DNA of 64,000 bases from Orbicella franksi (Eukaryota), in assembly GCA_964199315.1 (NCBI GenBank), contig OZ116706.1, forward strand, positions 15,562,001 to 15,626,000, in the 5' to 3' direction. The notes under the pieces were generated by a model, which saw nothing but the letters and a program-made list of their open reading frames with translations, ran no database searches and had not been told where the DNA came from. Made by a program: the position numbers and the translations under genes. Below are positions 1 through 64,000 of the stretch, piece by piece (the stretch's first letter is position 1; each line of letters opens with the position of its first letter).

Positions 1-26
1 TTTCATACCAAAATAAATTAGCTATA

Positions 27-405
27 ACCGCCGACCGGTTAGCTCAGTGGTAGAGCACCGGACTAGCGTGCGGGAGGTCGCAGGTTCAAACCCCGGCCGG
101 ACCAACACTCAGGGTCTTTAAATAATTGAGGAGAAAGTGCTGCCTTTGTAATGACATCTGCAAATGGTTAGACTTTCTAGTCTTCTCGGATAAGGACGAT
201 AAACCGTAGGCCCCGTCTCACAACTCTTCAAAAATTAATTCTGTGGGACGTAAAAGAACCCACACACTAATCGAAAAGAGTAGGGGACGTAGTTCCCGGT
301 GTGGTGGTCTATCTCTCATCTGATGGTTAAATGCTCGGAGATATTAGCTGCATAAACTACTCTGAAATCCGAGGGTAAATAAAGTGATGTATGTATGTAT
401 GTATG
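27..405 (+). mobile_element. tRNA-derived SINE with (TGTA)n tail
   Basis: tRNA-like head with A box (TAGCTCAGTGG) and B box (GGTTCAAACCC), about 300 nt of non-tRNA body, AATAAA at 378 and a (TGTA)5 tail; TAGCTA on both flanks (19-24, 406-411) may be a TSD. Confidence 0.85.
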
Positions 406-549
406 TAGCTAGCATACAATTTTCGTATGACAGAGTAAGAACCAAAACGGGCATCGTATTTGTTTAACATGTTTGAATTGATCTTGCTCTAATGATTTTC
501 CCTCCCCAGTCCACCTGAGAGCACTCTCTTACGCTCGTGGAGCCTTATG

Positions 550-619
550 ATTGGTCAATAAAAGTCGTGCAACACGCTCTCTGGCCAATAAGAGCCAAGG
601 TGCTATCTTCTCGACCAAT
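550..619 (+). promoter_or_regulatory. Triple CCAAT-box module upstream of GPCR1
   Basis: ATTGG 550, CCAAT 585, CCAAT 615; the same module with similar spacing occurs at 7318/7351/7381 and 11039/11072/11102. Confidence 0.55.
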
Positions 620-1082
620 CAAACGCAAGAAGAAAGCAGTCGGACAGTTGGCTTCCAAGAAGTTTCTGCGTGCACCCAGCAGTTACATTTCTTTCCAATT
701 TCGATTCTTGCGATATTTTTCCCTCCACTCTAAATGACAAAATGCCCTAGACTGCATGAAGAAATAAAAACACTTGCAAATATCAGAAACAACAAGAAGG
801 AGGAACTATCTTGGGGAAGTTCTGAATGACAGATGTTTGTAAGTTTACTCGTCGATAAGCAAAACAACTATTACGCAATACCCTCTTGGTTGTTTAATGA
901 AGAACATGAGCATTCATTAACTCTTGACATTGCCAATCATTGCCGTGCAGATGGTCTTATTGCAGGCCTTCTTTATATATTATAGCTTCGTAAAACAATT
1001 TTATATGACAAAAACTCGTTGCCTTAAAGGAAACTTGAGCCACTGTCATGAAGAAATCGTCGTGTGAATGAGAGGCACAGTC

Positions 1083-2018
1083 ATGAAGAAATCGTCGTGT
1101 GAATTAGAACTGCCTAACTATCCCAAAGTCTCCAACGTCCAAGACCTTCATTCGACTTACATCGCTAATTGTGTCTTCAACAGCTTTCTATCCTTTACCG
1201 CCATCATGTTGAACATTGTCACAATTCACGCCATAAGGAAAGCGTCGTCGTTGCCAAAGACTTTAAGAACATTGCTCCTAAGTCTTGCTGTTTCTGATCT
1301 TGGTGTTGGTTTATGTGTTCAGCCATTTTATACTTCACTTCTGGTAAAGTGGTTACAGCACAACATTCCCAGCTGTATAACCTACAAGGCTCATTCCCTC
1401 ATTGCGACTTTGTTATCAGCGGCTTCTTTCTTTGGTGTTATCGCCGTAGGCGTAGACAGGTTCTTGGCGACCCATCTTCATCTCAGATATCAGGAACTTG
1501 TAACTCACAAGCGTGTTCTTGCTGTGACGATCTTCATATGGGGTCTTAGTGCATTCGTTTCTCTGGCATCGTTGTGGGTTTCGTTTGCTACTCGCGCTCT
1601 ATTCCTTGGCATTACAGCTATTGTTGGTTTCCTTCTCACAATAGTGGTTTATATCAGGATTTATGTCGCCGTACGACGCCACAAGAATCATATGCAGGCC
1701 CTTCAAGTAAGACAAGTAACACAGGCGGACGAAATGGCCAATTTTGCTGGCATCATTAAAACTGCAGTCGGTGTATTCTATGTATATCTCGTGTTTTTGT
1801 TCTGTTATCTGCCATACTTTATCAGTTTGGCCGCCATTAAAATCGTCGGCCCAAGTTACCCGTTGAGGAGATTACTTTTTTTCTCCTTCACACTCGTGCT
1901 TCTTAATTCATCTCTAAACCCTGTAATTTACTGCTGGAAGATGAAACATATTCGACACACTATCATGGAAATACTGAGGAACATAATCAATTCGCTCAGA
2001 AATCGTTTATCGCAGTAA
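1083..2018 (+). CDS. Intronless class A (rhodopsin-like) GPCR, paralog 1
   Basis: 7 hydrophobic segments; N1.50 (MLNIVT), LAVSD, DRF, CYLP, NPVIY. ATG 1083 aligns with the paralog starts; an in-frame ATG at 1068 comes from a 35-bp duplication. No TM3 Asp, very short Cys-free ECL2. Confidence 0.95.
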   Translation: MKKSSCELELPNYPKVSNVQDLHSTYIANCVFNSFLSFTAIMLNIVTIHAIRKASSLPKTLRTLLLSLAVSDLGVGLCVQPFYTSLLVKWLQHNIPSCITYKAHSLIATLLSAASFFGVIAVGVDRFLATHLHLRYQELVTHKRVLAVTIFIWGLSAFVSLASLWVSFATRALFLGITAIVGFLLTIVVYIRIYVAVRRHKNHMQALQVRQVTQADEMANFAGIIKTAVGVFYVYLVFLFCYLPYFISLAAIKIVGPSYPLRRLLFFSFTLVLLNSSLNPVIYCWKMKHIRHTIMEILRNIINSLRNRLSQ

Positions 2019-2513
2019 TCGTAGAGTCAGCCATGCTGTAAATAAACATGTTCTGTATATATGAACAAAGACTGCGAACTCGGGTAAACAAGAACGTCTT
2101 CAAACTGATTAGTGCAAGACCATTTATTTTTACCTGATACACTGACTTTTTTGTTTTGTGATTCTTAAAACGTGAAATAAAAAATCATTTAAAATAAATT
2201 AATTACATATATTTAAATGAAAGAGAGTATGTAGCAAAGTTTTGTTCGCTGTTGCAAATAAAAACCAGTTTTATTCGCAGTGTTATTAGCTTTTCAATGA
2301 TGAAGACACTGGAATTGAAAGCGAGGAACGTGCACGCGTTAGATCTGTTGTTCACTGTTTTAGCTATGACATACTGTATTCGGACAGATGTTTTTTTCTG
2401 AAGGGCTTTACGCGGAGTAAAATACAGTTATTTTTACTCCGACGTATAACATCTAGCACACAAGTTTTATTCGACCACACAAGACCCAAAAGGGGACATC
2501 GTATTTTTTAACA

Positions 2514-2821
2514 TCCCCATAGCCCTTTTCGCTTCTCTTAGCCGGCGCGGCCTTGGCACGAGAAACGAACTGGGCTCTGGAGACAGAGGATTTCCCAGTC
2601 CTAGATTCTAGGACTTCCAGTCTTTATGTATGCAGTCGCGATGTTTCTATAACCTGTATGGGATTGACAGTGGCGGCCGTCGAGGCAGGATTCGAGGAAT
2701 CATTGTCTCAGACCTTAAACGGTATCAATTTGGAGAATGTTTCCGTCAGTGTAGAACAAAAAGAGGCGACAAGGGACATTGTTATTTCAAGAAACACACA
2801 CCGACTGGCGTTGGCAAGTCC
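2514..2821 (+). mobile_element. Truncated copy of the AcademH-type element at 6358-7202, with RecQ-like helicase 5' remnant
   Basis: Left TIR remnant then a degenerate ORF (..EQKEATRDIVISRN / frameshift / TPTGVGKS Walker A); sequence jumps at AAGTC to the homolog of 7432. Confidence 0.7.
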
Positions 2822-3074
2822 TACGCGGACAGCCAGCTGCAACATATTTTCATTTCTGTTCTATTTGTTTATAATTTTTTCAAAAACTCATTAATACTTC
2901 ATAAAGGAAGTACAAAAGAAATGAATGTTTAATGAGTGTCTTTAAATGTGAAAATGACACGGCTAAATTTTGCAGCCGATTTTCTCCATAAAAATAATAA
3001 TACACGCAAGGATTATTCTACAAACTAGTAGTAAGTGCCTTCGAGTTTTGGCGGGCTTGCTATGTTAAAAAAAC

Positions 3075-3300
3075 AAAAATTCTTGGGACAGCATTTTGTG
3101 CCTGAGCTGCTAAGTAGGCGTGAAATTGGTCTCCCTTCAGCAAGGGCGAAAACAAATAAATTGATCGCAAAGCAGGCTTGGTATGATAAAAAAAAAAAAA
3201 AAAAAAAATTCTAGGGAAAGCATTTTGTGCCTGAGCTGTTAGGTAGGCGTGAAATTGATCTTCCTACAGCAGGGGCAAAAACAAATGATTTGATCGCAAA
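3075..3300. repeat. Two-copy direct repeat of about 100-125 bp separated by poly-A
   Basis: aaaattct(t/a)ggga(c/a)agcattttgtgcctgagctg...tgatcgcaaa at about 3075-3170 and 3204-3300. Confidence 0.85.
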
Positions 3301-3362
3301 ACACGTGCATACGAGTAGGTTTACTCTCGTTTTTACATGTATTGTGTAATATTAGTTACGAC

Positions 3363-3515
3363 CGGTCAGTAAAAAACATGCCCGCGCGCGTTTTATGCCC
3401 AGTCCGTAATGCTTAGTCCGCGATTTATACATAAGTCTGTGTTTCATACCCAGTCCGTAGTCCGTAGTTCGCAGTCCGCAGTCCGCAGTCCGCAGTCCAT
3501 GTTTTAGAGTGACCG
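3363..3515. mobile_element. MITE with (AGTCCGC)n interior
   Basis: TIRs cggtcagtaaaaaacatg / catgttttagagtgaccg enclosing heptamer repeats. Confidence 0.7.
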
Positions 3516-4097
3516 TGTAAATCGACACCAACCATGTTTGTTCCGTCGGTATGCGAGACAATGTGCTTTTAGTACCAAAACTAGGACAATTATTTTGTTT
3601 ACGAACGCGACTTTGAATCGCCTTGGCTTTGGGGTAACAGCTACAGGGCATTTTAACTTCCGAAACAATGGAACGGAGGACATGTTCGTGTATCAAAGTA
3701 ACCCTGTGGGAGTTGAACTCATTTCATATGTAAACACTTTCGTTGGGTTTACGTTACATAATAGTTCGCGCACAGAAACCTGGGCCAGAGAAATGAAACT
3801 CATTTCCTCTTTTAATTTATTGAGCAAAAAGCAGCATTGGTTTCGGTTGAAGAGAAGAGGGTACACAACACGCAGCCAAACTACAGTCGTCCACATTTCG
3901 TTAAGACATGTCAGCAAGGTTTTTAAATGCCATTAACATTGACTTCGAACTTTAAATAAACAACTTCAGTATCCGCTACAGTCCACAATACTGTGCTTCC
4001 TCCACACTCGAAAGAAAGCACATGGACGAACATAGACATGACGTCATTCGCCCCTGAAGAATTTTTTTTTGGGGGGGGGACCAAATTGGTGTCCCCC

Positions 4098-4144
<47 letters not shown>

Positions 4145-4248
4145 CGATCGATCGATCGATCGATCGATCGATCGATCGATCGATCGATCGACCGACCGAC
4201 CGACCGACCGACAGACAGACAGACAGAGACAGACAGACAGACAGACAG
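4098..4248. repeat. Compound microsatellite (GATA)11(GATC)12(GACC)5(GACA)9
   Basis: Read directly; one GA interruption in the GACA block. Confidence 0.98.
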
Positions 4249-4917
4249 CTGTTCAAAGAACTCCGCTGGCAACCAGCAGTTACATATTATCTGCGACGGA
4301 TCTAGAGGGGTTTCGGAGGGTTGGCGTTTGATCGAACTACTAAAATTAAAAAAAAAAATGAGACATTGTTAGACGCTGACTTGGCATCAGAATGCCCGAA
4401 ATCCCATTCCCGAGGATCTCTATTGTAAAAAATTTTTCGGGGAAGGATGCCCCCGGACTCCCATATAGGGGACCGTCTTCGGAGGTCCGTGTCTTGAACC
4501 CCCTTCTCTAAAATCCTGTATCCGCCCCAGATTTTTATTCCAGTTCTGATTCGTTTATTACTTTATCACCGCTCTAAATACCAAAATGCTCTAGACTACA
4601 TCGTGGAAAAGACAAACGTCCTTGCAAATATTAGAAACAACTATCTTGGGGAAGTTCTGCATGACAGATGTTTGTAAGTTTACTCGTCGATAAACAAATA
4701 AAACCATTGTTTCATAATCTCTGGTTGTTTAATGAAGAACACGAGCATTGATTAACTCTTCACATTGCCAATCACTTACATGCAGATGGTCTTATTGCAG
4801 GACTTTTTTATATATTCTAGCCTTGTAAAACAATTCTATATGACAAAAACTTGTTGCCTTAAACGAAACTTGAGGCACTGTCATGAAGAAATCGTCGTGT
4901 GAATTAGAGGCACAGTC

Positions 4918-5853
4918 ATGAAGAAATCATCGTGTGAATTAGAACTGCCTAGCTATCCCAACGTCTCCAACGTCCAAGACCTTCATTCGACTTACATCGC
5001 TAATTGTGTCTTCAACAGCTTTCTATCTTTTACCGCCATCATGTTGAACATTGTCACAATTCACGCCATACGAAAAACGTCGTCTTTGCCAAAGACGTTA
5101 AGAATATTGCTCCTAAGTCTTGCTGTTTCTGATCTTGGTGTTGGTTTATTTGTTCAACCATTTTATACTTCACTTCTGGTAAAGTGGTTACAGCAAAACA
5201 TTCCCAACTGTATAACCTACAAGGTTTTTTTCTTCATTGGGCTTTTGTTTACAGTGGCTTCATTCTTTGGTGTTGTCGCTGTAGGCATAGACAGGTTCTT
5301 AGCGATTCATCTTCATCTCAGATACCTGGAACTTGTAACTCACAAGCGAGTTCTTGCTGTGACGATCTCAACATGGGTTCTTGGTGCATTAACTTCTCTG
5401 GCATCGTTGTGGGTATCGCCTACTACTCGGACTCTATTCGAAGGCATTATAATAATTGTTGGTCTCCTTCTTACAACAGTGGTTTATATCAGGATTTATT
5501 TAGCTGTACGACGCCACAAGAATCAGATCCAGGCTCTTCAAGCACAACAAGCAGACCAGACAGATGAAATGGCAAATTTTGCTAGCATTGTCAAAACTAC
5601 AGTCGGTGTATTCTATATATATCTCGTGCTTTTGTTTTGTTTTCTGCCATATTTTATCAGTTTGGCCGCCATGGCAATCGTCGGCCCAAGTGACCCGTTG
5701 AAGAGATTATTTTTTTTCTCCTTCACACTCGCGTTTCTTAATTCATCTCTGAACCCTGTAATTTACTGCTGGAAGATGAAACATATTCGACACACTATCA
5801 TGGAAATACTGAGGAACATAATCAATTCGCTCAGAAATCGTTCATCGCAGTAA
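4918..5853 (+). CDS. Intronless class A GPCR, paralog 2
   Basis: 311 aa; LAVSD, DRF, CFLP, NPVIY; close paralog of 1083-2018. Confidence 0.95.
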   Translation: MKKSSCELELPSYPNVSNVQDLHSTYIANCVFNSFLSFTAIMLNIVTIHAIRKTSSLPKTLRILLLSLAVSDLGVGLFVQPFYTSLLVKWLQQNIPNCITYKVFFFIGLLFTVASFFGVVAVGIDRFLAIHLHLRYLELVTHKRVLAVTISTWVLGALTSLASLWVSPTTRTLFEGIIIIVGLLLTTVVYIRIYLAVRRHKNQIQALQAQQADQTDEMANFASIVKTTVGVFYIYLVLLFCFLPYFISLAAMAIVGPSDPLKRLFFFSFTLAFLNSSLNPVIYCWKMKHIRHTIMEILRNIINSLRNRSSQ

Positions 5854-6357
5854 TCGTAGAGTCAGCCATGCTGTAAATAAACATGTTCTGAAAACATGAA
5901 CAAAGACTGCGAACTCGGGTAAACAAGAACGTTTTCAAACTGATTAGTGCAAGACCATTTATTGTTGCCTGATACACTGACTTTTTTGTTTTGTGATTCT
6001 TAAAACGTGAAATAAAAAATCATTTAAAATAAATTAATTGCATATATTTAAATGAAACAGAGTATGTAACAAAGTTTTGTTCGCTGTTGTAAATAAAAAC
6101 CAGTTTTATTCGCAGTGTTATTGGCTTTGCAATGACGAAGACACTGGAATTGAAAGGGAGAAACGTGCACGCGCCAGATTTGCTGTTAACTGTTTTAGCT
6201 ATGGCATAGTTTATTCGAACAGGTGTTTTTTTCTGAAGGGCTTTACGCGGAGTAAAATACAGTTATTTTACTCCGACGTATAAAATCCAGCACGCAATTT
6301 TTGTATGACCAAGCAAGACCCACAAGGCGACATGGTATTTTTTAACATGTTTAAATG

Positions 6358-7202
6358 CATTCTCGTCCCCATAGCCCTTTTCGCTTCTCTTAGCGCGCGC
6401 GGCCTTGGCACGTGAAACAAAGGGTTCTGGAGACAGAGGATTTCCCAGTCCTAGATTCTAGGACTTCCGGTCTTCATGTATGCAGTCGTAATGTTTTTAT
6501 AACTTGCATGGGATTGTCAATGGCGGCCGTCGAGGTAGGATTCGAGGAATCATTGTCTCAGGTCGTAAGTGGTATCAATTTGGAGAATGTTTCCTTCAGT
6601 GTAGAACAGAAAGAGGTGATAAGGAATACTATTATTTCAAGAAATACACACCGACACGCGTTGGCAACTCATTGATTCAGTTTTCAGTTATTGCCCATTG
6701 TTTTTGAGTCCAGGCATGGAGCAACTGAATAGTTCAATTTGGTTGTTTCGCTTTTAAATGCCTTGATGCGAGATCAGTCCGTGAAGCTAAACCGGTTTAG
6801 GTCAGCTAAAGGTCCTCCACTTTTAAACACAGCTGGTCACAGCTGTTTCATATTTTTGCGCCAGCAATACGCACTTCCTTACCAACATTTTGACTTCCGT
6901 TCAAGAGATCTTTGTTTTCAAACACCCAATCAAATACATTCCAATAGCCCTTTTCACGGTTAATTTTTCTCATTTGCATTACAATGTAATCCAACGTGGA
7001 TGCGAGACAATTTCGAGCTAAAACTACAAACTAGCCCGAAATTGCCTCACATACATGCTAGATTTTATTGTAATGCAAATAAGCAAAAGTAACCGTGAAA
7101 AGGGCTATTAATCGGCAAATCCTATGTCCCCAGAGCCCTCCGTCTCTCGTGCCAAGGCCACGCCGGCTAAGAGAAGCGAAAAGGGCTATGGGGACGAGAA
7201 TG
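6358..7202 (+). mobile_element. Non-autonomous AcademH-type DNA transposon with RecQ-like helicase 5' remnant
   Basis: About 85-bp TIRs (first 37 bp identical, cattctcgtccccatagccc...), CA..TG termini, 9-bp TSD GTTTAAATG/CTTTAAATG; internal degenerate ORF from ATG 6520 (MAAVEVG..EQKEVIRN../TPTRVGNS). Confidence 0.75.
6943..7109. mobile_element. Fully palindromic MITE nested in the AcademH-type element
   Basis: TIRs aatagcccttttcacggtta / taaccgtgaaaagggctatt, with internal inverted symmetry continuing to the centre. Confidence 0.85.
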
Positions 7203-7317
7203 CTTTAAATGTATATTCACCTTGCTCTAATGTTTTTCCCTCGGTCCTTCTGCGTCCATAGTCCTTGCCCTCCTCAGCCCATCTGAGAGCACTTTGTTCT
7301 GCTCACCAAGCCCCCTG

Positions 7318-7385
7318 ATTGGTCAATAAAACACATGCCACACGCTCTGGCCAATCAAAGCCAAGGTGTTATCTTCTCGACCAAT
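7318..7385 (+). promoter_or_regulatory. Triple CCAAT-box module upstream of GPCR3
   Basis: ATTGG 7318, CCAAT 7351, CCAAT 7381; homologous to 550-619. Confidence 0.55.
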
Positions 7386-8303
7386 CAAGCGCAAAAGGAA
7401 GGCAGTCAGACAGCTGGCTTCAACGAAGTCTTACGCGGACAGCCAGCAGCAACATATTTTTATTCCTGTTCTATTTGTTTATTACTTTTTGAAAAAAATC
7501 AGCACTAATTCATAAAGGAAATACAAAAGAAATGAATAATCAATGAGTGTCTTTAAATTTGATAACGACACGGCTACATTTTGCAGTCGATTTTCTCCAG
7601 AAAAATAATAAACCCAAGGATTATTCTACAAATGAGTACATCTACCACAAACATTTTTGAAGCTGTTAAAAAAACTCCGCGGGCAGCCAGCAGCTATATA
7701 GTATCTGCGGCGGATATAGAGGTGGGTTTCGGAGGGTTGGCGTTTGATCGAACTACTAAAATTAAAAAAAAGAAATGAGACATTGTTAGACGTTAACTTG
7801 GTCTCAGAATGCCCGAAATCCCATTTCCGAGGATCTCTATTGTAAAAAATTTTTCGGGGAAGGATGCCCCCGGACTCCCCTACAGGGGACCGCCTTGGGA
7901 GGTCCGTGTCTTGAACCTCCTTCTCTAAAATCCTGTATCCGCCCCAGAGTTTTATCCCTGTTCTGTTTTGTTGATTACTTTATCACCGCTCTAAATACCA
8001 AAATGCTCTAGACTACATCGTGGAAAAGACAAACTTCCTTGCAAATGTTAGAAACAACTATCTTGGGGAAGTTCTGAATGATAGATTTTTGTCAGTTTAC
8101 TCGTCGCTAAACAAATAAAACCATTGTTTAATAACCTCTTGGTTGTTTAATGAAGAACATGAGCATTCATTAACTCTTGACATTGCCAATCACTGACGTG
8201 CAGATGGTCTTATAATTGCAGGCCTTCTTTATATATTCTAGCTTCGTAAAACAATTTTATATGACAAAAACTCGTTGCCTTAAAGGAAACTTGAGCCACT
8301 GTC

Positions 8304-9239
8304 ATGAAGAAATCGTCGTGTGAATTAGAACTGCCTAACTACCCCAAAGCCTCCAACGTCCAAGACCTTCATTCGACTTACATCGCTAACTGTGTCTTCA
8401 ACAGCTTTCTATCCTTTACCGCCATTATGTTGAACATTGTCACAATTCACGCCATACGAAAAACGTCCTCGTTGCCAAAGACTTTAAGAACAATGCTCCT
8501 GAGTCTTGCTGTTTCTGATCTTGGTGTTGGTTTATGTGTTCAGCCATTTTATACTTCACTTCTAATAAAGTGGTTACAGCACAACATTCCCAGCTGTATA
8601 ACCTACAAGGTTTTTGCCCTCTTTGCGACTTTGTTATCAGCGGCTTCATTCTTTGGTGTTGTCGCTGTAGGCGTAGACAGGTTCTTGGCGATCCATCTTC
8701 ATCTCAGATATCAGGAACTTGTAACTCACAAGCGTGTTCTTGCTGTGACGATCTTCACATGGGGTCTTAGTGCATTCGTTTCTCTAACATCGTTGTGGGT
8801 TTCGCTTGCTACTCGCGCTCTATTCCTTGGCATTACAGCTACTGTTGGTTTCCTTCTCACAATGGTGGTTTATATCAGGATTTATGTCGCCGTACGACGC
8901 CACAAGAATCACATGCAGGTCCTTCAAGTAAGACAAGTAACACAGACGGACGAAATGGCCAATTTTGCTGGCATCATTAAAACTGCAGTCGGTGTATTCT
9001 ATGTATATCTCGTGTTTTTGTTTTGTTATCTGCCATACTTTATCAGTTTGGCCGCCATGACAATCGTCGGCCCAAGTGACCCATTGAAGAGATTATTTTT
9101 TTTCTCCTTCACACTCATGTTTCTTAATTCATCTCTAAACCCTGTAATTTACTGCTGGAAGATGACCCATATTGGACACACTATCATGGAAATACTGCGG
9201 AACATAATCACTTGGCTCAGAAATCGTTTATCGCAGTAA
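8304..9239 (+). CDS. Intronless class A GPCR, paralog 3
   Basis: 311 aa; LAVSD, DRF, CYLP, NPVIY. Confidence 0.95.
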   Translation: MKKSSCELELPNYPKASNVQDLHSTYIANCVFNSFLSFTAIMLNIVTIHAIRKTSSLPKTLRTMLLSLAVSDLGVGLCVQPFYTSLLIKWLQHNIPSCITYKVFALFATLLSAASFFGVVAVGVDRFLAIHLHLRYQELVTHKRVLAVTIFTWGLSAFVSLTSLWVSLATRALFLGITATVGFLLTMVVYIRIYVAVRRHKNHMQVLQVRQVTQTDEMANFAGIIKTAVGVFYVYLVFLFCYLPYFISLAAMTIVGPSDPLKRLFFFSFTLMFLNSSLNPVIYCWKMTHIGHTIMEILRNIITWLRNRLSQ

Positions 9240-9799
9240 TCGTAGAGTCAGCCATGCGACGATAAACATGTTCTGTATACATGAACAAGGGTCGCGAACT
9301 CGAACAAACAAGAACATTTTAAACCTTAATAATGTAAGACTACAGAATTGATACTGTTGTTTGCTTATTAATGCTGTGCTGACACACTGAGTTCAGTGGC
9401 CGTTTGGTCACTCTTCACAAGAAAGAAAGAAAAAAGACGTTTAAATATATATTAATTACACATGTAAAAGAGATTTTGTAGCAAAGTTTTGTTCGATGTT
9501 GTAAATAAAAAACAGTTTTATTCGTAGTGTTATTGGCTTTTTAATAATAAAGACTTGTTCACTATGCAACGACAGCGCCAAGCGGGTTCGTAATGGAAGA
9601 TTCGGACAGTTTTTCCAAGGCTTTGCGCAGGTGTAAAATACAGTTATAACTTATAGAACACCACAGAACACAATTTTTGTATGGCTGAGTAAGAATCAAA
9701 TCGACACTGGATTTGAAAACGTGTCGTAAGTACTTTTGTAGAACTTGCAGTACATTTGAAAACGTTTAGTTAGTACTTTGGTTAGTACTTTTGTCCTGT

Positions 9800-10330
9800 T
9801 TTATATAAAAGGGTCTTGATAGCACAAGTGTTGTAAATATTTTTAAAAACACAACAACGCTTTTCAGTTTTCGGAACATGTTTCGATGTTTCAAACATCA
9901 TCATCAGCCATAATGAGTATATAAGGTTTACAGAAAGATCGTTATTATATATGTAGTTAGTAACAGCCTATACAATGACCCTTTATAAAGTTAAATTAAC
10001 GTAAAATGCAAACTTATTTAAACTAACCAATAAAAATTTGAAAAGAACAATAGTTAAAAACCACTAAGCTGAAATAGATACATTTAAATGTGTAACGATA
10101 AATTGACATGCTCAACTTGTTTGTTGAGTTCTGGATTTAACCGTTCAATATGAAAACTCTCCTTGATTTTAAGTTGTGAGAAAGTCTTAGCAAAATCAAT
10201 AATTTTAAAACTGGAGGCATCACAATTGTCTCTCGACAATGCTTAGAACAATTGAGATGTTTAAAAACATGGGAATTTTTGTCCCGCAAAAGATGTTCAT
10301 TAACCCGTTTTATATAAATTAACGGGTTAT
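9800..10330 (-). mobile_element. 3' fragment of a Penelope-like retroelement (GIY-YIG C-terminus plus pLTR)
   Basis: With one frameshift the minus strand reads KRVNEHLLRDKNSHVFKHL..FKIIDFAKTFSQLKIKESFHIERLNPELNKQVEH (stop near 10084), followed by an AT-rich tail containing a hammerhead core. Confidence 0.8.
9872..9910 (-). ncRNA. Minimal type I hammerhead ribozyme
   Basis: Minus strand: TGG-CTGATGA-T-GATGTT tga AACATC-GAAA-CATG-TT-CCG; intact CUGAUGA/GAAA core, 6-bp helix II, palindromic ACATGT helix III, 3-bp helix I. Confidence 0.7.
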
Positions 10331-10517
10331 CGCAGAATTTAAGGGGAATGAAGGATGAAGCAGTTTCACAGCTGTGAATTGTGCTGCCCAAATATGGCAC
10401 CTGCATATCACGTGCTACAGTCGAAAAAACCTGAAAACCCTGAAAAACCTGCTTTTGTTGCTGAGAAGCTCTCATGGAGCCTTTTTAATCATTTTCTAGT
10501 TTTTACAAGAAGAGTGG

Positions 10518-10854
10518 GGTTGTTTGCCATTGATACTACGGTTCGTCAACGGTTGTGCAAATGGTAAGCAAAAGTGCCTGATGGTATAAGTTCCGTTCGG
10601 ATTGTCCATTTACCATTTACGGTACTCAAAAAGAAACCCAATTTACCGAGAGTGCCCAGGACGAATTCGACCTGATCATAATTCCAAGATGGCGGTGATG
10701 AATTCCACTCGGATATTTTGGTTGGAAATTTTTGGACCACCTTTCAAGCCGTTCCGTTTATTTCGAAAATTTTCCCGTCGGCCGAGCCAAAATTGTCTTA
10801 TAATTTACATTCTGACCGATATTTCCGGAATTTTCGGGTAAATGTTAAACAACC
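10518..10854. mobile_element. MITE of the ggttgtttacc..aaacaacc family
   Basis: TIRs at both ends; an inverted homolog lies at 13709-14520. Confidence 0.8.
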
Positions 10855-11038
10855 TGGGTGTCGAAATTAAATACACTGTCGGCAGAAGCATCTCTCGCTG
10901 GTTTGAAGCCACTTCTGCAGTCATTTTTTGACCGATTTAAGATGTGTTTTTGGCTTGTGTCGTTGCATCAAGAAACGTTTATTAGAAGAACGTCAGAAAT
11001 TTAGGTAACTTTGTTTCGTGCACTGACTGAGCTTAATG

Positions 11039-11106
11039 ATTGGTTAATAAATTTCGCGCAATGCGCGCTAACCAATCGGCGTGACGTCGGTGTCTTCTCT
11101 GCCAAT
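11039..11106 (+). promoter_or_regulatory. Triple CCAAT-box module plus CRE-like TGACGTC upstream of GPCR4
   Basis: ATTGG 11039, CCAAT 11072, GTGACGTC 11081, CCAAT 11102; flanking words resemble the modules before GPCR1 and GPCR3. Confidence 0.55.
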
Positions 11107-11784
11107 GAAATACGAAATGATAGCTACCTATGTGTATTTCAGTTTTAATTCGTTAATTACTAAACACTGACAATATTTCCAAAACAAAGGAAAAGAGGAA
11201 CTACTTTAGAGAAGCAATGCTTGACAGAAATTTGCAGGTTTACCAGCGATTAGCATATGGCATAACTTTTGAATAAAACGCTTTTAATTACACGTTGTTA
11301 GTTCTCTCTTTAGTTTTGCAATAATAAGAAAATGTCCCTGCTTCTCCTCTTGTACATAACTGTTTCCTGTGAAGGCTTTTTTCCAACAAACCAACAAAGC
11401 CTTACGATTTTGATTCAGAAGTAGAATTAGAAAGATATTTTTCTCAAGACCAAAATTTGACAAACCTTCTGCCTGTTTAATAATCAGGTTTTCTTAATTC
11501 GTTGTTTTGTCAGTGAGTGCAGATGGTGTTATCACACGTCTAATATTATTGTTTTCATGCAATTTCGTTTATCTGATGAAAAATAAACTGCACTTTTTGC
11601 GGAAACAAATACAAAACTGCTTGCTTCCTTTCAAAGGTATTTTAGTCCTTCGCGTATGAACATCACGGCTCTGACGAACGAAATACTTTCACAAGGTGTA
11701 AAAAAGCCGGTAGGAACGTTAACTGTACTTGGGAAACGAGACGAGAAGTGAAAACGCCAGGTGTCTTGAACTTGAATTGTTATC

Positions 11785-12714
11785 ATGAATACAATATGTG
11801 AAGACTCGCTGCAGTATTTCCCCTCAAACCTGGAAATTGAGGACCTCCGTTCTACCTACATCGCTAACTGCGTCTTCAACAATTTTCTATGCTTTACCAC
11901 CATCTTGCTAAACATTGCAACAATGCACGCGATACGGAAAACGTCTTCGTTGCCAGCGACCTTAAAAACTTTGCTCCTCAGTCTCGCTGTTTCGGATGTT
12001 GGTGTGGGTTTACTAGTTCAGCCATTCTACACTTCACTTCTGGTCAACTGGTTACAGCACAACTCCCGCTGTAGCAACAAAGTGACGTTCCATAACATTT
12101 TGTGCTTGTTTTCTGTCGCTTCGTTCTCTGGTGTTGTCGCTGTGAGCGTAGACAGGTTCTTGGCAATTCATCTTCATCTCAGATACCAGGAACATGTGAC
12201 TCACAAGCGTGTTGTTGCTCTGGTAATCTCAATATGGCTGCTCAGTCTGTTTATTTCTTTGACCCCGATGTGGCTTCCATCCGAAATTTTCAATCCCGTT
12301 ATCGTTATTCTTGCAGTTGTTGGTCTCGTTTTTATTGCAATGGTCTACATCAGGATCTATTTAGCCGTACGTCACCACAACAGAGAAATCCACACTCTCC
12401 AAGTACAACACGGAACACAGACAGGCGAAAAGGCACATTTTGCTATCCTCGTTAAATCTGCTTTTGGTACATTTTATGTATACCTTTTGTTATTGATTTG
12501 TTATTTACCTCACTTAATCTGCATGGCTGTCATTGAAGTCTACGGTACGAGTATTGCTTTGAAAAAATTTTTTCTTCTCTCAATGACTCTTGTGTTTCTC
12601 AATTCAGTTTTGAACCCTGTAATTTACTGCTGGAAGATGAGACACATTCGGCGCGTTATCATCGACATAGGGCGAAACATGATTACTTGGCTCAGAAATC
12701 GCTCATCACACTAA
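11785..12714 (+). CDS. Intronless class A GPCR, divergent paralog 4
   Basis: 309 aa; LAVSD, DRF, CYLP, NPVIY; clearly more diverged from paralogs 1-3. Confidence 0.95.
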   Translation: MNTICEDSLQYFPSNLEIEDLRSTYIANCVFNNFLCFTTILLNIATMHAIRKTSSLPATLKTLLLSLAVSDVGVGLLVQPFYTSLLVNWLQHNSRCSNKVTFHNILCLFSVASFSGVVAVSVDRFLAIHLHLRYQEHVTHKRVVALVISIWLLSLFISLTPMWLPSEIFNPVIVILAVVGLVFIAMVYIRIYLAVRHHNREIHTLQVQHGTQTGEKAHFAILVKSAFGTFYVYLLLLICYLPHLICMAVIEVYGTSIALKKFFLLSMTLVFLNSVLNPVIYCWKMRHIRRVIIDIGRNMITWLRNRSSH

Positions 12715-13172
12715 GGACCCGTCCACCGACTACGACGGAGAAATTTGAAAAGGGAGGTTTCACTGTTAAAGCGCGTCAAATATTTTCCATCTACGCTACG
12801 CCGGAGGAATTTGAAAACGCAACAATCATCGGTCATTTTGGATTTGTGGTTGGGGAAAACGCGGACAGGGAAATCACGTGATTATCGTGACGCCATCGTT
12901 TTCGAAGAGCTCTGTTCTCAAAATGTTTTCCGCTACACTAAAACGCAAAGACGGCGTTTTCAAAATTCCTCAGGTTTAAAGAGCGTTTTCGAAAAGCTCC
13001 ATTTTCGTGACGGATTAGTGTGGACGGCAGGCTTAACCGTAGAAATAAAGCTGCGTTTTCAAATTCCTCCGATTTGAAGAGCGTTTCCGAAAAGCTCCGT
13101 TTAGTCTGGATTAGTCTGGACGGGAGATGAAGCTGCGTTTTCAAATTTCTCCGGTGTAGTGTGGACGGGGCC
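12715..13172. mobile_element. MITE with TAA target-site duplication (PIF/Harbinger-type signature)
   Basis: TIRs ggacccgtccac / gtggacggggcc, flanked by TAA at 12712-14 (the GPCR4 stop codon) and 13173-75. Confidence 0.85.
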
Positions 13173-13708
13173 TAACGGCATCAGTCGTAGGGCTGGCTAT
13201 GCTATACCCCATATATCATGATTCTCCAAACTCAATTTTATCGTTGTTGATAAACACTTTTTGTATATAACGAGCTAGGACTGCGCTTTGGTGTTTATGA
13301 GAACGACCAAAGCGTGCCATGTAAAAAACTACAATACTTAAGAAAGAATGCAAACTTACTGATATTTCATAATAGTTCATGCATGCCTTATACATTTAGT
13401 TGCATGGTAGTCTTATATACAAAGAAATAGCCAAAAACAGCGTATATTTGAAATAAATCTATGTAAAAAGTAGAGAAACTTAATTTGTATAAGGTGGTGT
13501 TTAAACTGAAGCTAGAAATTTGTGGAGGAGTTTCTACAGCTGTGTATATGAAAGAAATGTTACGTGCAAAAATTAAATGAAAATGTAGCGAAGTTACATT
13601 AGGTTTTATTATCAAAATACATGTAAGTTCTAACTACAGTGCTATGATACTGACATTGTGTTTTAATTCAGTACAAAGAAAACGGAAGTTGAAAAGCGGG
13701 TAGTTAAT

Positions 13709-14520
13709 GGTGTTTACCATTTACCCTCAAATTCCGGAAATTTCGATCAGAATGTAAATGGAAAGACAATTTTGGCTCGGCCGACCGGAACATTTAAGAA
13801 ATAAACAGAGTTGCGTCTTGAAAGGTACTCCACCCGAAATATCCGAATGGAAAATATGCTTCACCGCCATCTTGGAATTATGATCAGGTCGAACTCGTCC
13901 TAGTCTCTCTCGGTAAACTGGGTTTTTTGAGTGAATGGTAATTTTACAATAACTGTCTAATTTCTCGCGCGCTGATCGGCTCTTTTATTATCAATAAGAG
14001 TACAGACGGATAAAATTTTAATATATGCAAGCTTTCAAGTTCATCTGTCAACTTTTTAACCCATGAAGCTTCATGGACTTTTTTAAGTGGCCAATCAAAA
14101 AGCGAGAAAAGCCATTGACCATGTTCGCGTCATTTTGAATAAAATTCACTTATCTTTGTTTACGGCAATTGCAAGTCTATGGGCGCCTTTTCACCTCATT
14201 TATTCCCGGCATTTGACCATTCTGGGGTCTTGTTATTGTAAAAATCAACTTGACGTCAGTTTTTTATGCGTCTGTCCTCTTATTGATGATAAATTTCGTC
14301 ATAACATTGTCAAAGCTTACTGCGGCGGCTCGTGGTTCCACAGCCACTTTGACAATGTTATGACGCAATTTATCATCAATAAGTGGACAGACGCATAAAA
14401 AAACTTACGTCAATTCGTTAATTGGACAGTCCGAACGGAACTTACCATCAGGGAATTTTGCTTACCATTTGCACAGACGTTTGACGGTGACCGGTCTGTC
14501 CGTGTAAATAATAAACAACC
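13709..14520. mobile_element. Second ggttgtttacc-family MITE, interrupted by a nested element
   Basis: Reverse-complement homolog of 10518-10854, split by an insertion at 13942-14418 with TAA on both sides; the right part of the insert (about 14245-14418) is a long palindrome. Confidence 0.75.
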
Positions 14521-15080
14521 AATGATGTTTTTTTTTTTAGGATTTTGCACTATTTACATTTTTTTTACATCGTCACGTGCTCGTTTAGCATTTGAAGTTC
14601 AATGTTTTAGCCATTACAAGGGGCCTTCAAGTTCGTACTGATATTTTTTCCGAGTCTTTTTTAACCAAAGGTGACACAAACATAGAATCTTTCACAAATT
14701 CAAGAACAGTTCGACTGCAAGTTACTTGTTGATCGGAGTTGCCTAGGTCATTCCAAATTCCTAACTTTCCACCTTTCTAGGTTCCAATCTCCCGCATGCC
14801 ACGTACGATTCAAAATGGGACTGATTGAATTTTTTTTATCCGCACCCCTACCCCCGTGTAGGGCAACCTCTGGCACAGAGCCTGTCTGAAAATTGGAACA
14901 GGGTTGAACAGGCTGAACCCTGAGAACGAAGTTGAGGCAGATACAGCCACATACAATCATTACATTTCCAACCTCTCATTAGCAGACAACTTTCCTACAT
15001 GGACGCTTAAGCTGGTCTCCATTTCTGAAGCTGGACCCTTTTTTTCGATTTCAAGGGACCTTCGACTCTATTATTACTAT

Positions 15081-15450
15081 TAGGAGTTTAAGAAAACCAA
15101 GGCGGCAACGGCAACGGGAACGTCACTAAACAAAAGGTTTAATGAGGAGAACAATGGCTGTGCACGTGCGTTATAATTCTTGGTACATTTCTTTGCTGTC
15201 CTCTGCAAAACAACAAAGTGAAATGACCAAATTCTGCGCTGTTTGGAGAACGTGAACCACGACGGCTAATATATTAAATTTTTATGTCGAATTTATCGGT
15301 GTGTCCTAGACTCAGTTTCGTGATAGTTTTAACAGTAATAAACAAAGTAAATGACTTTAGAGCACCGCGATATTCGTAGGTAAAATATACAATCATTTTT
15401 TAATAGACGTTGTCCTCGCCGTCGCCGTCGAGGTTTCTTAAGCTCCCTAA
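15081..15450. mobile_element. MITE (taggg/agcttaag..cgacggc family)
   Basis: TIRs taggagtttaagaaaac / gtttcttaagctcccta with subterminal CGGCAA/GCCGTC repeats. Confidence 0.8.
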
Positions 15451-15480
15451 TGAAACAGAGGGTTTAATAGGAACTCTTAA

Positions 15481-15712
15481 AGGAGCTAGGTCACGGTTTT
15501 CGCTCTTGCAAAGTTTAGGCTAAATTTTTCAAGTTCATCGTTTGTAATCCGAGTCAATCTTCTCCATCCTTGCCCATCCTTGTTACTTCATGGTTTATTA
15601 TTATCTCTTTGGTGTTTCCCATCTTAGTAAACTACCATTTTCAGGCTTCCTTCAATTCAAAGATAATTTTGTACGTGGCCAAAATAACTCCAAAAACCGT
15701 GACTGAACTCCT
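15481..15712. mobile_element. TTAA-flanked MITE (AGG..CCT termini; Kolobok/piggyBac-type target)
   Basis: TTAA 15477-80 and 15713-16; an inverted homolog lies at 19415-19649. Confidence 0.8.
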
Positions 15713-15741
15713 TTAAAAGACATTATTTTTTCTGTACTTAC

Positions 15742-18700
15742 AAAAAATACAGAGCCACCACCACAGCCCGAGGGAACAGGGTTCACAAACAGACTCTTCT
15801 TGGCTACAAGGATCCCTGCAAATTGACAGCATATTGTATCTGCAACATTAGTCAGTTCCAGACTCTTCACCAGTCAGCCAGGACAATTAAACAAGCAGGC
15901 GAGCAATGGAAACATGGTCAGTGGGAATGATCGAGTCAAAGGTAGCCGATCCCCTCTCATTTTTCTTTCAGTTATATGCTTATTCAATAATTCAAAGCAC
16001 GTAACAGAAAAACAACGAAAAAAAATGATAAATCCCTACTGACCGAGACCCTGTCTCAGGCTTGAGTGGCACAGGCTACAGTAGTTACGTGAGGTACCAC
16101 CCCCCCCCCCCCCCCAGAGGTCTCCTGTAGCTCAGTGCCGGTGTGTGGAAGGTTACAGGTTCGACTACTGTTGGGAGAATTTGGATTTTTTCTGAGTAGC
16201 TAGTACCATGGCATGGGGGTCCTGGTAGCCTAGTGTTGTTGCCCTTGACTCTGAATAGAGCCGTCTGGGTTAAGCTACGGCGTCATTGCGCTGTGCTCGT
16301 GATAATTTACTGTCACAGTGTATAACTGGAAGAGAACGTTGCATATTAAACGGATGCCAGCAAAGAGAATTCTCTGGGTTATCCTGTGATGGTACATCAT
16401 AAAGTCAGCCTAGTGATCCATCAATCAAGCAGAAGGAGGAGGGAATCTCTGTCTCGCAGGGTATATGGAACCCAGCTTGATTGATGGATCACTAGGTTGA
16501 CTTTATGATGCACCACCAAATGAGGAATATTTTTGTCAAATTTCTACCAAACTTAACAAACAACAACTTTTCTTTTTCCATCTGACACGTTGTCAATTAC
16601 ACGAAAGGTCTGTTCACCTGGTGTTTCCACTCCTCCAACAAACTTGTGAGTTGAAATAAATATCGCATCTTTGTAGACAAGTCCCTGATCGTCACTATAG
16701 CAAACATAAAATGCACTTTAAGTTAATTTAATTTGTTTATAAGCAATCAAGTTGCTCAAAAGCATTTTAAGTCACGCTTGTTGTCATTACAACTCTCACT
16801 TGTTTTCATGCACGTAAAATACTAAAATCCAAGGCGGTATCCCATATGAAAAAATGTGCTCATTGTCTCGCTTAGGGGTATAAATCAAGGATTCTGGTCT
16901 CATTTAAGGCGTTCACAATGAAGTGCCACTATTTTAGATGTCAAAACTCTCATTTCCGTTTTTAGTTTCAATTTCTGCCATTCTCTCAAATCCATCTACA
17001 TGTACTAGTGCAGGCTCCCTTCCTGAACAGCAGCTGGTAATGGAGACTATTCCAATTTACGTGGTATCTTTAAGGGTCAAATAAAGCTTGAGCCACGCCC
17101 AAACTGGTCTTTTTTCGGGGGTTTAATTCAAATTTTCCAACGAGCATCGCCCGCCTTTTCATATGGAAGTCCACCCAGGACTAGAACACAAGAATCTGTT
17201 TAGTTTTCGAACAGCATCAAAGCTTAGTGTAAATTGTATCACTGTTTAGGTTTATCACTTGACCTGTTACAATACTAAGAAAGAAAAAAAGATAGGGATT
17301 TCAAGGAGCAAGGGTTAGGTGTTTTCCCCTTTGCATAACGTCCCCCCTGCTCTACGCTCACTTCACCCGTACACGGGACGGAAGCCAGAGTAAGAGAACA
17401 CGGGACGGGTGGCAGAGTGTTTTGTTTGTTGCTGTGACAAATTTTGTGGGTTTCAAAAGTTTGAGCAGTCACTAAAAACTACATGCTCTATCGGGGTTCG
17501 AAGTCAAATTTTCCTCATAAGGAATGCTACACTATTTCTGCCGTCTTCAAAATATAGAAGACTTTCGTTCACAAAGAAATTCGGCAGCAAAATGGAGCAC
17601 AAACTATTTGACGGTTAGCACATGTAAAATGTCACGTACAGAATCAAAGTGAAACCAGTGGATCAATTTCTTGAATCTTTGAATTCGGAGGTAATTTATG
17701 TTCTTCTTTGTGCGGTATTTTGATTATTAAAAAGTATTTCTGTCACACTGCCAATTAGCCAAGTATTCTGACTTGCATTTGATTTACAGCAGTGCAAAAT
17801 GACTTACAGTTTTGGTGACATAAGCCCGCACTTATATTTCATCTGCATCAGGTTTATGCAAATTTATATTTAGACAGATGTTGAAACTCGGTTCCTTGGC
17901 ATAGTCAAGAATTATATTCCGCAAAGTGGTTGATGAAACATCGTTTTATTAGCGAACAATGTGCCGTGAGGTTAATTCAGCCAACATGAAACAGCGAACA
18001 GTTTTACTTTTTTACAATATTAAATCGACCGGCTGGAATTGAATTCAGTGATAGTTCAATACGCTGGATGTATATAAATATCTTTCGTCTGACCTGTGTG
18101 AAGCTTAGAATATGACTGGAGAATTTCAAAGGTGTATTTGCCCGTACGTGTGTGGTTAGTGATGACCTTTCTTTCACTTCAGTTGAGATGGACAAAAATT
18201 ATTCGTTGACTGTACCCCGGTGGAAAAGTTTGTGTCACAGGTTGTCATGTGACCAGCTGCAACCAGGGTCTTTCTCCCAACGACCAAGAGAGGCAGAGGA
18301 GAGAGAGGCTGGGAACGAGGTTGTTGTTCTTAGGATATTTTTAGCTGTCAAAGTATCTTCTAGGGTGCACTCGAAGAAATAATAATAAAAAAGCGCTCTT
18401 GTTTCTATCTTTAGGCTCACTTTTATGGGCTCCTTTCCTGAACAGGGCTGGCAATCGAGCCTTGTCATTTGAAGTGTTATCTTTTAGAGGTAAAATACAG
18501 CTTGAGCCACACCCAGATTGGTCTCCTTTAAGGGTTTAATTCAAATTTTCTGGCAAGCATCTCCAAAATTTTTATATAGGTCTCCCATCCCCCGGGTATC
18601 CAGGAAGAAAAGTGAAACTTCACTGGCTGATGCTTATGATATGTCTTGAATGAGGGAATGAAATTTCCCTTCTGTGAGCTAAAACAATTCATGGGCCTCA

Positions 18701-21700
18701 TTGGACAGCATAAGTTCATTAAATGGATGGGTTAGCTTGCAATCTTGAAACAACTTGCTTGAAAAGTTATAGGACTGGTTTGATTCACACAAAACACTTG
18801 CCATAAGCTTGTTGCATATGGTTGTGCCATCTGCAGTAAATTGGCCTTTACAAGACTGTATTGAAGCCAGAAAATGGTCTGGAAGCTCTATATAATTATA
18901 TATATTCATCACTGCACATAGAACAGTTTTCAATTGAGTGTCATAAAACCAAAACCAAACCCAAACTAATTACTTACCAAATTAGACTACTCAGCCAATC
19001 TCAAACCATGGTAAAAGCAAAACCAAAACCAAAGTAGTTACCTGATAACTTTCGACACTCAATTGAAAACCGCTCAGGAAACCAATTACAAGTCATTAAA
19101 GCTCACCTGGTAACCAAAGGATTCATGTTTATGTCCACATAAGGTCCTACGTTGTTCATGGCAGAAAGAAAAGGGAGATAAAATGTATTCATGAACAAAT
19201 CTAATGATTTAACAAACATGATTTTGTATCACAACATGTGATATTATTAAATTGTTTGCTCAAAAATGTTCAAATTGCTGTTTACAATAGATATTTCAAA
19301 TAACATGATAAAAAATATAATAGAATTGATCACGAAAAATTTTCCAGCCTGACTGTACTTGTAAACTCTCCTTGTACAGAAGACTGTTCTTACTACATGT
19401 ACAAACTATATTAAAGGAGCTCAGTGACAATGTTTTGTCTTTTTTTTGGCCATGTACAAAATCTCCTTTAAATGGAAGGAAACCTGAAAATAATAGTTTA
19501 CTAAGATAGAAAAACATCAAAGGGATAATAATAAACTATAAAGGAACAAGGATGGTCAAGGATGGCGAAGATTGACACGGATTGCAAACGACGAATTTGA
19601 AAAATTTAGACTAAACTTTTCAAAATGTGCAAACCATGACTGAGCTCCTTTAAAAAATAACAATTGCTATACCTGCAGTGGCATAATCCCAGAAAGCCAA
19701 AGCCCCGTTTCTGTGCAGACAGGCAGTGACAGCATTGGTGTCTGTTAAAATACCTGTCACATTTGATGCTGCTGAAAAACAGCCAATCAGCTGTCTGCCT
19801 TTTGAAGAGTGAAACTAAAAATAGGAAAAATAAACAACATTAACTGTAACCCCATTAATCTGACCACTCACAGGCCACCGAAATCTAGTCGTACTGACTA
19901 GAATGGTCATATTTAATAGCCAAGGGTCTTGAGATGAAGAAAATGACAGACCAAGCATTTCAAGGGACCAAGCTGTTTTAAAACCAGAATGTTATTACAC
20001 AAGCAAAATAGTTCAGGAGGCCAATTACTAAAATCAGCCAATATTTAAAAATAGTAAATTGGACCAGGCACTGTTCCAAATGATCAAACATAGTTTTCTT
20101 GAAGTTTTGTGAATTATTTTCCTACAAACTTACTTCTGTGCAAGGGATTCTGTTTTTTCTTCAGTTAAAACTGGCTTTTGAACAACCCATCCCAGATGTG
20201 AGCAAACTGCAAGTCAGCTTTCAGTCAGAACAGGACACATGAAATATAAGATGTCTTTCTACTCCATGATCATGATATTCTCTCATTAACCAAGCTAACC
20301 TGCAAGCAGGCTCACCTTTGAGTTGTGCATGAGCGGTGAAGAGCAAAGCGACCTGGTGGGAAGGAGTCTTGTGAAGAGGTGCCAAGAAAGTGTACCTGCC
20401 TTGATCTCTGTATTTTTTCATTTCTGCTTCACCTGAGCGAAGTAAAATACCATTGGTCGAAATGTGGGAGAGGCGAGAAAACTGTCAATCTATTATGTTT
20501 GATGACGAGCGATTAGATCCCCATGGAGTTGGTAATTTACCACACATTCTCACAAGGAAAAATAAGTCATCCACATCGGGAGTCAGAGGAAGAGTTGAGT
20601 GCCCGTATTACTGATGTTTTAACAAAGTTCCAGTCTATTTCTGGTTAAATTTAAAACTAAAGAGGGAGCAGGAAATAGCAGTTGAAAGTATGTTAATGAA
20701 TCAAGGCGTACTTGCCGTGTTGCCGACTGCATATGGGAAGAGTTAAATAATACAAACGTATGTGATTGCAAGCAGGCAACGAAACAACATACATGAAGGC
20801 GTTTGCCCATCTACCAGCATCATCAAAGACCAGACCGCCAAAGCAAGATCACTTGGAATCAAGTGAATGTCCTTGCTAGACATAAACATTGACAGTTTTT
20901 CTTTGGCAAAACCTTATCAACAACATTTATTGCGTTTGCATGTTGTCATGAAATCCCAAGAAATCTGAGCTGCCAAAGTTCATACTTCCCGTGAAATTTA
21001 GTTGGCTTATTTTTCTGCGGTTTCTGGGGTGGAGATGAAAAATTTGCAGAGATCAGAGCAAGCTCACTTTCTCATCTTGCGGCTTCACTGCTTGATTTTG
21101 CGCTTGCGGCTATGCAGCACATGCTCATGCTCCAACCTGAGTCTGCTTGCAGGCTATAACCGAGCTTACTCAGGACTCTACTGGGAGCATTATAATATAT
21201 GCCCCTGGTCTTTTTTGTGTGAACGTCACTGCACCCTATCCATACTGTCAGGATCTTGGGGAAATAATCTCACAGTATAGCCTTGGCACTTGGCTAATAA
21301 GAGAAATATACACCATCACCCCGTGCCTTCGTGAAACAATCTGTCTAGAAAATCACCATGAATATTGCCTAGCATTACATGGACATGATATAAATGTTCA
21401 TGAAGAGGGTAAAATGCTTGCAAAGATGTGTGTTCTCGTGGCACTTTGTATGGATTTTTGCCTTCCTATGTTTACTTAATTGGTAATTAATGGTAATGAT
21501 TTTGTAGCAATAATGTGAAACAACAAGCAGACAATAATGTTTACAACACTTAAGTGGCCTCTGAAGTTTCATCATCATCATTATCATTTGGACAACAAAG
21601 CAAGCACCTTTAGTTTAGAATCCAAGTCTGGCAAGTCAACTGATCCACTTGGGTTTTGCTTGATCCATATAACCTAGAAGAAAAAAATATAATTGAAGGG

Positions 21701-24700
21701 GTGAGTGCAAAACCATGCTAAGTGATGATTTGGGTGAAAAAAAAAATTCGCGAAAGGGCTTGAATTTTTGCATGTGGTCTTCAATGTAATAGAAGAACAT
21801 GGTGCTGTATTTTTCCCGCTGGTTTTTGCTTCGTTTATAAAGACACTGCTAGAAAAACCAAGTGGTTTTTTTGCATACGCAATATCTCGAAAATGAAGCG
21901 AAGCTTAATGGAAAAACTACAGGACATTGCTAAACATACCTAAACAAAACTGCATGCGAAATTTAGAGTTTTTTCGACAAAGTTCACTTTTGATTAAAAT
22001 ACCTAACGCCCTTTTCCAGCCGAGGCCTTCAAATAAACGAAGCCGGGCCTTTGTTATGATAAACAGAGCCGATCCTTTGTTATAATAACCAAGCCAAGCC
22101 TTTGTTATAAGTCGAAGTCTCGCCTCGGTTTATCATAACAAAGGATCGGCCCGCCGCAACCGCAAGGACTTTGATTTCACTTAGAATGCAGTAAAATGTC
22201 AATTTCACGCAACGTATAAGCTCAAAAATGTTGATTTTAGGTCAAAAAAGGTTTAAATGTTGATTTCACGTTAATGCATGACAGCAAGGAGGTTGATTTC
22301 TCTTAGAAACCAGCAAAATGTCAATTTCACGCAACGTATAAGCTCAATGATGTTGATTTCAGGTCTAAATAGGTTTATATGTTGATTTCACATTAACGCG
22401 TGACGGCAAGGATGTTGATTTCACCTAGAAACCAACAAAATGTCGATTTCATACAGCACATAAGCTCAATGATGTCAATTTCAGGTCTAAATAGGTTAAA
22501 ATGTTGATTCCACGTTAACGCATGACGGCAAGGATGTTGGTTTCACTTAGAAACCAGCAAAATGGTAATTTCACACAACTTATAAGCTCAATGATGTTGA
22601 TTTCACGTGAAAACGCACTATAAATAGGGCTGACAGATTAACAGATTAACCCTTCTGCACAACGCACGGGTCTCCATACATCTGCATGTCCACCAATCCC
22701 AGAAGCTCAAAACACTACAAATCATGCCAATTTGAAATAAAATCAACGCAACCTGGATCACAGATCTATGTTAAAATCGATCGCTACTTGTTGGTCGTTA
22801 TTATGTTTACACAATCTAGTTACCAGTTCGAGAAATGTCCGCAGAACGTGATCGCAATGCATACCGGGAAGGGTCTTTACACCTCGTGCGCGGGAAACAT
22901 GGCAGTCGATACAAGACCAATTTTATAAGTCTAAAACCAGTTCTCACTTTCCAAACTTTGACGCTAGCAACACTTGGCAATTGGGCCGCAACTCACCAGA
23001 GGGTATTTTTCTTGGGCAAGAACTGCTCTTGGACTTTGCTGCCTGGCTCAATCTGACTTCAAACGCCGATAACACGATTACAGTATATCAGCTGCCTTCG
23101 AAGTTTCAGAACACATTTTGATTCTTTAAAACGTGCTGCTGACTTACGGGTTTATCGAGACTGTATGATGCCTCTCAACCACCAGGCAGGCATACAAGGT
23201 ACTTTAAAACAATGCGTAAGATATTAGTTGACAGAGGTCTAATGCGGCACATCTCTTTTTTGTTCGATGTATTTTGTTTGACACTCGATCAATTCACGTG
23301 TTGTGTTCACGTCACAATAACCGATGTAAATAATCTGTTGCCAGATTTCCGCTCTATATATGCTGTGAGATTTGATTTTGACTTCATACACTATAAACAG
23401 TCTGCCTGTTTGCTGTTCAACAAATAAACTCCTAAAGACATGGCTAGGAAAAGCCAAGTATTTTTGCATACATTATAACTCGAAAACGAAGCAAAAACCA
23501 GCGACAAAAATACAGGGCCGTGTTTTTCTATTACATTGAAGACCACATGCAAAAATTCAAGCCCTTTCGCGAAATTTTTTTTCACCCAAATCGTCACTTA
23601 GCATGGTTTTGCACTCACCCCTTCAATTATATGAGGAGAACACTTTCCAAGAAAAAAAATAAAATACAATTTATACAAACTACTGCTTAGATAAATAGTA
23701 ACTTACAGCTAATCTGAAAAACAGCTTAATGAGTGGTTATGAAGCACTGTGCAAATAGGTAAATAACTTGAGAATCTTTGTAACCTTTTCAGTCACCTAT
23801 TTCAACTTACTTGTAGAATAATTGAATTTTTAAACTGCATTTTCAATACACTGATAATGCAACTGTGATGCAAGTTATTTACTATAAGTTGACATACTGT
23901 ATATACAATTAAATCTACTGGCCAAGGGATGTGTTTGAAGTTGTGAAAAAACTTGTGAGCCTTTTGCACCTTACCTCAGCGCCTAATTCTTTCCAAGGGA
24001 GAAGATTTGAATGATGCTCAAATGGTCCAACAAACACAATCTGATTCCAAAGAACATTGTACAAGAATTAGAAAAATGCTACATGTAAATGTTAGTCATC
24101 ATCATTGCAAGCATATGAGGAAGAGGGCCAGGATTTATTCTCTTCCCAGTGATTAAAAGAGTTTGGCAGTTTATCACTGACAAAATGTTATTTATTTACT
24201 AGCTACTCAGAGTGGCTTCAAACAGCCATGGGATATCAGAAAGAAATGATTGTACATGTATAATTTATGTTATGCTTGGGAGAATAATCTCTTGAGAAAG
24301 GCCTGCATCAATCAGGGACAATCCACTTGGAAAATTAATTAATATCAACTGAGTTCTCCCAAAAGGAGTACAAGGAGTCAAACCTATGATCGTAACCTGT
24401 GAGTGTGAGGTGTGGTGGCCTCACATTTAGTGCACTGGACCCTGATTCAAGTGCTCCATGTTCAGCCCCAGGCCATGGTCATTGTGTCATGTCCTTGAGC
24501 AGGACCCTTTACTCTGTTCTTGAGTTAGAAATACTCTCACAATACCTCTTTCCACTCAGAGTGGGGCACCAGCAAATTTTATGCTAGAGGGTGGTAACCT
24601 TGTAATGGACTAGCATCCAATCCAGTGAGGGAGGTGGAGAGTATAAGATCATAGTAAGGTGTGTGTTTGAGTCTAGTGGCGTATCAGTCCAGTGCCTGTC

Positions 24701-27683
24701 TCAAGTTTTCATAGCAGGAAGTGAGTAGGATCATTAATCTAATGATCCTACTCACTTCCTGCTATGGAAACTGGAGACAGGCACTGGGTTGATGGGCCAC
24801 TAGACTCAAACACAGACCTTACTATGATCTTACACACACTTTTAAATTAGATGCACTACCACTGTACCAAAGATTGGTGGAAGTTGGGCTGTGTAACTTA
24901 GTTCAAATGTGATATACTTCCTTTCCCACAAGAATTAGTTGTAACAATAAAGGCACCAAGCTGCTTTGAACAAGTTTCTTAGTTCTCTCCACAGGAGTGA
25001 CATCTGTCTAATAAATATAAACACATAGTAAAAGCACTAAGGGGTAGGTGACAAGTCTGCATACAAGCCAAGTGATCCATCAGGCTAGCGCTTATCTCCA
25101 GTTTCTGTAGCATGAAGTGACTAGGAGTATTTCTACTCCACCCTGGATAAGATGCTTATCCATCACAGGGTTATCCTCCAGTATTAAATTCACCAATACC
25201 TATTTATACATCTGGGTGGAGAAAGGCACTGTGAGAGTTAAGTGTCTTGCCCAAGAACACAGCACAGTGTCCCCATCCTGGACTCGGCCCCGGACCGTTC
25301 TATCCCAAGTGGAGTGCACTAACCATGAGGCCATTGCGCCTCCCACAAGGGATACTTAAGGATAAACAATGACAGAAAAGTGTGACAGAATTCTTTAGGG
25401 CATCAAATTAAGAATTACTGTTGGCAAGTCTAATCAGTTTAGACACAGCTACTGACAGCAATCAGGAAACTCACTGGAGGATGTTTGAAGTCCAGTGCAT
25501 GAATTAACTTGTGAACTGCTCCTGTCACACCATTTCCAACAAATACCACAGAGTCACTCTCACTGGCATTCACTGCATTTCTGATAATATCCCTGGTACA
25601 AAAGCACAAAATAGCAATAATGAAACCGCTTAGTTAACTCTAAGCACTACTTGAATGTGCAGTTGATCCCTGCTATGCTATAGATCTGAACTTTTAATTT
25701 AAGGATAACAAAAAAAAGTGTAAGATGTCAGGGGTTCAAGATAGCCGATAGTAAGTGACTGAAAATGTATTACATCCAAGGGGAAATGATCTGAGTTCAA
25801 GATAATGGAGTTTAAGACTGCAAGGTTCTACTGTAAGTGTTAATCAAACATCCTTATTTTACTCTTCTGACACATCTGTGATACATGTCTGACTCTAACG
25901 CAATTTCAATACCATTCTTGCACAGTAGAATATGCCACAACTACAAGGTTTTTTGCAGAAGTGTTTTGCTAGCTACCTTTAATTTCTGAGAATGAAATCA
26001 TCAGAAGCTGTAAAAATTTTCTACGAAAGATTTAACAATGGATTCTCATACAGATATTTTAATTTTGAAAGGGTTAACCCAAAAAAAGGTTACCAAAATC
26101 ATGATGAGATCTCAAGAGGACTGAGTTATGAGGGTTGCAAAGCACATTTATTTAGTGGGTTTATATTAGCCACTGACCTTGCCTCATGGCGATACAAGGT
26201 GGTCTGCAGGGAGGTCACTGTTGTAGTTGTGTGTGTGTTGCCATAGTGAGGCAAGACCTGCTCTCGTATGTAATCCTCAACAAATGTCAATGATCTAAGG
26301 AAGAACATTCAAAATGAAAAACACACAGTCAAACCTGTATTAGGCGGACACCCTCGGGACCAGTGCTAGTGTCCGCTTAATACATGGTGTCCATTGAAAA
26401 CAGGTTTCCTCAGAATTCGTCTTAAAAGGGTCATATTAATATTCGTCAGTATTAAAAGACCTTGAAAGGGTCAAATAGCATTCTCATGAATGGTCAAGAA
26501 CTCTGAAATATCGTATTTCCATAAACAATGACGTGTATACGAGGTAAAGCGATTTAAGTTTACAGTAACAGTATCTATATTGATCGAATCATGCAAAGGT
26601 TCACAAAATCAAACAAGAACAAATGTTCTGTAAAAACAAAACTGAATAACAAAATATTGCGTTTCTGTGACAGCTCAGTTTGTTGGCAAACTTAAATGTA
26701 CGATCTACTAAAAGAGTCTACTAAAATGTGGACCAAAAAAATCATGCATTCTTTTTGCAGTGTCCGTTTGATACAGGTTTCTAACAATAGAAATGACCAT
26801 AAAGTCAAGTTTAAGATGTCCATGTCCGCTTAATAGAGGTGTCTGTTGAATATAGGTATTTTTCACAGTAAATTTGGGAAAAGAAAAATGGGACTTGCAC
26901 TGCTGTCCGCTTAATAGAGGGTGTCTGCTTAATATGGAGTCCGCTTAATAGGGAAGATATTTGTTTACAAATATTGTTTTTGTTATTTAAATGTTCAAAA
27001 CGTTAAACAAAAGAATTATTTCGTTCGTATGAATTATTTGTTTCACCGATCAATAGTTCTCTGGTTGGCATATTAATAACAATAGGTGACGTCACTGATA
27101 TCTTTGCTATAGAGGTTTGACTGTACATGTAAAGTAAAAATCTACTCATTGACCTTGGGATCTCTCTCATTAAGCTTTACTTATTTGCTTAAATAAGCAC
27201 TAGCCTGAAATTAAGTTCGATATTTCAAGCAGAGAGATTCATCCCAGGATGAAAATTCCTGGCCAGTTTGAGAAACCATGTTGGAAATTACAGCCCGGTC
27301 AAACGAGCTTAAATTAAAGAGCTCCAAATTATAATTACCGCTACTCATATATATCAGATCCTGCTTATATACGATGTTCCTACCTTCCTGATGCTGTATA
27401 GTCGCAATAAGTCACTGCAAATGACAAATAAATCAGATATTTTAGTTTAACAATGAGGTTTAACACACAGCAAAATTTAATAATACGCTGCACAAAGCTT
27501 ACCTTTCCGCGCGCCATACGGCCCAGAAAACATTACATCTTTCCCAATACAGCTTTGATTAATGTAGTTGAGAAGTTCCTCGATATTTTTGTCTTTCCGA
27601 AGACTATATCTGCTCCTTACATTTGATAATTCTCCGCTTGGAATATCATAAAACTTTCTTGACCCATGTTTCAGAGCCGCCAT
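15742..27683 (-). CDS. PLP-dependent class-V aminotransferase, cysteine-desulfurase-like (exons 1-10; 3' part not found)
   Basis: Phase-consistent GT-AG exons: 27683-27503, 27414-27384, 26294-26178, 25592-25475, 24040-23975, 21673-21608, 19814-19673, 19146-19107, 16694-16618, 15815-15742 (about 304 aa). Motifs YCDYTASGR, YGNTH, EHHSN, AASNVTG, WDYAT, STHK (PLP lysine), GGGSV. Confidence 0.9.
16205..16515 (+). mobile_element. Degenerate CORE-type SINE containing a 41-bp inverted repeat of its tail
   Basis: Decayed resemblance to the SINE at 25050-25338; arms 16390-16430 and 16475-16515 differ at 2 positions. Confidence 0.6.
18919..19075. mobile_element. MITE (tagagcggttttcaattgagtgtc family)
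   Basis: TIRs gttttcaattgagtgtc / gacactcaattgaaaac enclosing AAAACC repeats. Confidence 0.8.
19415..19649. mobile_element. TTAA-flanked MITE, second copy
   Basis: ttaa-aggagctcagt ... actgagctcct-ttaa; reverse homolog of 15481-15712. Confidence 0.8.
20296..21156 (+). mobile_element. Non-autonomous AcademH-type transposon with pseudogenised RecQ-like helicase motifs
   Basis: TIRs taacctgcaagcaggctca / tgagtctgcttgcaggcta, TA..TA termini, 9-bp TSD TAACCAAGC/TAACCGAGC; 20645-20865 reads LKREQEIAVES..VLAVLPTAYGKS*..VCPSTSIIKDQ (motifs I and Ia). Confidence 0.8.
21690..23629. mobile_element. 1.94-kb non-autonomous DNA element with about 160-bp TIRs and TA flanks
   Basis: taattgaaggggtgagtgcaaaaccatgctaag... 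at 21690 and its reverse complement ending at 23629; TA at 21688-89 and 23630-31. Confidence 0.8.
22165..22610. repeat. 122-bp tandem repeat (about 3.6 copies) built from about 30-bp atgttgatttca subunits
   Basis: Equivalent positions at 22173, 22295, 22417 and about 22540. Confidence 0.9.
24400..24832 (+). mobile_element. CORE-type SINE with a 93-bp fold-back of its tail
   Basis: tRNA-like head, CORE-like segment (ccttgagcaggaccctttactct), then arms 24644-24736 and 24740-24832 with a 3-nt loop and 7 mismatches. Confidence 0.8.
25050..25338 (-). mobile_element. CORE-type tRNA SINE, near full length
   Basis: Minus strand: tRNA-like head, TTCTTGGGCAAGACACTTAACTCTCACAGTGCC (CORE-like), tail ending gcagacttgtcacct. 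Confidence 0.85.
26326..27123. mobile_element. Tc1/pogo-type MITE
   Basis: TIRs cagtcaaacct / aggtttgactg, right flank TA, internal gtccgcttaata repeats. Confidence 0.7.
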
Positions 27684-28099
27684 TTTGTGACTCGACTAGG
27701 ACCCATTCTTGTATGTTGGAAAGGTTGACCGCTGAGCATCCGTTTTCTTGCCATAATGAAATATAATTGTTGGGAGTTGACCTGCTGGGGATGAGAAAAT
27801 CCACATTTTTTTAACTTAATAAGTAAAAAGTCCACCCTTGAAGTCTCAAATGGTGATTTTGAATTAGACCACCATTAAACTGACAAGAAAGAAAAAAAGG
27901 CCAAGACCAGAAAACGGCGCGCTGTTTACTTTATCTGATACACCACACAGGCCCGCAGGCCCGCAGAGCATGCAGATTTTAATAAGTACAACAATTCGGT
28001 TATTTATTTTCTCCCACATCAACACATGAAAAAGGGAGAAAAAAAAAAAGGCAAATAAATTCATCGCTTTATTTAACCAACGATGCGTGTATTTAGCCT

Positions 28100-28270
28100 G
28101 AAGTTTCAGAACGTTTTCAGCCCACACGAAAACAATAAGTCGGCGTTTTCAAATTCCGGTTTAAAGAGCGTTTTTGAAAAGCTCCGTTTTCGTGACAGAC
28201 TAATGTGGACGGTAGGCCTAGCCGTAGAAATGAAGCTCCGTTTTCAGATTCCTCCGGTGTTGTGTGGACG
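28100..28270. mobile_element. Partial copy of the MITE at 12715-13172
   Basis: Shares ggcgttttcaaattcc..ggtttaaagagcgtttt..gaaaagctccgttttcgtgac..gtgtggacg with that element. Confidence 0.75.
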
Positions 28271-31012
28271 CTACCCTAGTCGATATAAACAGACGTAGTA
28301 AGATGCAGATAATTAGTGTCTTTTGTTAGAAAAAAATTTCAACAAAATGCCCTATTTCATTAGCAGCAGTCCCCCTATTTTACTTATTCCTGTGCTTACG
28401 CGCGAGTGAAAACCAGCCTTTAGAAATTCGTGGTCCCAGCTCTCCGGTCTCTCGCGACCGTCCAGTCAGCGGCCGCCTGGACACGCAAAACAGGTGTCAG
28501 CTATTTCCGTCACAAATGAGTGGTGAAGATTTCGTCCATTTCGATCCATTAGCGTAATGTCTTTAAAACTCTAATTTACAAGCTAGGTTTTAAGTGTATT
28601 ATTACTTTTGCCTGGGGTATTACGTACAAAGCCAATTTAGTGCTTACCTAACTGGTCTTTTTTTCATTTCGTGACATTGTTCACGTGGAGCGAGGGTGTT
28701 TTCACAATGAGTTAAGTTTTGTCTTGTCTATTTCCATATTAAAGGAATACATTAGGGGCAATTACGGAGGCGCAAACGTTTTCTTCGTTATCAATTTTTT
28801 GAAACTGCAATAATCAACCCACGATCAAACTAAACGTACATCATCTGAGAATCATCATGGAATTTCAAATTGTCCTTTCATCTCGGGTAAGGGATAAAGC
28901 CATTACATTTATTGACATACGAGGGAGTATTGCCTGCATGGACTGAGCGCTAATGAAGAGAAAATGCAAATGACAGGGCTTAGTAGAACAATTGACAAAT
29001 AATAGACATAATAAAATTTTTAATTACTTGAGGTTGCCCGACCTACAAATTTACAAAGCACGGCGTGTATATCGATATTCATAAAAACATCTTACACGAA
29101 AACCAGATTGGCGAAAAAAAAAGCCAGCACTTTATAAGTTAATGTAGTTATAATGAGAAAATGAATCCAATCTGGAGCCGAAGGCTTGCCCTAAGTCGTC
29201 TAAAATACCCTCTCATAATGTCCGCAGTTTGGAACGAAAATACTTGAAATTAAAGCATTTAACACCGATCCGATTAGATGAAGGACAGCAATTTGGGAAC
29301 AAAGATTTGGTATTCGAATCAATTTTGACAGTTTATATTTTGTACAAAAATTCTAAGCGTAAATTTTTACTGTAAGGAAGTGCCGTCTCCAAATATGTTT
29401 AATTTCCAATGAGGCTAAATCTATTGAAAGGTTTGACGTACTTAATATTACTTACTTAGTATACTGACCATTTCTCAGTGAGAAAGCCAACAGTGCAAAT
29501 ATTGTTCAATATTTCTCAACAATTTTTTAAGGGTCTCTACTTTTCAAGACTTTGAAAATTGGCATTTCAGATGAATGACGCAACTTGAACTCAGAAGTTT
29601 GATCGGAGTTAACTGCATAAAGGTCTTGCTGGAGTAACAAATATAATTTGAGATTTCTAGTATCTATACGTAAGGCAGTATTAATCCGTTTTAAGCGTCC
29701 TATCTCAAAATCCGGCAAATGAATGGCTCATAGACGTCTAAGGCTAAATAACATTGAAATTCCGTGGTTGGTTTCCTTGCCTTCCGGCATTATCCTTTTC
29801 AATGTAGTTTTTCTTGCTTTCGGGGTACATTACGGACGAAGGAATTTATATTTTAGCTGGAAATTCAAAAAAATGTCGACTAAAACACCGTGCAAAGTAT
29901 AGTTGTAAACGAAAAACAATAATTAATAAATCATACAAAGGCAATATCAAGGTAGCAAGTCCATAAATTCTAATGATACATTTTCAGCAAAGCATTTAAT
30001 TTTTAGGTGGAAGTATTTAAAAATAGAAAATTGATTGATGATCTTTTAACTATATATTTTTTTCTTTCACCTACTCATACAATCAATATCGTTTTATTTA
30101 TATTAGTCAAGAAGTACAGGTCCGAATTATCATGGACTCTGACTTTATATTTTTAGTGTCAGAAAAGGCCAAGAAAGGGAAAATAGGGCGATTTATGCTC
30201 AAAACGCCAGCAGACCAGAAAGCTCTTTACCGTAGATAATCAAAACACAGCGATTGTGAGAATGATATAAACTTTTTTGTGATACGTGCAGGCGTCTGTT
30301 ATGAACTGAATTTTCTTTGCCGTTTAGCGTGAAACAGAAGACAGTAAACAGACGTATATACCAGTTCGACACACCGCGAATGATTTGTTTACATTTAGCT
30401 AGTCTGAAAGGTAATACAATGCGTATATAGAAATGTGCTCGAATTGTGTGTCGTTTTGTCCGGAGAAAACTCGTTTTTGAAGCCTATTTTACAGGGCTAC
30501 ATACTCATTTGTAACTTAATAAATATTTGTGACTCTATCGTCAATTCTGAAATATATCGGCGAGGGTCATTGCTATATTGAATGCCCTTTCGTCTCCACG
30601 AACCTTTAATCAACAAATTCAGTGTTCAAAACTGTTTATGTAAATTTTGGCTTTTTTCTAAATAGCCTGGCAGGTGAAAATTTCGTTCAATACGGAATCA
30701 CTGTAGACTGACAGGCTAAAACCAACAAATTTATTTTCCGTTGCAATTTATGTACAAGATACCTCACTCAGGCGCGATATGACCAAATATTTAGCTGGAT
30801 TGAAGAAAACTCAGTTTACACAATTCACGTTGAGAAAATGGCTGAGTAGAAAAGCCCTCCAACCATATATTTAACAAAAATTTGAAGCAAACAATTATTT
30901 CATTCAAACAAACTATTTATTTTGATTGAAACAGCGTCAAGATTTAAAACATCGATTGCTATTGCAAGTCATTTAAATTGATTCTCTCAGCGAGATTCAC
31001 ACAAAAATTATT

Positions 31013-34000
31013 CTATGAAGAATTTGAAATGTTAGATCTTACTTCGGACGTTTCTGGGACACTTTTCAGTGATCTTTGAGACTGTAAGCGCTTTTTAGAC
31101 GATAGAGGTTGAGTGTTTATTTTATCAGTTTTAGGAGGTAAAGTTGGAACTTGTAAACTTATTTCCTCCCCAGAACCGACCTCAAGTTCCCCACTCGTGT
31201 TTTCACTGATTCTCTTTTGTTCAAGGTCTTTCATTAGTGTCAGTATTTCTTCCAGACTGTAAAATCCCTTCTCTGAGTCGCTTCTCGAAAGAACAGGCGT
31301 TCGTACACGAATTTCACCCTCTCCGGCCATAATTTCGCTCGCGCTTGAAAGCCTCCGCCTTAGTGGAGATTCGTCAGTGTTGAGAAGCGAAAGGAACTCA
31401 CCAAGATCATACAGAGACATGCTGCCTCCCGAATCTTGACGCGGGGAAAGTTGAGGTCGCGTTGCGCCGGCCGTGATATTTTCATTCGCGGCAGCTGAAT
31501 CTGAATTTCGCGAGTTTGTGTAAGAATTTGATTCAGGTTCGCTTTCGCTAGGTTTAGACGAGGCAGATGACACGCTGGACAATCTTCTTCTCAAGGGGGA
31601 TTCGTCATCGTTTAAAATGTTTAAAAACTCGCGGAGGTCGTATACTGAGCCTCTCTTAGGCGAAGGTCCACTCGGGTCAGTCCCTATGCCAGGCACTGGA
31701 AGGAACACATCTTCGAAGACTTCACTGTCGATGCTTCTGTTGCTCTCGTCCGTGACGTAAATACTAACACCGCTTTGCGAGACGCCGGAAAACTTTCGTC
31801 TGAGCACGGCGGATGAGAGCTGTTGTTGATTTGGCTGGCTCTGTTGAATGGCATGCAACGACAAGAATTCTTTCAGGTCATACACAGACATTTGACGATT
31901 ACTGGTATTTGCCTCCAAGTATTTCGCGCTTGCTGAAGTTGCAGAATCGCTAGCGGTCGAGTAGCCACTGCTGGCGGTCATCGGAAGCGAGGGCGAAGCG
32001 AGGGTGTCCTTCTCGTTGGAACCTGCGTTACCAGAAGCGAGGTGGCTTTTCTCATCAGCTTCTCGCTGCATTTTAGACAGAATTTCTTGCAAACTGTAGG
32101 TGGACTCGCGTTTTCTCTCGTGTTCTTGTTGCAAAACATTCAGAATTTCTCTCAGATCGTACACTGATTGCCTGGGCATGTTTAAATGATTGTTCATGGC
32201 TCCCGACGACTGCGCGAGATTTGCGCTGGCTTTCGTTTGTTCCTCATCTGAGGCCGGTGTAACTCGTACGAGCGGAGGTACAGCAGAGGTCATAGACAAG
32301 AATTCTGCTAGGTCATAAACAGACAGGCTTCTGTTCTCTTTTTTCTGTCTTCCCAGCTCACTTTCTTCATTTTCTACTCCACTAGAATCATTTCCACGCA
32401 AAGCTGGAGTACTCTGCCCTGAATCAGAGCGGGAACTCCCCCCGGAGCGCGACAGAGATAAGAACTCCATCAGATCGTAGGTAGACGATCGTCTTCCTTC
32501 TTCTGAATGCGTAGAAACAGAAAGCGAGTCATTTGAACCCGGGCTGCCAGGGGATAACACGATTCTCGGGGAAGTCGCTCTACTGGAGTTTTCGCTCGCC
32601 GAGCTTGATTCCGATTCAGCAACGCTACCCAGTGATAAAAACTCCATTAGATCATACACTGAACCTTTTCTTTCGTTGCGTGTATTTTCTCGTTCTTGAC
32701 CAGGAAGAAGAAGATGTTGTGAAGCGCTCGTCTTCTTTTTCGTCTGCCCCGTACTGGCATTCGAAGCTTCGGCGGCCGCTAGCATCAAGAACTCCCTTAA
32801 ATCGTAAACAGACGCATTTGAAGCCTTATCGTTCGCGCTGGAAGTCGCACTTGTATTTCGAGGCGTCGAAGCCGTTGACGAGGTCTGCCGCTTCAAATTC
32901 TCTTCTTGAAGCAAAGTTAAAATTTGTTGCAAATCATACAGAGAGTGTCTTTTTTCTCCTTGTTTTGGCGGATGTAAAGTATCGACGTGTCCATCTGCGC
33001 CGGGCACATGGTCTGGCAGCCTTTCCCTTTCATTGTGCACGCAGCTTTTTCCTTCAATTTTAAGCGCTTCGCTTTCCTGGATTAAATTTTGCTTTTTCGG
33101 TGTCAGCGAAGGCCTTCTTCGGTCAGTAAACTGCATCGCGTCCGTTATATCGTTTAATGACTTTCGGCCTTTTTGCTTGATCTCTTTATTTACAGATTCA
33201 CTGCAAACAGGCGAGCTAGGGGTGCTTCGAGGCTGGTTAGCAGTATCATTTGCCCACCTGTGATTGTTGCGGCGCCGTTGCTTTTCGTGTTCTTTCTGTT
33301 TTTCCTCGGTCTTTGAAGTGTCTTGAAGATGAGATAACGTTGAGCCGTCGATATCGTGAACTGAAAGTCGTGGTTGTGATAAGCGGGAACGGCTTGTCGA
33401 TCTTAGCCCCGCGGTTAGCGATGACAAGGTGCTTTCTGGACGACGTCGCAAATTGATCTTTCTATTAGATAATTCAGGTGAAGATTTTGCTAACCTGTGT
33501 GATCTCGTTAATTTACCCAAAGTTTGAAATGTGCTGCTGCCTCTACGGCGCATCACGGACTCTTTGTAAGGAGGCATTAAATCTTCATCATCGGTGGACT
33601 TGTCTAACGGCGTGTTAGACCCCAAACGAAACCGATTCTTCTGCTTTCCATGCGACGCTTCTTCGCCGTCAAAAAAGCGTGCTTCGTCTTCGTTCGTTTC
33701 CTTAACAGCCAGGTCCTTAATTAATTTCGTTTCATCTTCACGCTTCGCGGTATATTTTTTGAATTTGGTTGAGTTTCTGTGCCTTAAACTCTCCATTTTG
33801 TGCGAGATTTTCGAAGGTGTTATTAAAGTTGACAGATCGGATTCACTATCAGCTTCTGTTGCAGTTTGGGTTTCGCTTCGTAACCTTGACGCACTTGAAG
33901 CCGAACGAAGCGAGTCCAAACGAACTATCGGAGGCAGCCTCACCAGGCCGTGTTTATCACGAACAATGCCTGATCCTCTCTTCGAATTTTCGCCATCGAG

Positions 34001-34066
34001 TTCGACTGTTCCTTCTTTGCTTATTGGTGGAAGTTTCAAATATGAATCTCCAAACGCGAACGCCAT
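31013..34066 (-). CDS. 1017-aa Ser/Arg-rich disordered protein with 11 SxYDLxEFL helical repeats; function unknown
   Basis: Uninterrupted 3054-nt ORF from the first ATG (34066); recurring protein-level motif with synonymous variation between copies; no recognisable globular domain. Confidence 0.9.
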   Translation of the reverse strand: MAFAFGDSYLKLPPISKEGTVELDGENSKRGSGIVRDKHGLVRLPPIVRLDSLRSASSASRLRSETQTATEADSESDLSTLITPSKISHKMESLRHRNSTKFKKYTAKREDETKLIKDLAVKETNEDEARFFDGEEASHGKQKNRFRLGSNTPLDKSTDDEDLMPPYKESVMRRRGSSTFQTLGKLTRSHRLAKSSPELSNRKINLRRRPESTLSSLTAGLRSTSRSRLSQPRLSVHDIDGSTLSHLQDTSKTEEKQKEHEKQRRRNNHRWANDTANQPRSTPSSPVCSESVNKEIKQKGRKSLNDITDAMQFTDRRRPSLTPKKQNLIQESEALKIEGKSCVHNERERLPDHVPGADGHVDTLHPPKQGEKRHSLYDLQQILTLLQEENLKRQTSSTASTPRNTSATSSANDKASNASVYDLREFLMLAAAEASNASTGQTKKKTSASQHLLLPGQERENTRNERKGSVYDLMEFLSLGSVAESESSSASENSSRATSPRIVLSPGSPGSNDSLSVSTHSEEGRRSSTYDLMEFLSLSRSGGSSRSDSGQSTPALRGNDSSGVENEESELGRQKKENRSLSVYDLAEFLSMTSAVPPLVRVTPASDEEQTKASANLAQSSGAMNNHLNMPRQSVYDLREILNVLQQEHERKRESTYSLQEILSKMQREADEKSHLASGNAGSNEKDTLASPSLPMTASSGYSTASDSATSASAKYLEANTSNRQMSVYDLKEFLSLHAIQQSQPNQQQLSSAVLRRKFSGVSQSGVSIYVTDESNRSIDSEVFEDVFLPVPGIGTDPSGPSPKRGSVYDLREFLNILNDDESPLRRRLSSVSSASSKPSESEPESNSYTNSRNSDSAAANENITAGATRPQLSPRQDSGGSMSLYDLGEFLSLLNTDESPLRRRLSSASEIMAGEGEIRVRTPVLSRSDSEKGFYSLEEILTLMKDLEQKRISENTSGELEVGSGEEISLQVPTLPPKTDKINTQPLSSKKRLQSQRSLKSVPETSEVRSNISNSS

Positions 34067-36945
34067 GAAGAGTGTTCCAAAGCGCAATTTAAACCGCGAG
34101 AAAAAGGTTAAGTTTGTAAACAGCGTTTCAGTCGCTAAACCAGCGACACTATTGAAGTTGGCCTGGTAGAAAAGTCGTTGTATGGTTTCTACAACTCAAA
34201 CATCGCGAAGAAATAGCCGGCCATCTCCAGTTTTAATCCGTAAATGATGTTTTGAGACCGGAAAGAGCGCAATTGACGGAAAAAGTATTAAATTTGACGT
34301 CGGCAAAACAACGGATAGTCGCACTGCATAAATTAGCCCGTGAGCCCTATTTTCGGTGTGAATGTTTTTACTTGGCCAATTGCAGCCGGATGTAAATGAA
34401 ACTACCAATGAGAAAAGACCATTGACAACAGCCGCTTACTAAAAGCAGTCTTCTTTAACCATTAATGTCCCTTTTATGTCCGAAAGAAGGAAACAATATT
34501 TAAAGCGAATCGTGACAGGGAACGAGTAGGTTTTAATAATATGAGCTAAAAGCTGTGAACGAAAACATAAATGAAAACTCAACCCTATTAAGTTACCAGA
34601 GGCCCAATTGTGTCTCAACTACAATGTTAACTTTCATTTTGGGTGAATTTTAATTATATCCTTTTCGTTAAGAAGACATATGCTAAAGCGTGTCATATGT
34701 GTTAGTCTTACAGTCTTAATTCTGTAAATAAGGCCCCGGCCTCGCATCTGCAGGTGTAAACCGACTCAAATTATGCAGCTTGACAAAGACCTGTCGCTTC
34801 TTCTCGCTTTTAACTTGTTTGTATTTTTATCGACGTGAGCTTTCTTCCAATTGCATTGTGACACGCGCGCTTTTTTGCACTCGATAAAGTTCTCAATTTA
34901 TTTGTTAAAGTACCCATTGGATCAAGTTTTCTGTCTCATTAATCCTTTCACGAAAGTTGCAAATCTTCACCTTTAAATCATGTCCAAAACAAGAGAAAAA
35001 GTTCCCTTGGACTAATTGCAATTAACATCTTTGCTGAAATGAAAGAACCTTTTATAATTTAAATCATCTTAAGCGGTTCTCTTTTCCGATCTCTGTTCAC
35101 TGCAGGATTTAGATTTTCACGGAACTTCTAGTCATCCCAATGAAAAGGAATATTACGCAGACTAAAGACTTGTTTGTTTTGCAGCCGCCTGTAATGGTGT
35201 TATTTCGTAAACACGATTCCATGCTAAAAGGAAATTAGCAATTTTCACAGGAAAAAACTGCAACTTCACGCCGATTAGAAATTTACATAACCGTGGGCGT
35301 TCTGAGTCTCGATTCATGGACTTACTGCACGGCGAAGAAGTATACCAGCCGGTCTCGATATCAGATCTTTTAGCGCGTTTTATAGCTATGTGACAACTCA
35401 TGCGTCTTCGTCACCGGACGGTTTCCAGAGTATCTCACAATTATTAAAGCGTATTACAAGAGTATCTTCCTTGCACAGTCAATTTTTCAGTGCGTTTCTT
35501 CCTTTAACATTTTAGTAGCTATTTTTAACAAGGGGGCGAGATTAATGACTCGGGCAAAGCTTGCTTCAGGCACCCTAAATTTTGTCCGTCGAAAACTTAC
35601 TTTCGTTTGGGAAGATTTAACTAAGTATAACTGAACTGCAAACTTTGTGCAAATTTTTGATTTTTTAATTCGTGTTACAAAAAGTTAAAACGCATAATAG
35701 CGATGTTTTGGATAGTGTTTCCTTTAGCTTGTAAATATTTTTTTCCCTTCAGGCATATTGTAAGATAACATCATAATGGTAATTGGCGAAAATGTTTGTA
35801 TAAAAATAGCAGCTTGACAGGACAACGAGCTCTAGGTTGCGATATAAATGTTTACTTTTTCTCTACTGCGCCTAAATTGTTTTTATCTCTCTTGAGTACA
35901 ATTTAGTCGTCTCAAGTTCTTTTGAAAATAATAACTGCGCATTTAAGTGACTCGATATTTATCACCCCAGCTCCAAACCAATCTTTGATTGGCGTGCTAT
36001 AAAAGACATATTTTATTTACATAGCTTTTACATGAAGTTAGTCGGAGACGTTTGATTGCGACCTTGACAGCTGGGTAATTTTTTTCTTTTAGCTCGTTCT
36101 GTTTTTGGGGAAACTTTTATCCGGGAGGTGAGAATGTTTGAAAAATAACTTGTGTGTGTGTGGAAAAAGTCGCTTGGCGGACCGAAAAAGCTTTCAGTTC
36201 TGACATGTGCTGCAGCTCAGTTTTTTCTTTTCGCAGGATTGAAAATCTGAATTTTTTTTCAATCTTCTGACACCATCACACTTATAAAGGAATTAGTTGT
36301 CTCCAAACTGACATGGCGTTCTTTCCCATGTTTCTAATTTTGGCACCTATTTCACATCCCTGATGGCTCTTTCAACGTTTTTGCTCAGCAGAGATGCTCC
36401 AGAATTGATGTTGTCTTTTCAGATCAAGGAATAAGAAATATTACCGAGATGCGTGATACGTGATAAGGGCAAAAATTAATGTGTGACATGTGAAAAGCAA
36501 CTTAAAGAGATAAGTGATTCGGGAATTTACGAAAGAAAAGCATTAATTATTAAAAGTAGGCAAAAGTATACGTGACACGTGAACTGTGTTAAAATCCGCG
36601 CGTGAAACGTGATCACAATCCACCGAAGGAAAAAACATGGCGGCTGCACATTTTACCACAATGCACTGCGAGCCTAACACAGCCTATAAGGCACAAAGAA
36701 AGCCTTTTTTTTTTAACAATATTCGTCCCTGTTCCAAGGACATTAAGTTGCCTAAGTTTGAAGATTTTATAACGTTTCTGTATGTTTTTATGAACGTTGT
36801 TAAGAGTTTCGTGCGTTAAGAACTATGGGTAAATGTACCAGTCGCCATCTATTTTCCCACGGAGGATTAATCTCCCCTTTGTTGTGTAGCGTGCATATTT
36901 TTATGGACTACGCACGCGCACCGAAGAGAAAAGTCAATCGAGTGC

Positions 36946-37152
36946 CAATCTCGTTCCCAGAGTCTTCGTTCCCCTTGACCAGCGGTCGGAAAACGAGAGC
37001 TCTGGGAGCAACCATTTCAGGCGCACGCCATAGATGCAGGCTGCGCAGTGAAACCGGATGGGCAGAATTCGGTTATTTCAAAATGGTTGCCCCCAGAGCT
37101 CTCGTTGTTTGACCGCTTGTTAAGGGGAACGAAGACTCTAGGAACGAGATTG
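36946..37152. mobile_element. 207-bp long-TIR MITE with perfect 9-bp TSD
   Basis: caatctcgttcccagagtcttcgttcccc.. / ..ggggaacgaagactctaggaacgagattg; ATCGAGTGC at 36937-45 and 37153-61. Confidence 0.9.
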
Positions 37153-37721
37153 ATCGAGTGCTGAAGCTGCGAGCCTACAGTGAGGTTTGGGGGCATGCCC
37201 CCCGGCCCCGCCGCCTCCCAGGAAAGTTTCAATTTTAGGGACTCAGAAATGCCATTCCACGTTTTCCAGGGGGGAGGGTTTCATGCATCAAAACATGGTA
37301 AAACAGTTTAGTATTTAGTGACTTATATTGTTTATATGTCAACCTTTAGGATAATTGATGATAGAAGAGACGGGAGACTGTCCAATATATGTTTTTCCTG
37401 ATTTCCGGAGTTACTCAGACACGTACGTGCGTCGCCCTTGCTACGATGGACATTTTCTAATTTATTGTTCTGTTCGTTAAACTGACCTGCCAACTGAAAC
37501 TACTTTGAGACATTCAGGAAGTTTAAACTAGTTGATACTACTGATCATGTAGAGGTCAATATTCGAACTGTGAGCGGAGAATATAGCCTATGATCACGAA
37601 CAGGTATCCAATTGATACCGGCTGCAGACTGCAAAACAGCCTTAATTTAGTAATCTTCACTTTTAAACTTGATAATGATTCTAAGCTTGATAATAATTCA
37701 CTTCGCAGTTATCTTCACTTT

Positions 37722-37760
37722 TAAGATTGATAATGACCGAAGCTCGGTCGAAACGTCGCG
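37722..37760 (+). ncRNA. Candidate minimal hammerhead ribozyme, U3-A8 core variant
   Basis: TTGATAA-T-GACCGA agc TCGGTC-GAAA-CG-TC; perfect 6-bp helix II and palindromic ACGT helix III, but helix I is poorly paired in this copy. Confidence 0.45.
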
Positions 37761-38670
37761 CGCTTTTACCGTTAGTTTTTACTTCAATTTTTTTTTGTTT
37801 CGTTTGCGGTACCTTGCATCATTTGTGTGTAATTTTTGCAAACGCGTGCGGAACATTTTGTAGTCAGTCGATTCACCTGCCTGATTCGTTTTATGCCTCC
37901 AGATCTAAAGACGTCCACAAGTTGCCCCGGCAAGTTTCTCCGCAACATTTTGGCAACCTCCCATATTTACGAACAGCGTGTTTTCTTACCGTCAACTTTT
38001 TGAATTTTAAACAATTTTAAGCTATTTCTTAAAATGGGATCAGTTTTCATGTGTTTTCATTGATTTATTACCGTTTACTTTTTCTACAAAATGTGTTTCG
38101 CAGGAGCTTGGTAGGCCTGTGGCTTAAGCCAGGGCAATCTTCTTAAGCCAGCGGCTGTCTCAATCTCGCTCCAGGGTCCTCTCTCTACCTCGAGAAAATA
38201 GACAGAGGACCCTGGGGATGAAGTTGCGCAATTAAAATGGCGGAGGAGCGATTTGACCATTCAAAATTTCGCCACAGCTGGACTTGTGTTTAGTCTATTC
38301 GAGGAAGCGTTTTCAAAGCAGCAAGATACAGCTTTGGAAGAAACTGTCGAGGCATCGATCATGCTACGAAACAATGGTTTGAGCAACATCGAGCAACTCC
38401 TGGACATAATCGGTCCGACCCCAAGGAGCTCCAGGGATTGCCAAGAAAGAGTTTTTTCTGTATTTGTGAAAGTGAAACATAGTCAAGCATGATTAATTGA
38501 ACTTTTCAGAGGAACTCTTAGGACAAGCAAGAAATTCTGCAAGGCATGGGACGCTGAGCCGATAATATTTACACTTTCTGAAAGAAATTCAAAGAGGAAG
38601 AAAGCAGGAAAGAAGGGAAACTGGACAGTTTATCCGTATTTGGGCATCGAACGTCCCTTAACTGTCCCTG

Positions 38671-38740
38671 ATTGGCTGCTGGTTATCGCACGCGGGAAAA
38701 CTTGAATTGATTGAAAATCTCAGAGCGCGCCAACTTCAAA
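38671..38740 (+). promoter_or_regulatory. Cell-cycle promoter of the RNR large subunit (CCAAT, E2F, CHR-like)
   Basis: ATTGG 38671, GCGGGAAA 38692 followed by CTTGAA 38701, GCGCGCCAA 38725, TTCAAA 38735; 100-170 nt upstream of the ATG. Confidence 0.6.
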
Positions 38741-38839
38741 CCACTTTCCTCACCTCGCGCGCAAGGTCTACTTCGGTCGAGATTTTCTTCCTCAATTTTG
38801 CTTTGTACTCGTTCTTAGCTTTAGAAGTTTCTTTTTAAC

Positions 38840-40966
38840 ATGGCTGACAATCTGAAAGAAGAGGAGTCACCTGAAAACTTGTTCAACTACGTCATCAAAC
38901 GCAGTGAGTTTTGAGTTATTCCACGGGACGACCGACATCTTGGTCGCCTGTTTGTATTCAGTATCTTGGTTAAACTCAATGATCTTCTTCTTTTTCAGAT
39001 AAAAAGCGTCAGGAGATTTTTTTGGACAAGATTACTGCACGGATCCAAAGACTAAGCTATGGCCTGTCCGAATTTGTCTGTCCGGTAAGTTAAATTTTCT
39101 ATGAAAGCGCTAGCTCGTCCCCGCGAATCGATCAAAATCAACATGGTCGCTCGATGGTTCCTCTTTTGGCGCCAAAGTACAAACGAACTGAACAAACCTT
39201 CGATATTTCATCGCAAATCGTATATCTTTCTTCAACAGGCTTTCAATTTTTGGGCAATCCAGTCGAAAATCTTTAGGAACTCGAAATACTTTTGTCGTCT
39301 TCGCATAGGGTTCAAGGATTTTCGCGCGCAATTTCAAACGTTCGTGCCTCAAGCTTACCTTTGTAGCGGTGGATACCGGATCACACTAATTTGAACACTA
39401 CGGCCTTGATTTCAAACCTTTGAGACGTTTACAATTTAAGAAATGCCCTTCGATCTTCGATTGTTTTGAAACCAACAAGCCTTCAGTACCTGTTGAATCG
39501 ATCACACGAGTACGCGGGCGAAAATCGAATTTACAAGCCTAAATATCGATACTTAACTAGGAAAATGTCAGTTTAAGCGTAAGTTTAATTAAGTTAAACA
39601 CATTAAATAATTGAGGGTTTCTACATTTGGCAGGAGTCGAGATATTTCTCCGAGAAAGGCGCGAAATGTCTAACGTCGCCGTATCATTATCACATCACAA
39701 AGCAAATGTACATTGTACTTTCAACTATAAGCTTATGATCAGATGATTGCAAAATCTAGCTCTGCAAACTTGTAAAGCGTTTTTTTACTTTTTTCGAACA
39801 CGTTGCAAAATTATGGAAAAATCACTTTCATGTATATTTACGACGAGATTACAGCAAAATGGATTCATTTTGCTCATTTCACTTCACTTTCATTCATTTT
39901 ACTTGCTCATTCTTATTCCATGTGGTCAAACTTTGATGATTAATTTGTAACCACCTTAAATGTTAAAATATAGTAATAGACCACGTTACAAACACAGCCC
40001 TGAAGATTGTAAGAAATTTATTGGTCTTCCACATCATCAGCAATAATTAAAAAAATGTTTGTTTTCTATTTTTTTTTTTTTTAATTCAGTTTGAAATCAC
40101 CAAGAAAGTTATCGCTGGAATCTATCCTGGAGTACAAACAACAGAACTGGACACCCTTGCTGCAGAGGTTGCTGCATCAATGACCACTATTCACCCTGAC
40201 TATGCCATCCTTGCAGCCAGAATTGAAGTTTCTAATCTTCAGAAGGAAACAAAGAAGTTGTTTAGTGGTAGGCTTTATAACTTAATGTATTGATCAACAT
40301 CCCCCCTGGTATACCCCAGACATTTTACTTGTTGATGTTCCCCTGGGGATGGGAATTTGTCCAATTGTAGATTTAAAATGTCTAATGTGCAGGGGTAGGG
40401 GGGTGCGGTGGCTTGGGGGATATTTAAGTCTCCAATTAATTTATAATCTAGTGTCCTAGGACACAAAATGTCTTATCTAGTCATGGAATTTTATTGTTTG
40501 ATTGGTACAAGGATGGCAACAAAAATCACATTGCAAACCTTGATAATGGGAAAATTTTGACAGCAACATTGGTCTCATGTCTCATCACTCTTCTGATCTC
40601 TATAGATCGTTTTCACTGTCACGCAATAAAAAAAAAAAATCGAAAACCATCCGGTGGAAAAAAACTATGAAATTATGATGTTATAGAAGATAACTAAATA
40701 AGCCACTTCTCCAAGTTTTAGGCCTGTGTGTTTCCCCAAACTTCAGATATTCGTCAAAATGTTTTGCCAATATTTACAGAGCGCAGTATGAAAATGCCAT
40801 GTTGGTGTACCTCCGTGGTACACCAATATGGCGGCTGGAAAATAGTATAAACAGCTGGCGTTAATGCTTGTAGGATCAGTTTGCAATTTCCCATCAGAAA
40901 AGATTGTTCACGCTGTATTTCTAAAAGCTTTTTTTTAGTATGGGCTGTTTCAATCTAGTTTAGGTT

Positions 40967-41024
<58 letters not shown>

Positions 41025-44000
41025 GGCCTTAAATGGTTTAATTGACTGGGATTTTAATTTTTGTAGTTTTAAAGATATTCATGGGTATAACACGAGAAGT
41101 AAAGACAACATTTGTAAGCCTCCATCCCGTCGCTCCTGGGGACAAAAGCGTCTTATTTACAATGCCGTTAATGAATGGAACACTTTACCCGATGAAGTTA
41201 GGAACAGTATCAGTATTTTTAATTTTAAAAGTCGAATTAGGGGTATTTCTTAATTTTTAATTATCTTTTTTTTTTTTTTTTTTTACTGTTTTCTATATTT
41301 CTATTAGTACAATGGTTAAATGTTATTATTTTTAATCTACTATTTCTTTAGCTTTTGCAATTTTATTTTTGCAGGGCCCCACTGAAAACCACATGTATGT
41401 GAAGTGGGCTCCCTGTTGAAAGATCTTTATGATTATTATTATTTTGACCTTACTTTGGCTATCGAGGGGACTGATTATCAGTACTGATCAAACAAGCATT
41501 TACATAAGCATTTTTCCTAATGCTTTAACTTCTAAAAAGGCTCAAAATCATGGGATAAGTATATATTTTTTGACAAACACGATCATAGCCTTGTGTCATG
41601 CACCTCCATAACCCTGAAATTCAAAATGCTCTGGATTCCAACAAAGCATGCTATTGAGCTGTAAAATTGTAAGCAGATATAAATATACTGCCTCTTGTGC
41701 CTGATGAGGACAAAAACTTTGGTGGCTCTTTCGTTTTTGATTTTAGAAAGTGATGACGTCACATGAAAACAATCTATTAAATGCACATAATCTTTCTTAT
41801 GAAGGTTAGGTTTATTCCCTACATTGTATTTCCCTTTTGTCTTTTTTGTTAATAAGAGCATTCTATATTTTCTCAGATGTAATGACGGATCTGTACAACT
41901 ATGTCAACCCTAAGAATGGGAAACATTCTCCACTGATCTCTAAGGAGACACATGAGATCATCATGAATAATGCTGATGTAAGTGAAAAAAACTCAAATTC
42001 TTCTTAAGACTTTGAAAATTCTATTAATTGTGATCTAATGTAGTTTCAGATTTTAATTTTGTTATTTGGTAAGTGTACAGAAAAGTGAACACAAAGACTG
42101 CTGATGCTATATAGATGCTTTATTTGAGATAATATAGCAATTCTTTCAGCACATTGGTGACATTGCTAAACAAAATCAATGATTACTTCCCTGTTTTAAT
42201 TAGTAAACTTGGTCCGAGTTTCTAAAAAAATTACATTGCTCCCTTTTTCAGAGACTCAACTCTGCTATCATTTATGACCGTGACTATCACTACAATTACT
42301 TTGGGGTGAAGGTATGTCAAACTTTTTTTGTCCATCAAAACTGTCTTTTCCACTCTTACGTTTGTATAAATAAAAGGTGTTCCTAATATTTTGCAGACCT
42401 TAATGAGATCTTACCTGCTAAAGATCAACGGCAAAGTGGCGGAAAGGCCAGCACACATGTTGATGCGAGTTTCAGTTGGAATCCACAAGGATGACATTGA
42501 TGCTGCCATTGAAACTTATAATTTGATGTCTGAGAAGTGGTTCACACATGCCTCGCCGACACTTTTCAATTCTGGCACTTGTAAACCACAGCTGTCAAGC
42601 TGTTTCTTGCTGACAATGTCAGATGACAGCATTGATGGCATTTATGAAACGCTGATGACTTGTGCTAGAATCTCAAAATCAGCTGGTGGAATTGGTATTA
42701 ATGTGCATAATATCAGAGCTGCTGGGAGCTACATAGCAGGGGTAAGGCCACGGTTTTATTTTATTTTGTATCAGTTATATAATTTTTAAATTTGTATGCA
42801 AAGTAGTTAAAAAGGAGGTAAAAACCAGGCTAATTATTTTTGAACATCATATTGCTGTTTGTTGGGTGCAGCTACCTTGAGGAGGTAATCTCACAAACAT
42901 CATTTGATTTTTATTTATTCATTTATTTATTAAATATTTGCACAGAAGAAAGAAATTTATTAATGTAAGTTGAACTAAATAATTTTTGCCATGGCTCTGC
43001 ATGGGCATAAGAAAAAAAAAGACAGAGAAAGTAACGTGGAAAAAGAAGTTTCAAACTACCGTGTTGAACAGGAAAACATTAAATAGCTTATTACAGCAGG
43101 TATCAAAAATGTCCGGTACAATTAAAACTAAAAGTTTATCACTTTTTTGATAAAACTAGACAAAATTTTTGTCTATTTCCATTTCAACCAGACCAATGGA
43201 GTCTCAAACGGTCTGGTACCGATGTTGCGGGTTTACAATGCGACTGCAAGGTATGTTGACCAAGGAGGCAACAAGAGACCAGGAGCCTTTGCTATATACT
43301 TGGAACCCTGGCACAGCGATATCTTTGATTTCTTGGACTTAAGGAAGAACACAGGAAAAGAAGAACAGGTATAGGAAGAGATCTATTTTGCTTTTCACTG
43401 CCTAATGGTATCCATGCAGAGGGACATTACTAAAGCTTTTTAAAAACATGGCTGTACAATGAAAGTACTTGTAGGTGATGGTGACTTCAAGACGGGCCTC
43501 CTTTGACTGTTGTGGTTTGGTTATATAGAAACGTCAAGATACCAGTTCCAATTAGTAATAATTAGCTACTGGCATCTTATGGCAGCCTTGAAGGCAGAAG
43601 CCCCCCACCCAAGTCAAGATTTTACTAATTTATTGTGATATTCTTTTCTGTCTAGCGTGCTCGTGACTTGTTCTATGCTTTGTGGATTCCTGACCTCTTT
43701 ATGAGGCGTGTGGAGAGTGATGGGATGTGGTCACTTATGTGTCCTAATGAGTGCCCTGGTCTACAGGACTGCTGGGGAGAAGCTTTTGACAAGCTTTATG
43801 AAAGGTATTTTACTAAATCATTATTAGTTGATGCTCAGTCACTGGTTTATCATTGACATGCAATGCCTGATGGAAAGGATGTCCAGTGGTGGTGATTTGA
43901 TAACACTGATTTTGATGCTCTGAAGGACTGCGAAGGTTTCCAGGGTGTGTGCTGCTCATGACTTTAACATATAACAGTATTTATACTGTACAGGTTGTCA

Positions 44001-47000
44001 CGTGTCTTTGAAAGTTTGAGTTGGGAGATCAATTTTGTCATTGAAAAGCCTTAGGAAACTCCTTGATTAGTTGATTTGACTGTCTGAATTCTGGTTACAT
44101 GTTTGGAATAAGTGGAGCTAGTGGGAATGCTTGTTCATTTTGTACCATGGGGACAATTTTTCATATTGCTCTTTAACCTAACACAGCTACGAGGAGCAAG
44201 GAAAATTCCGCCGACAAATCAAAGCTCAAAAGCTGTGGTTTGCGATCTTGGAAGCACAGACAGAGACTGGCACACCATACATGTTATACAAAGATGCATG
44301 CAACAGAAAGAGTAACCAACAGGTGAGTTGATGAGGTATGCTATCATTGCTGCCATTGCCATTTCTGCTCCATCTCCTTCCCATCACCAGGTTGGAATGT
44401 GCTGTCTGGGAGAAGTACAGGTTCCTGCTGGCAAAGTAACTTTTCATTGTCACTTGCCCGATAGGCAAGGACCCAGACAAGTTGTCTTCTAACTAAATAA
44501 CAAAAGTAAGCTAGACTTGCCCAGGCAAGCAAAATTTAAGAGCTGCTTGTCAAAGGGCAAGCTAGAATTCAAGTTTTTTTCAAGCCCTGCCCATCATCAT
44601 CTCTTCCTCTCTTCAAGGTAGACTCCTTTCCATTGTGTGGGCAATGTGCTCTGCTCCCGGGTATAACAACCTGATAGTCTGTCTAAGAAACACTTGACTG
44701 TGCAATGTGAGTGTTGGGGTGGGGATGTTAAAAGCTGCCCTGCCTCCTCTGAGCTTGATCTTGCTGTGCTATTGAGCTGCTCACAAGCCACTGTAGAAGA
44801 ACAGAATCTTCTCATAACATAATCTTCTGATACAAGCAAACTGATCTCCTGTATACTAAGTAGTTTATCATATCTTCTCTTCATTTCCTTGGAATGATCG
44901 TTTTCTTAAAAAAAATTGTACAAACAAGTAAATTTATTTACTCTAACACTAAAATGTTTACTTCACTATTAGAATGTTGGAACCATCAAATGCAGCAATC
45001 TTTGCACAGAAATTGTGGAGTACAGCAGTCCAGATGAAGTATGTTTCCTTAATAGCATATTGTTACTTATTTTAAGTTAAAAATGGCAGTCAATTTTTTT
45101 GTTTTCTTTTGTGCTCTCTCAATCTTTTTTATCTGAAAGATAGTCTGCAATTCTGAACCCCAGAAACTCCCAAGTAGCGATTTTGCCTGCCTGGTTTGAC
45201 CATCTAGAGAAACATTTTCCCTACAACAAGGTTCAGTTCAAAATGTTTTCCCTGTCTTTGAAGACCAGTTGCCTTCCTTGTGAAACATTGATGAAACTTC
45301 TGATTGCCATCAGAAGCTGTTAGTGGCATACATGTAAAATGCTTTTCTCTTTCTCATACAGGTTGCTGTCTGTAACTTGGCCTCACTTGCACTCAACAAA
45401 TTTGTTATGACTGATGAAAGGCCAGTGCAGTTTAATTTCCAAAAACTCTTTGAGGTTACCCAGGTAAATACGTGCTAAAATTATAGAAAGTGAAAAAGAA
45501 AAATTGACTTTGTATATTACATGTACCTTAGTTATAGCTGCAGACTGTGATTTCTTCAGATTAAGTTGTCTTATTTGTTCTGTCTTTTTTTGACAGGTGG
45601 TAACACGCAACTTAAACAAAATAATTGATATCAACTACTATCCAGTGAAGGAGGTGTGTTTGAAAAAATTGATTTTTGTATATGGTACTCTGCTTATAGT
45701 AGAAGCTTACAAGTAATGTGCAATTCAGTGGATTATCATTGACGGCAACTTGTAATTAGTTTATTTGTTTACTTATTACCTTCCCTACATTAATCTTATT
45801 TTTGTTTCATCAGGCTGAAAGATCAAACAAGAGACACAGGCCTATCGGCATTGGAGTACAGGTAAAATCACTTGTGGAAAATTAAATATAGGAATACCTT
45901 GTGCTAATTTGACCAACAAATATATCTTTAAACATGGTTTGTTTTGACAAGGTATTAACCCCAGCCTATTTACCATATTCAAACCATTTACCAACCCTTA
46001 AGACATGTTACACAGGGAAATTGTTCTTGCAGTTTGTAAGGTAAAATGTCTCTGGAAAAGTGGTCCAGACGGCCAGCTAAGTTAATGTTACCGTATACCT
46101 TCAGGGGTGTCTCACGTCCAAGCGATGTAGCGCGTCCGGTTTAAGCTGTAGATACCTAAACCCCTATATCAAATTAAAGCTTATAGAGCTGGCTATCAAA
46201 CCATACCAAAAATTTTGAAATAAAATGAAGTGCCGATTTTTTCACGGCCACTAAATGCGAGCGTCCTAATCACCTTTTGGAAGCTACAAGTCAAAGCGAA
46301 TTTTGTTTTTTGCCAATTTATTTTTTTCCTCGGTTTCAGGACAAAAAGCGCTAAAAAAGCGTGTCTGCGTTTTGCCATATTCAATTGCAGTAAAAAGTTA
46401 CAGAACATTTTCAAAATAGGATTTAAAAAATGTGAAGTGACCGTACAAAAATTGCTCTCGGAGAAAAAATATTTCGAAATAAACAATTCGCAGACACATT
46501 TTTGGTTTTTATATGTTAATCTAGCTACTGTCCAAATTTGAGGGCAATCAAACAAATCCCCTTTGAGTTGTAACTCTTTAAAGTGTCTGGTTCAAGCGAA
46601 AAAATTTATTTGAGAAAACAGTGCTAAGAAAAATCTCTTGCTTCGCAAACAAACTCCGCCCACAAACGCCTTCAACTGGGTTCTCAGATCACTGAGCCAA
46701 TCAGCGCTTGGAAAATTTACTACCATTAACTCGCGGTGAAATTTACGCGTTAATCTCGAAAAAACCCTTGTGTTTCGCAATGCGCTCAAGGCGGAGAGAT
46801 AATTTTTCTGTAGCTCGGTTTTTCTTGAAGCTGGTCTGGCAAAATGGGGAAGACGAAAAAGGATACGAATGTTAGAGTAGCTGGGCGATGAGAACAAACT
46901 GAACAAAAGAAAGCGAAAGAATTTTGTTTTCAGAAATTAGAGATTACTCTTCGACCATTACTTTGAACCAAAAATCCAAATTTGAAGAAAATTGCCGATC

Positions 47001-50000
47001 TGAAGGTATACTGTAACCTTAATCTCGGTTTCTGTAGCCTAAACGACTGGGAGTATTTCCAACCCCCCACCCCCAACCCCTCTCCCAGGTTGAATGGGAT
47101 GTCAGTCCATCACATGGTTACCCCCTAGTGGTGAATTCATACACCTGGGTAGAGAGAAATATCGTGCGAGTGATGCGTCTTGACCATGAACTCAGTTACC
47201 TCAGCTGGGGCTTGAACCCAGACTGCTTGGTCCCCCGAGTCCATTGCACTACCCATTGGGCAAGTTGACAAGTTGTAACAGCACCTTAAAAAAACCGTGT
47301 GTTTATTGCAATTTCAGGGAATGGCTGATGCCTTCATTCTTATGAGATATCCATTTGAAAGTGATGAGGCCAAAGAATTGAACAAAAAAATATTTGAGAC
47401 AATCTACTATGGAGCACTAACAGTAAGTTATGTTTGTATTTAATTTTAATCTCAACATCAGTGACTCAGCTCATCCTATCTTGTGGTCTTGGTAACTTCA
47501 CATTCTTCAGGGCAACCAAATTTGATGCTTTTGTTCTTCTGACAATTTCCCTCTGCATCATGCAATGAGCATTACACAGGGCAGTGTGACACTTACTAGT
47601 CCTACATATTAAGCTTTCCTCTCTCTGTTAACTTCCTAGTCTGGTGTTTCTATGTTTGTGCCATGGTTCTCTACTGTCCTCCAGGCCTCAATGTTTTGTT
47701 CAAAAAGATACCTTCTGGATCTTGATCTTGTCTGCTTAGTAGAGGAGGCAGGGGGTGGGGGTGGGGGGCGGGGGGTTGCAACGGGAGGAAAACAAAAAGG
47801 CCCTGTTGATGTTTCTCTGGAGTAACTTAATTAACTCAGAGACTTTGCACCATTTCCAATGAGGGTTTGACTGACACACCCTATTAGTCCACTGTGCCCC
47901 AACAAAATTGGCAGAGCAAGTTGTAACAGCACCTTTAAACAGTATGTTTATCACAATTTCAGGGAATGGCTGATGCCTTCATTCTTATGAGATATCCATT
48001 TGAAAGTGACAAAGCCAAAGAACTGAACTAAAATAAATTGAGACAATCCTCTATGGAGCATTAACAGTAACCTGTCCATTTCAAGTCTCGTTACCTACCC
48101 TTCTACTTTAGGACAACAAACAAATTCACCAACTCTTGATCTTGTGTGCTGTGGTTTAATAAATATTATTTGTCTCTCACTAGGCATCTTGCCAGTTGGC
48201 CAAAGAGAAAGGAGTTTATGAAACTTATGAAGGATCACCTGCAAGCCAAGGGGTAAATATTGATTTCACCTTAGGACTGCTTATTTTAATACCGTCCTAG
48301 AATAGTCGTCAAAGGGGTTAGCAATATTCACTAGTTCAGACAGTGATATGGTTACTTTTATTTTGTGCCCAACAGTGTTTACTTGTCGGGGACATGATAT
48401 AGCAAGTTTTTAAAAATAAATGTGGATGTGTTCTCTAGTATTTTAATAATTCTATATTAAATTTTGTATCATTTCTACTGGAACATAGAAGTCAGTATGT
48501 GACAGTAGAATTCTGATTTTTCAAACCAAAAATTATTTGTTGTTTTTTGCTTCCTTGGCAAAATGTTGGGTGAAATTTGCACTTGACTTTTTTGAACCTA
48601 CATTTGTTAATTCAAAAACTCAGGATTACACAGGTTTTAGCCCCTTTACTATTGTGCCATTGGTGGTGAAAAGGAACCTTTTAGCTAAGAAAGTGAATTA
48701 ATATTGACATTATATTTCACCATGTTTATTAATAGTGTCTGTTATCTAACAGAAACTTCAGTATGATCTCTGGGGAGTGACTCCTACAGATCTGTGGGAC
48801 TGGGCAGCACTGAAGGCAGATATAAAAAAGTAAGAACAACTCTTGTATTAATGTGGGAGTAGAGTGTATAATTATATACTGTGGAAGAGAGGAGGCTAAG
48901 ACTAACTGGCAGCAACATGACTATGATATGCTTAACCCTTTAAATCCCAGGAGTGATTAAAATCTGACTAATTTCTCACTAAAATAGCAATGGACAATTC
49001 CAGAAAGTATCCATACCTAATGTCAGGGAGGGCTTTTTGGGATTCCAAGGGCAAGGGGGGTTTTTTGAACTGCTAATCCAAAGGCATGGGGGGGATTTCG
49101 TTTGATTGGAATTCCAAAGGTAAGGCGGGGGGTGGGGGGTGGGGGGTGGGGGTGCATTTCAGTTCTAGGAGGCCAGAGGGGACAGACAAGAGACACACAG
49201 ACATGCCTCGTATAAGGGGGGAAAAGGCTTTTCTATTACAATGAAACCATTCTGCGTTATCAAAAATTTAGTTTGGCGAACGGCTTGCCTGGGTCCTTGC
49301 CCCTGGGGCAAGTAAGGAGAGAAAGTTACTTGCCTGAAGGGAAAATCTACTTGTCCCGGACAACCGGACGGGGGTTTTTTTGAGCCATGATTCTGAACAT
49401 AAAGGTATAACTCAAATTTTAATTGAAACACATTGTTTTGATTTTGAATTCAGTGCAGTGTTACAAATGTGGGCAAATCGTTTTTTGGGGTTTGGTGTTT
49501 GAATCTGGCGCTGTTAATATTACTGTAGTGGAGACAAATATAATTTTTTATGTTGGTTTTCTTGTTTGTTTTAAGGTATGGATTGAGGAACAGTTTATTG
49601 TTGGCACCAATGCCAACAGCTTCCACTGCACAGATTCTTGGCAATAACGAATCTTTTGAGCCGTACACAAGCAACATTTACTCAAGACGTGTTCTTTCAG
49701 GGGAATTTCAGGTATTAATAATAATTTTGTGTTTGAACTGTACACAAAGGTTGACTTATAACCATCAAAATAATACTAATCGACCCCTTGTGAATGACCC
49801 CTGCTATACATGTATGTGTGGACATGGAAACCTGATGACAGACATATAGTCTGTCCTGGAAATTTCACAAAAAAATACCTTTGACAAAAATATCCAAATT
49901 AGTAATGCATCCACCTCTTATCAATTCCCTGGTGAAGTTTGTGTTGTCATGGAAAAACAAACAAATTAATAATAAGTGTTGATAAAATAACCAAAATGTA

Positions 50001-51478
50001 TGTATGTAAGTATGTATGTATGTTGTTTATTACACTGTAACCAAAGGCATGAACTGCTTTTTCATTTTGTAGATTGTAAATCACCATCTGCTAAAAGACT
50101 TGACAGAGAGAGGTTTATGGAATGAAACATTAAAAAACAAACTTGTAGCTGCTAATGGCTCCATTCAGGTACCTTTACATTGTGCTAATATGTATGTTTT
50201 CAACCAAAACGGGGGCTCTTTGGTGTGTTAGCTGTTGCCATTGCATTTGGTTGTAAGAAAGTTGTCGAAAAATCAGGGAAAATTCAGAGTTAATCTTCAT
50301 GTTCAGCGGTCAACCACAATTATAATTTTGCAGGTTCTGACAAAAGTGTTAATGAAATAATACCATATCTTAACATGGACTGCACTAGCCATTTCTTCCA
50401 CTCAAACATACTTCTTTCCTTTGCATGCCACTGTCAGGTTTCTTTGTATTATCATAATACCACATTACTCAACCTGTATTTCCCTCTTGAATCCTTCAGC
50501 ACATTGACGAGATCCCTGATGATCTTAAACCATTGTACAAGACAGTTTGGGAAATTTCCCAGAGGACTCTCATAGATATGGCAGCTGACAGAGGAGCATT
50601 CATTGATCAAAGTCAGTCATTCAATGTGTTCTTTGCTGAACCTAACTATGGCAAGCTGACAAGCATGCACTTCTATGGCTGGAAAAAGGTAATTCAATGC
50701 TTGTTAATGCTGGTTGCCTAAAATAGATACAAAGTTGCATCAATATCTTGCCAGATACTAAAAGTCTGACTTTAGATAAAGTGGCCCACACCTCTGGAGC
50801 TTGTTGCATGGTGACAGGGACTATTGCTTCTCTGCAATGCAGGGTTTCATTAACGTTCTCAGCAGAAGGACAACTGGTTTTCTCAGGCCAACAAAACCTT
50901 TTTGAACTGAACTTGTTTATAAGAAAACCTTCACCTCATCTAAGTCCTTGTGTCAGAGTGGTGTATAAGGCCTCAAAGATGGTCAATGGTGATGGTCAAC
51001 CTAGGTGGGCAAAACCATCCCCATAGCCAGTCAATTTGGCTGGTGCTCAGCCCTTGATGAAATCCCTGACAAATGCTACTTCATCATGGCATAACCCCCA
51101 TCTCTCTCACAGTTTGCTGGTTACCACCATTGTTTTTACACTCCTGGTCAAAGAGAAGCAGTGTGAGAGTGAAATGTCTTTCCCTAGCCGAGAGCACATT
51201 GATTCTCATTGCTGTTCGTATGCAAACAGTGCAACGACTCTAGAAATTATTCACCTTCGTTGAGTCTACAGTGTAATTCAAAGAGTTCTATGAATTAAAT
51301 CTTCTAGGGCCTCAAGACAGGAATGTACTACCTACGTACTCGTCCTGCCGCAAATGCAATTCAATTTACAGTGGACCAACAATCTCTCAAAAAGACAACC
51401 AAGACTGCAGAGCAGAAAGAAGAAGCCATTGCTTGCTCTCTTAAAAATCCCGAGGCTTGTGTAAGCTGTAGTGGATAG
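38840..51478 (+). CDS. RRM1: Ribonucleoside-diphosphate reductase large subunit (class Ia R1), 20 exons, 803 aa
   Basis: Exons 38840-38903, 38999-39084, 40090-40267, 41877-41977, 42252-42311, 42397-42741, 43192-43368, 43656-43804, 44187-44322, 44973-45038, 45362-45463, 45597-45653, 45814-45861, 47318-47422, 48184-48252, 48753-48829, 49576-49711, 50073-50168, 50500-50688, 51308-51478 (2412 nt, all phases consistent). Motifs [31 protein letters not shown] and C-terminal CxxC. Confidence 0.98.
40971..41022. repeat. (TAA)n microsatellite, about 17 units
   Basis: Read directly. Confidence 0.95.
41023..41443 (+). mobile_element. 5'-truncated CR1/L2-like LINE 3' end in RRM1 intron 3
   Basis: Reads [40 protein letters not shown] (stop 41251-53), typical of the ORF2 C-terminus, followed by a 3' UTR and an (ATT)n tail. 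Confidence 0.8.
46038..47260 (-). mobile_element. CORE-type SINE split by a TTAA element
   Basis: Tail piece 46038-46085 and body 47023-47260 join into a homolog of 25050-25338. Confidence 0.7.
46086..47018. mobile_element. 933-bp TTAA-flanked non-autonomous DNA transposon (Kolobok/piggyBac-type target)
   Basis: TIRs gttaccgtataccttcag / ctgaaggtatactgtaac; TTAA at 46082-85 and 47019-22. Confidence 0.85.
47963..48066 (+). pseudogene. Duplicated, disabled copy of RRM1 exon 14
   Basis: Near-identical to 47318-47422 including the acceptor; in-frame TAA at 48029, 1 nt shorter, donor GTAACC instead of GTAAGT. Confidence 0.9.
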
Positions 51479-51854
51479 ATCGAGACATACATATTGTGTG
51501 CTTGACCTTCATGACATTACAAACTATGCAGATATTCTTTCAGGGAAAGAACCTTAAGACAACAATCATGCAATTTCTGGTAAATTGCTGCAGCTCATAA
51601 AAGTAACTGATTTATCAAGAGCAGATTGAAGTGTATATGTACAATCAAATACTTAAGATAAAATCGCTCGCAGGCCTAAAACGGAAATCAGAAAAGTTTA
51701 CAATTATTCTATTTTGCTTTTGAAGGAGTATTTTCATATGCCGATAAGTGATTTGATGTGCAAGGTGAGGTAAAGTCACATCATTGTGTTTTGAAATGTA
51801 AATATGTAATGGATTGTGTGGTATTTGCAAACACTTATAGACCTGTTATATTTT

Positions 51855-52020
51855 GTAATAGACTTTGTAATAGGCTACTTTTGTAATAGACCATTTTTGT
51901 ATTAGACCACTTTCGTAATAGACTACTTTTGTAACAGACCATTTTTGTAATAGACTACTTTTGTAATAGACCATTTTTGTAATAGACTACTTTTGCAATA
52001 GACTATTTGTAAAAGACTAA
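51855..52020. repeat. 16-bp minisatellite with alternating A/B units downstream of the RRM1 stop
   Basis: gtaatagaccattttt alternating with gtaatagactactttt, about 10 units. Confidence 0.9.
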
Positions 52021-52184
52021 GTTAAATGAGTGTACATACCATTGTAAAGTCTTTACATGATAATCTTGAATTGTGAAAACCCTGGTAAATGATTAACACA
52101 GGGAAAAAAATAAAATGTTTTATCAAAAGTGACACCATTTCCAACATTCATTATTTGGTTCAACATGTATATGATGGAAAACTA

Positions 52185-52344
52185 CAGGGGAACCTCTATT
52201 TCACAAAGTCTCAGTATAATGAACGCTATTCTTTGCCTCAGTAAATAATAAAATATATGGGAAAAACTCTGATACAACAAAACCTCATTATAGTGACCAT
52301 ATTTTGCCAGTTCTTTGGCTCTTCATTATATCAAGATTCCACTG
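52185..52344. mobile_element. pogo/Tigger-type MITE
   Basis: ta-caggggaacctc ... aagattccactg-ta. Confidence 0.65.
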
Positions 52345-53483
52345 TATAGTCACATTGCCTATCCAGCCATGTGAAGCTAACTTTAAAACTTTCCTCTCCC
52401 CAAGTCAAGCCAAGACTAAGGACAGCGGTTAACTCCTGGCCCCAATTTCAAACAAGCTAACCTCTCATAAGTAAAAAAATTCTTTAATTTAAAGATCAAG
52501 ATAGAATTTGATGGCCATAATTATTATTGGTTGAATATCTTGATAAAAATTAAAAGTTTTAACAATTTAAGTACATTTTGATCAAGATGTACAGGAAAAG
52601 GAATAAATTCAAGTACATCTGCCTAAGAACGGATGTGTAAAATGAAGCATATCCTAAGCCTGGACTTGTCAGTCATCTGCCCTCATCCTAATCCCCAGGG
52701 GGTGTCTTGCCCAGGAATTAGGCTTGGGGTGGGAGTTGACTGACATTTCAGGCTAGCGTACAGTGTCCTATTTGTGCTAACTGTTAGGCCTGTTGATACC
52801 CAATCGGGTTTGTGAATTTTGTTATAGCTTTGATCAGGATGTGAAAAATTTTATGCAAATTTTGGAAACTGAGAGTATTCTCCAGTTTAAGGAAAAAAGA
52901 AAAAGAAATAACTGATATAATGGTTTTAACCCAGAACCATGTTTCAACCACATAAAAAGTATTTGTTTAATGCATGTAGTATATCCAGACCTTGAGCTAA
53001 GGAGAGGGTGGGTGGGGTGGCGTGGTGTTTTGTTTGTTTTTTTTTGCTTGCCCTGCCAGCTTTTCTTCCTTCTGTAATTTATTTTTTACCCAAAATAGGG
53101 GGGCTGGGTCCCTCCCCTAGATCGCCACGTGGTCATTTATAGAGCGTATTACATTTCACCTCTAATTCCTTTGTGGTGGAAAAAAAATTAGGTCTGTGGA
53201 GGGGTGGGTGGGGCTCTGCAGTCCCAATTAAACCTTATGGACATACCATACCCCACCTTCCCCCATGACCCTTCAACCCTTAAATGGCTGTTCATATGAA
53301 CAGACTAAAATTGACGTAGTGCACTGTAGTGTATATAAATGCAGTTACCATACTTACACAAATACAACAAACGAGTACTTCTGAAAGAAAACCTGTCAAT
53401 TTGCGCCTGCCTATCAGCGGTTCCTCTAATCCAATAATGCGCAGTTTTCTGCGCAAGGACCAGAAATAGCGAAAATTTCCAAG

Positions 53484-54184
53484 ATGGACGCCGACGTAGA
53501 GCAGGTACAGTAGGCATTCTTAACAAAAAATTACTTAATTCGGTTTAGTTGAAATGTTAGCCCTTTGTTTTGAACTGTGTTTGATTGATTTCAGATTGAT
53601 TACGACGTTTTCAGGCGTGATGTTTACAGGGTTGCCGTCTCTAACGAATTCGAGGTGAGTTAATTAACTTACGGACCTTCGCTTGCAATGAGCTCGGTCT
53701 TGTGAAGTTGAAAGTTGTTTTACAGGATCAAGGCACCGCTAATTGGTGTTTCCCGTCACAGCATCATCTTTACCAATTACCGAGTATCGTCTGATTAATA
53801 AAGTGATTTTAAATGCTACTTTTGCAAATGTTTGTTAGCTTGTTCGATTCCACTTTGGTCGCTTTCATATTTTGCCTGTACTTTACCGTACAACAGATCA
53901 GTATTCACTATCAAAACTGTACGAACGAAACCGTTTCAAATTTTTAAATGATTATAACAACAAAAGTAGCTAGATTAATCATAAACAATACCAATTAGAT
54001 CTAATTAATAATTATATTAAATTGTCATAATAGTATTGTGTTTGGTCATAACCTTCTCTGTACCAGTGTGGCTTGTTATTACTAATCTAGTACCTCTTTT
54101 TCTTTTGATAACTTAGTTGTTTTTCAGTTCTGTTTGATTTGAAGGTTATGTATTTTGTTTTTGGACATTGCAAATTGACCTGAT

Positions 54185-54223
<39 letters not shown>

Positions 54224-57200
54224 TGTTGTTGTTTTCAAGTCTCAAGAAAACAGAAGGATTGTCAGAAGTATTGGTGACGATGACGATGACGAGGACTTTG
54301 ATGATTTGGAAGCTTTGCGGCTTGCTGCTTTAAGGAGCTTAGGCACAAAAGTAAGAAAAAGGTTTATTTAAAGACTAGTTTTTCCTTGGCCTGTTGACAG
54401 TATGTGATAAGTAGTATGTTCTTCTCTTTTCTAGAATTCTTTTACAAAACAAGGATTGCCTGCGGCAGATTTAAGCGGCACTCGACGTGTAAGTCTTGGC
54501 CGCAAAGATAAATCTGATTTGCAAGTAGTCTCTCTTGAAAGACAAGAGAGTTTCTCCTCAACAAGTACAGACTATGAAGAAATTGACTTAAGTGAGAGGA
54601 CGCCTCCAGATTCTGAAGCAAATGACAGTGGCTCGGACATTGATGATGCAGAAAGTGACAAGAAGATTGAAATTGAAAGTCCTAGAGATGATCAGGAAAT
54701 GGAATCTAAGGAAGATTCAGATGAAGGTCGTGATGTAGATGATGACGATGTTGATGAAAAGAATGATGTGGTGACTGATGATGAAAACAACAGTGTTTGG
54801 AGTGATAATGAAGATTTCAGGGACAATGTTGTTTTGACTGATGAGGGTGGCATTGAAAATAACATTTCATCTGATGAAGATGATGTAGAAAACAATCTTG
54901 ATTTTAGTGATGAAGACAGTGTTGAAGATACTCAGGAAAATTCGCAGAATTATTTAGAAGCATTGGAAGCATTGGAAGATGAGCTTAATGATTCAGCTAA
55001 CGAAATCAATGTCCTAAACGATATCAGTATCACTATTGCAAATGAATCTATAGTATCACATTCGCCTACCAACTTGGATGAGCATTTGGAAATTGTGGAT
55101 GATGAATATGAGGACAACACTGGATTGAACAAAGAGAATGAAAGTGATAATGAAAGTCTAAATGAACTCCAAATGACATCTACACAGCGTATTGTCGTTA
55201 GTCAGTCGGATAGTGAAAATGAAAGTGATGGTAAAGTTGAAAATGAAACTGAAATGACAAAAGAAAATCAATGTGAAAGTGAAATGATTGTGGATCAGCC
55301 TGTTGTGGATAATGGTAATTTAATGGAAAAGAAAGAATCTGTGGTCTCTTCTGCTATAAGTTCATCAGAAAAAGTAAACACAGAAGTATTGGCATTAAAG
55401 AGCAAAACAAAGAACAGTGTAAAAGCTGAAAATGAAGAACCTACTGTTTTAGTGGCCAAGCCTTCACTTAAAGTTGTGAAAAACTCAAGCTCAAAGCTTC
55501 CATCTGCAGAAAAAACTGACCTTGTGACTTTGCCAAACCTCAAAAGAGACAAAACTCAAGAATTGCTGTCAAAAGAAAACACAGTGGAAAAAGCTAAAGA
55601 GACTAAAGGACCAAGAAATGTCAAGGAAACAGCACAGAAAGGCAATGAGAAAGTGTCAAGCAAAGCTGTTGATTGTGAAAGCAAGGTAGAGATTTCTGCT
55701 AACAAAGAATCAAAGTTGTTATCTACAGAGCCCAAGTTAAAAAGTGATGAGAGTGAGGAGAAAATGGACTTTGATCAGTTAAGTATTGAGGATGAAGACA
55801 GTGATTTTGAAGAAGAGGAGGAGGAGAACCAACCGGCAGTGAAGTCCAAAATAGGTTTGAATAAAATACCTACTGAAAGCAAAAAGAGGAAAAGGAGTTT
55901 CTCCAGTGAGAGTGACAGAACTAAAAGATATTCTCGTTCACCAGAAAGATCTCAAGCTTCATCGCGTTCCTACCATGACAGACAGCGAGATCAGCACTTG
56001 CGTGACAGATCTAGGGAAGGATTTAGTAAAAGAAGGTCATTGTCACCATCAACAGATAGACGATACAGAGGAAGTGATAGTCGTTATCGCAGGAGTCACA
56101 GCAGGGACAGAAAGCAAAATAGGTTTTCTAGTGCTAAAAGCAGAGACAGAGAAAGCAGGCATTATCATTCTCGCTCGCGATCAAACTCAAGAACTAGATC
56201 CAACACAACTGAAAAAGTTGTTAAAACAAATGTTGATAAACCAGTCAAGAAAGAAAGCACAAGAAATAGTGTTAAAGAACATCTTGAGCTTAAAAAGAAC
56301 TTAAATACAAGACCACTGTCTACATCACCAAGAAAAGAGAGAAAGGCTCGAGACAGTGGCACTGAGGAGAAAACTGTAAGAACAAAACAAGCAAAGTCTC
56401 TGTTTATTGAAACTAAAGTTGCTAATGGGACTAAAGTAGTCTTAAAACCCAAAATCCAAAGAGATGTGGATGGTGTAATCATCAAACAACCTAAAGGTTT
56501 GTGTCCAATATTATAGTACATTGATATCACCTCTTACTAACCAGGCACGCGGGCTGTACTGGGGATTATTGGTGTAACATTCAGTGGCAGTACACACCAA
56601 CTGCAGTGAGGCTGGTACAAAAACAACCAAGGGCCAATACTTCCCAGTACTGCTCAAGCAAGCTAGGTTATTAAGTAGTTTATGATATGGCACGAAACAA
56701 AAAATACATGGTTTATGACCATTCCCATGGAAATGATCCGTATGGCACAATCTTGACCAAAAAAGAACCAATCAGAGTGCTTGGATTTACCTCGCAATTA
56801 TATAGATATACATGTACCGTGTTTCTATTGAGTTTTAGTAGAATTCTGCTAGTATACTAATGCAAATGCTGCAATCTGATTGGCTGAGCTGCTCGTATAC
56901 TATCAGTCATTAGAGTGCAGTGGCTGTCAGTCATCCACGAAATGCAACATTTTTATTGTTTTTCTGAAGTTTTGGAAGAAAGTTTATATGTAAATGGATA
57001 ATTAAATTCCTGAGAAGACTAAAAGAAGGACATTAACAGTTTCTTGATTTTTAAAACTTGAAATTATTGAAAAAAAAAAACGGTTGTGTGCGGGTAAACA
57101 ACTGCAAATTTACCAAGGACAATTCAATACATGTGATTTTGTTAAAGCGTAAAGTTCAATAATGTGTTTAAAATTAATTGGAAACCGTTATTTGCATTAA

Positions 57201-58937
57201 TTTCAGTTAGAATTCTACTAAAACAATTAAATAATTCGCTCTCGATTTCTGAGGCGATAGTTGATTTAGCCTTCGACCTCATCAACCATCACCTCATAGA
57301 AATCTCGAGCTCATAATCTAATTGTTAAATAGAAACATGAGTGGAAGTTTGGGAGAGTGAGAAATGCTGTAGCTTTTTCGAGTTCTCCCAAACTTCCACG
57401 AGTGTTTAAATAACTGGATAGAAACACAGAGAACATGTTTTCTATTTCTTTTAGATAACACCATGAGGAAAAAAAGGAAAACAACTTGCTAACTTTGCAA
57501 AATGTAAATTCCGTTTGCTCGTGCCATCATTACATCGACAGCTTGTGCTAGTTCTGTGTTTCTACTGAGTTATTGAAACACGATTTTAACCAATCAGCAT
57601 GCGTATTTTCTTAGGACTGTTTACTGAATAATTATATCAATGGCAGATCTGGATATTTGTGAACTGGATTTGAACGAACACCCTCCAGGGGTATGGACCA
57701 CTGGGCCTGCCACAGGTTGTATCAGTCTACAAGTGCTTGAGGTCATTACTTCACAAAACCCAAATGTCATAGTTTGTTTGGCATGATGTGTGCAGCATCT
57801 GCTCGAAATGTCAGGTGGCAAAGTGGTTCCCCAGTTCCTGTACCCCGAAACAAATTAAACTAAATGTTCCTGTTTAGTCCAGCACTTATCATAATAATTG
57901 TTGAGCTAAGATTTGCTAAGCAGGAGGTCACAGATTTGAATTAACAAAATTGACCAGAATCCCATCCAAGTGAGGCTGCAATAATTATTGTTGTAGTTAC
58001 TCTATGCATCAAAAACAGTTATTTTACTCTCACATACCTGCAAGCAAGGCTTTTCGAATTTTTTTTCAGACAGTGTAGCCAAGTTGTTGGTTTCGTTTAC
58101 TCTCATCTGCTATTTGTCTCAGAGTGAATGGATGTGGCAAGGATAAAGTAGTTTCTTATGATAAGAAATGAGATACCGCAGCAGAGTCAATGTTTTTAGT
58201 GATCACAAGCTTTTGACGCTGTCACAGCGTCTTTCTCAAGTGATTACGTGTTGTTTTCTTCTCTAGCTATGACAGCCACAACACGGGTCACAAGTTGGAA
58301 GAGAGTAAGATGGCTGTCATAGCTAGAGAAGAAAACAATTTCAGAAGGAGAATTTGTGCCGCGTTGGAAATTCTGTGCCAGTCCCCAATGCTCAACCGAT
58401 ACCATGGATTTCAACTTTCAGCCCTATACAGGGATGTTTTGGCATATGACTTGGTCCACCCAAGCTCACACAACAATTTGCGCCATATTCCCTTGAGAAA
58501 GAAAGACATTGACTCTGCTTTGGTATCTCGTTTCTTGTTATGTCTACTGCACAGTTGGGAAACAATATCTTTACTCAATAGTTTCTCATAGTTTTCTTGC
58601 TTTTGTCTTCCTTATAGATTTGAGATCTCGACTTTTAGAGAAGAAAGGGGACCAAACTGAAGTAGATATTAAAAATGTATCAACAGTAACTGAGTCAAAA
58701 AAACCTGTCAAGGACCGAGAACTTAGTACACACATTCAACGAGTTAAACCACAAAAAGAAGCAGTCATTCCAAGAGTGAAGCAATATGCTGAAAAGAAAT
58801 CGACAGCAGAAGAATCAACAAGTCTTGTCAAGGAAAGAGAACTTGATGAGCGGATTCAACGAATAAAACAGAAAAATGAGGCAATCTTGAAGAGAGCTAA
58901 GGAAATTGAAGCAGAGAAAATGAAGTTCCATTCATGA
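53484..58937 (+). CDS. 857-aa acidic, RS-rich protein with C-terminal coiled coil (probably nuclear/RNA-processing associated)
   Basis: Exons 53484-53504, 53595-53654, 54240-54350, 54435-56496, 58618-58937 (2574 nt, phases consistent); D/E-rich tract, RS-dipeptide region, DLRSRL at the exon 4/5 junction, terminal ERELDERIQRIKQKNEAILKRAKEIE. Confidence 0.75.
54187..54223. repeat. (TAA)n microsatellite just upstream of the exon 3 acceptor
   Basis: Read directly, about 12 units. Confidence 0.95.
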
Positions 58938-61900
58938 TAAAGATGAATTTCCAACCATATCTTTCTTTAATTTTCAAACACGGCCCAGCATTGTGTGACA
59001 AGGACGGATTGTGTGACGTACAGAGGAGGACAATGTGACAGGTTAAGGGAGCAGCTGCTTAATGTTAGGGCTTCTTGTTAATTATTATGGTTGATAGGTA
59101 AAGAAAAGTAAGAGACATATTGACAATCTACTTGACAGGTGATCATTTTTGTCTGAGAATGGAAGGACTCCATAAATTAGTGTTCATTGTCAGAGGCTGT
59201 CCAATTCTCAGGGTGAGGCTTAAAATATACTGTCAGGGGGTTAGGCGGTGGGACAGTTTAGTAACTTTCCTTTTTTGTGCAGCAGTGCTTAGAGGTGGTT
59301 ATCTAGTGGGTGTTGAAGAAATACATTATAGCTGGGCATGTTTTTGAAGTAGCTTTATTTTTTCAACTATTTTAATGACAAAAAACATAAATGCCATGTT
59401 CAACAACTTTTGACAGAACAAATGCTTCGTTATTCATATGGCCATTTTCTAGCCCAAAATGCAGTACTTGGTCAGTAAGAAAAAGAGACCCATGTCACAC
59501 ACTATTTTGAGCATGTATTTGTGTAAATTTAAACATTAATTTTGCATAACATTGTATAGTAGAGACAAGTATGCTTGCTTTGCCATGGTACTGAATTAGA
59601 AAAAAGAAATGGTATTTTCTTGTAGCACACAACACTGAATGTATGTAGCCACTATTTCTTCATGCAAGATACCGTAGAACATATTTTAAAGCTGCACCAA
59701 GATTTGTAGGGTACAGTAGTTTAAAATGAATCATATGCAATGTTCAATCTCAAACTGTGAAACTGTTTTCAGTTTGTATTTGTTACTATGCATGTTCATT
59801 AAAATGTTCAGGGGTTTCTTGGTCTGCCTAGTGTAAGGGGAGGGGGGAGTAAAGGGGACCCGGCCAGTGTCACTTATACTTCTTTTGGGTTGACACGGAC
59901 TGGCCGACCCACTGCTCTCCTCGATTGGATCCCCCCCCCCCCCCCCTTCCTGGATTCTGTTTTAGGGAATCTCAATTAGTTTTTGTCTTAGTCTCTACCC
60001 CTTAATTGTGGAACCAAAAGTGAGAATTTTTACAGTAAGTCTTACTGTTGTGTTAGGTTGTAGCTGTGATGTACCATATCTTCTTATTAATAAATTGTAT
60101 GCAGAAAAAGATCTTTTCTCGATTATATAGTGTCTCCCAGGCCTGAAGCATTAATTTGTTTCTTTGATTTCTGTGTGGCTGAACAAATGCACCTAAACCA
60201 GGTTTCCTGCACATACCATAAGTTCCTGGTTATTAGTTCTCGACTTCTACAGGTTTATGGGGGATTTTGGATGGGCTTGAAACAAGCCAACTTCAGTATA
60301 TTAAAATTCAAACTTGTCTCTGAGGCTTGGGGGAATAAAATAAAATAAATCGTATCAAGGATGAGGGATGAAAAATCAATTTCTTTTGTTTTATTCCCCT
60401 AAGCCAGAGCATAAGAGGGGGGTTGGTTGGGGCTACTAAGCAGTACTGAATAAATGCCTGGATTAGGATCTGAAAAGAAACGACTATATAGAATTCAAGA
60501 AAGCCAATGAATAGAAGGATATGTTGTAAGAAAGCCACTCTGATTAACGTTGTTATCTGGCTCTACTTCCATTTTGAGTTCAGTGTTTGGAGGTAACGTT
60601 TCTGAAAATACGAAAAGGGCTCGTGTTCGGCTGGTGTTGGGAGGTGGAACCTAGTTGGGATGGGTGGGTATAGCGGGAATATTTCTTTGCTCATGGACGG
60701 GTGCACCTGGAAGTGTTGCGTGACAGTCCAAATAACGTGATCTCACCAGTCACGATTGGCGCTAAGAGTGGACATTTTCGACGAATACAGTTGCAGCGGT
60801 ATTTGCTGTATTGTTTTCCTAGTGATTTCTGAGGTCTGGATTTGCACTGAGGTATAACAACGAACTACAATTGCAAGGATACACAATTTATACTGGTAAA
60901 ATTGCAGACACCCTTTAATTGATTAAACTTTCTCTTTTTTTACAAAAAACGTCTACCTTAACTTGAGTTTATACAAAAGCCTTGCATGCATAGCCTAGAT
61001 GCACACACGTCTAACTGTAAGAAGTTGGCTTGAACCAAAGTTTGATGGTTTGCAAACTCGCAATCTGACTGCCTACACAGGGGCCTTCTACGCTCAGCTC
61101 TGTGAACGCGCGCGGGGTTTTGGCATCCTTGCCGAAAGCGCTAAACAAAATGAATGTCATCAATATTTCATGTTAGAAAGATCAGCAACTGGGTTTTTCT
61201 CAAAAAATTCAAACTATACTCTTGGTTTTTATCAAATTTGATAGTCGACCTGTAGGCGTGTCAACTGCTGACGATAAAAACCACAAGCTCGCAATATGTA
61301 AAGAAGCACAATAATTTGTCTAGTTCATGCGTCCTAAAAAAATTAATCCTGAATATTCAGTGCAACAGAAGTTTCTCAAGGTAGCAATTAAAACGGATCT
61401 AATTATCTTTTAAAACGAGTACTGGTAAGCGCGAATGATTACAGATTAAAGGCAATTCGTGACACCCTTCGCCCATCCCATCTCGTACATCCCATACTCT
61501 GATAAATTCTGATACAAAATCTGTTCATCTCTTGGAAAAACAAAGTTAAGCAAACTAGAATGTGAGAATTAAATTAACCTGTGACTCCACGGTTCGCAAT
61601 CTTAATTCTCATTACCGACCGTAATGTATTTCATTAATGTAGGTTCTGAGAACTTGATTGTACATCAAGATAATTTCCCACGGCTGTCTGTTTGACATCG
61701 TGTTGATATCGAGTGAAAAACGATAATTCGTAGTCTGACAAAGCTATTATTTATTTCTCCACTACAGTAGACCTCTAAGTATTTTCTGAATCTTTTTCTC
61801 GTTACCAAAAATAAGCTCTTATACTTTTTTAAATATTAACAGGAGCCATTATGGCTCCTGATATTAATCATGCACTCCTTTACTGTTTTTCCAAAAAGAG

Positions 61901-62175
61901 GACACTTCCCTAAAACGAAGATGACGTAATTAACAACTACAGAACCTGCCGTGTAAAAATAAGTACAAAGTCATACTCAATAATAAAACCGGAATTAACA
62001 ACTATTTTACTACGAGAAGAGAAGTAAGCCGAAAAATAACTGCGGAAGGTTGGTGCGAGTTGCGCCAGCACCAATTTTCACGCGGCATTTTTACTGCTCG
62101 TTTCTCGCGCGCGAATCTTTCAGGTTATACGCAAGTTCGTGTAGAAATTGTTCGTAGTCTAAACTATTTACAAAG

Positions 62176-63815
62176 TTACTTCTTCATAACGCGCGGCAGA
62201 TTCTCCTGCCTTCGTTCAGAGTGCATTTTAGCCGTGTCTTTCAAAAGTTTCGTTTTCCTCTCGTCGATCCAAGTGTAGTCGCTTGAAGGCTTCGCCGATT
62301 TCGGCGAGGTATTTACTAGCGGGCTTGGCGCGTGCGGCGAATCCACGCCCTCGAGTCTTATATAATTTAAATTCCCCTGGTGTGGCCTCGACATTACATT
62401 CACGTACGACCTATCCATGTGCCCGATATTCTGATACGAAGGGTGTCCGCCTGCCACATTGGCGTACGAATGGCCGGCGATATTCTCGAAGCTGTGGCTT
62501 CGCGACGGGTCATCAGCAAAGACATTTTGATATCCCGGATGTGACGGCATTAGAGACTCCACACTGTGGTAAATCGAATCATCGTTCCCATCATACATTG
62601 CGTACGGGTTTAGTTTTGATTTTCCGCCTGAGTGAGCCTTCGACGCGCCGCTTAGGACGCGAGATCTCGCCGACCCAGGCCCTGCTCTGCCACCCTTAAC
62701 GTTGACGTAATCAACGATTTTGGGGGAATTCACATAAAGATGCTCGGCGCTACCAATAGTTGTGGTTGGTGGGAGAGAAAGGTTTGGCGGAATTTTCATG
62801 CCTCGCCGGGTAGAGACACTGTTGGACTTACCATTAGCTTGTTTTTCGTCCGCTTCGGTATTATCCTTGCTTTGCGTTATATCTCCGTTGACATAGTCGG
62901 CGTTTCTCGCAGCCTTTTCGTTTGTGTTACTTCGGCTACGTTGATTTCCTTTTGCAACTGTATCAAAAACATCGTCGCCATTTATCAACACGTCCTTGTC
63001 ATGTTTAGTTCTTTCTTCGTCGATTTCCTCAGTTGTAGTGACAACAATGCGACACTGGACTTCTCCATTTGACAAACGCGGTTTTTCATTTTCGGACATT
63101 TTTCTCCCTTCCGCTTCGTGTTCCTCGTCTTCTCGAATGGCACAGTTTTCCTCCGTTCGATCGCTTTGTCGTTTCTCTGAAGCAGATGACTTAATTCGCC
63201 CACTCTCGGACCCTTGCGATGTTCTGTTGTCTTTAGCGTATGAGTTCGTTCTTATTTTTTCCAGGAGCTCTTCGTCCCGCCCTTCGACCACCACATACCC
63301 TTCTAACTCTCTGGCCTGTGTTCCATCAGGCTGTTCGTGTGCTGCATCACTCTTTCTTTGTCCCGCTGATTCTTTCCTTGTAAACGAGTTCGTACCACTG
63401 CTTTTCCTCCCATTGAGGGGATAATCATCCCCCGGGTTCATTACCTCGTATCCCTCGGGTGTGACCCCCGCTATATTCTGGTACCCGGGCGGTGGGCTTC
63501 TTGGTGAGGAGGCAGAAGGCTTTTTTTCACCCAAAAACACTTCATTTAAACTGTCAGCGCGGTTACGACTGGCTCCTATATTTGCAGGCACCGATTCATT
63601 CCTTCGAACAGAAGGAATTCCTTGCTCTGTGGGAGATCTAGAACTCAGCTCAGTGTTTTCAGCCTTCTTTTTGCTAGTAGATGGCATGCTTCGACTCCGA
63701 GGTCTCGGGGCTTTTCCTTTGCGTGACCGTTTTCCGCTCATTCGAAGCCAAGCACGCCGGAGAAAGCCAGGCTGTGGTTTATTATCTTCTTCACTTGTTC
63801 CGGGCTGGCTGGTGT
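62176..63815 (-). CDS. Terminal exon of an FRS2/GAB-type tyrosine-phosphorylated docking adaptor
   Basis: Acceptor cttcttcttgcag at 63816-17 opens the same frame as the 521-aa ORF; eight YxN motifs; C-terminal pair LNYIRL and SDYTWIDERKTKLLKDT resembles the FRS2/GAB SHP2-binding pair. An N-terminal PTB/PH exon would lie right of the window. Confidence 0.7.
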
Positions 63816-64000
63816 CTGCAAGAAGAAGCAGAGAGAAGCTTTATGCTGAGGCATAGTTGCAATAAGCCTCATTTTGAAACTGAGGCAACCGCCGGGAAAA
63901 GGTCTTTGAACTTCGCATGGAAACGAACTGAGTAACCACGCGTTGGCCTGAAAATATGAAACATGGCTGGAAGGAAATAGGAAAAGTGCCGAATTCTCCA

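What the first reader, a model, noticed from the sequence alone, without database searches (positions are those of the whole stretch)
31240..32950. Eleven spaced copies of a phospho-gated helical motif (R/K-R/K-x-S-V-Y-D-L-x-E-F-L)
Seen: KRHSLYDLQQIL, NASVYDLREFL, RKGSVYDLMEFL, RRSSTYDLMEFL, RSLSVYDLAEFL, RQSVYDLREIL, KRESTYSLQEIL, RQMSVYDLKEFL, KRGSVYDLREFL, SMSLYDLGEFL, KGFYSLEEIL, separated by unrelated Ser-rich linkers of variable length. Motif kept while codons vary, implying selection. Known: R/K-R/K-x-S-hydrophobic is the PKA consensus (compare PKI RRNAIHDIL), and DLxxFLxxL is an amphipathic helix like paxillin LD motifs. I do not recognise the family. Inference: a multivalent scaffold binding many copies of one partner under cAMP control.
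Basis: partly seen in the sequence, partly recalled or inferred. Interest (0 to 1): 0.85.

Follow-up and report, generated by a model that had tools for sequence, protein, structure and literature searches.

The report
Coral protein with eleven switchable docking helices
A stony-coral gene encodes a floppy, serine-rich protein with eleven near-identical short helices, each next to a likely phosphorylation site; the design is conserved across corals and sea anemones, matches no described family, and probably docks many copies of an unknown partner.

Summary
A single-exon, transcribed gene (CDS 31013-34066, minus strand, 1,017 aa) carries 11 copies of [RK][RK]-x-S-[VLTI]-Y-D-L-x-E-[FI]-L at 31235-32953. 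Shuffling predicts 0.002 copies.

- **Structure.** AlphaFold2 with a 26-sequence alignment finds no fold (mean pLDDT 40.7). The only helices sit on the motifs and on two PLRRRLS elements just after motifs 9 and 10.
- **Conservation.** Orthologues exist only in Hexacorallia (stony corals, sea anemones including Nematostella LOC116604645). All are unnamed, with 7-11 copies each. Across 152 copies, Tyr and the final Leu are invariant, and Ser is present in 93%.
- **Rarity.** A repeat profile searched against 1.84 billion proteins found only this family and a shorter sister family of unknown taxon.
- **Prior knowledge.** No Pfam, PDB or literature match.

Best reading: a new short-linear-motif array on a disordered scaffold. 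It binds a still-unknown partner multivalently. The conserved Ser would act as a helix N-cap and a basophilic-kinase (PKA-type) switch.

Multivalency is supported by anatomy and conservation. Phosphorylation, cAMP control and the partner are untested. I rate it a new variant of a known kind, of moderate to high interest.

The parts
30599..34210 (-). Transcript as seen in a poly(A) RNA-seq contig; unspliced and colinear with the genome
   Evidence: X1 contig of 3,612 nt, depth 80.9 against 0-12 in the flanks. X5 contig reaches 34517. ATTAAA lies about 10 nt before the 3' end.
31013..34066 (-). Single-exon CDS of 1,017 aa (ATG at 34064-34066, stop at 31013-31015); intrinsically disordered, Ser-rich protein
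   Evidence: Same length and start as P0001/P0002 (99% identity). AF2 mean pLDDT 40.7, with 855 of 1,017 residues below 50.
32912..32953 (-). Motif copy 1 (KRHSLYDLQQILTL), Tyr377
   Evidence: AF2 helix 379-387
32780..32821 (-). Motif copy 2 (SNASVYDLREFLML), Tyr421; no basic residues
   Evidence: helix 423-434
32630..32671 (-). Motif copy 3 (RKGSVYDLMEFLSL), Tyr471
   Evidence: R466, S469, Y471, E475, F476 and L477 invariant in 26 orthologues
32453..32494 (-). Motif copy 4 (RRSSTYDLMEFLSL), Tyr530
   Evidence: R525, R526, S528 and Y530 invariant
32291..32332 (-). Motif copy 5 (RSLSVYDLAEFLSM), Tyr584; duplicated in complex-clade corals
   Evidence: extra copy in P0024, P0025, P0030, P0031, P0034
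32135..32176 (-). Motif copy 6 (PRQSVYDLREILNV), Tyr636
   Evidence: forms one 39-residue helix with copy 7, pLDDT about 80
32072..32113 (-). Motif copy 7 (KRESTYSLQEILSK), Tyr657; the least conserved copy
   Evidence: degenerate or absent in many relatives
31856..31897 (-). Motif copy 8 (RQMSVYDLKEFLSL), Tyr729
   Evidence: helix 728-742. Aligns with the fifth of six copies in the short family.
31616..31657 (-). Motif copy 9 (KRGSVYDLREFLNI), Tyr809
   Evidence: helix 811-819; followed by ESPLRRRLSS
31385..31426 (-). Motif copy 10 (GSMSLYDLGEFLSL), Tyr886; preceded by DSGG instead of basic residues
   Evidence: D878, S879, S884, L888, E890, F891 and L892 invariant
31235..31276 (-). Motif copy 11 (SEKGFYSLEEILTL), Tyr936; no Ser here, but a full Ser-bearing motif in sea anemones
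   Evidence: helix 938-957
31415..31435 (-). DSGGSMS. Fits the beta-TrCP phosphodegron pattern DSG-x(2,3)-S (pattern recalled from memory); its last Ser is the N-cap Ser of copy 10
   Evidence: translation; near-invariant columns
31574..31603 (-). ESPLRRRLSS, first copy, just after motif 9; a second basophilic-kinase-type site
   Evidence: small AF2 helix 824-830
31343..31372 (-). ESPLRRRLSS, second copy, just after motif 10
   Evidence: AF2 helix 901-907
33920..33952 (-). N-terminal conserved element HGLVRLPPIVR. Its core VRLPP[IL] is shared with the short family; KLPPI lies at 34022-34036
33470..33496 (-). Conserved element RLAKSSPEL

Best explanation
The locus is an intronless, expressed gene for a 1,017-aa intrinsically disordered protein. 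It belongs to an uncharacterised family so far seen only in Hexacorallia. Its C-terminal 60% is an array of eleven short helical motifs, core Y-D-L-x-E-[F/I]-L-x-[L/M], separated by fast-evolving Ser-rich spacers.

Each motif most likely folds into a two- to three-turn amphipathic helix when it docks into a groove of a folded partner. The protein would therefore bind up to about eleven copies of that partner, or bind an oligomeric partner with high avidity.

The conserved Ser two residues before Tyr, together with Asp three residues after it, forms an S-x-x-D helix capping box. The Ser usually follows R/K at -3 and often at -2. This makes it a plausible target of a basophilic kinase (PKA/PKG/CaMK type). 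Phosphorylation there would change helix propensity and binding, and stepwise phosphorylation of many sites would grade or sharpen the response.

Shown: the motif array, its conservation, the disorder with local helices, and transcription.

Inferred: partner binding, phosphorylation, the identity of the kinase, and the direction of the switch.
For: - **Enrichment.** 11 copies against 0.002 expected.
- **Disorder with local helices.** AF2 on the full length with a 26-sequence alignment gives mean pLDDT 40.7 and pTM 0.26, with helices only at the motifs and at two PLRRRLS elements next to motifs 9 and 10. The best-conserved 168-aa stretch alone gives the same picture, pTM 0.17 and no bundle.
- **Orthologues.** Found in stony corals and sea anemones with 7-11 copies each, in positionally matching order.
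- **Selective constraint.** Conservation is 0.79 in motifs against 0.45 in linkers.
- **Logo from 152 copies.** Y 100% although F was allowed by the search pattern, D 84, L 99, E 88, F 78 / I 22, L 100, Ser 93, R/K at S-3 75.
- **Sister family.** It keeps YD[LIV]xEFL in 5-6 copies, including two positions without Ser or basic residues, so the helix core is the constant part and the Ser site an add-on. Profile-profile probability is 99%.
- **Expression.** Transcribed as an unspliced poly(A) RNA. The Nematostella orthologue is also single-exon and also lies next to the ribonucleotide reductase large-subunit gene.
- **Established knowledge.** R-R-x-S-hydrophobic is the PKA-type consensus. S-x-x-[DE] is the helix capping box. 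Phosphoserine at a helix N-terminus stabilises helices. CREB pKID is the precedent for a PKA site that heads a binding helix.
Against: - No partner has been identified, and no binding or phosphorylation data exist.
- Searches of two cnidarian phosphoproteomics supplements found no peptide from this family, and the third paper had no held supplement. This is weak negative evidence: the species differ and coverage is low.
- Six of seven core residues are conserved, which is more than one helix face needs. Either the partner envelops the helix or some residues serve intrahelical roles.
- Ser and Asp conservation could be purely structural (capping) with no phospho-switch.
- Basic residues are missing in about a quarter of copies.
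- AF2 helices have only moderate confidence (pLDDT 55-82).
Confidence: 0.6

Rival explanations
1. Sticker-and-spacer self-association. The eleven amphipathic helices bind each other rather than an external partner. They would drive oligomers or a condensate whose valence is tuned by phosphorylation of the adjacent Ser.
For: The architecture is many identical hydrophobic helices in long, flexible Ser-rich spacers. The helical hydrophobic moment is moderate at 0.31-0.46. No external partner is known.
Against: AF2 packs no helices together, in either the full-length protein or the 168-aa fragment (pTM 0.26 and 0.17). Near-absolute conservation of Y (never F), D and E over 245 copies points to a stereospecific site rather than generic hydrophobic stickiness.
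Confidence: 0.15
2. Kinase-directed array. The motifs bind the catalytic cleft of PKA or a related kinase itself, acting as a high-capacity substrate buffer or PKI-like decoy. Compare PKI RRNAIHDIL with KRGSVYDLR.
For: Further RRRLSS sites are present.
Against: The P0 residue is Ser in 93% of copies, so these would be substrates and not pseudosubstrates. Copies without any basic residue keep the full YDLxEFL core: copies 2, 10 and 11 here, and two positions in the short family. The strongest conservation (E, F/I, L at +6 to +8 from Ser) lies beyond the region a kinase cleft normally reads.
Confidence: 0.1
3. The motif is a divergent form of an already described helical or linear motif class. 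Candidates are eh1 (Groucho/TLE WD40), the eIF4E-binding Y-x4-L-hydrophobic motif, a KIX-type hydrophobic-x-x-hydrophobic-hydrophobic motif, an LC3-interacting region, or a nuclear export signal.
For: The hydrophobic register 0, 2, 5, 6 equals that of eh1 FxIxxIL. Y-x4-hydrophobic-hydrophobic and 'YD..EFL' recall eIF4G and 4E-BP. LxEFL fits the KIX-type pattern. EFLSL fits [WFY]xx[LIV]. All these consensus patterns come from memory; the motif statistics are.
Against: - For eIF4E, position +5 is F (78%) or I (22%) and never Leu.
- For eh1, position 0 is never Phe and position 2 is Leu (99%), not Ile or Val.
- For an LC3-interacting region, 22% of copies have no aromatic residue at +5.
- None of these classes needs the conserved S, D and E.
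- No PDB chain matches the profile beyond chance.
- No protein outside the two families was recovered by the profile.
Confidence: 0.1
4. Phosphotyrosine docking array. The invariant Tyr is the modified residue, and SH2-type readers bind pY-D-L.
For: Tyr is never replaced by Phe in 245 copies, although Phe was allowed by the search pattern.
Against: Position +3, the usual SH2 selectivity position, is variable. The motif is predicted helical, whereas SH2 ligands bind extended. The conserved basic-Ser context is unexplained by this reading.
Confidence: 0.04

Closest known systems
Paxillin LD motifs (five LDxLLxxL helices in a disordered N-terminal half, binding four-helix bundles such as FAK FAT and GIT)
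   Same: Several short acidic amphipathic helices sit in a disordered scaffold, each an independent docking site. Starting at the Leu after Asp, the pattern L-x-x-hydrophobic-L-x-x-L is similar. Phosphorylation of a nearby Ser can modulate binding.
   Different: The LD consensus is not met. Here Tyr, Asp, Glu and Phe/Ile are near-invariant and the register differs. There are eleven copies rather than five, no LIM domains, and no sequence homology.
CREB/CREM/ATF1 KID helix alpha-B (RRPpSYRKILNDL) binding CBP KIX
   Same: A PKA-type R-R-x-S site lies at the N-terminus of an amphipathic helix containing a hydrophobic-x-x-hydrophobic-hydrophobic element. The segment is disordered until bound. It is the classic phospho-gated folding-upon-binding module.
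   Different: KID is a single copy in a bZIP transcription factor. The spacing from Ser to the hydrophobic pair differs by about one helical turn. No homology was found, and KIX binding was not tested.
PEX5 N-terminal domain (seven to eight WxxxF/Y helices binding PEX14)
   Same: It is a long disordered region carrying many copies of one short helical motif. Each copy can bind one copy of the same small folded domain. This is the best precedent for the multivalent stoichiometry proposed here.
   Different: The motif is different (a di-aromatic pentapeptide), there is no adjacent kinase site, PEX5 has a folded TPR domain, and it is universal in eukaryotes rather than lineage-restricted.
Engrailed-homology-1 (eh1) motif FxIxxIL binding the Groucho/TLE WD40 pore
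   Same: The hydrophobic register is identical (positions 0, 2, 5, 6) and the motif is a short helix when bound.
   Different: Tyr never Phe at position 0, Leu not Ile/Val at position 2, and mostly Phe at position 5. Eh1 is usually a single copy in homeodomain, Fox or T-box factors.
PKI pseudosubstrate (RRNAIHDIL)
   Same: The order is the same: basic pair, small residue, hydrophobic residue, ring residue, Asp, hydrophobic residue.
   Different: P0 is Ser here (93%), not Ala. PKI's affinity helix lies upstream rather than downstream. Copies lacking the basic pair keep the helix core.

Membership tests
PKA-type (basophilic AGC/CaMK) substrate site | R/K at -3 and -2, Ser/Thr at 0, hydrophobic residue at +1 | tested here: met
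   152 copies. Ser/Thr in 144; R/K at S-3 in 113; R/K at both S-3 and S-2 in 78; +1 is V/L/I/T/A. In this window 8 of 11 copies have a basic residue at S-3 or S-2.
PKA-type (basophilic AGC/CaMK) substrate site | The Ser is actually phosphorylated, and responds to cAMP | not testable with these tools
   Two cnidarian phosphoproteomics supplements held no matching peptide, and a third paper had no held supplement.
PKI-type pseudosubstrate inhibitor | Non-phosphorylatable residue (Ala) at P0 | tested here: not met
   Ser in 93% of copies.
Paxillin-type LD motif | Consensus L-D-x-L-L-x-x-L | tested here: not met
   The consensus here is Y-D-L-x-E-[FI]-L-x-[LM]. Leu at +9 occurs in only 38% of copies. 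There is no LIM domain or other Pfam domain.
eIF4E-binding motif | Y-x-x-x-x-L-hydrophobic | tested here: not met
   Position +5 is F 78% / I 22% in the long family and F 100% in the short family; it is never Leu.
eh1 (Groucho-binding) motif | F-x-[IV]-x-x-[IL]-L (consensus recalled from memory) | tested here: not met
   The register matches, but position 0 is Y 100%, position 2 is L 99%, and position 5 is F 78%. Binding to Groucho was not tested.
CREB KID / KIX-binding helix | A PKA site heading a helix with a hydrophobic-x-x-hydrophobic-hydrophobic element | tested here: met
   R/K-R/K-x-S precedes L-x-E-F-L, and the helix is predicted. This is an analogy of design only.
CREB KID / KIX-binding helix | Sequence homology to KID, and binding to KIX | tested here: not met
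   There is no Pfam pKID hit, and no such protein appeared in the profile search. KIX binding is not testable here.
LC3-interacting region | [WFY]-x-x-[LIV] core in every functional copy, bound as an extended strand | tested here: inconclusive
   F-L-S-L fits in most copies, but 22% have Ile at the aromatic position and the segment is predicted helical.
Any Pfam, PDB or named family | Significant profile match | tested here: not met
   The only Pfam hit is SH3-B_UBE2O, below its cut-off, in 5 of 26 members. The short family has none. PDB gave only two chance matches. All homologues are unnamed or carry automatic names.

The most novel reading that the evidence does not exclude
YDLxE[F/I]L headed by a basic-Ser site is a previously undescribed class of short linear motif. 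This anthozoan-specific family would be a high-valency phospho-switch scaffold. It would convert the activity of a PKA-type kinase into graded or all-or-none recruitment (or release) of up to eleven copies of a conserved cellular partner. That would make it a lineage-specific signalling hub with no bilaterian counterpart.
Probability: 0.35. Interest if true: 0.75.

Novelty: new variant of a known kind. Interest (0 to 1): 0.58.

Why it matters
Arrays of short linear motifs on disordered scaffolds are a major way cells build multivalent, switchable assemblies. Examples are paxillin, PEX5, APC and KNL1. This one is exceptionally clean. It has eleven copies, with the Tyr and the final Leu invariant and four further residues at 84-99% across 152 copies in stony corals and sea anemones. 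It lies in a family with no name, no domain and no literature.

The motif gives a ready-made peptide bait for finding a partner in a tractable model, Nematostella. It also offers a natural system for studying how multisite phosphorylation next to a helix N-cap tunes valency. If the partner is a conserved protein, the motif could reveal a binding groove not yet known to accept ligands.

The finding also adds a lineage-restricted signalling component to coral cell biology, where most such genes remain uncharacterised.

Tried and rejected
- **Family searches.** Pfam on the protein and on all 26 and 10 family members gave only a sub-threshold SH3-B_UBE2O hit on 'SVYDLKEF', rejected as chance. The ESM Atlas feature search gave its best score of 0.82 with unrelated disordered proteins (Treacle, APC, KRAP) and is not evidence. 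The PDB profile search matched only an ANKS3 SAM helix 'DLREFLTLTES' and a coat protein, both chance.
- **Literature.** Searches for motif strings, motif formulae, locus tags and assembly or sample accessions returned nothing relevant.
- **Phosphoproteomics.** Supplements for Aiptasia and Oculina had no matching peptides, and none is held for the Nematostella paper.
- **Taxon of the short sister family.** This failed. The assemblies are unannotated (GCA_949826985.1 and ENA metagenome assemblies). The neighbour gene search returned only unnamed TRIM45-like proteins. Sequencing-run organisms are coded G-J and differ from A-F. DNA similarity to the window turned out to be tRNA-like sequence plus one short unidentified repeat-like stretch. 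No neighbours are shared with the window.
- **Fold tests.** A folded helical bundle made of the motifs is not supported by AF2 on either the full length or the 168-aa fragment.
- **Motif classes considered and set aside on the logo.** eIF4E-binding, eh1, LD, LC3-interacting region, nuclear export signal, B56 LxxIxE (position 1 is often Thr/Ala, and Y/F/L are conserved beyond the core), FFAT (basic rather than acidic upstream tract, Leu at the small-residue position), ITIM (position +3 is variable), GoLoco, WH2 and PAM2.
- **Reads.** Raw reads of run X24 gave no coverage; the tool reports this as 'no test'.
Full report
**1. Observation**

The minus strand of the window holds one long open reading frame, 31013-34087. 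The first ATG is at 34064-34066, giving a 1,017-aa protein. That is the same length and the same start (MAFAFGDS...) as the closest database proteins, P0001 and P0002, at 99% identity.

With five residues before Tyr and eight after, they occupy 31235-32953. The pattern Y[DS]L..[FI]L occurs 11 times. In 20,000 shuffles of the protein the mean was 0.0025 and the maximum 1.

Motif tyrosines are 21-80 residues apart, and Ser is 16.9% of the protein. Codon usage differs among copies: all six Leu codons occur at the first invariant Leu. The copies are therefore old and maintained at the protein level, not recent DNA duplicates.

**2. It is a real, expressed, single-exon gene**

Contigs from poly(A) RNA-seq runs of the same organism cover the gene colinearly.
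- One 3,612-nt contig spans 30599-34210 at word depth 80.9, against 0-12 in the flanks.
- A second run gives 30762-34517.
- No joints were reported.

An ATTAAA signal lies about 10 nt before the 3' end of the contig. The raw-read run X24 gave no reads at all, and the tool itself labels that 'no test'.

The Nematostella orthologue, P0048 (LOC116604645), is also encoded without introns. It lies next to the ribonucleotide reductase large-subunit gene. Exons of the same gene lie at 42249-50690 in this window. The neighbourhood is therefore conserved between a sea anemone and a stony coral, although the relative orientation differs.

**3. Family and distribution**

A word-indexed search of 5.8 billion proteins found 57 relatives. 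The named ones are:
- stony corals: Oculina, Desmophyllum, Montipora, Porites;
- sea anemones: Nematostella and Actinia.

Every one is 'hypothetical', 'uncharacterized', or carries an automatic low-complexity name. None has a Pfam domain. Each relative carries 7-11 copies of the motif.

In a 26-sequence alignment the copies are positionally orthologous, with lineage-specific gains and losses. For example, copy 5 is duplicated in complex-clade corals, and copy 7 is degenerate in many species.

I built a 32-column profile from 48 repeat instances and ran it with HMMER against 1.84 billion representative proteins. Only 27 proteins scored E <= 0.001. The credible hits fall into two groups.
- **The long family** described above.
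- **A second, shorter family** of 500-600 aa with 5-6 copies of YD[LIV]xEFLxLP.

The two families also share an N-terminal VRLPP[IL] element. A 'KPSIIDVT' / 'SIHVTDE' element lies between the last two short-family repeats. hhalign gives 99% probability of homology.

The short family is also single-exon and transcribed. In at least four contigs it lies next to a TRIM45-like gene. I could not establish its taxon; all sources are unannotated assemblies. It is absent from the named proteomes that contain the long family. That suggests a different clade rather than a hexacoral paralogue, but this is inference only.

**4. Structure**

AlphaFold2 on the full-length protein with the 26-sequence alignment gave mean pLDDT 40.7 and pTM 0.26, with 855 of 1,017 residues below 50. 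The only secondary structure is short helices on the motifs, plus two small helices on 'PLRRRLS'. Copies 6 and 7 merge into one 39-residue helix with pLDDT about 80.

The best-conserved 168 residues (copies 9-11) were modelled alone and again gave isolated helices with pTM 0.17. The protein is thus an intrinsically disordered chain with local helix-forming elements, not a repeat domain.

**5. Where selection acts**

Majority-residue conservation across the 26 orthologues is 0.79 in the 121 motif residues and 0.45 in the 480 linker residues of the same region.

The logo from 152 copies in 16 long-family proteins is as follows.

| Position relative to Tyr | Residues (%) |
|---|---|
| -5 | R 49 / K 26 |
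| -4 | R 43 / K 13 |
| -2 | S 93 |
| -1 | V, L, T, I |
| 0 | Y 100 |
| +1 | D 84 |
| +2 | L 99 |
| +3 | variable |
| +4 | E 88 |
| +5 | F 78 / I 22 |
| +6 | L 100 |
| +7 | S/T |
| +8 | L, M, I, V |

The search pattern allowed Phe at the Tyr position, yet none occurs in 245 copies from both families. The hydroxyl therefore matters.

In the short family, two of the six repeat positions lack both the Ser and the basic residues but keep YD[LV]xEFL. The helix core is therefore the constant functional unit, and the basic-Ser element is an accessory present on most copies.

Other conserved islands are:
- HGLVRLPPIVR (33920-33952);
- RLAKSSPEL (33470-33496);
- two ESPLRRRLSS elements (31574-31603 and 31343-31372);
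- DSGGSMS (31415-31435), fused to copy 10. This fits the beta-TrCP degron pattern as I recall it. That is a lead, not a test.

**6. Mechanism (inference)**

The anatomy is that of a multivalent short-linear-motif scaffold.

S-x-x-D is the classical helix capping box, so Ser is the N-cap and Asp is at N3. This alone explains part of the conservation.

Basic residues at a helix N-terminus are unfavourable for the helix dipole. Their retention in about 75% of copies is better explained as kinase recognition, since R/K-R/K-x-S-hydrophobic is the PKA/PKG/CaMK-type consensus. Phosphoserine at a helix N-terminus is known to stabilise helices, and in CREB's KID it contacts the partner directly.

I therefore favour a phospho-tunable folding-upon-binding module repeated eleven times. 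The number of phosphorylated sites would set the number or avidity of bound partners.

Six of the seven core residues are constrained, covering all sides of a helix. This implies either an enveloping groove or pore in the partner, or intrahelical roles for D and E.

Nothing here identifies the partner, the kinase or the sign of the switch.

**7. Comparison with known systems**

Pfam, PDB and the literature gave no match (11, 35, 55). By design, the closest systems are:
- paxillin LD motifs;
- the PEX5 WxxxF/Y array;
- the CREB KID helix.

By hydrophobic register, the closest is the eh1 motif. Each membership test based on a defining consensus fails on the logo: eIF4E (never Leu at +5), eh1 (never Phe at 0, Leu rather than Ile/Val at +2), LD, and the PKI pseudosubstrate (Ser rather than Ala). 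These are analogies of mechanism, not memberships.

**8. Rivals**

| Rival | Confidence | Main point against or for |
|---|---|---|
| Self-association or condensate stickers | 0.15 | AF2 shows no packing, and the stereospecific conservation argues against it |
| Kinase-cleft decoy or substrate buffer | 0.10 | Copies without basic residues keep the core |
| Divergent member of a known motif class | 0.10 | The logo fails each defining consensus |
| Phosphotyrosine docking | 0.04 | Position +3 is variable and the segment is predicted helical |

An artefact or non-functional low-complexity region is excluded by the conservation between stony corals and sea anemones.

**9. Verdict**

This is an undescribed motif in an undescribed, lineage-restricted family, built on a known principle. 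I rate it a new variant of a known kind, with interest 0.58.

Noticed in passing
window 62176-63741 (-): A 521-aa ORF without any Pfam domain, disordered-looking. It carries at least seven Y-x-N motifs (PGYQNIAG, DYVNVKG, SYANVAG, SYQNIG, SYVNVMS, LYVNSP, DYVNGD), the Grb2-SH2 type of docking site. It may be a tyrosine-phosphorylated adaptor. Its composition (GC 0.48, AT skew -0.2) matches that of the target gene.
   Followed up: partly
window 1068-2018, 4918-5853, 8304-9239, 11785-12714 (+): Four tandem single-exon rhodopsin-family GPCR ORFs of about 310 aa each (7tm_1, E 1e-23 to 5e-29).
   Followed up: partly
window 42249-50690 (+): Exons of the ribonucleotide reductase large-subunit gene, 71-81% identical in DNA to the Nematostella gene. 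That gene also neighbours the Nematostella orthologue of the target, so microsynteny is conserved, with an orientation change.
   Followed up: partly
L003 5301-7232, L007 2748-4496, and the contigs of P0098 and P0100: A TRIM45-like gene (Filamin domain in these ORFs; RING and B-box too in longer relatives) lies directly upstream of the short-family gene. This holds in at least four contigs from different species of unknown taxon.
   Followed up: partly
P0071 (ENA contig, 1,099 aa): An unrelated protein with nine repeats at roughly 97-98-aa spacing, each containing FRNPEKVKYDLEQFLAQTDR. It shares 'YDLxxFL' but lies inside a regular domain-sized repeat, so the resemblance is probably chance.
   Followed up: no
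window 54456-56516 (+): A 686-aa ORF with no Pfam match, in a region of strong GC and AT skew (0.24 and 0.14). Not examined further.
   Followed up: no
window 7815-7883 and L003 1676-1742: A 69-nt stretch, 78% identical between this coral and the unknown short-family organism (...TTTTCGGGG.AG.ATGCCCCCGGAC.CCCCTAC...). It is possibly part of a widespread repeat element.
   Followed up: no
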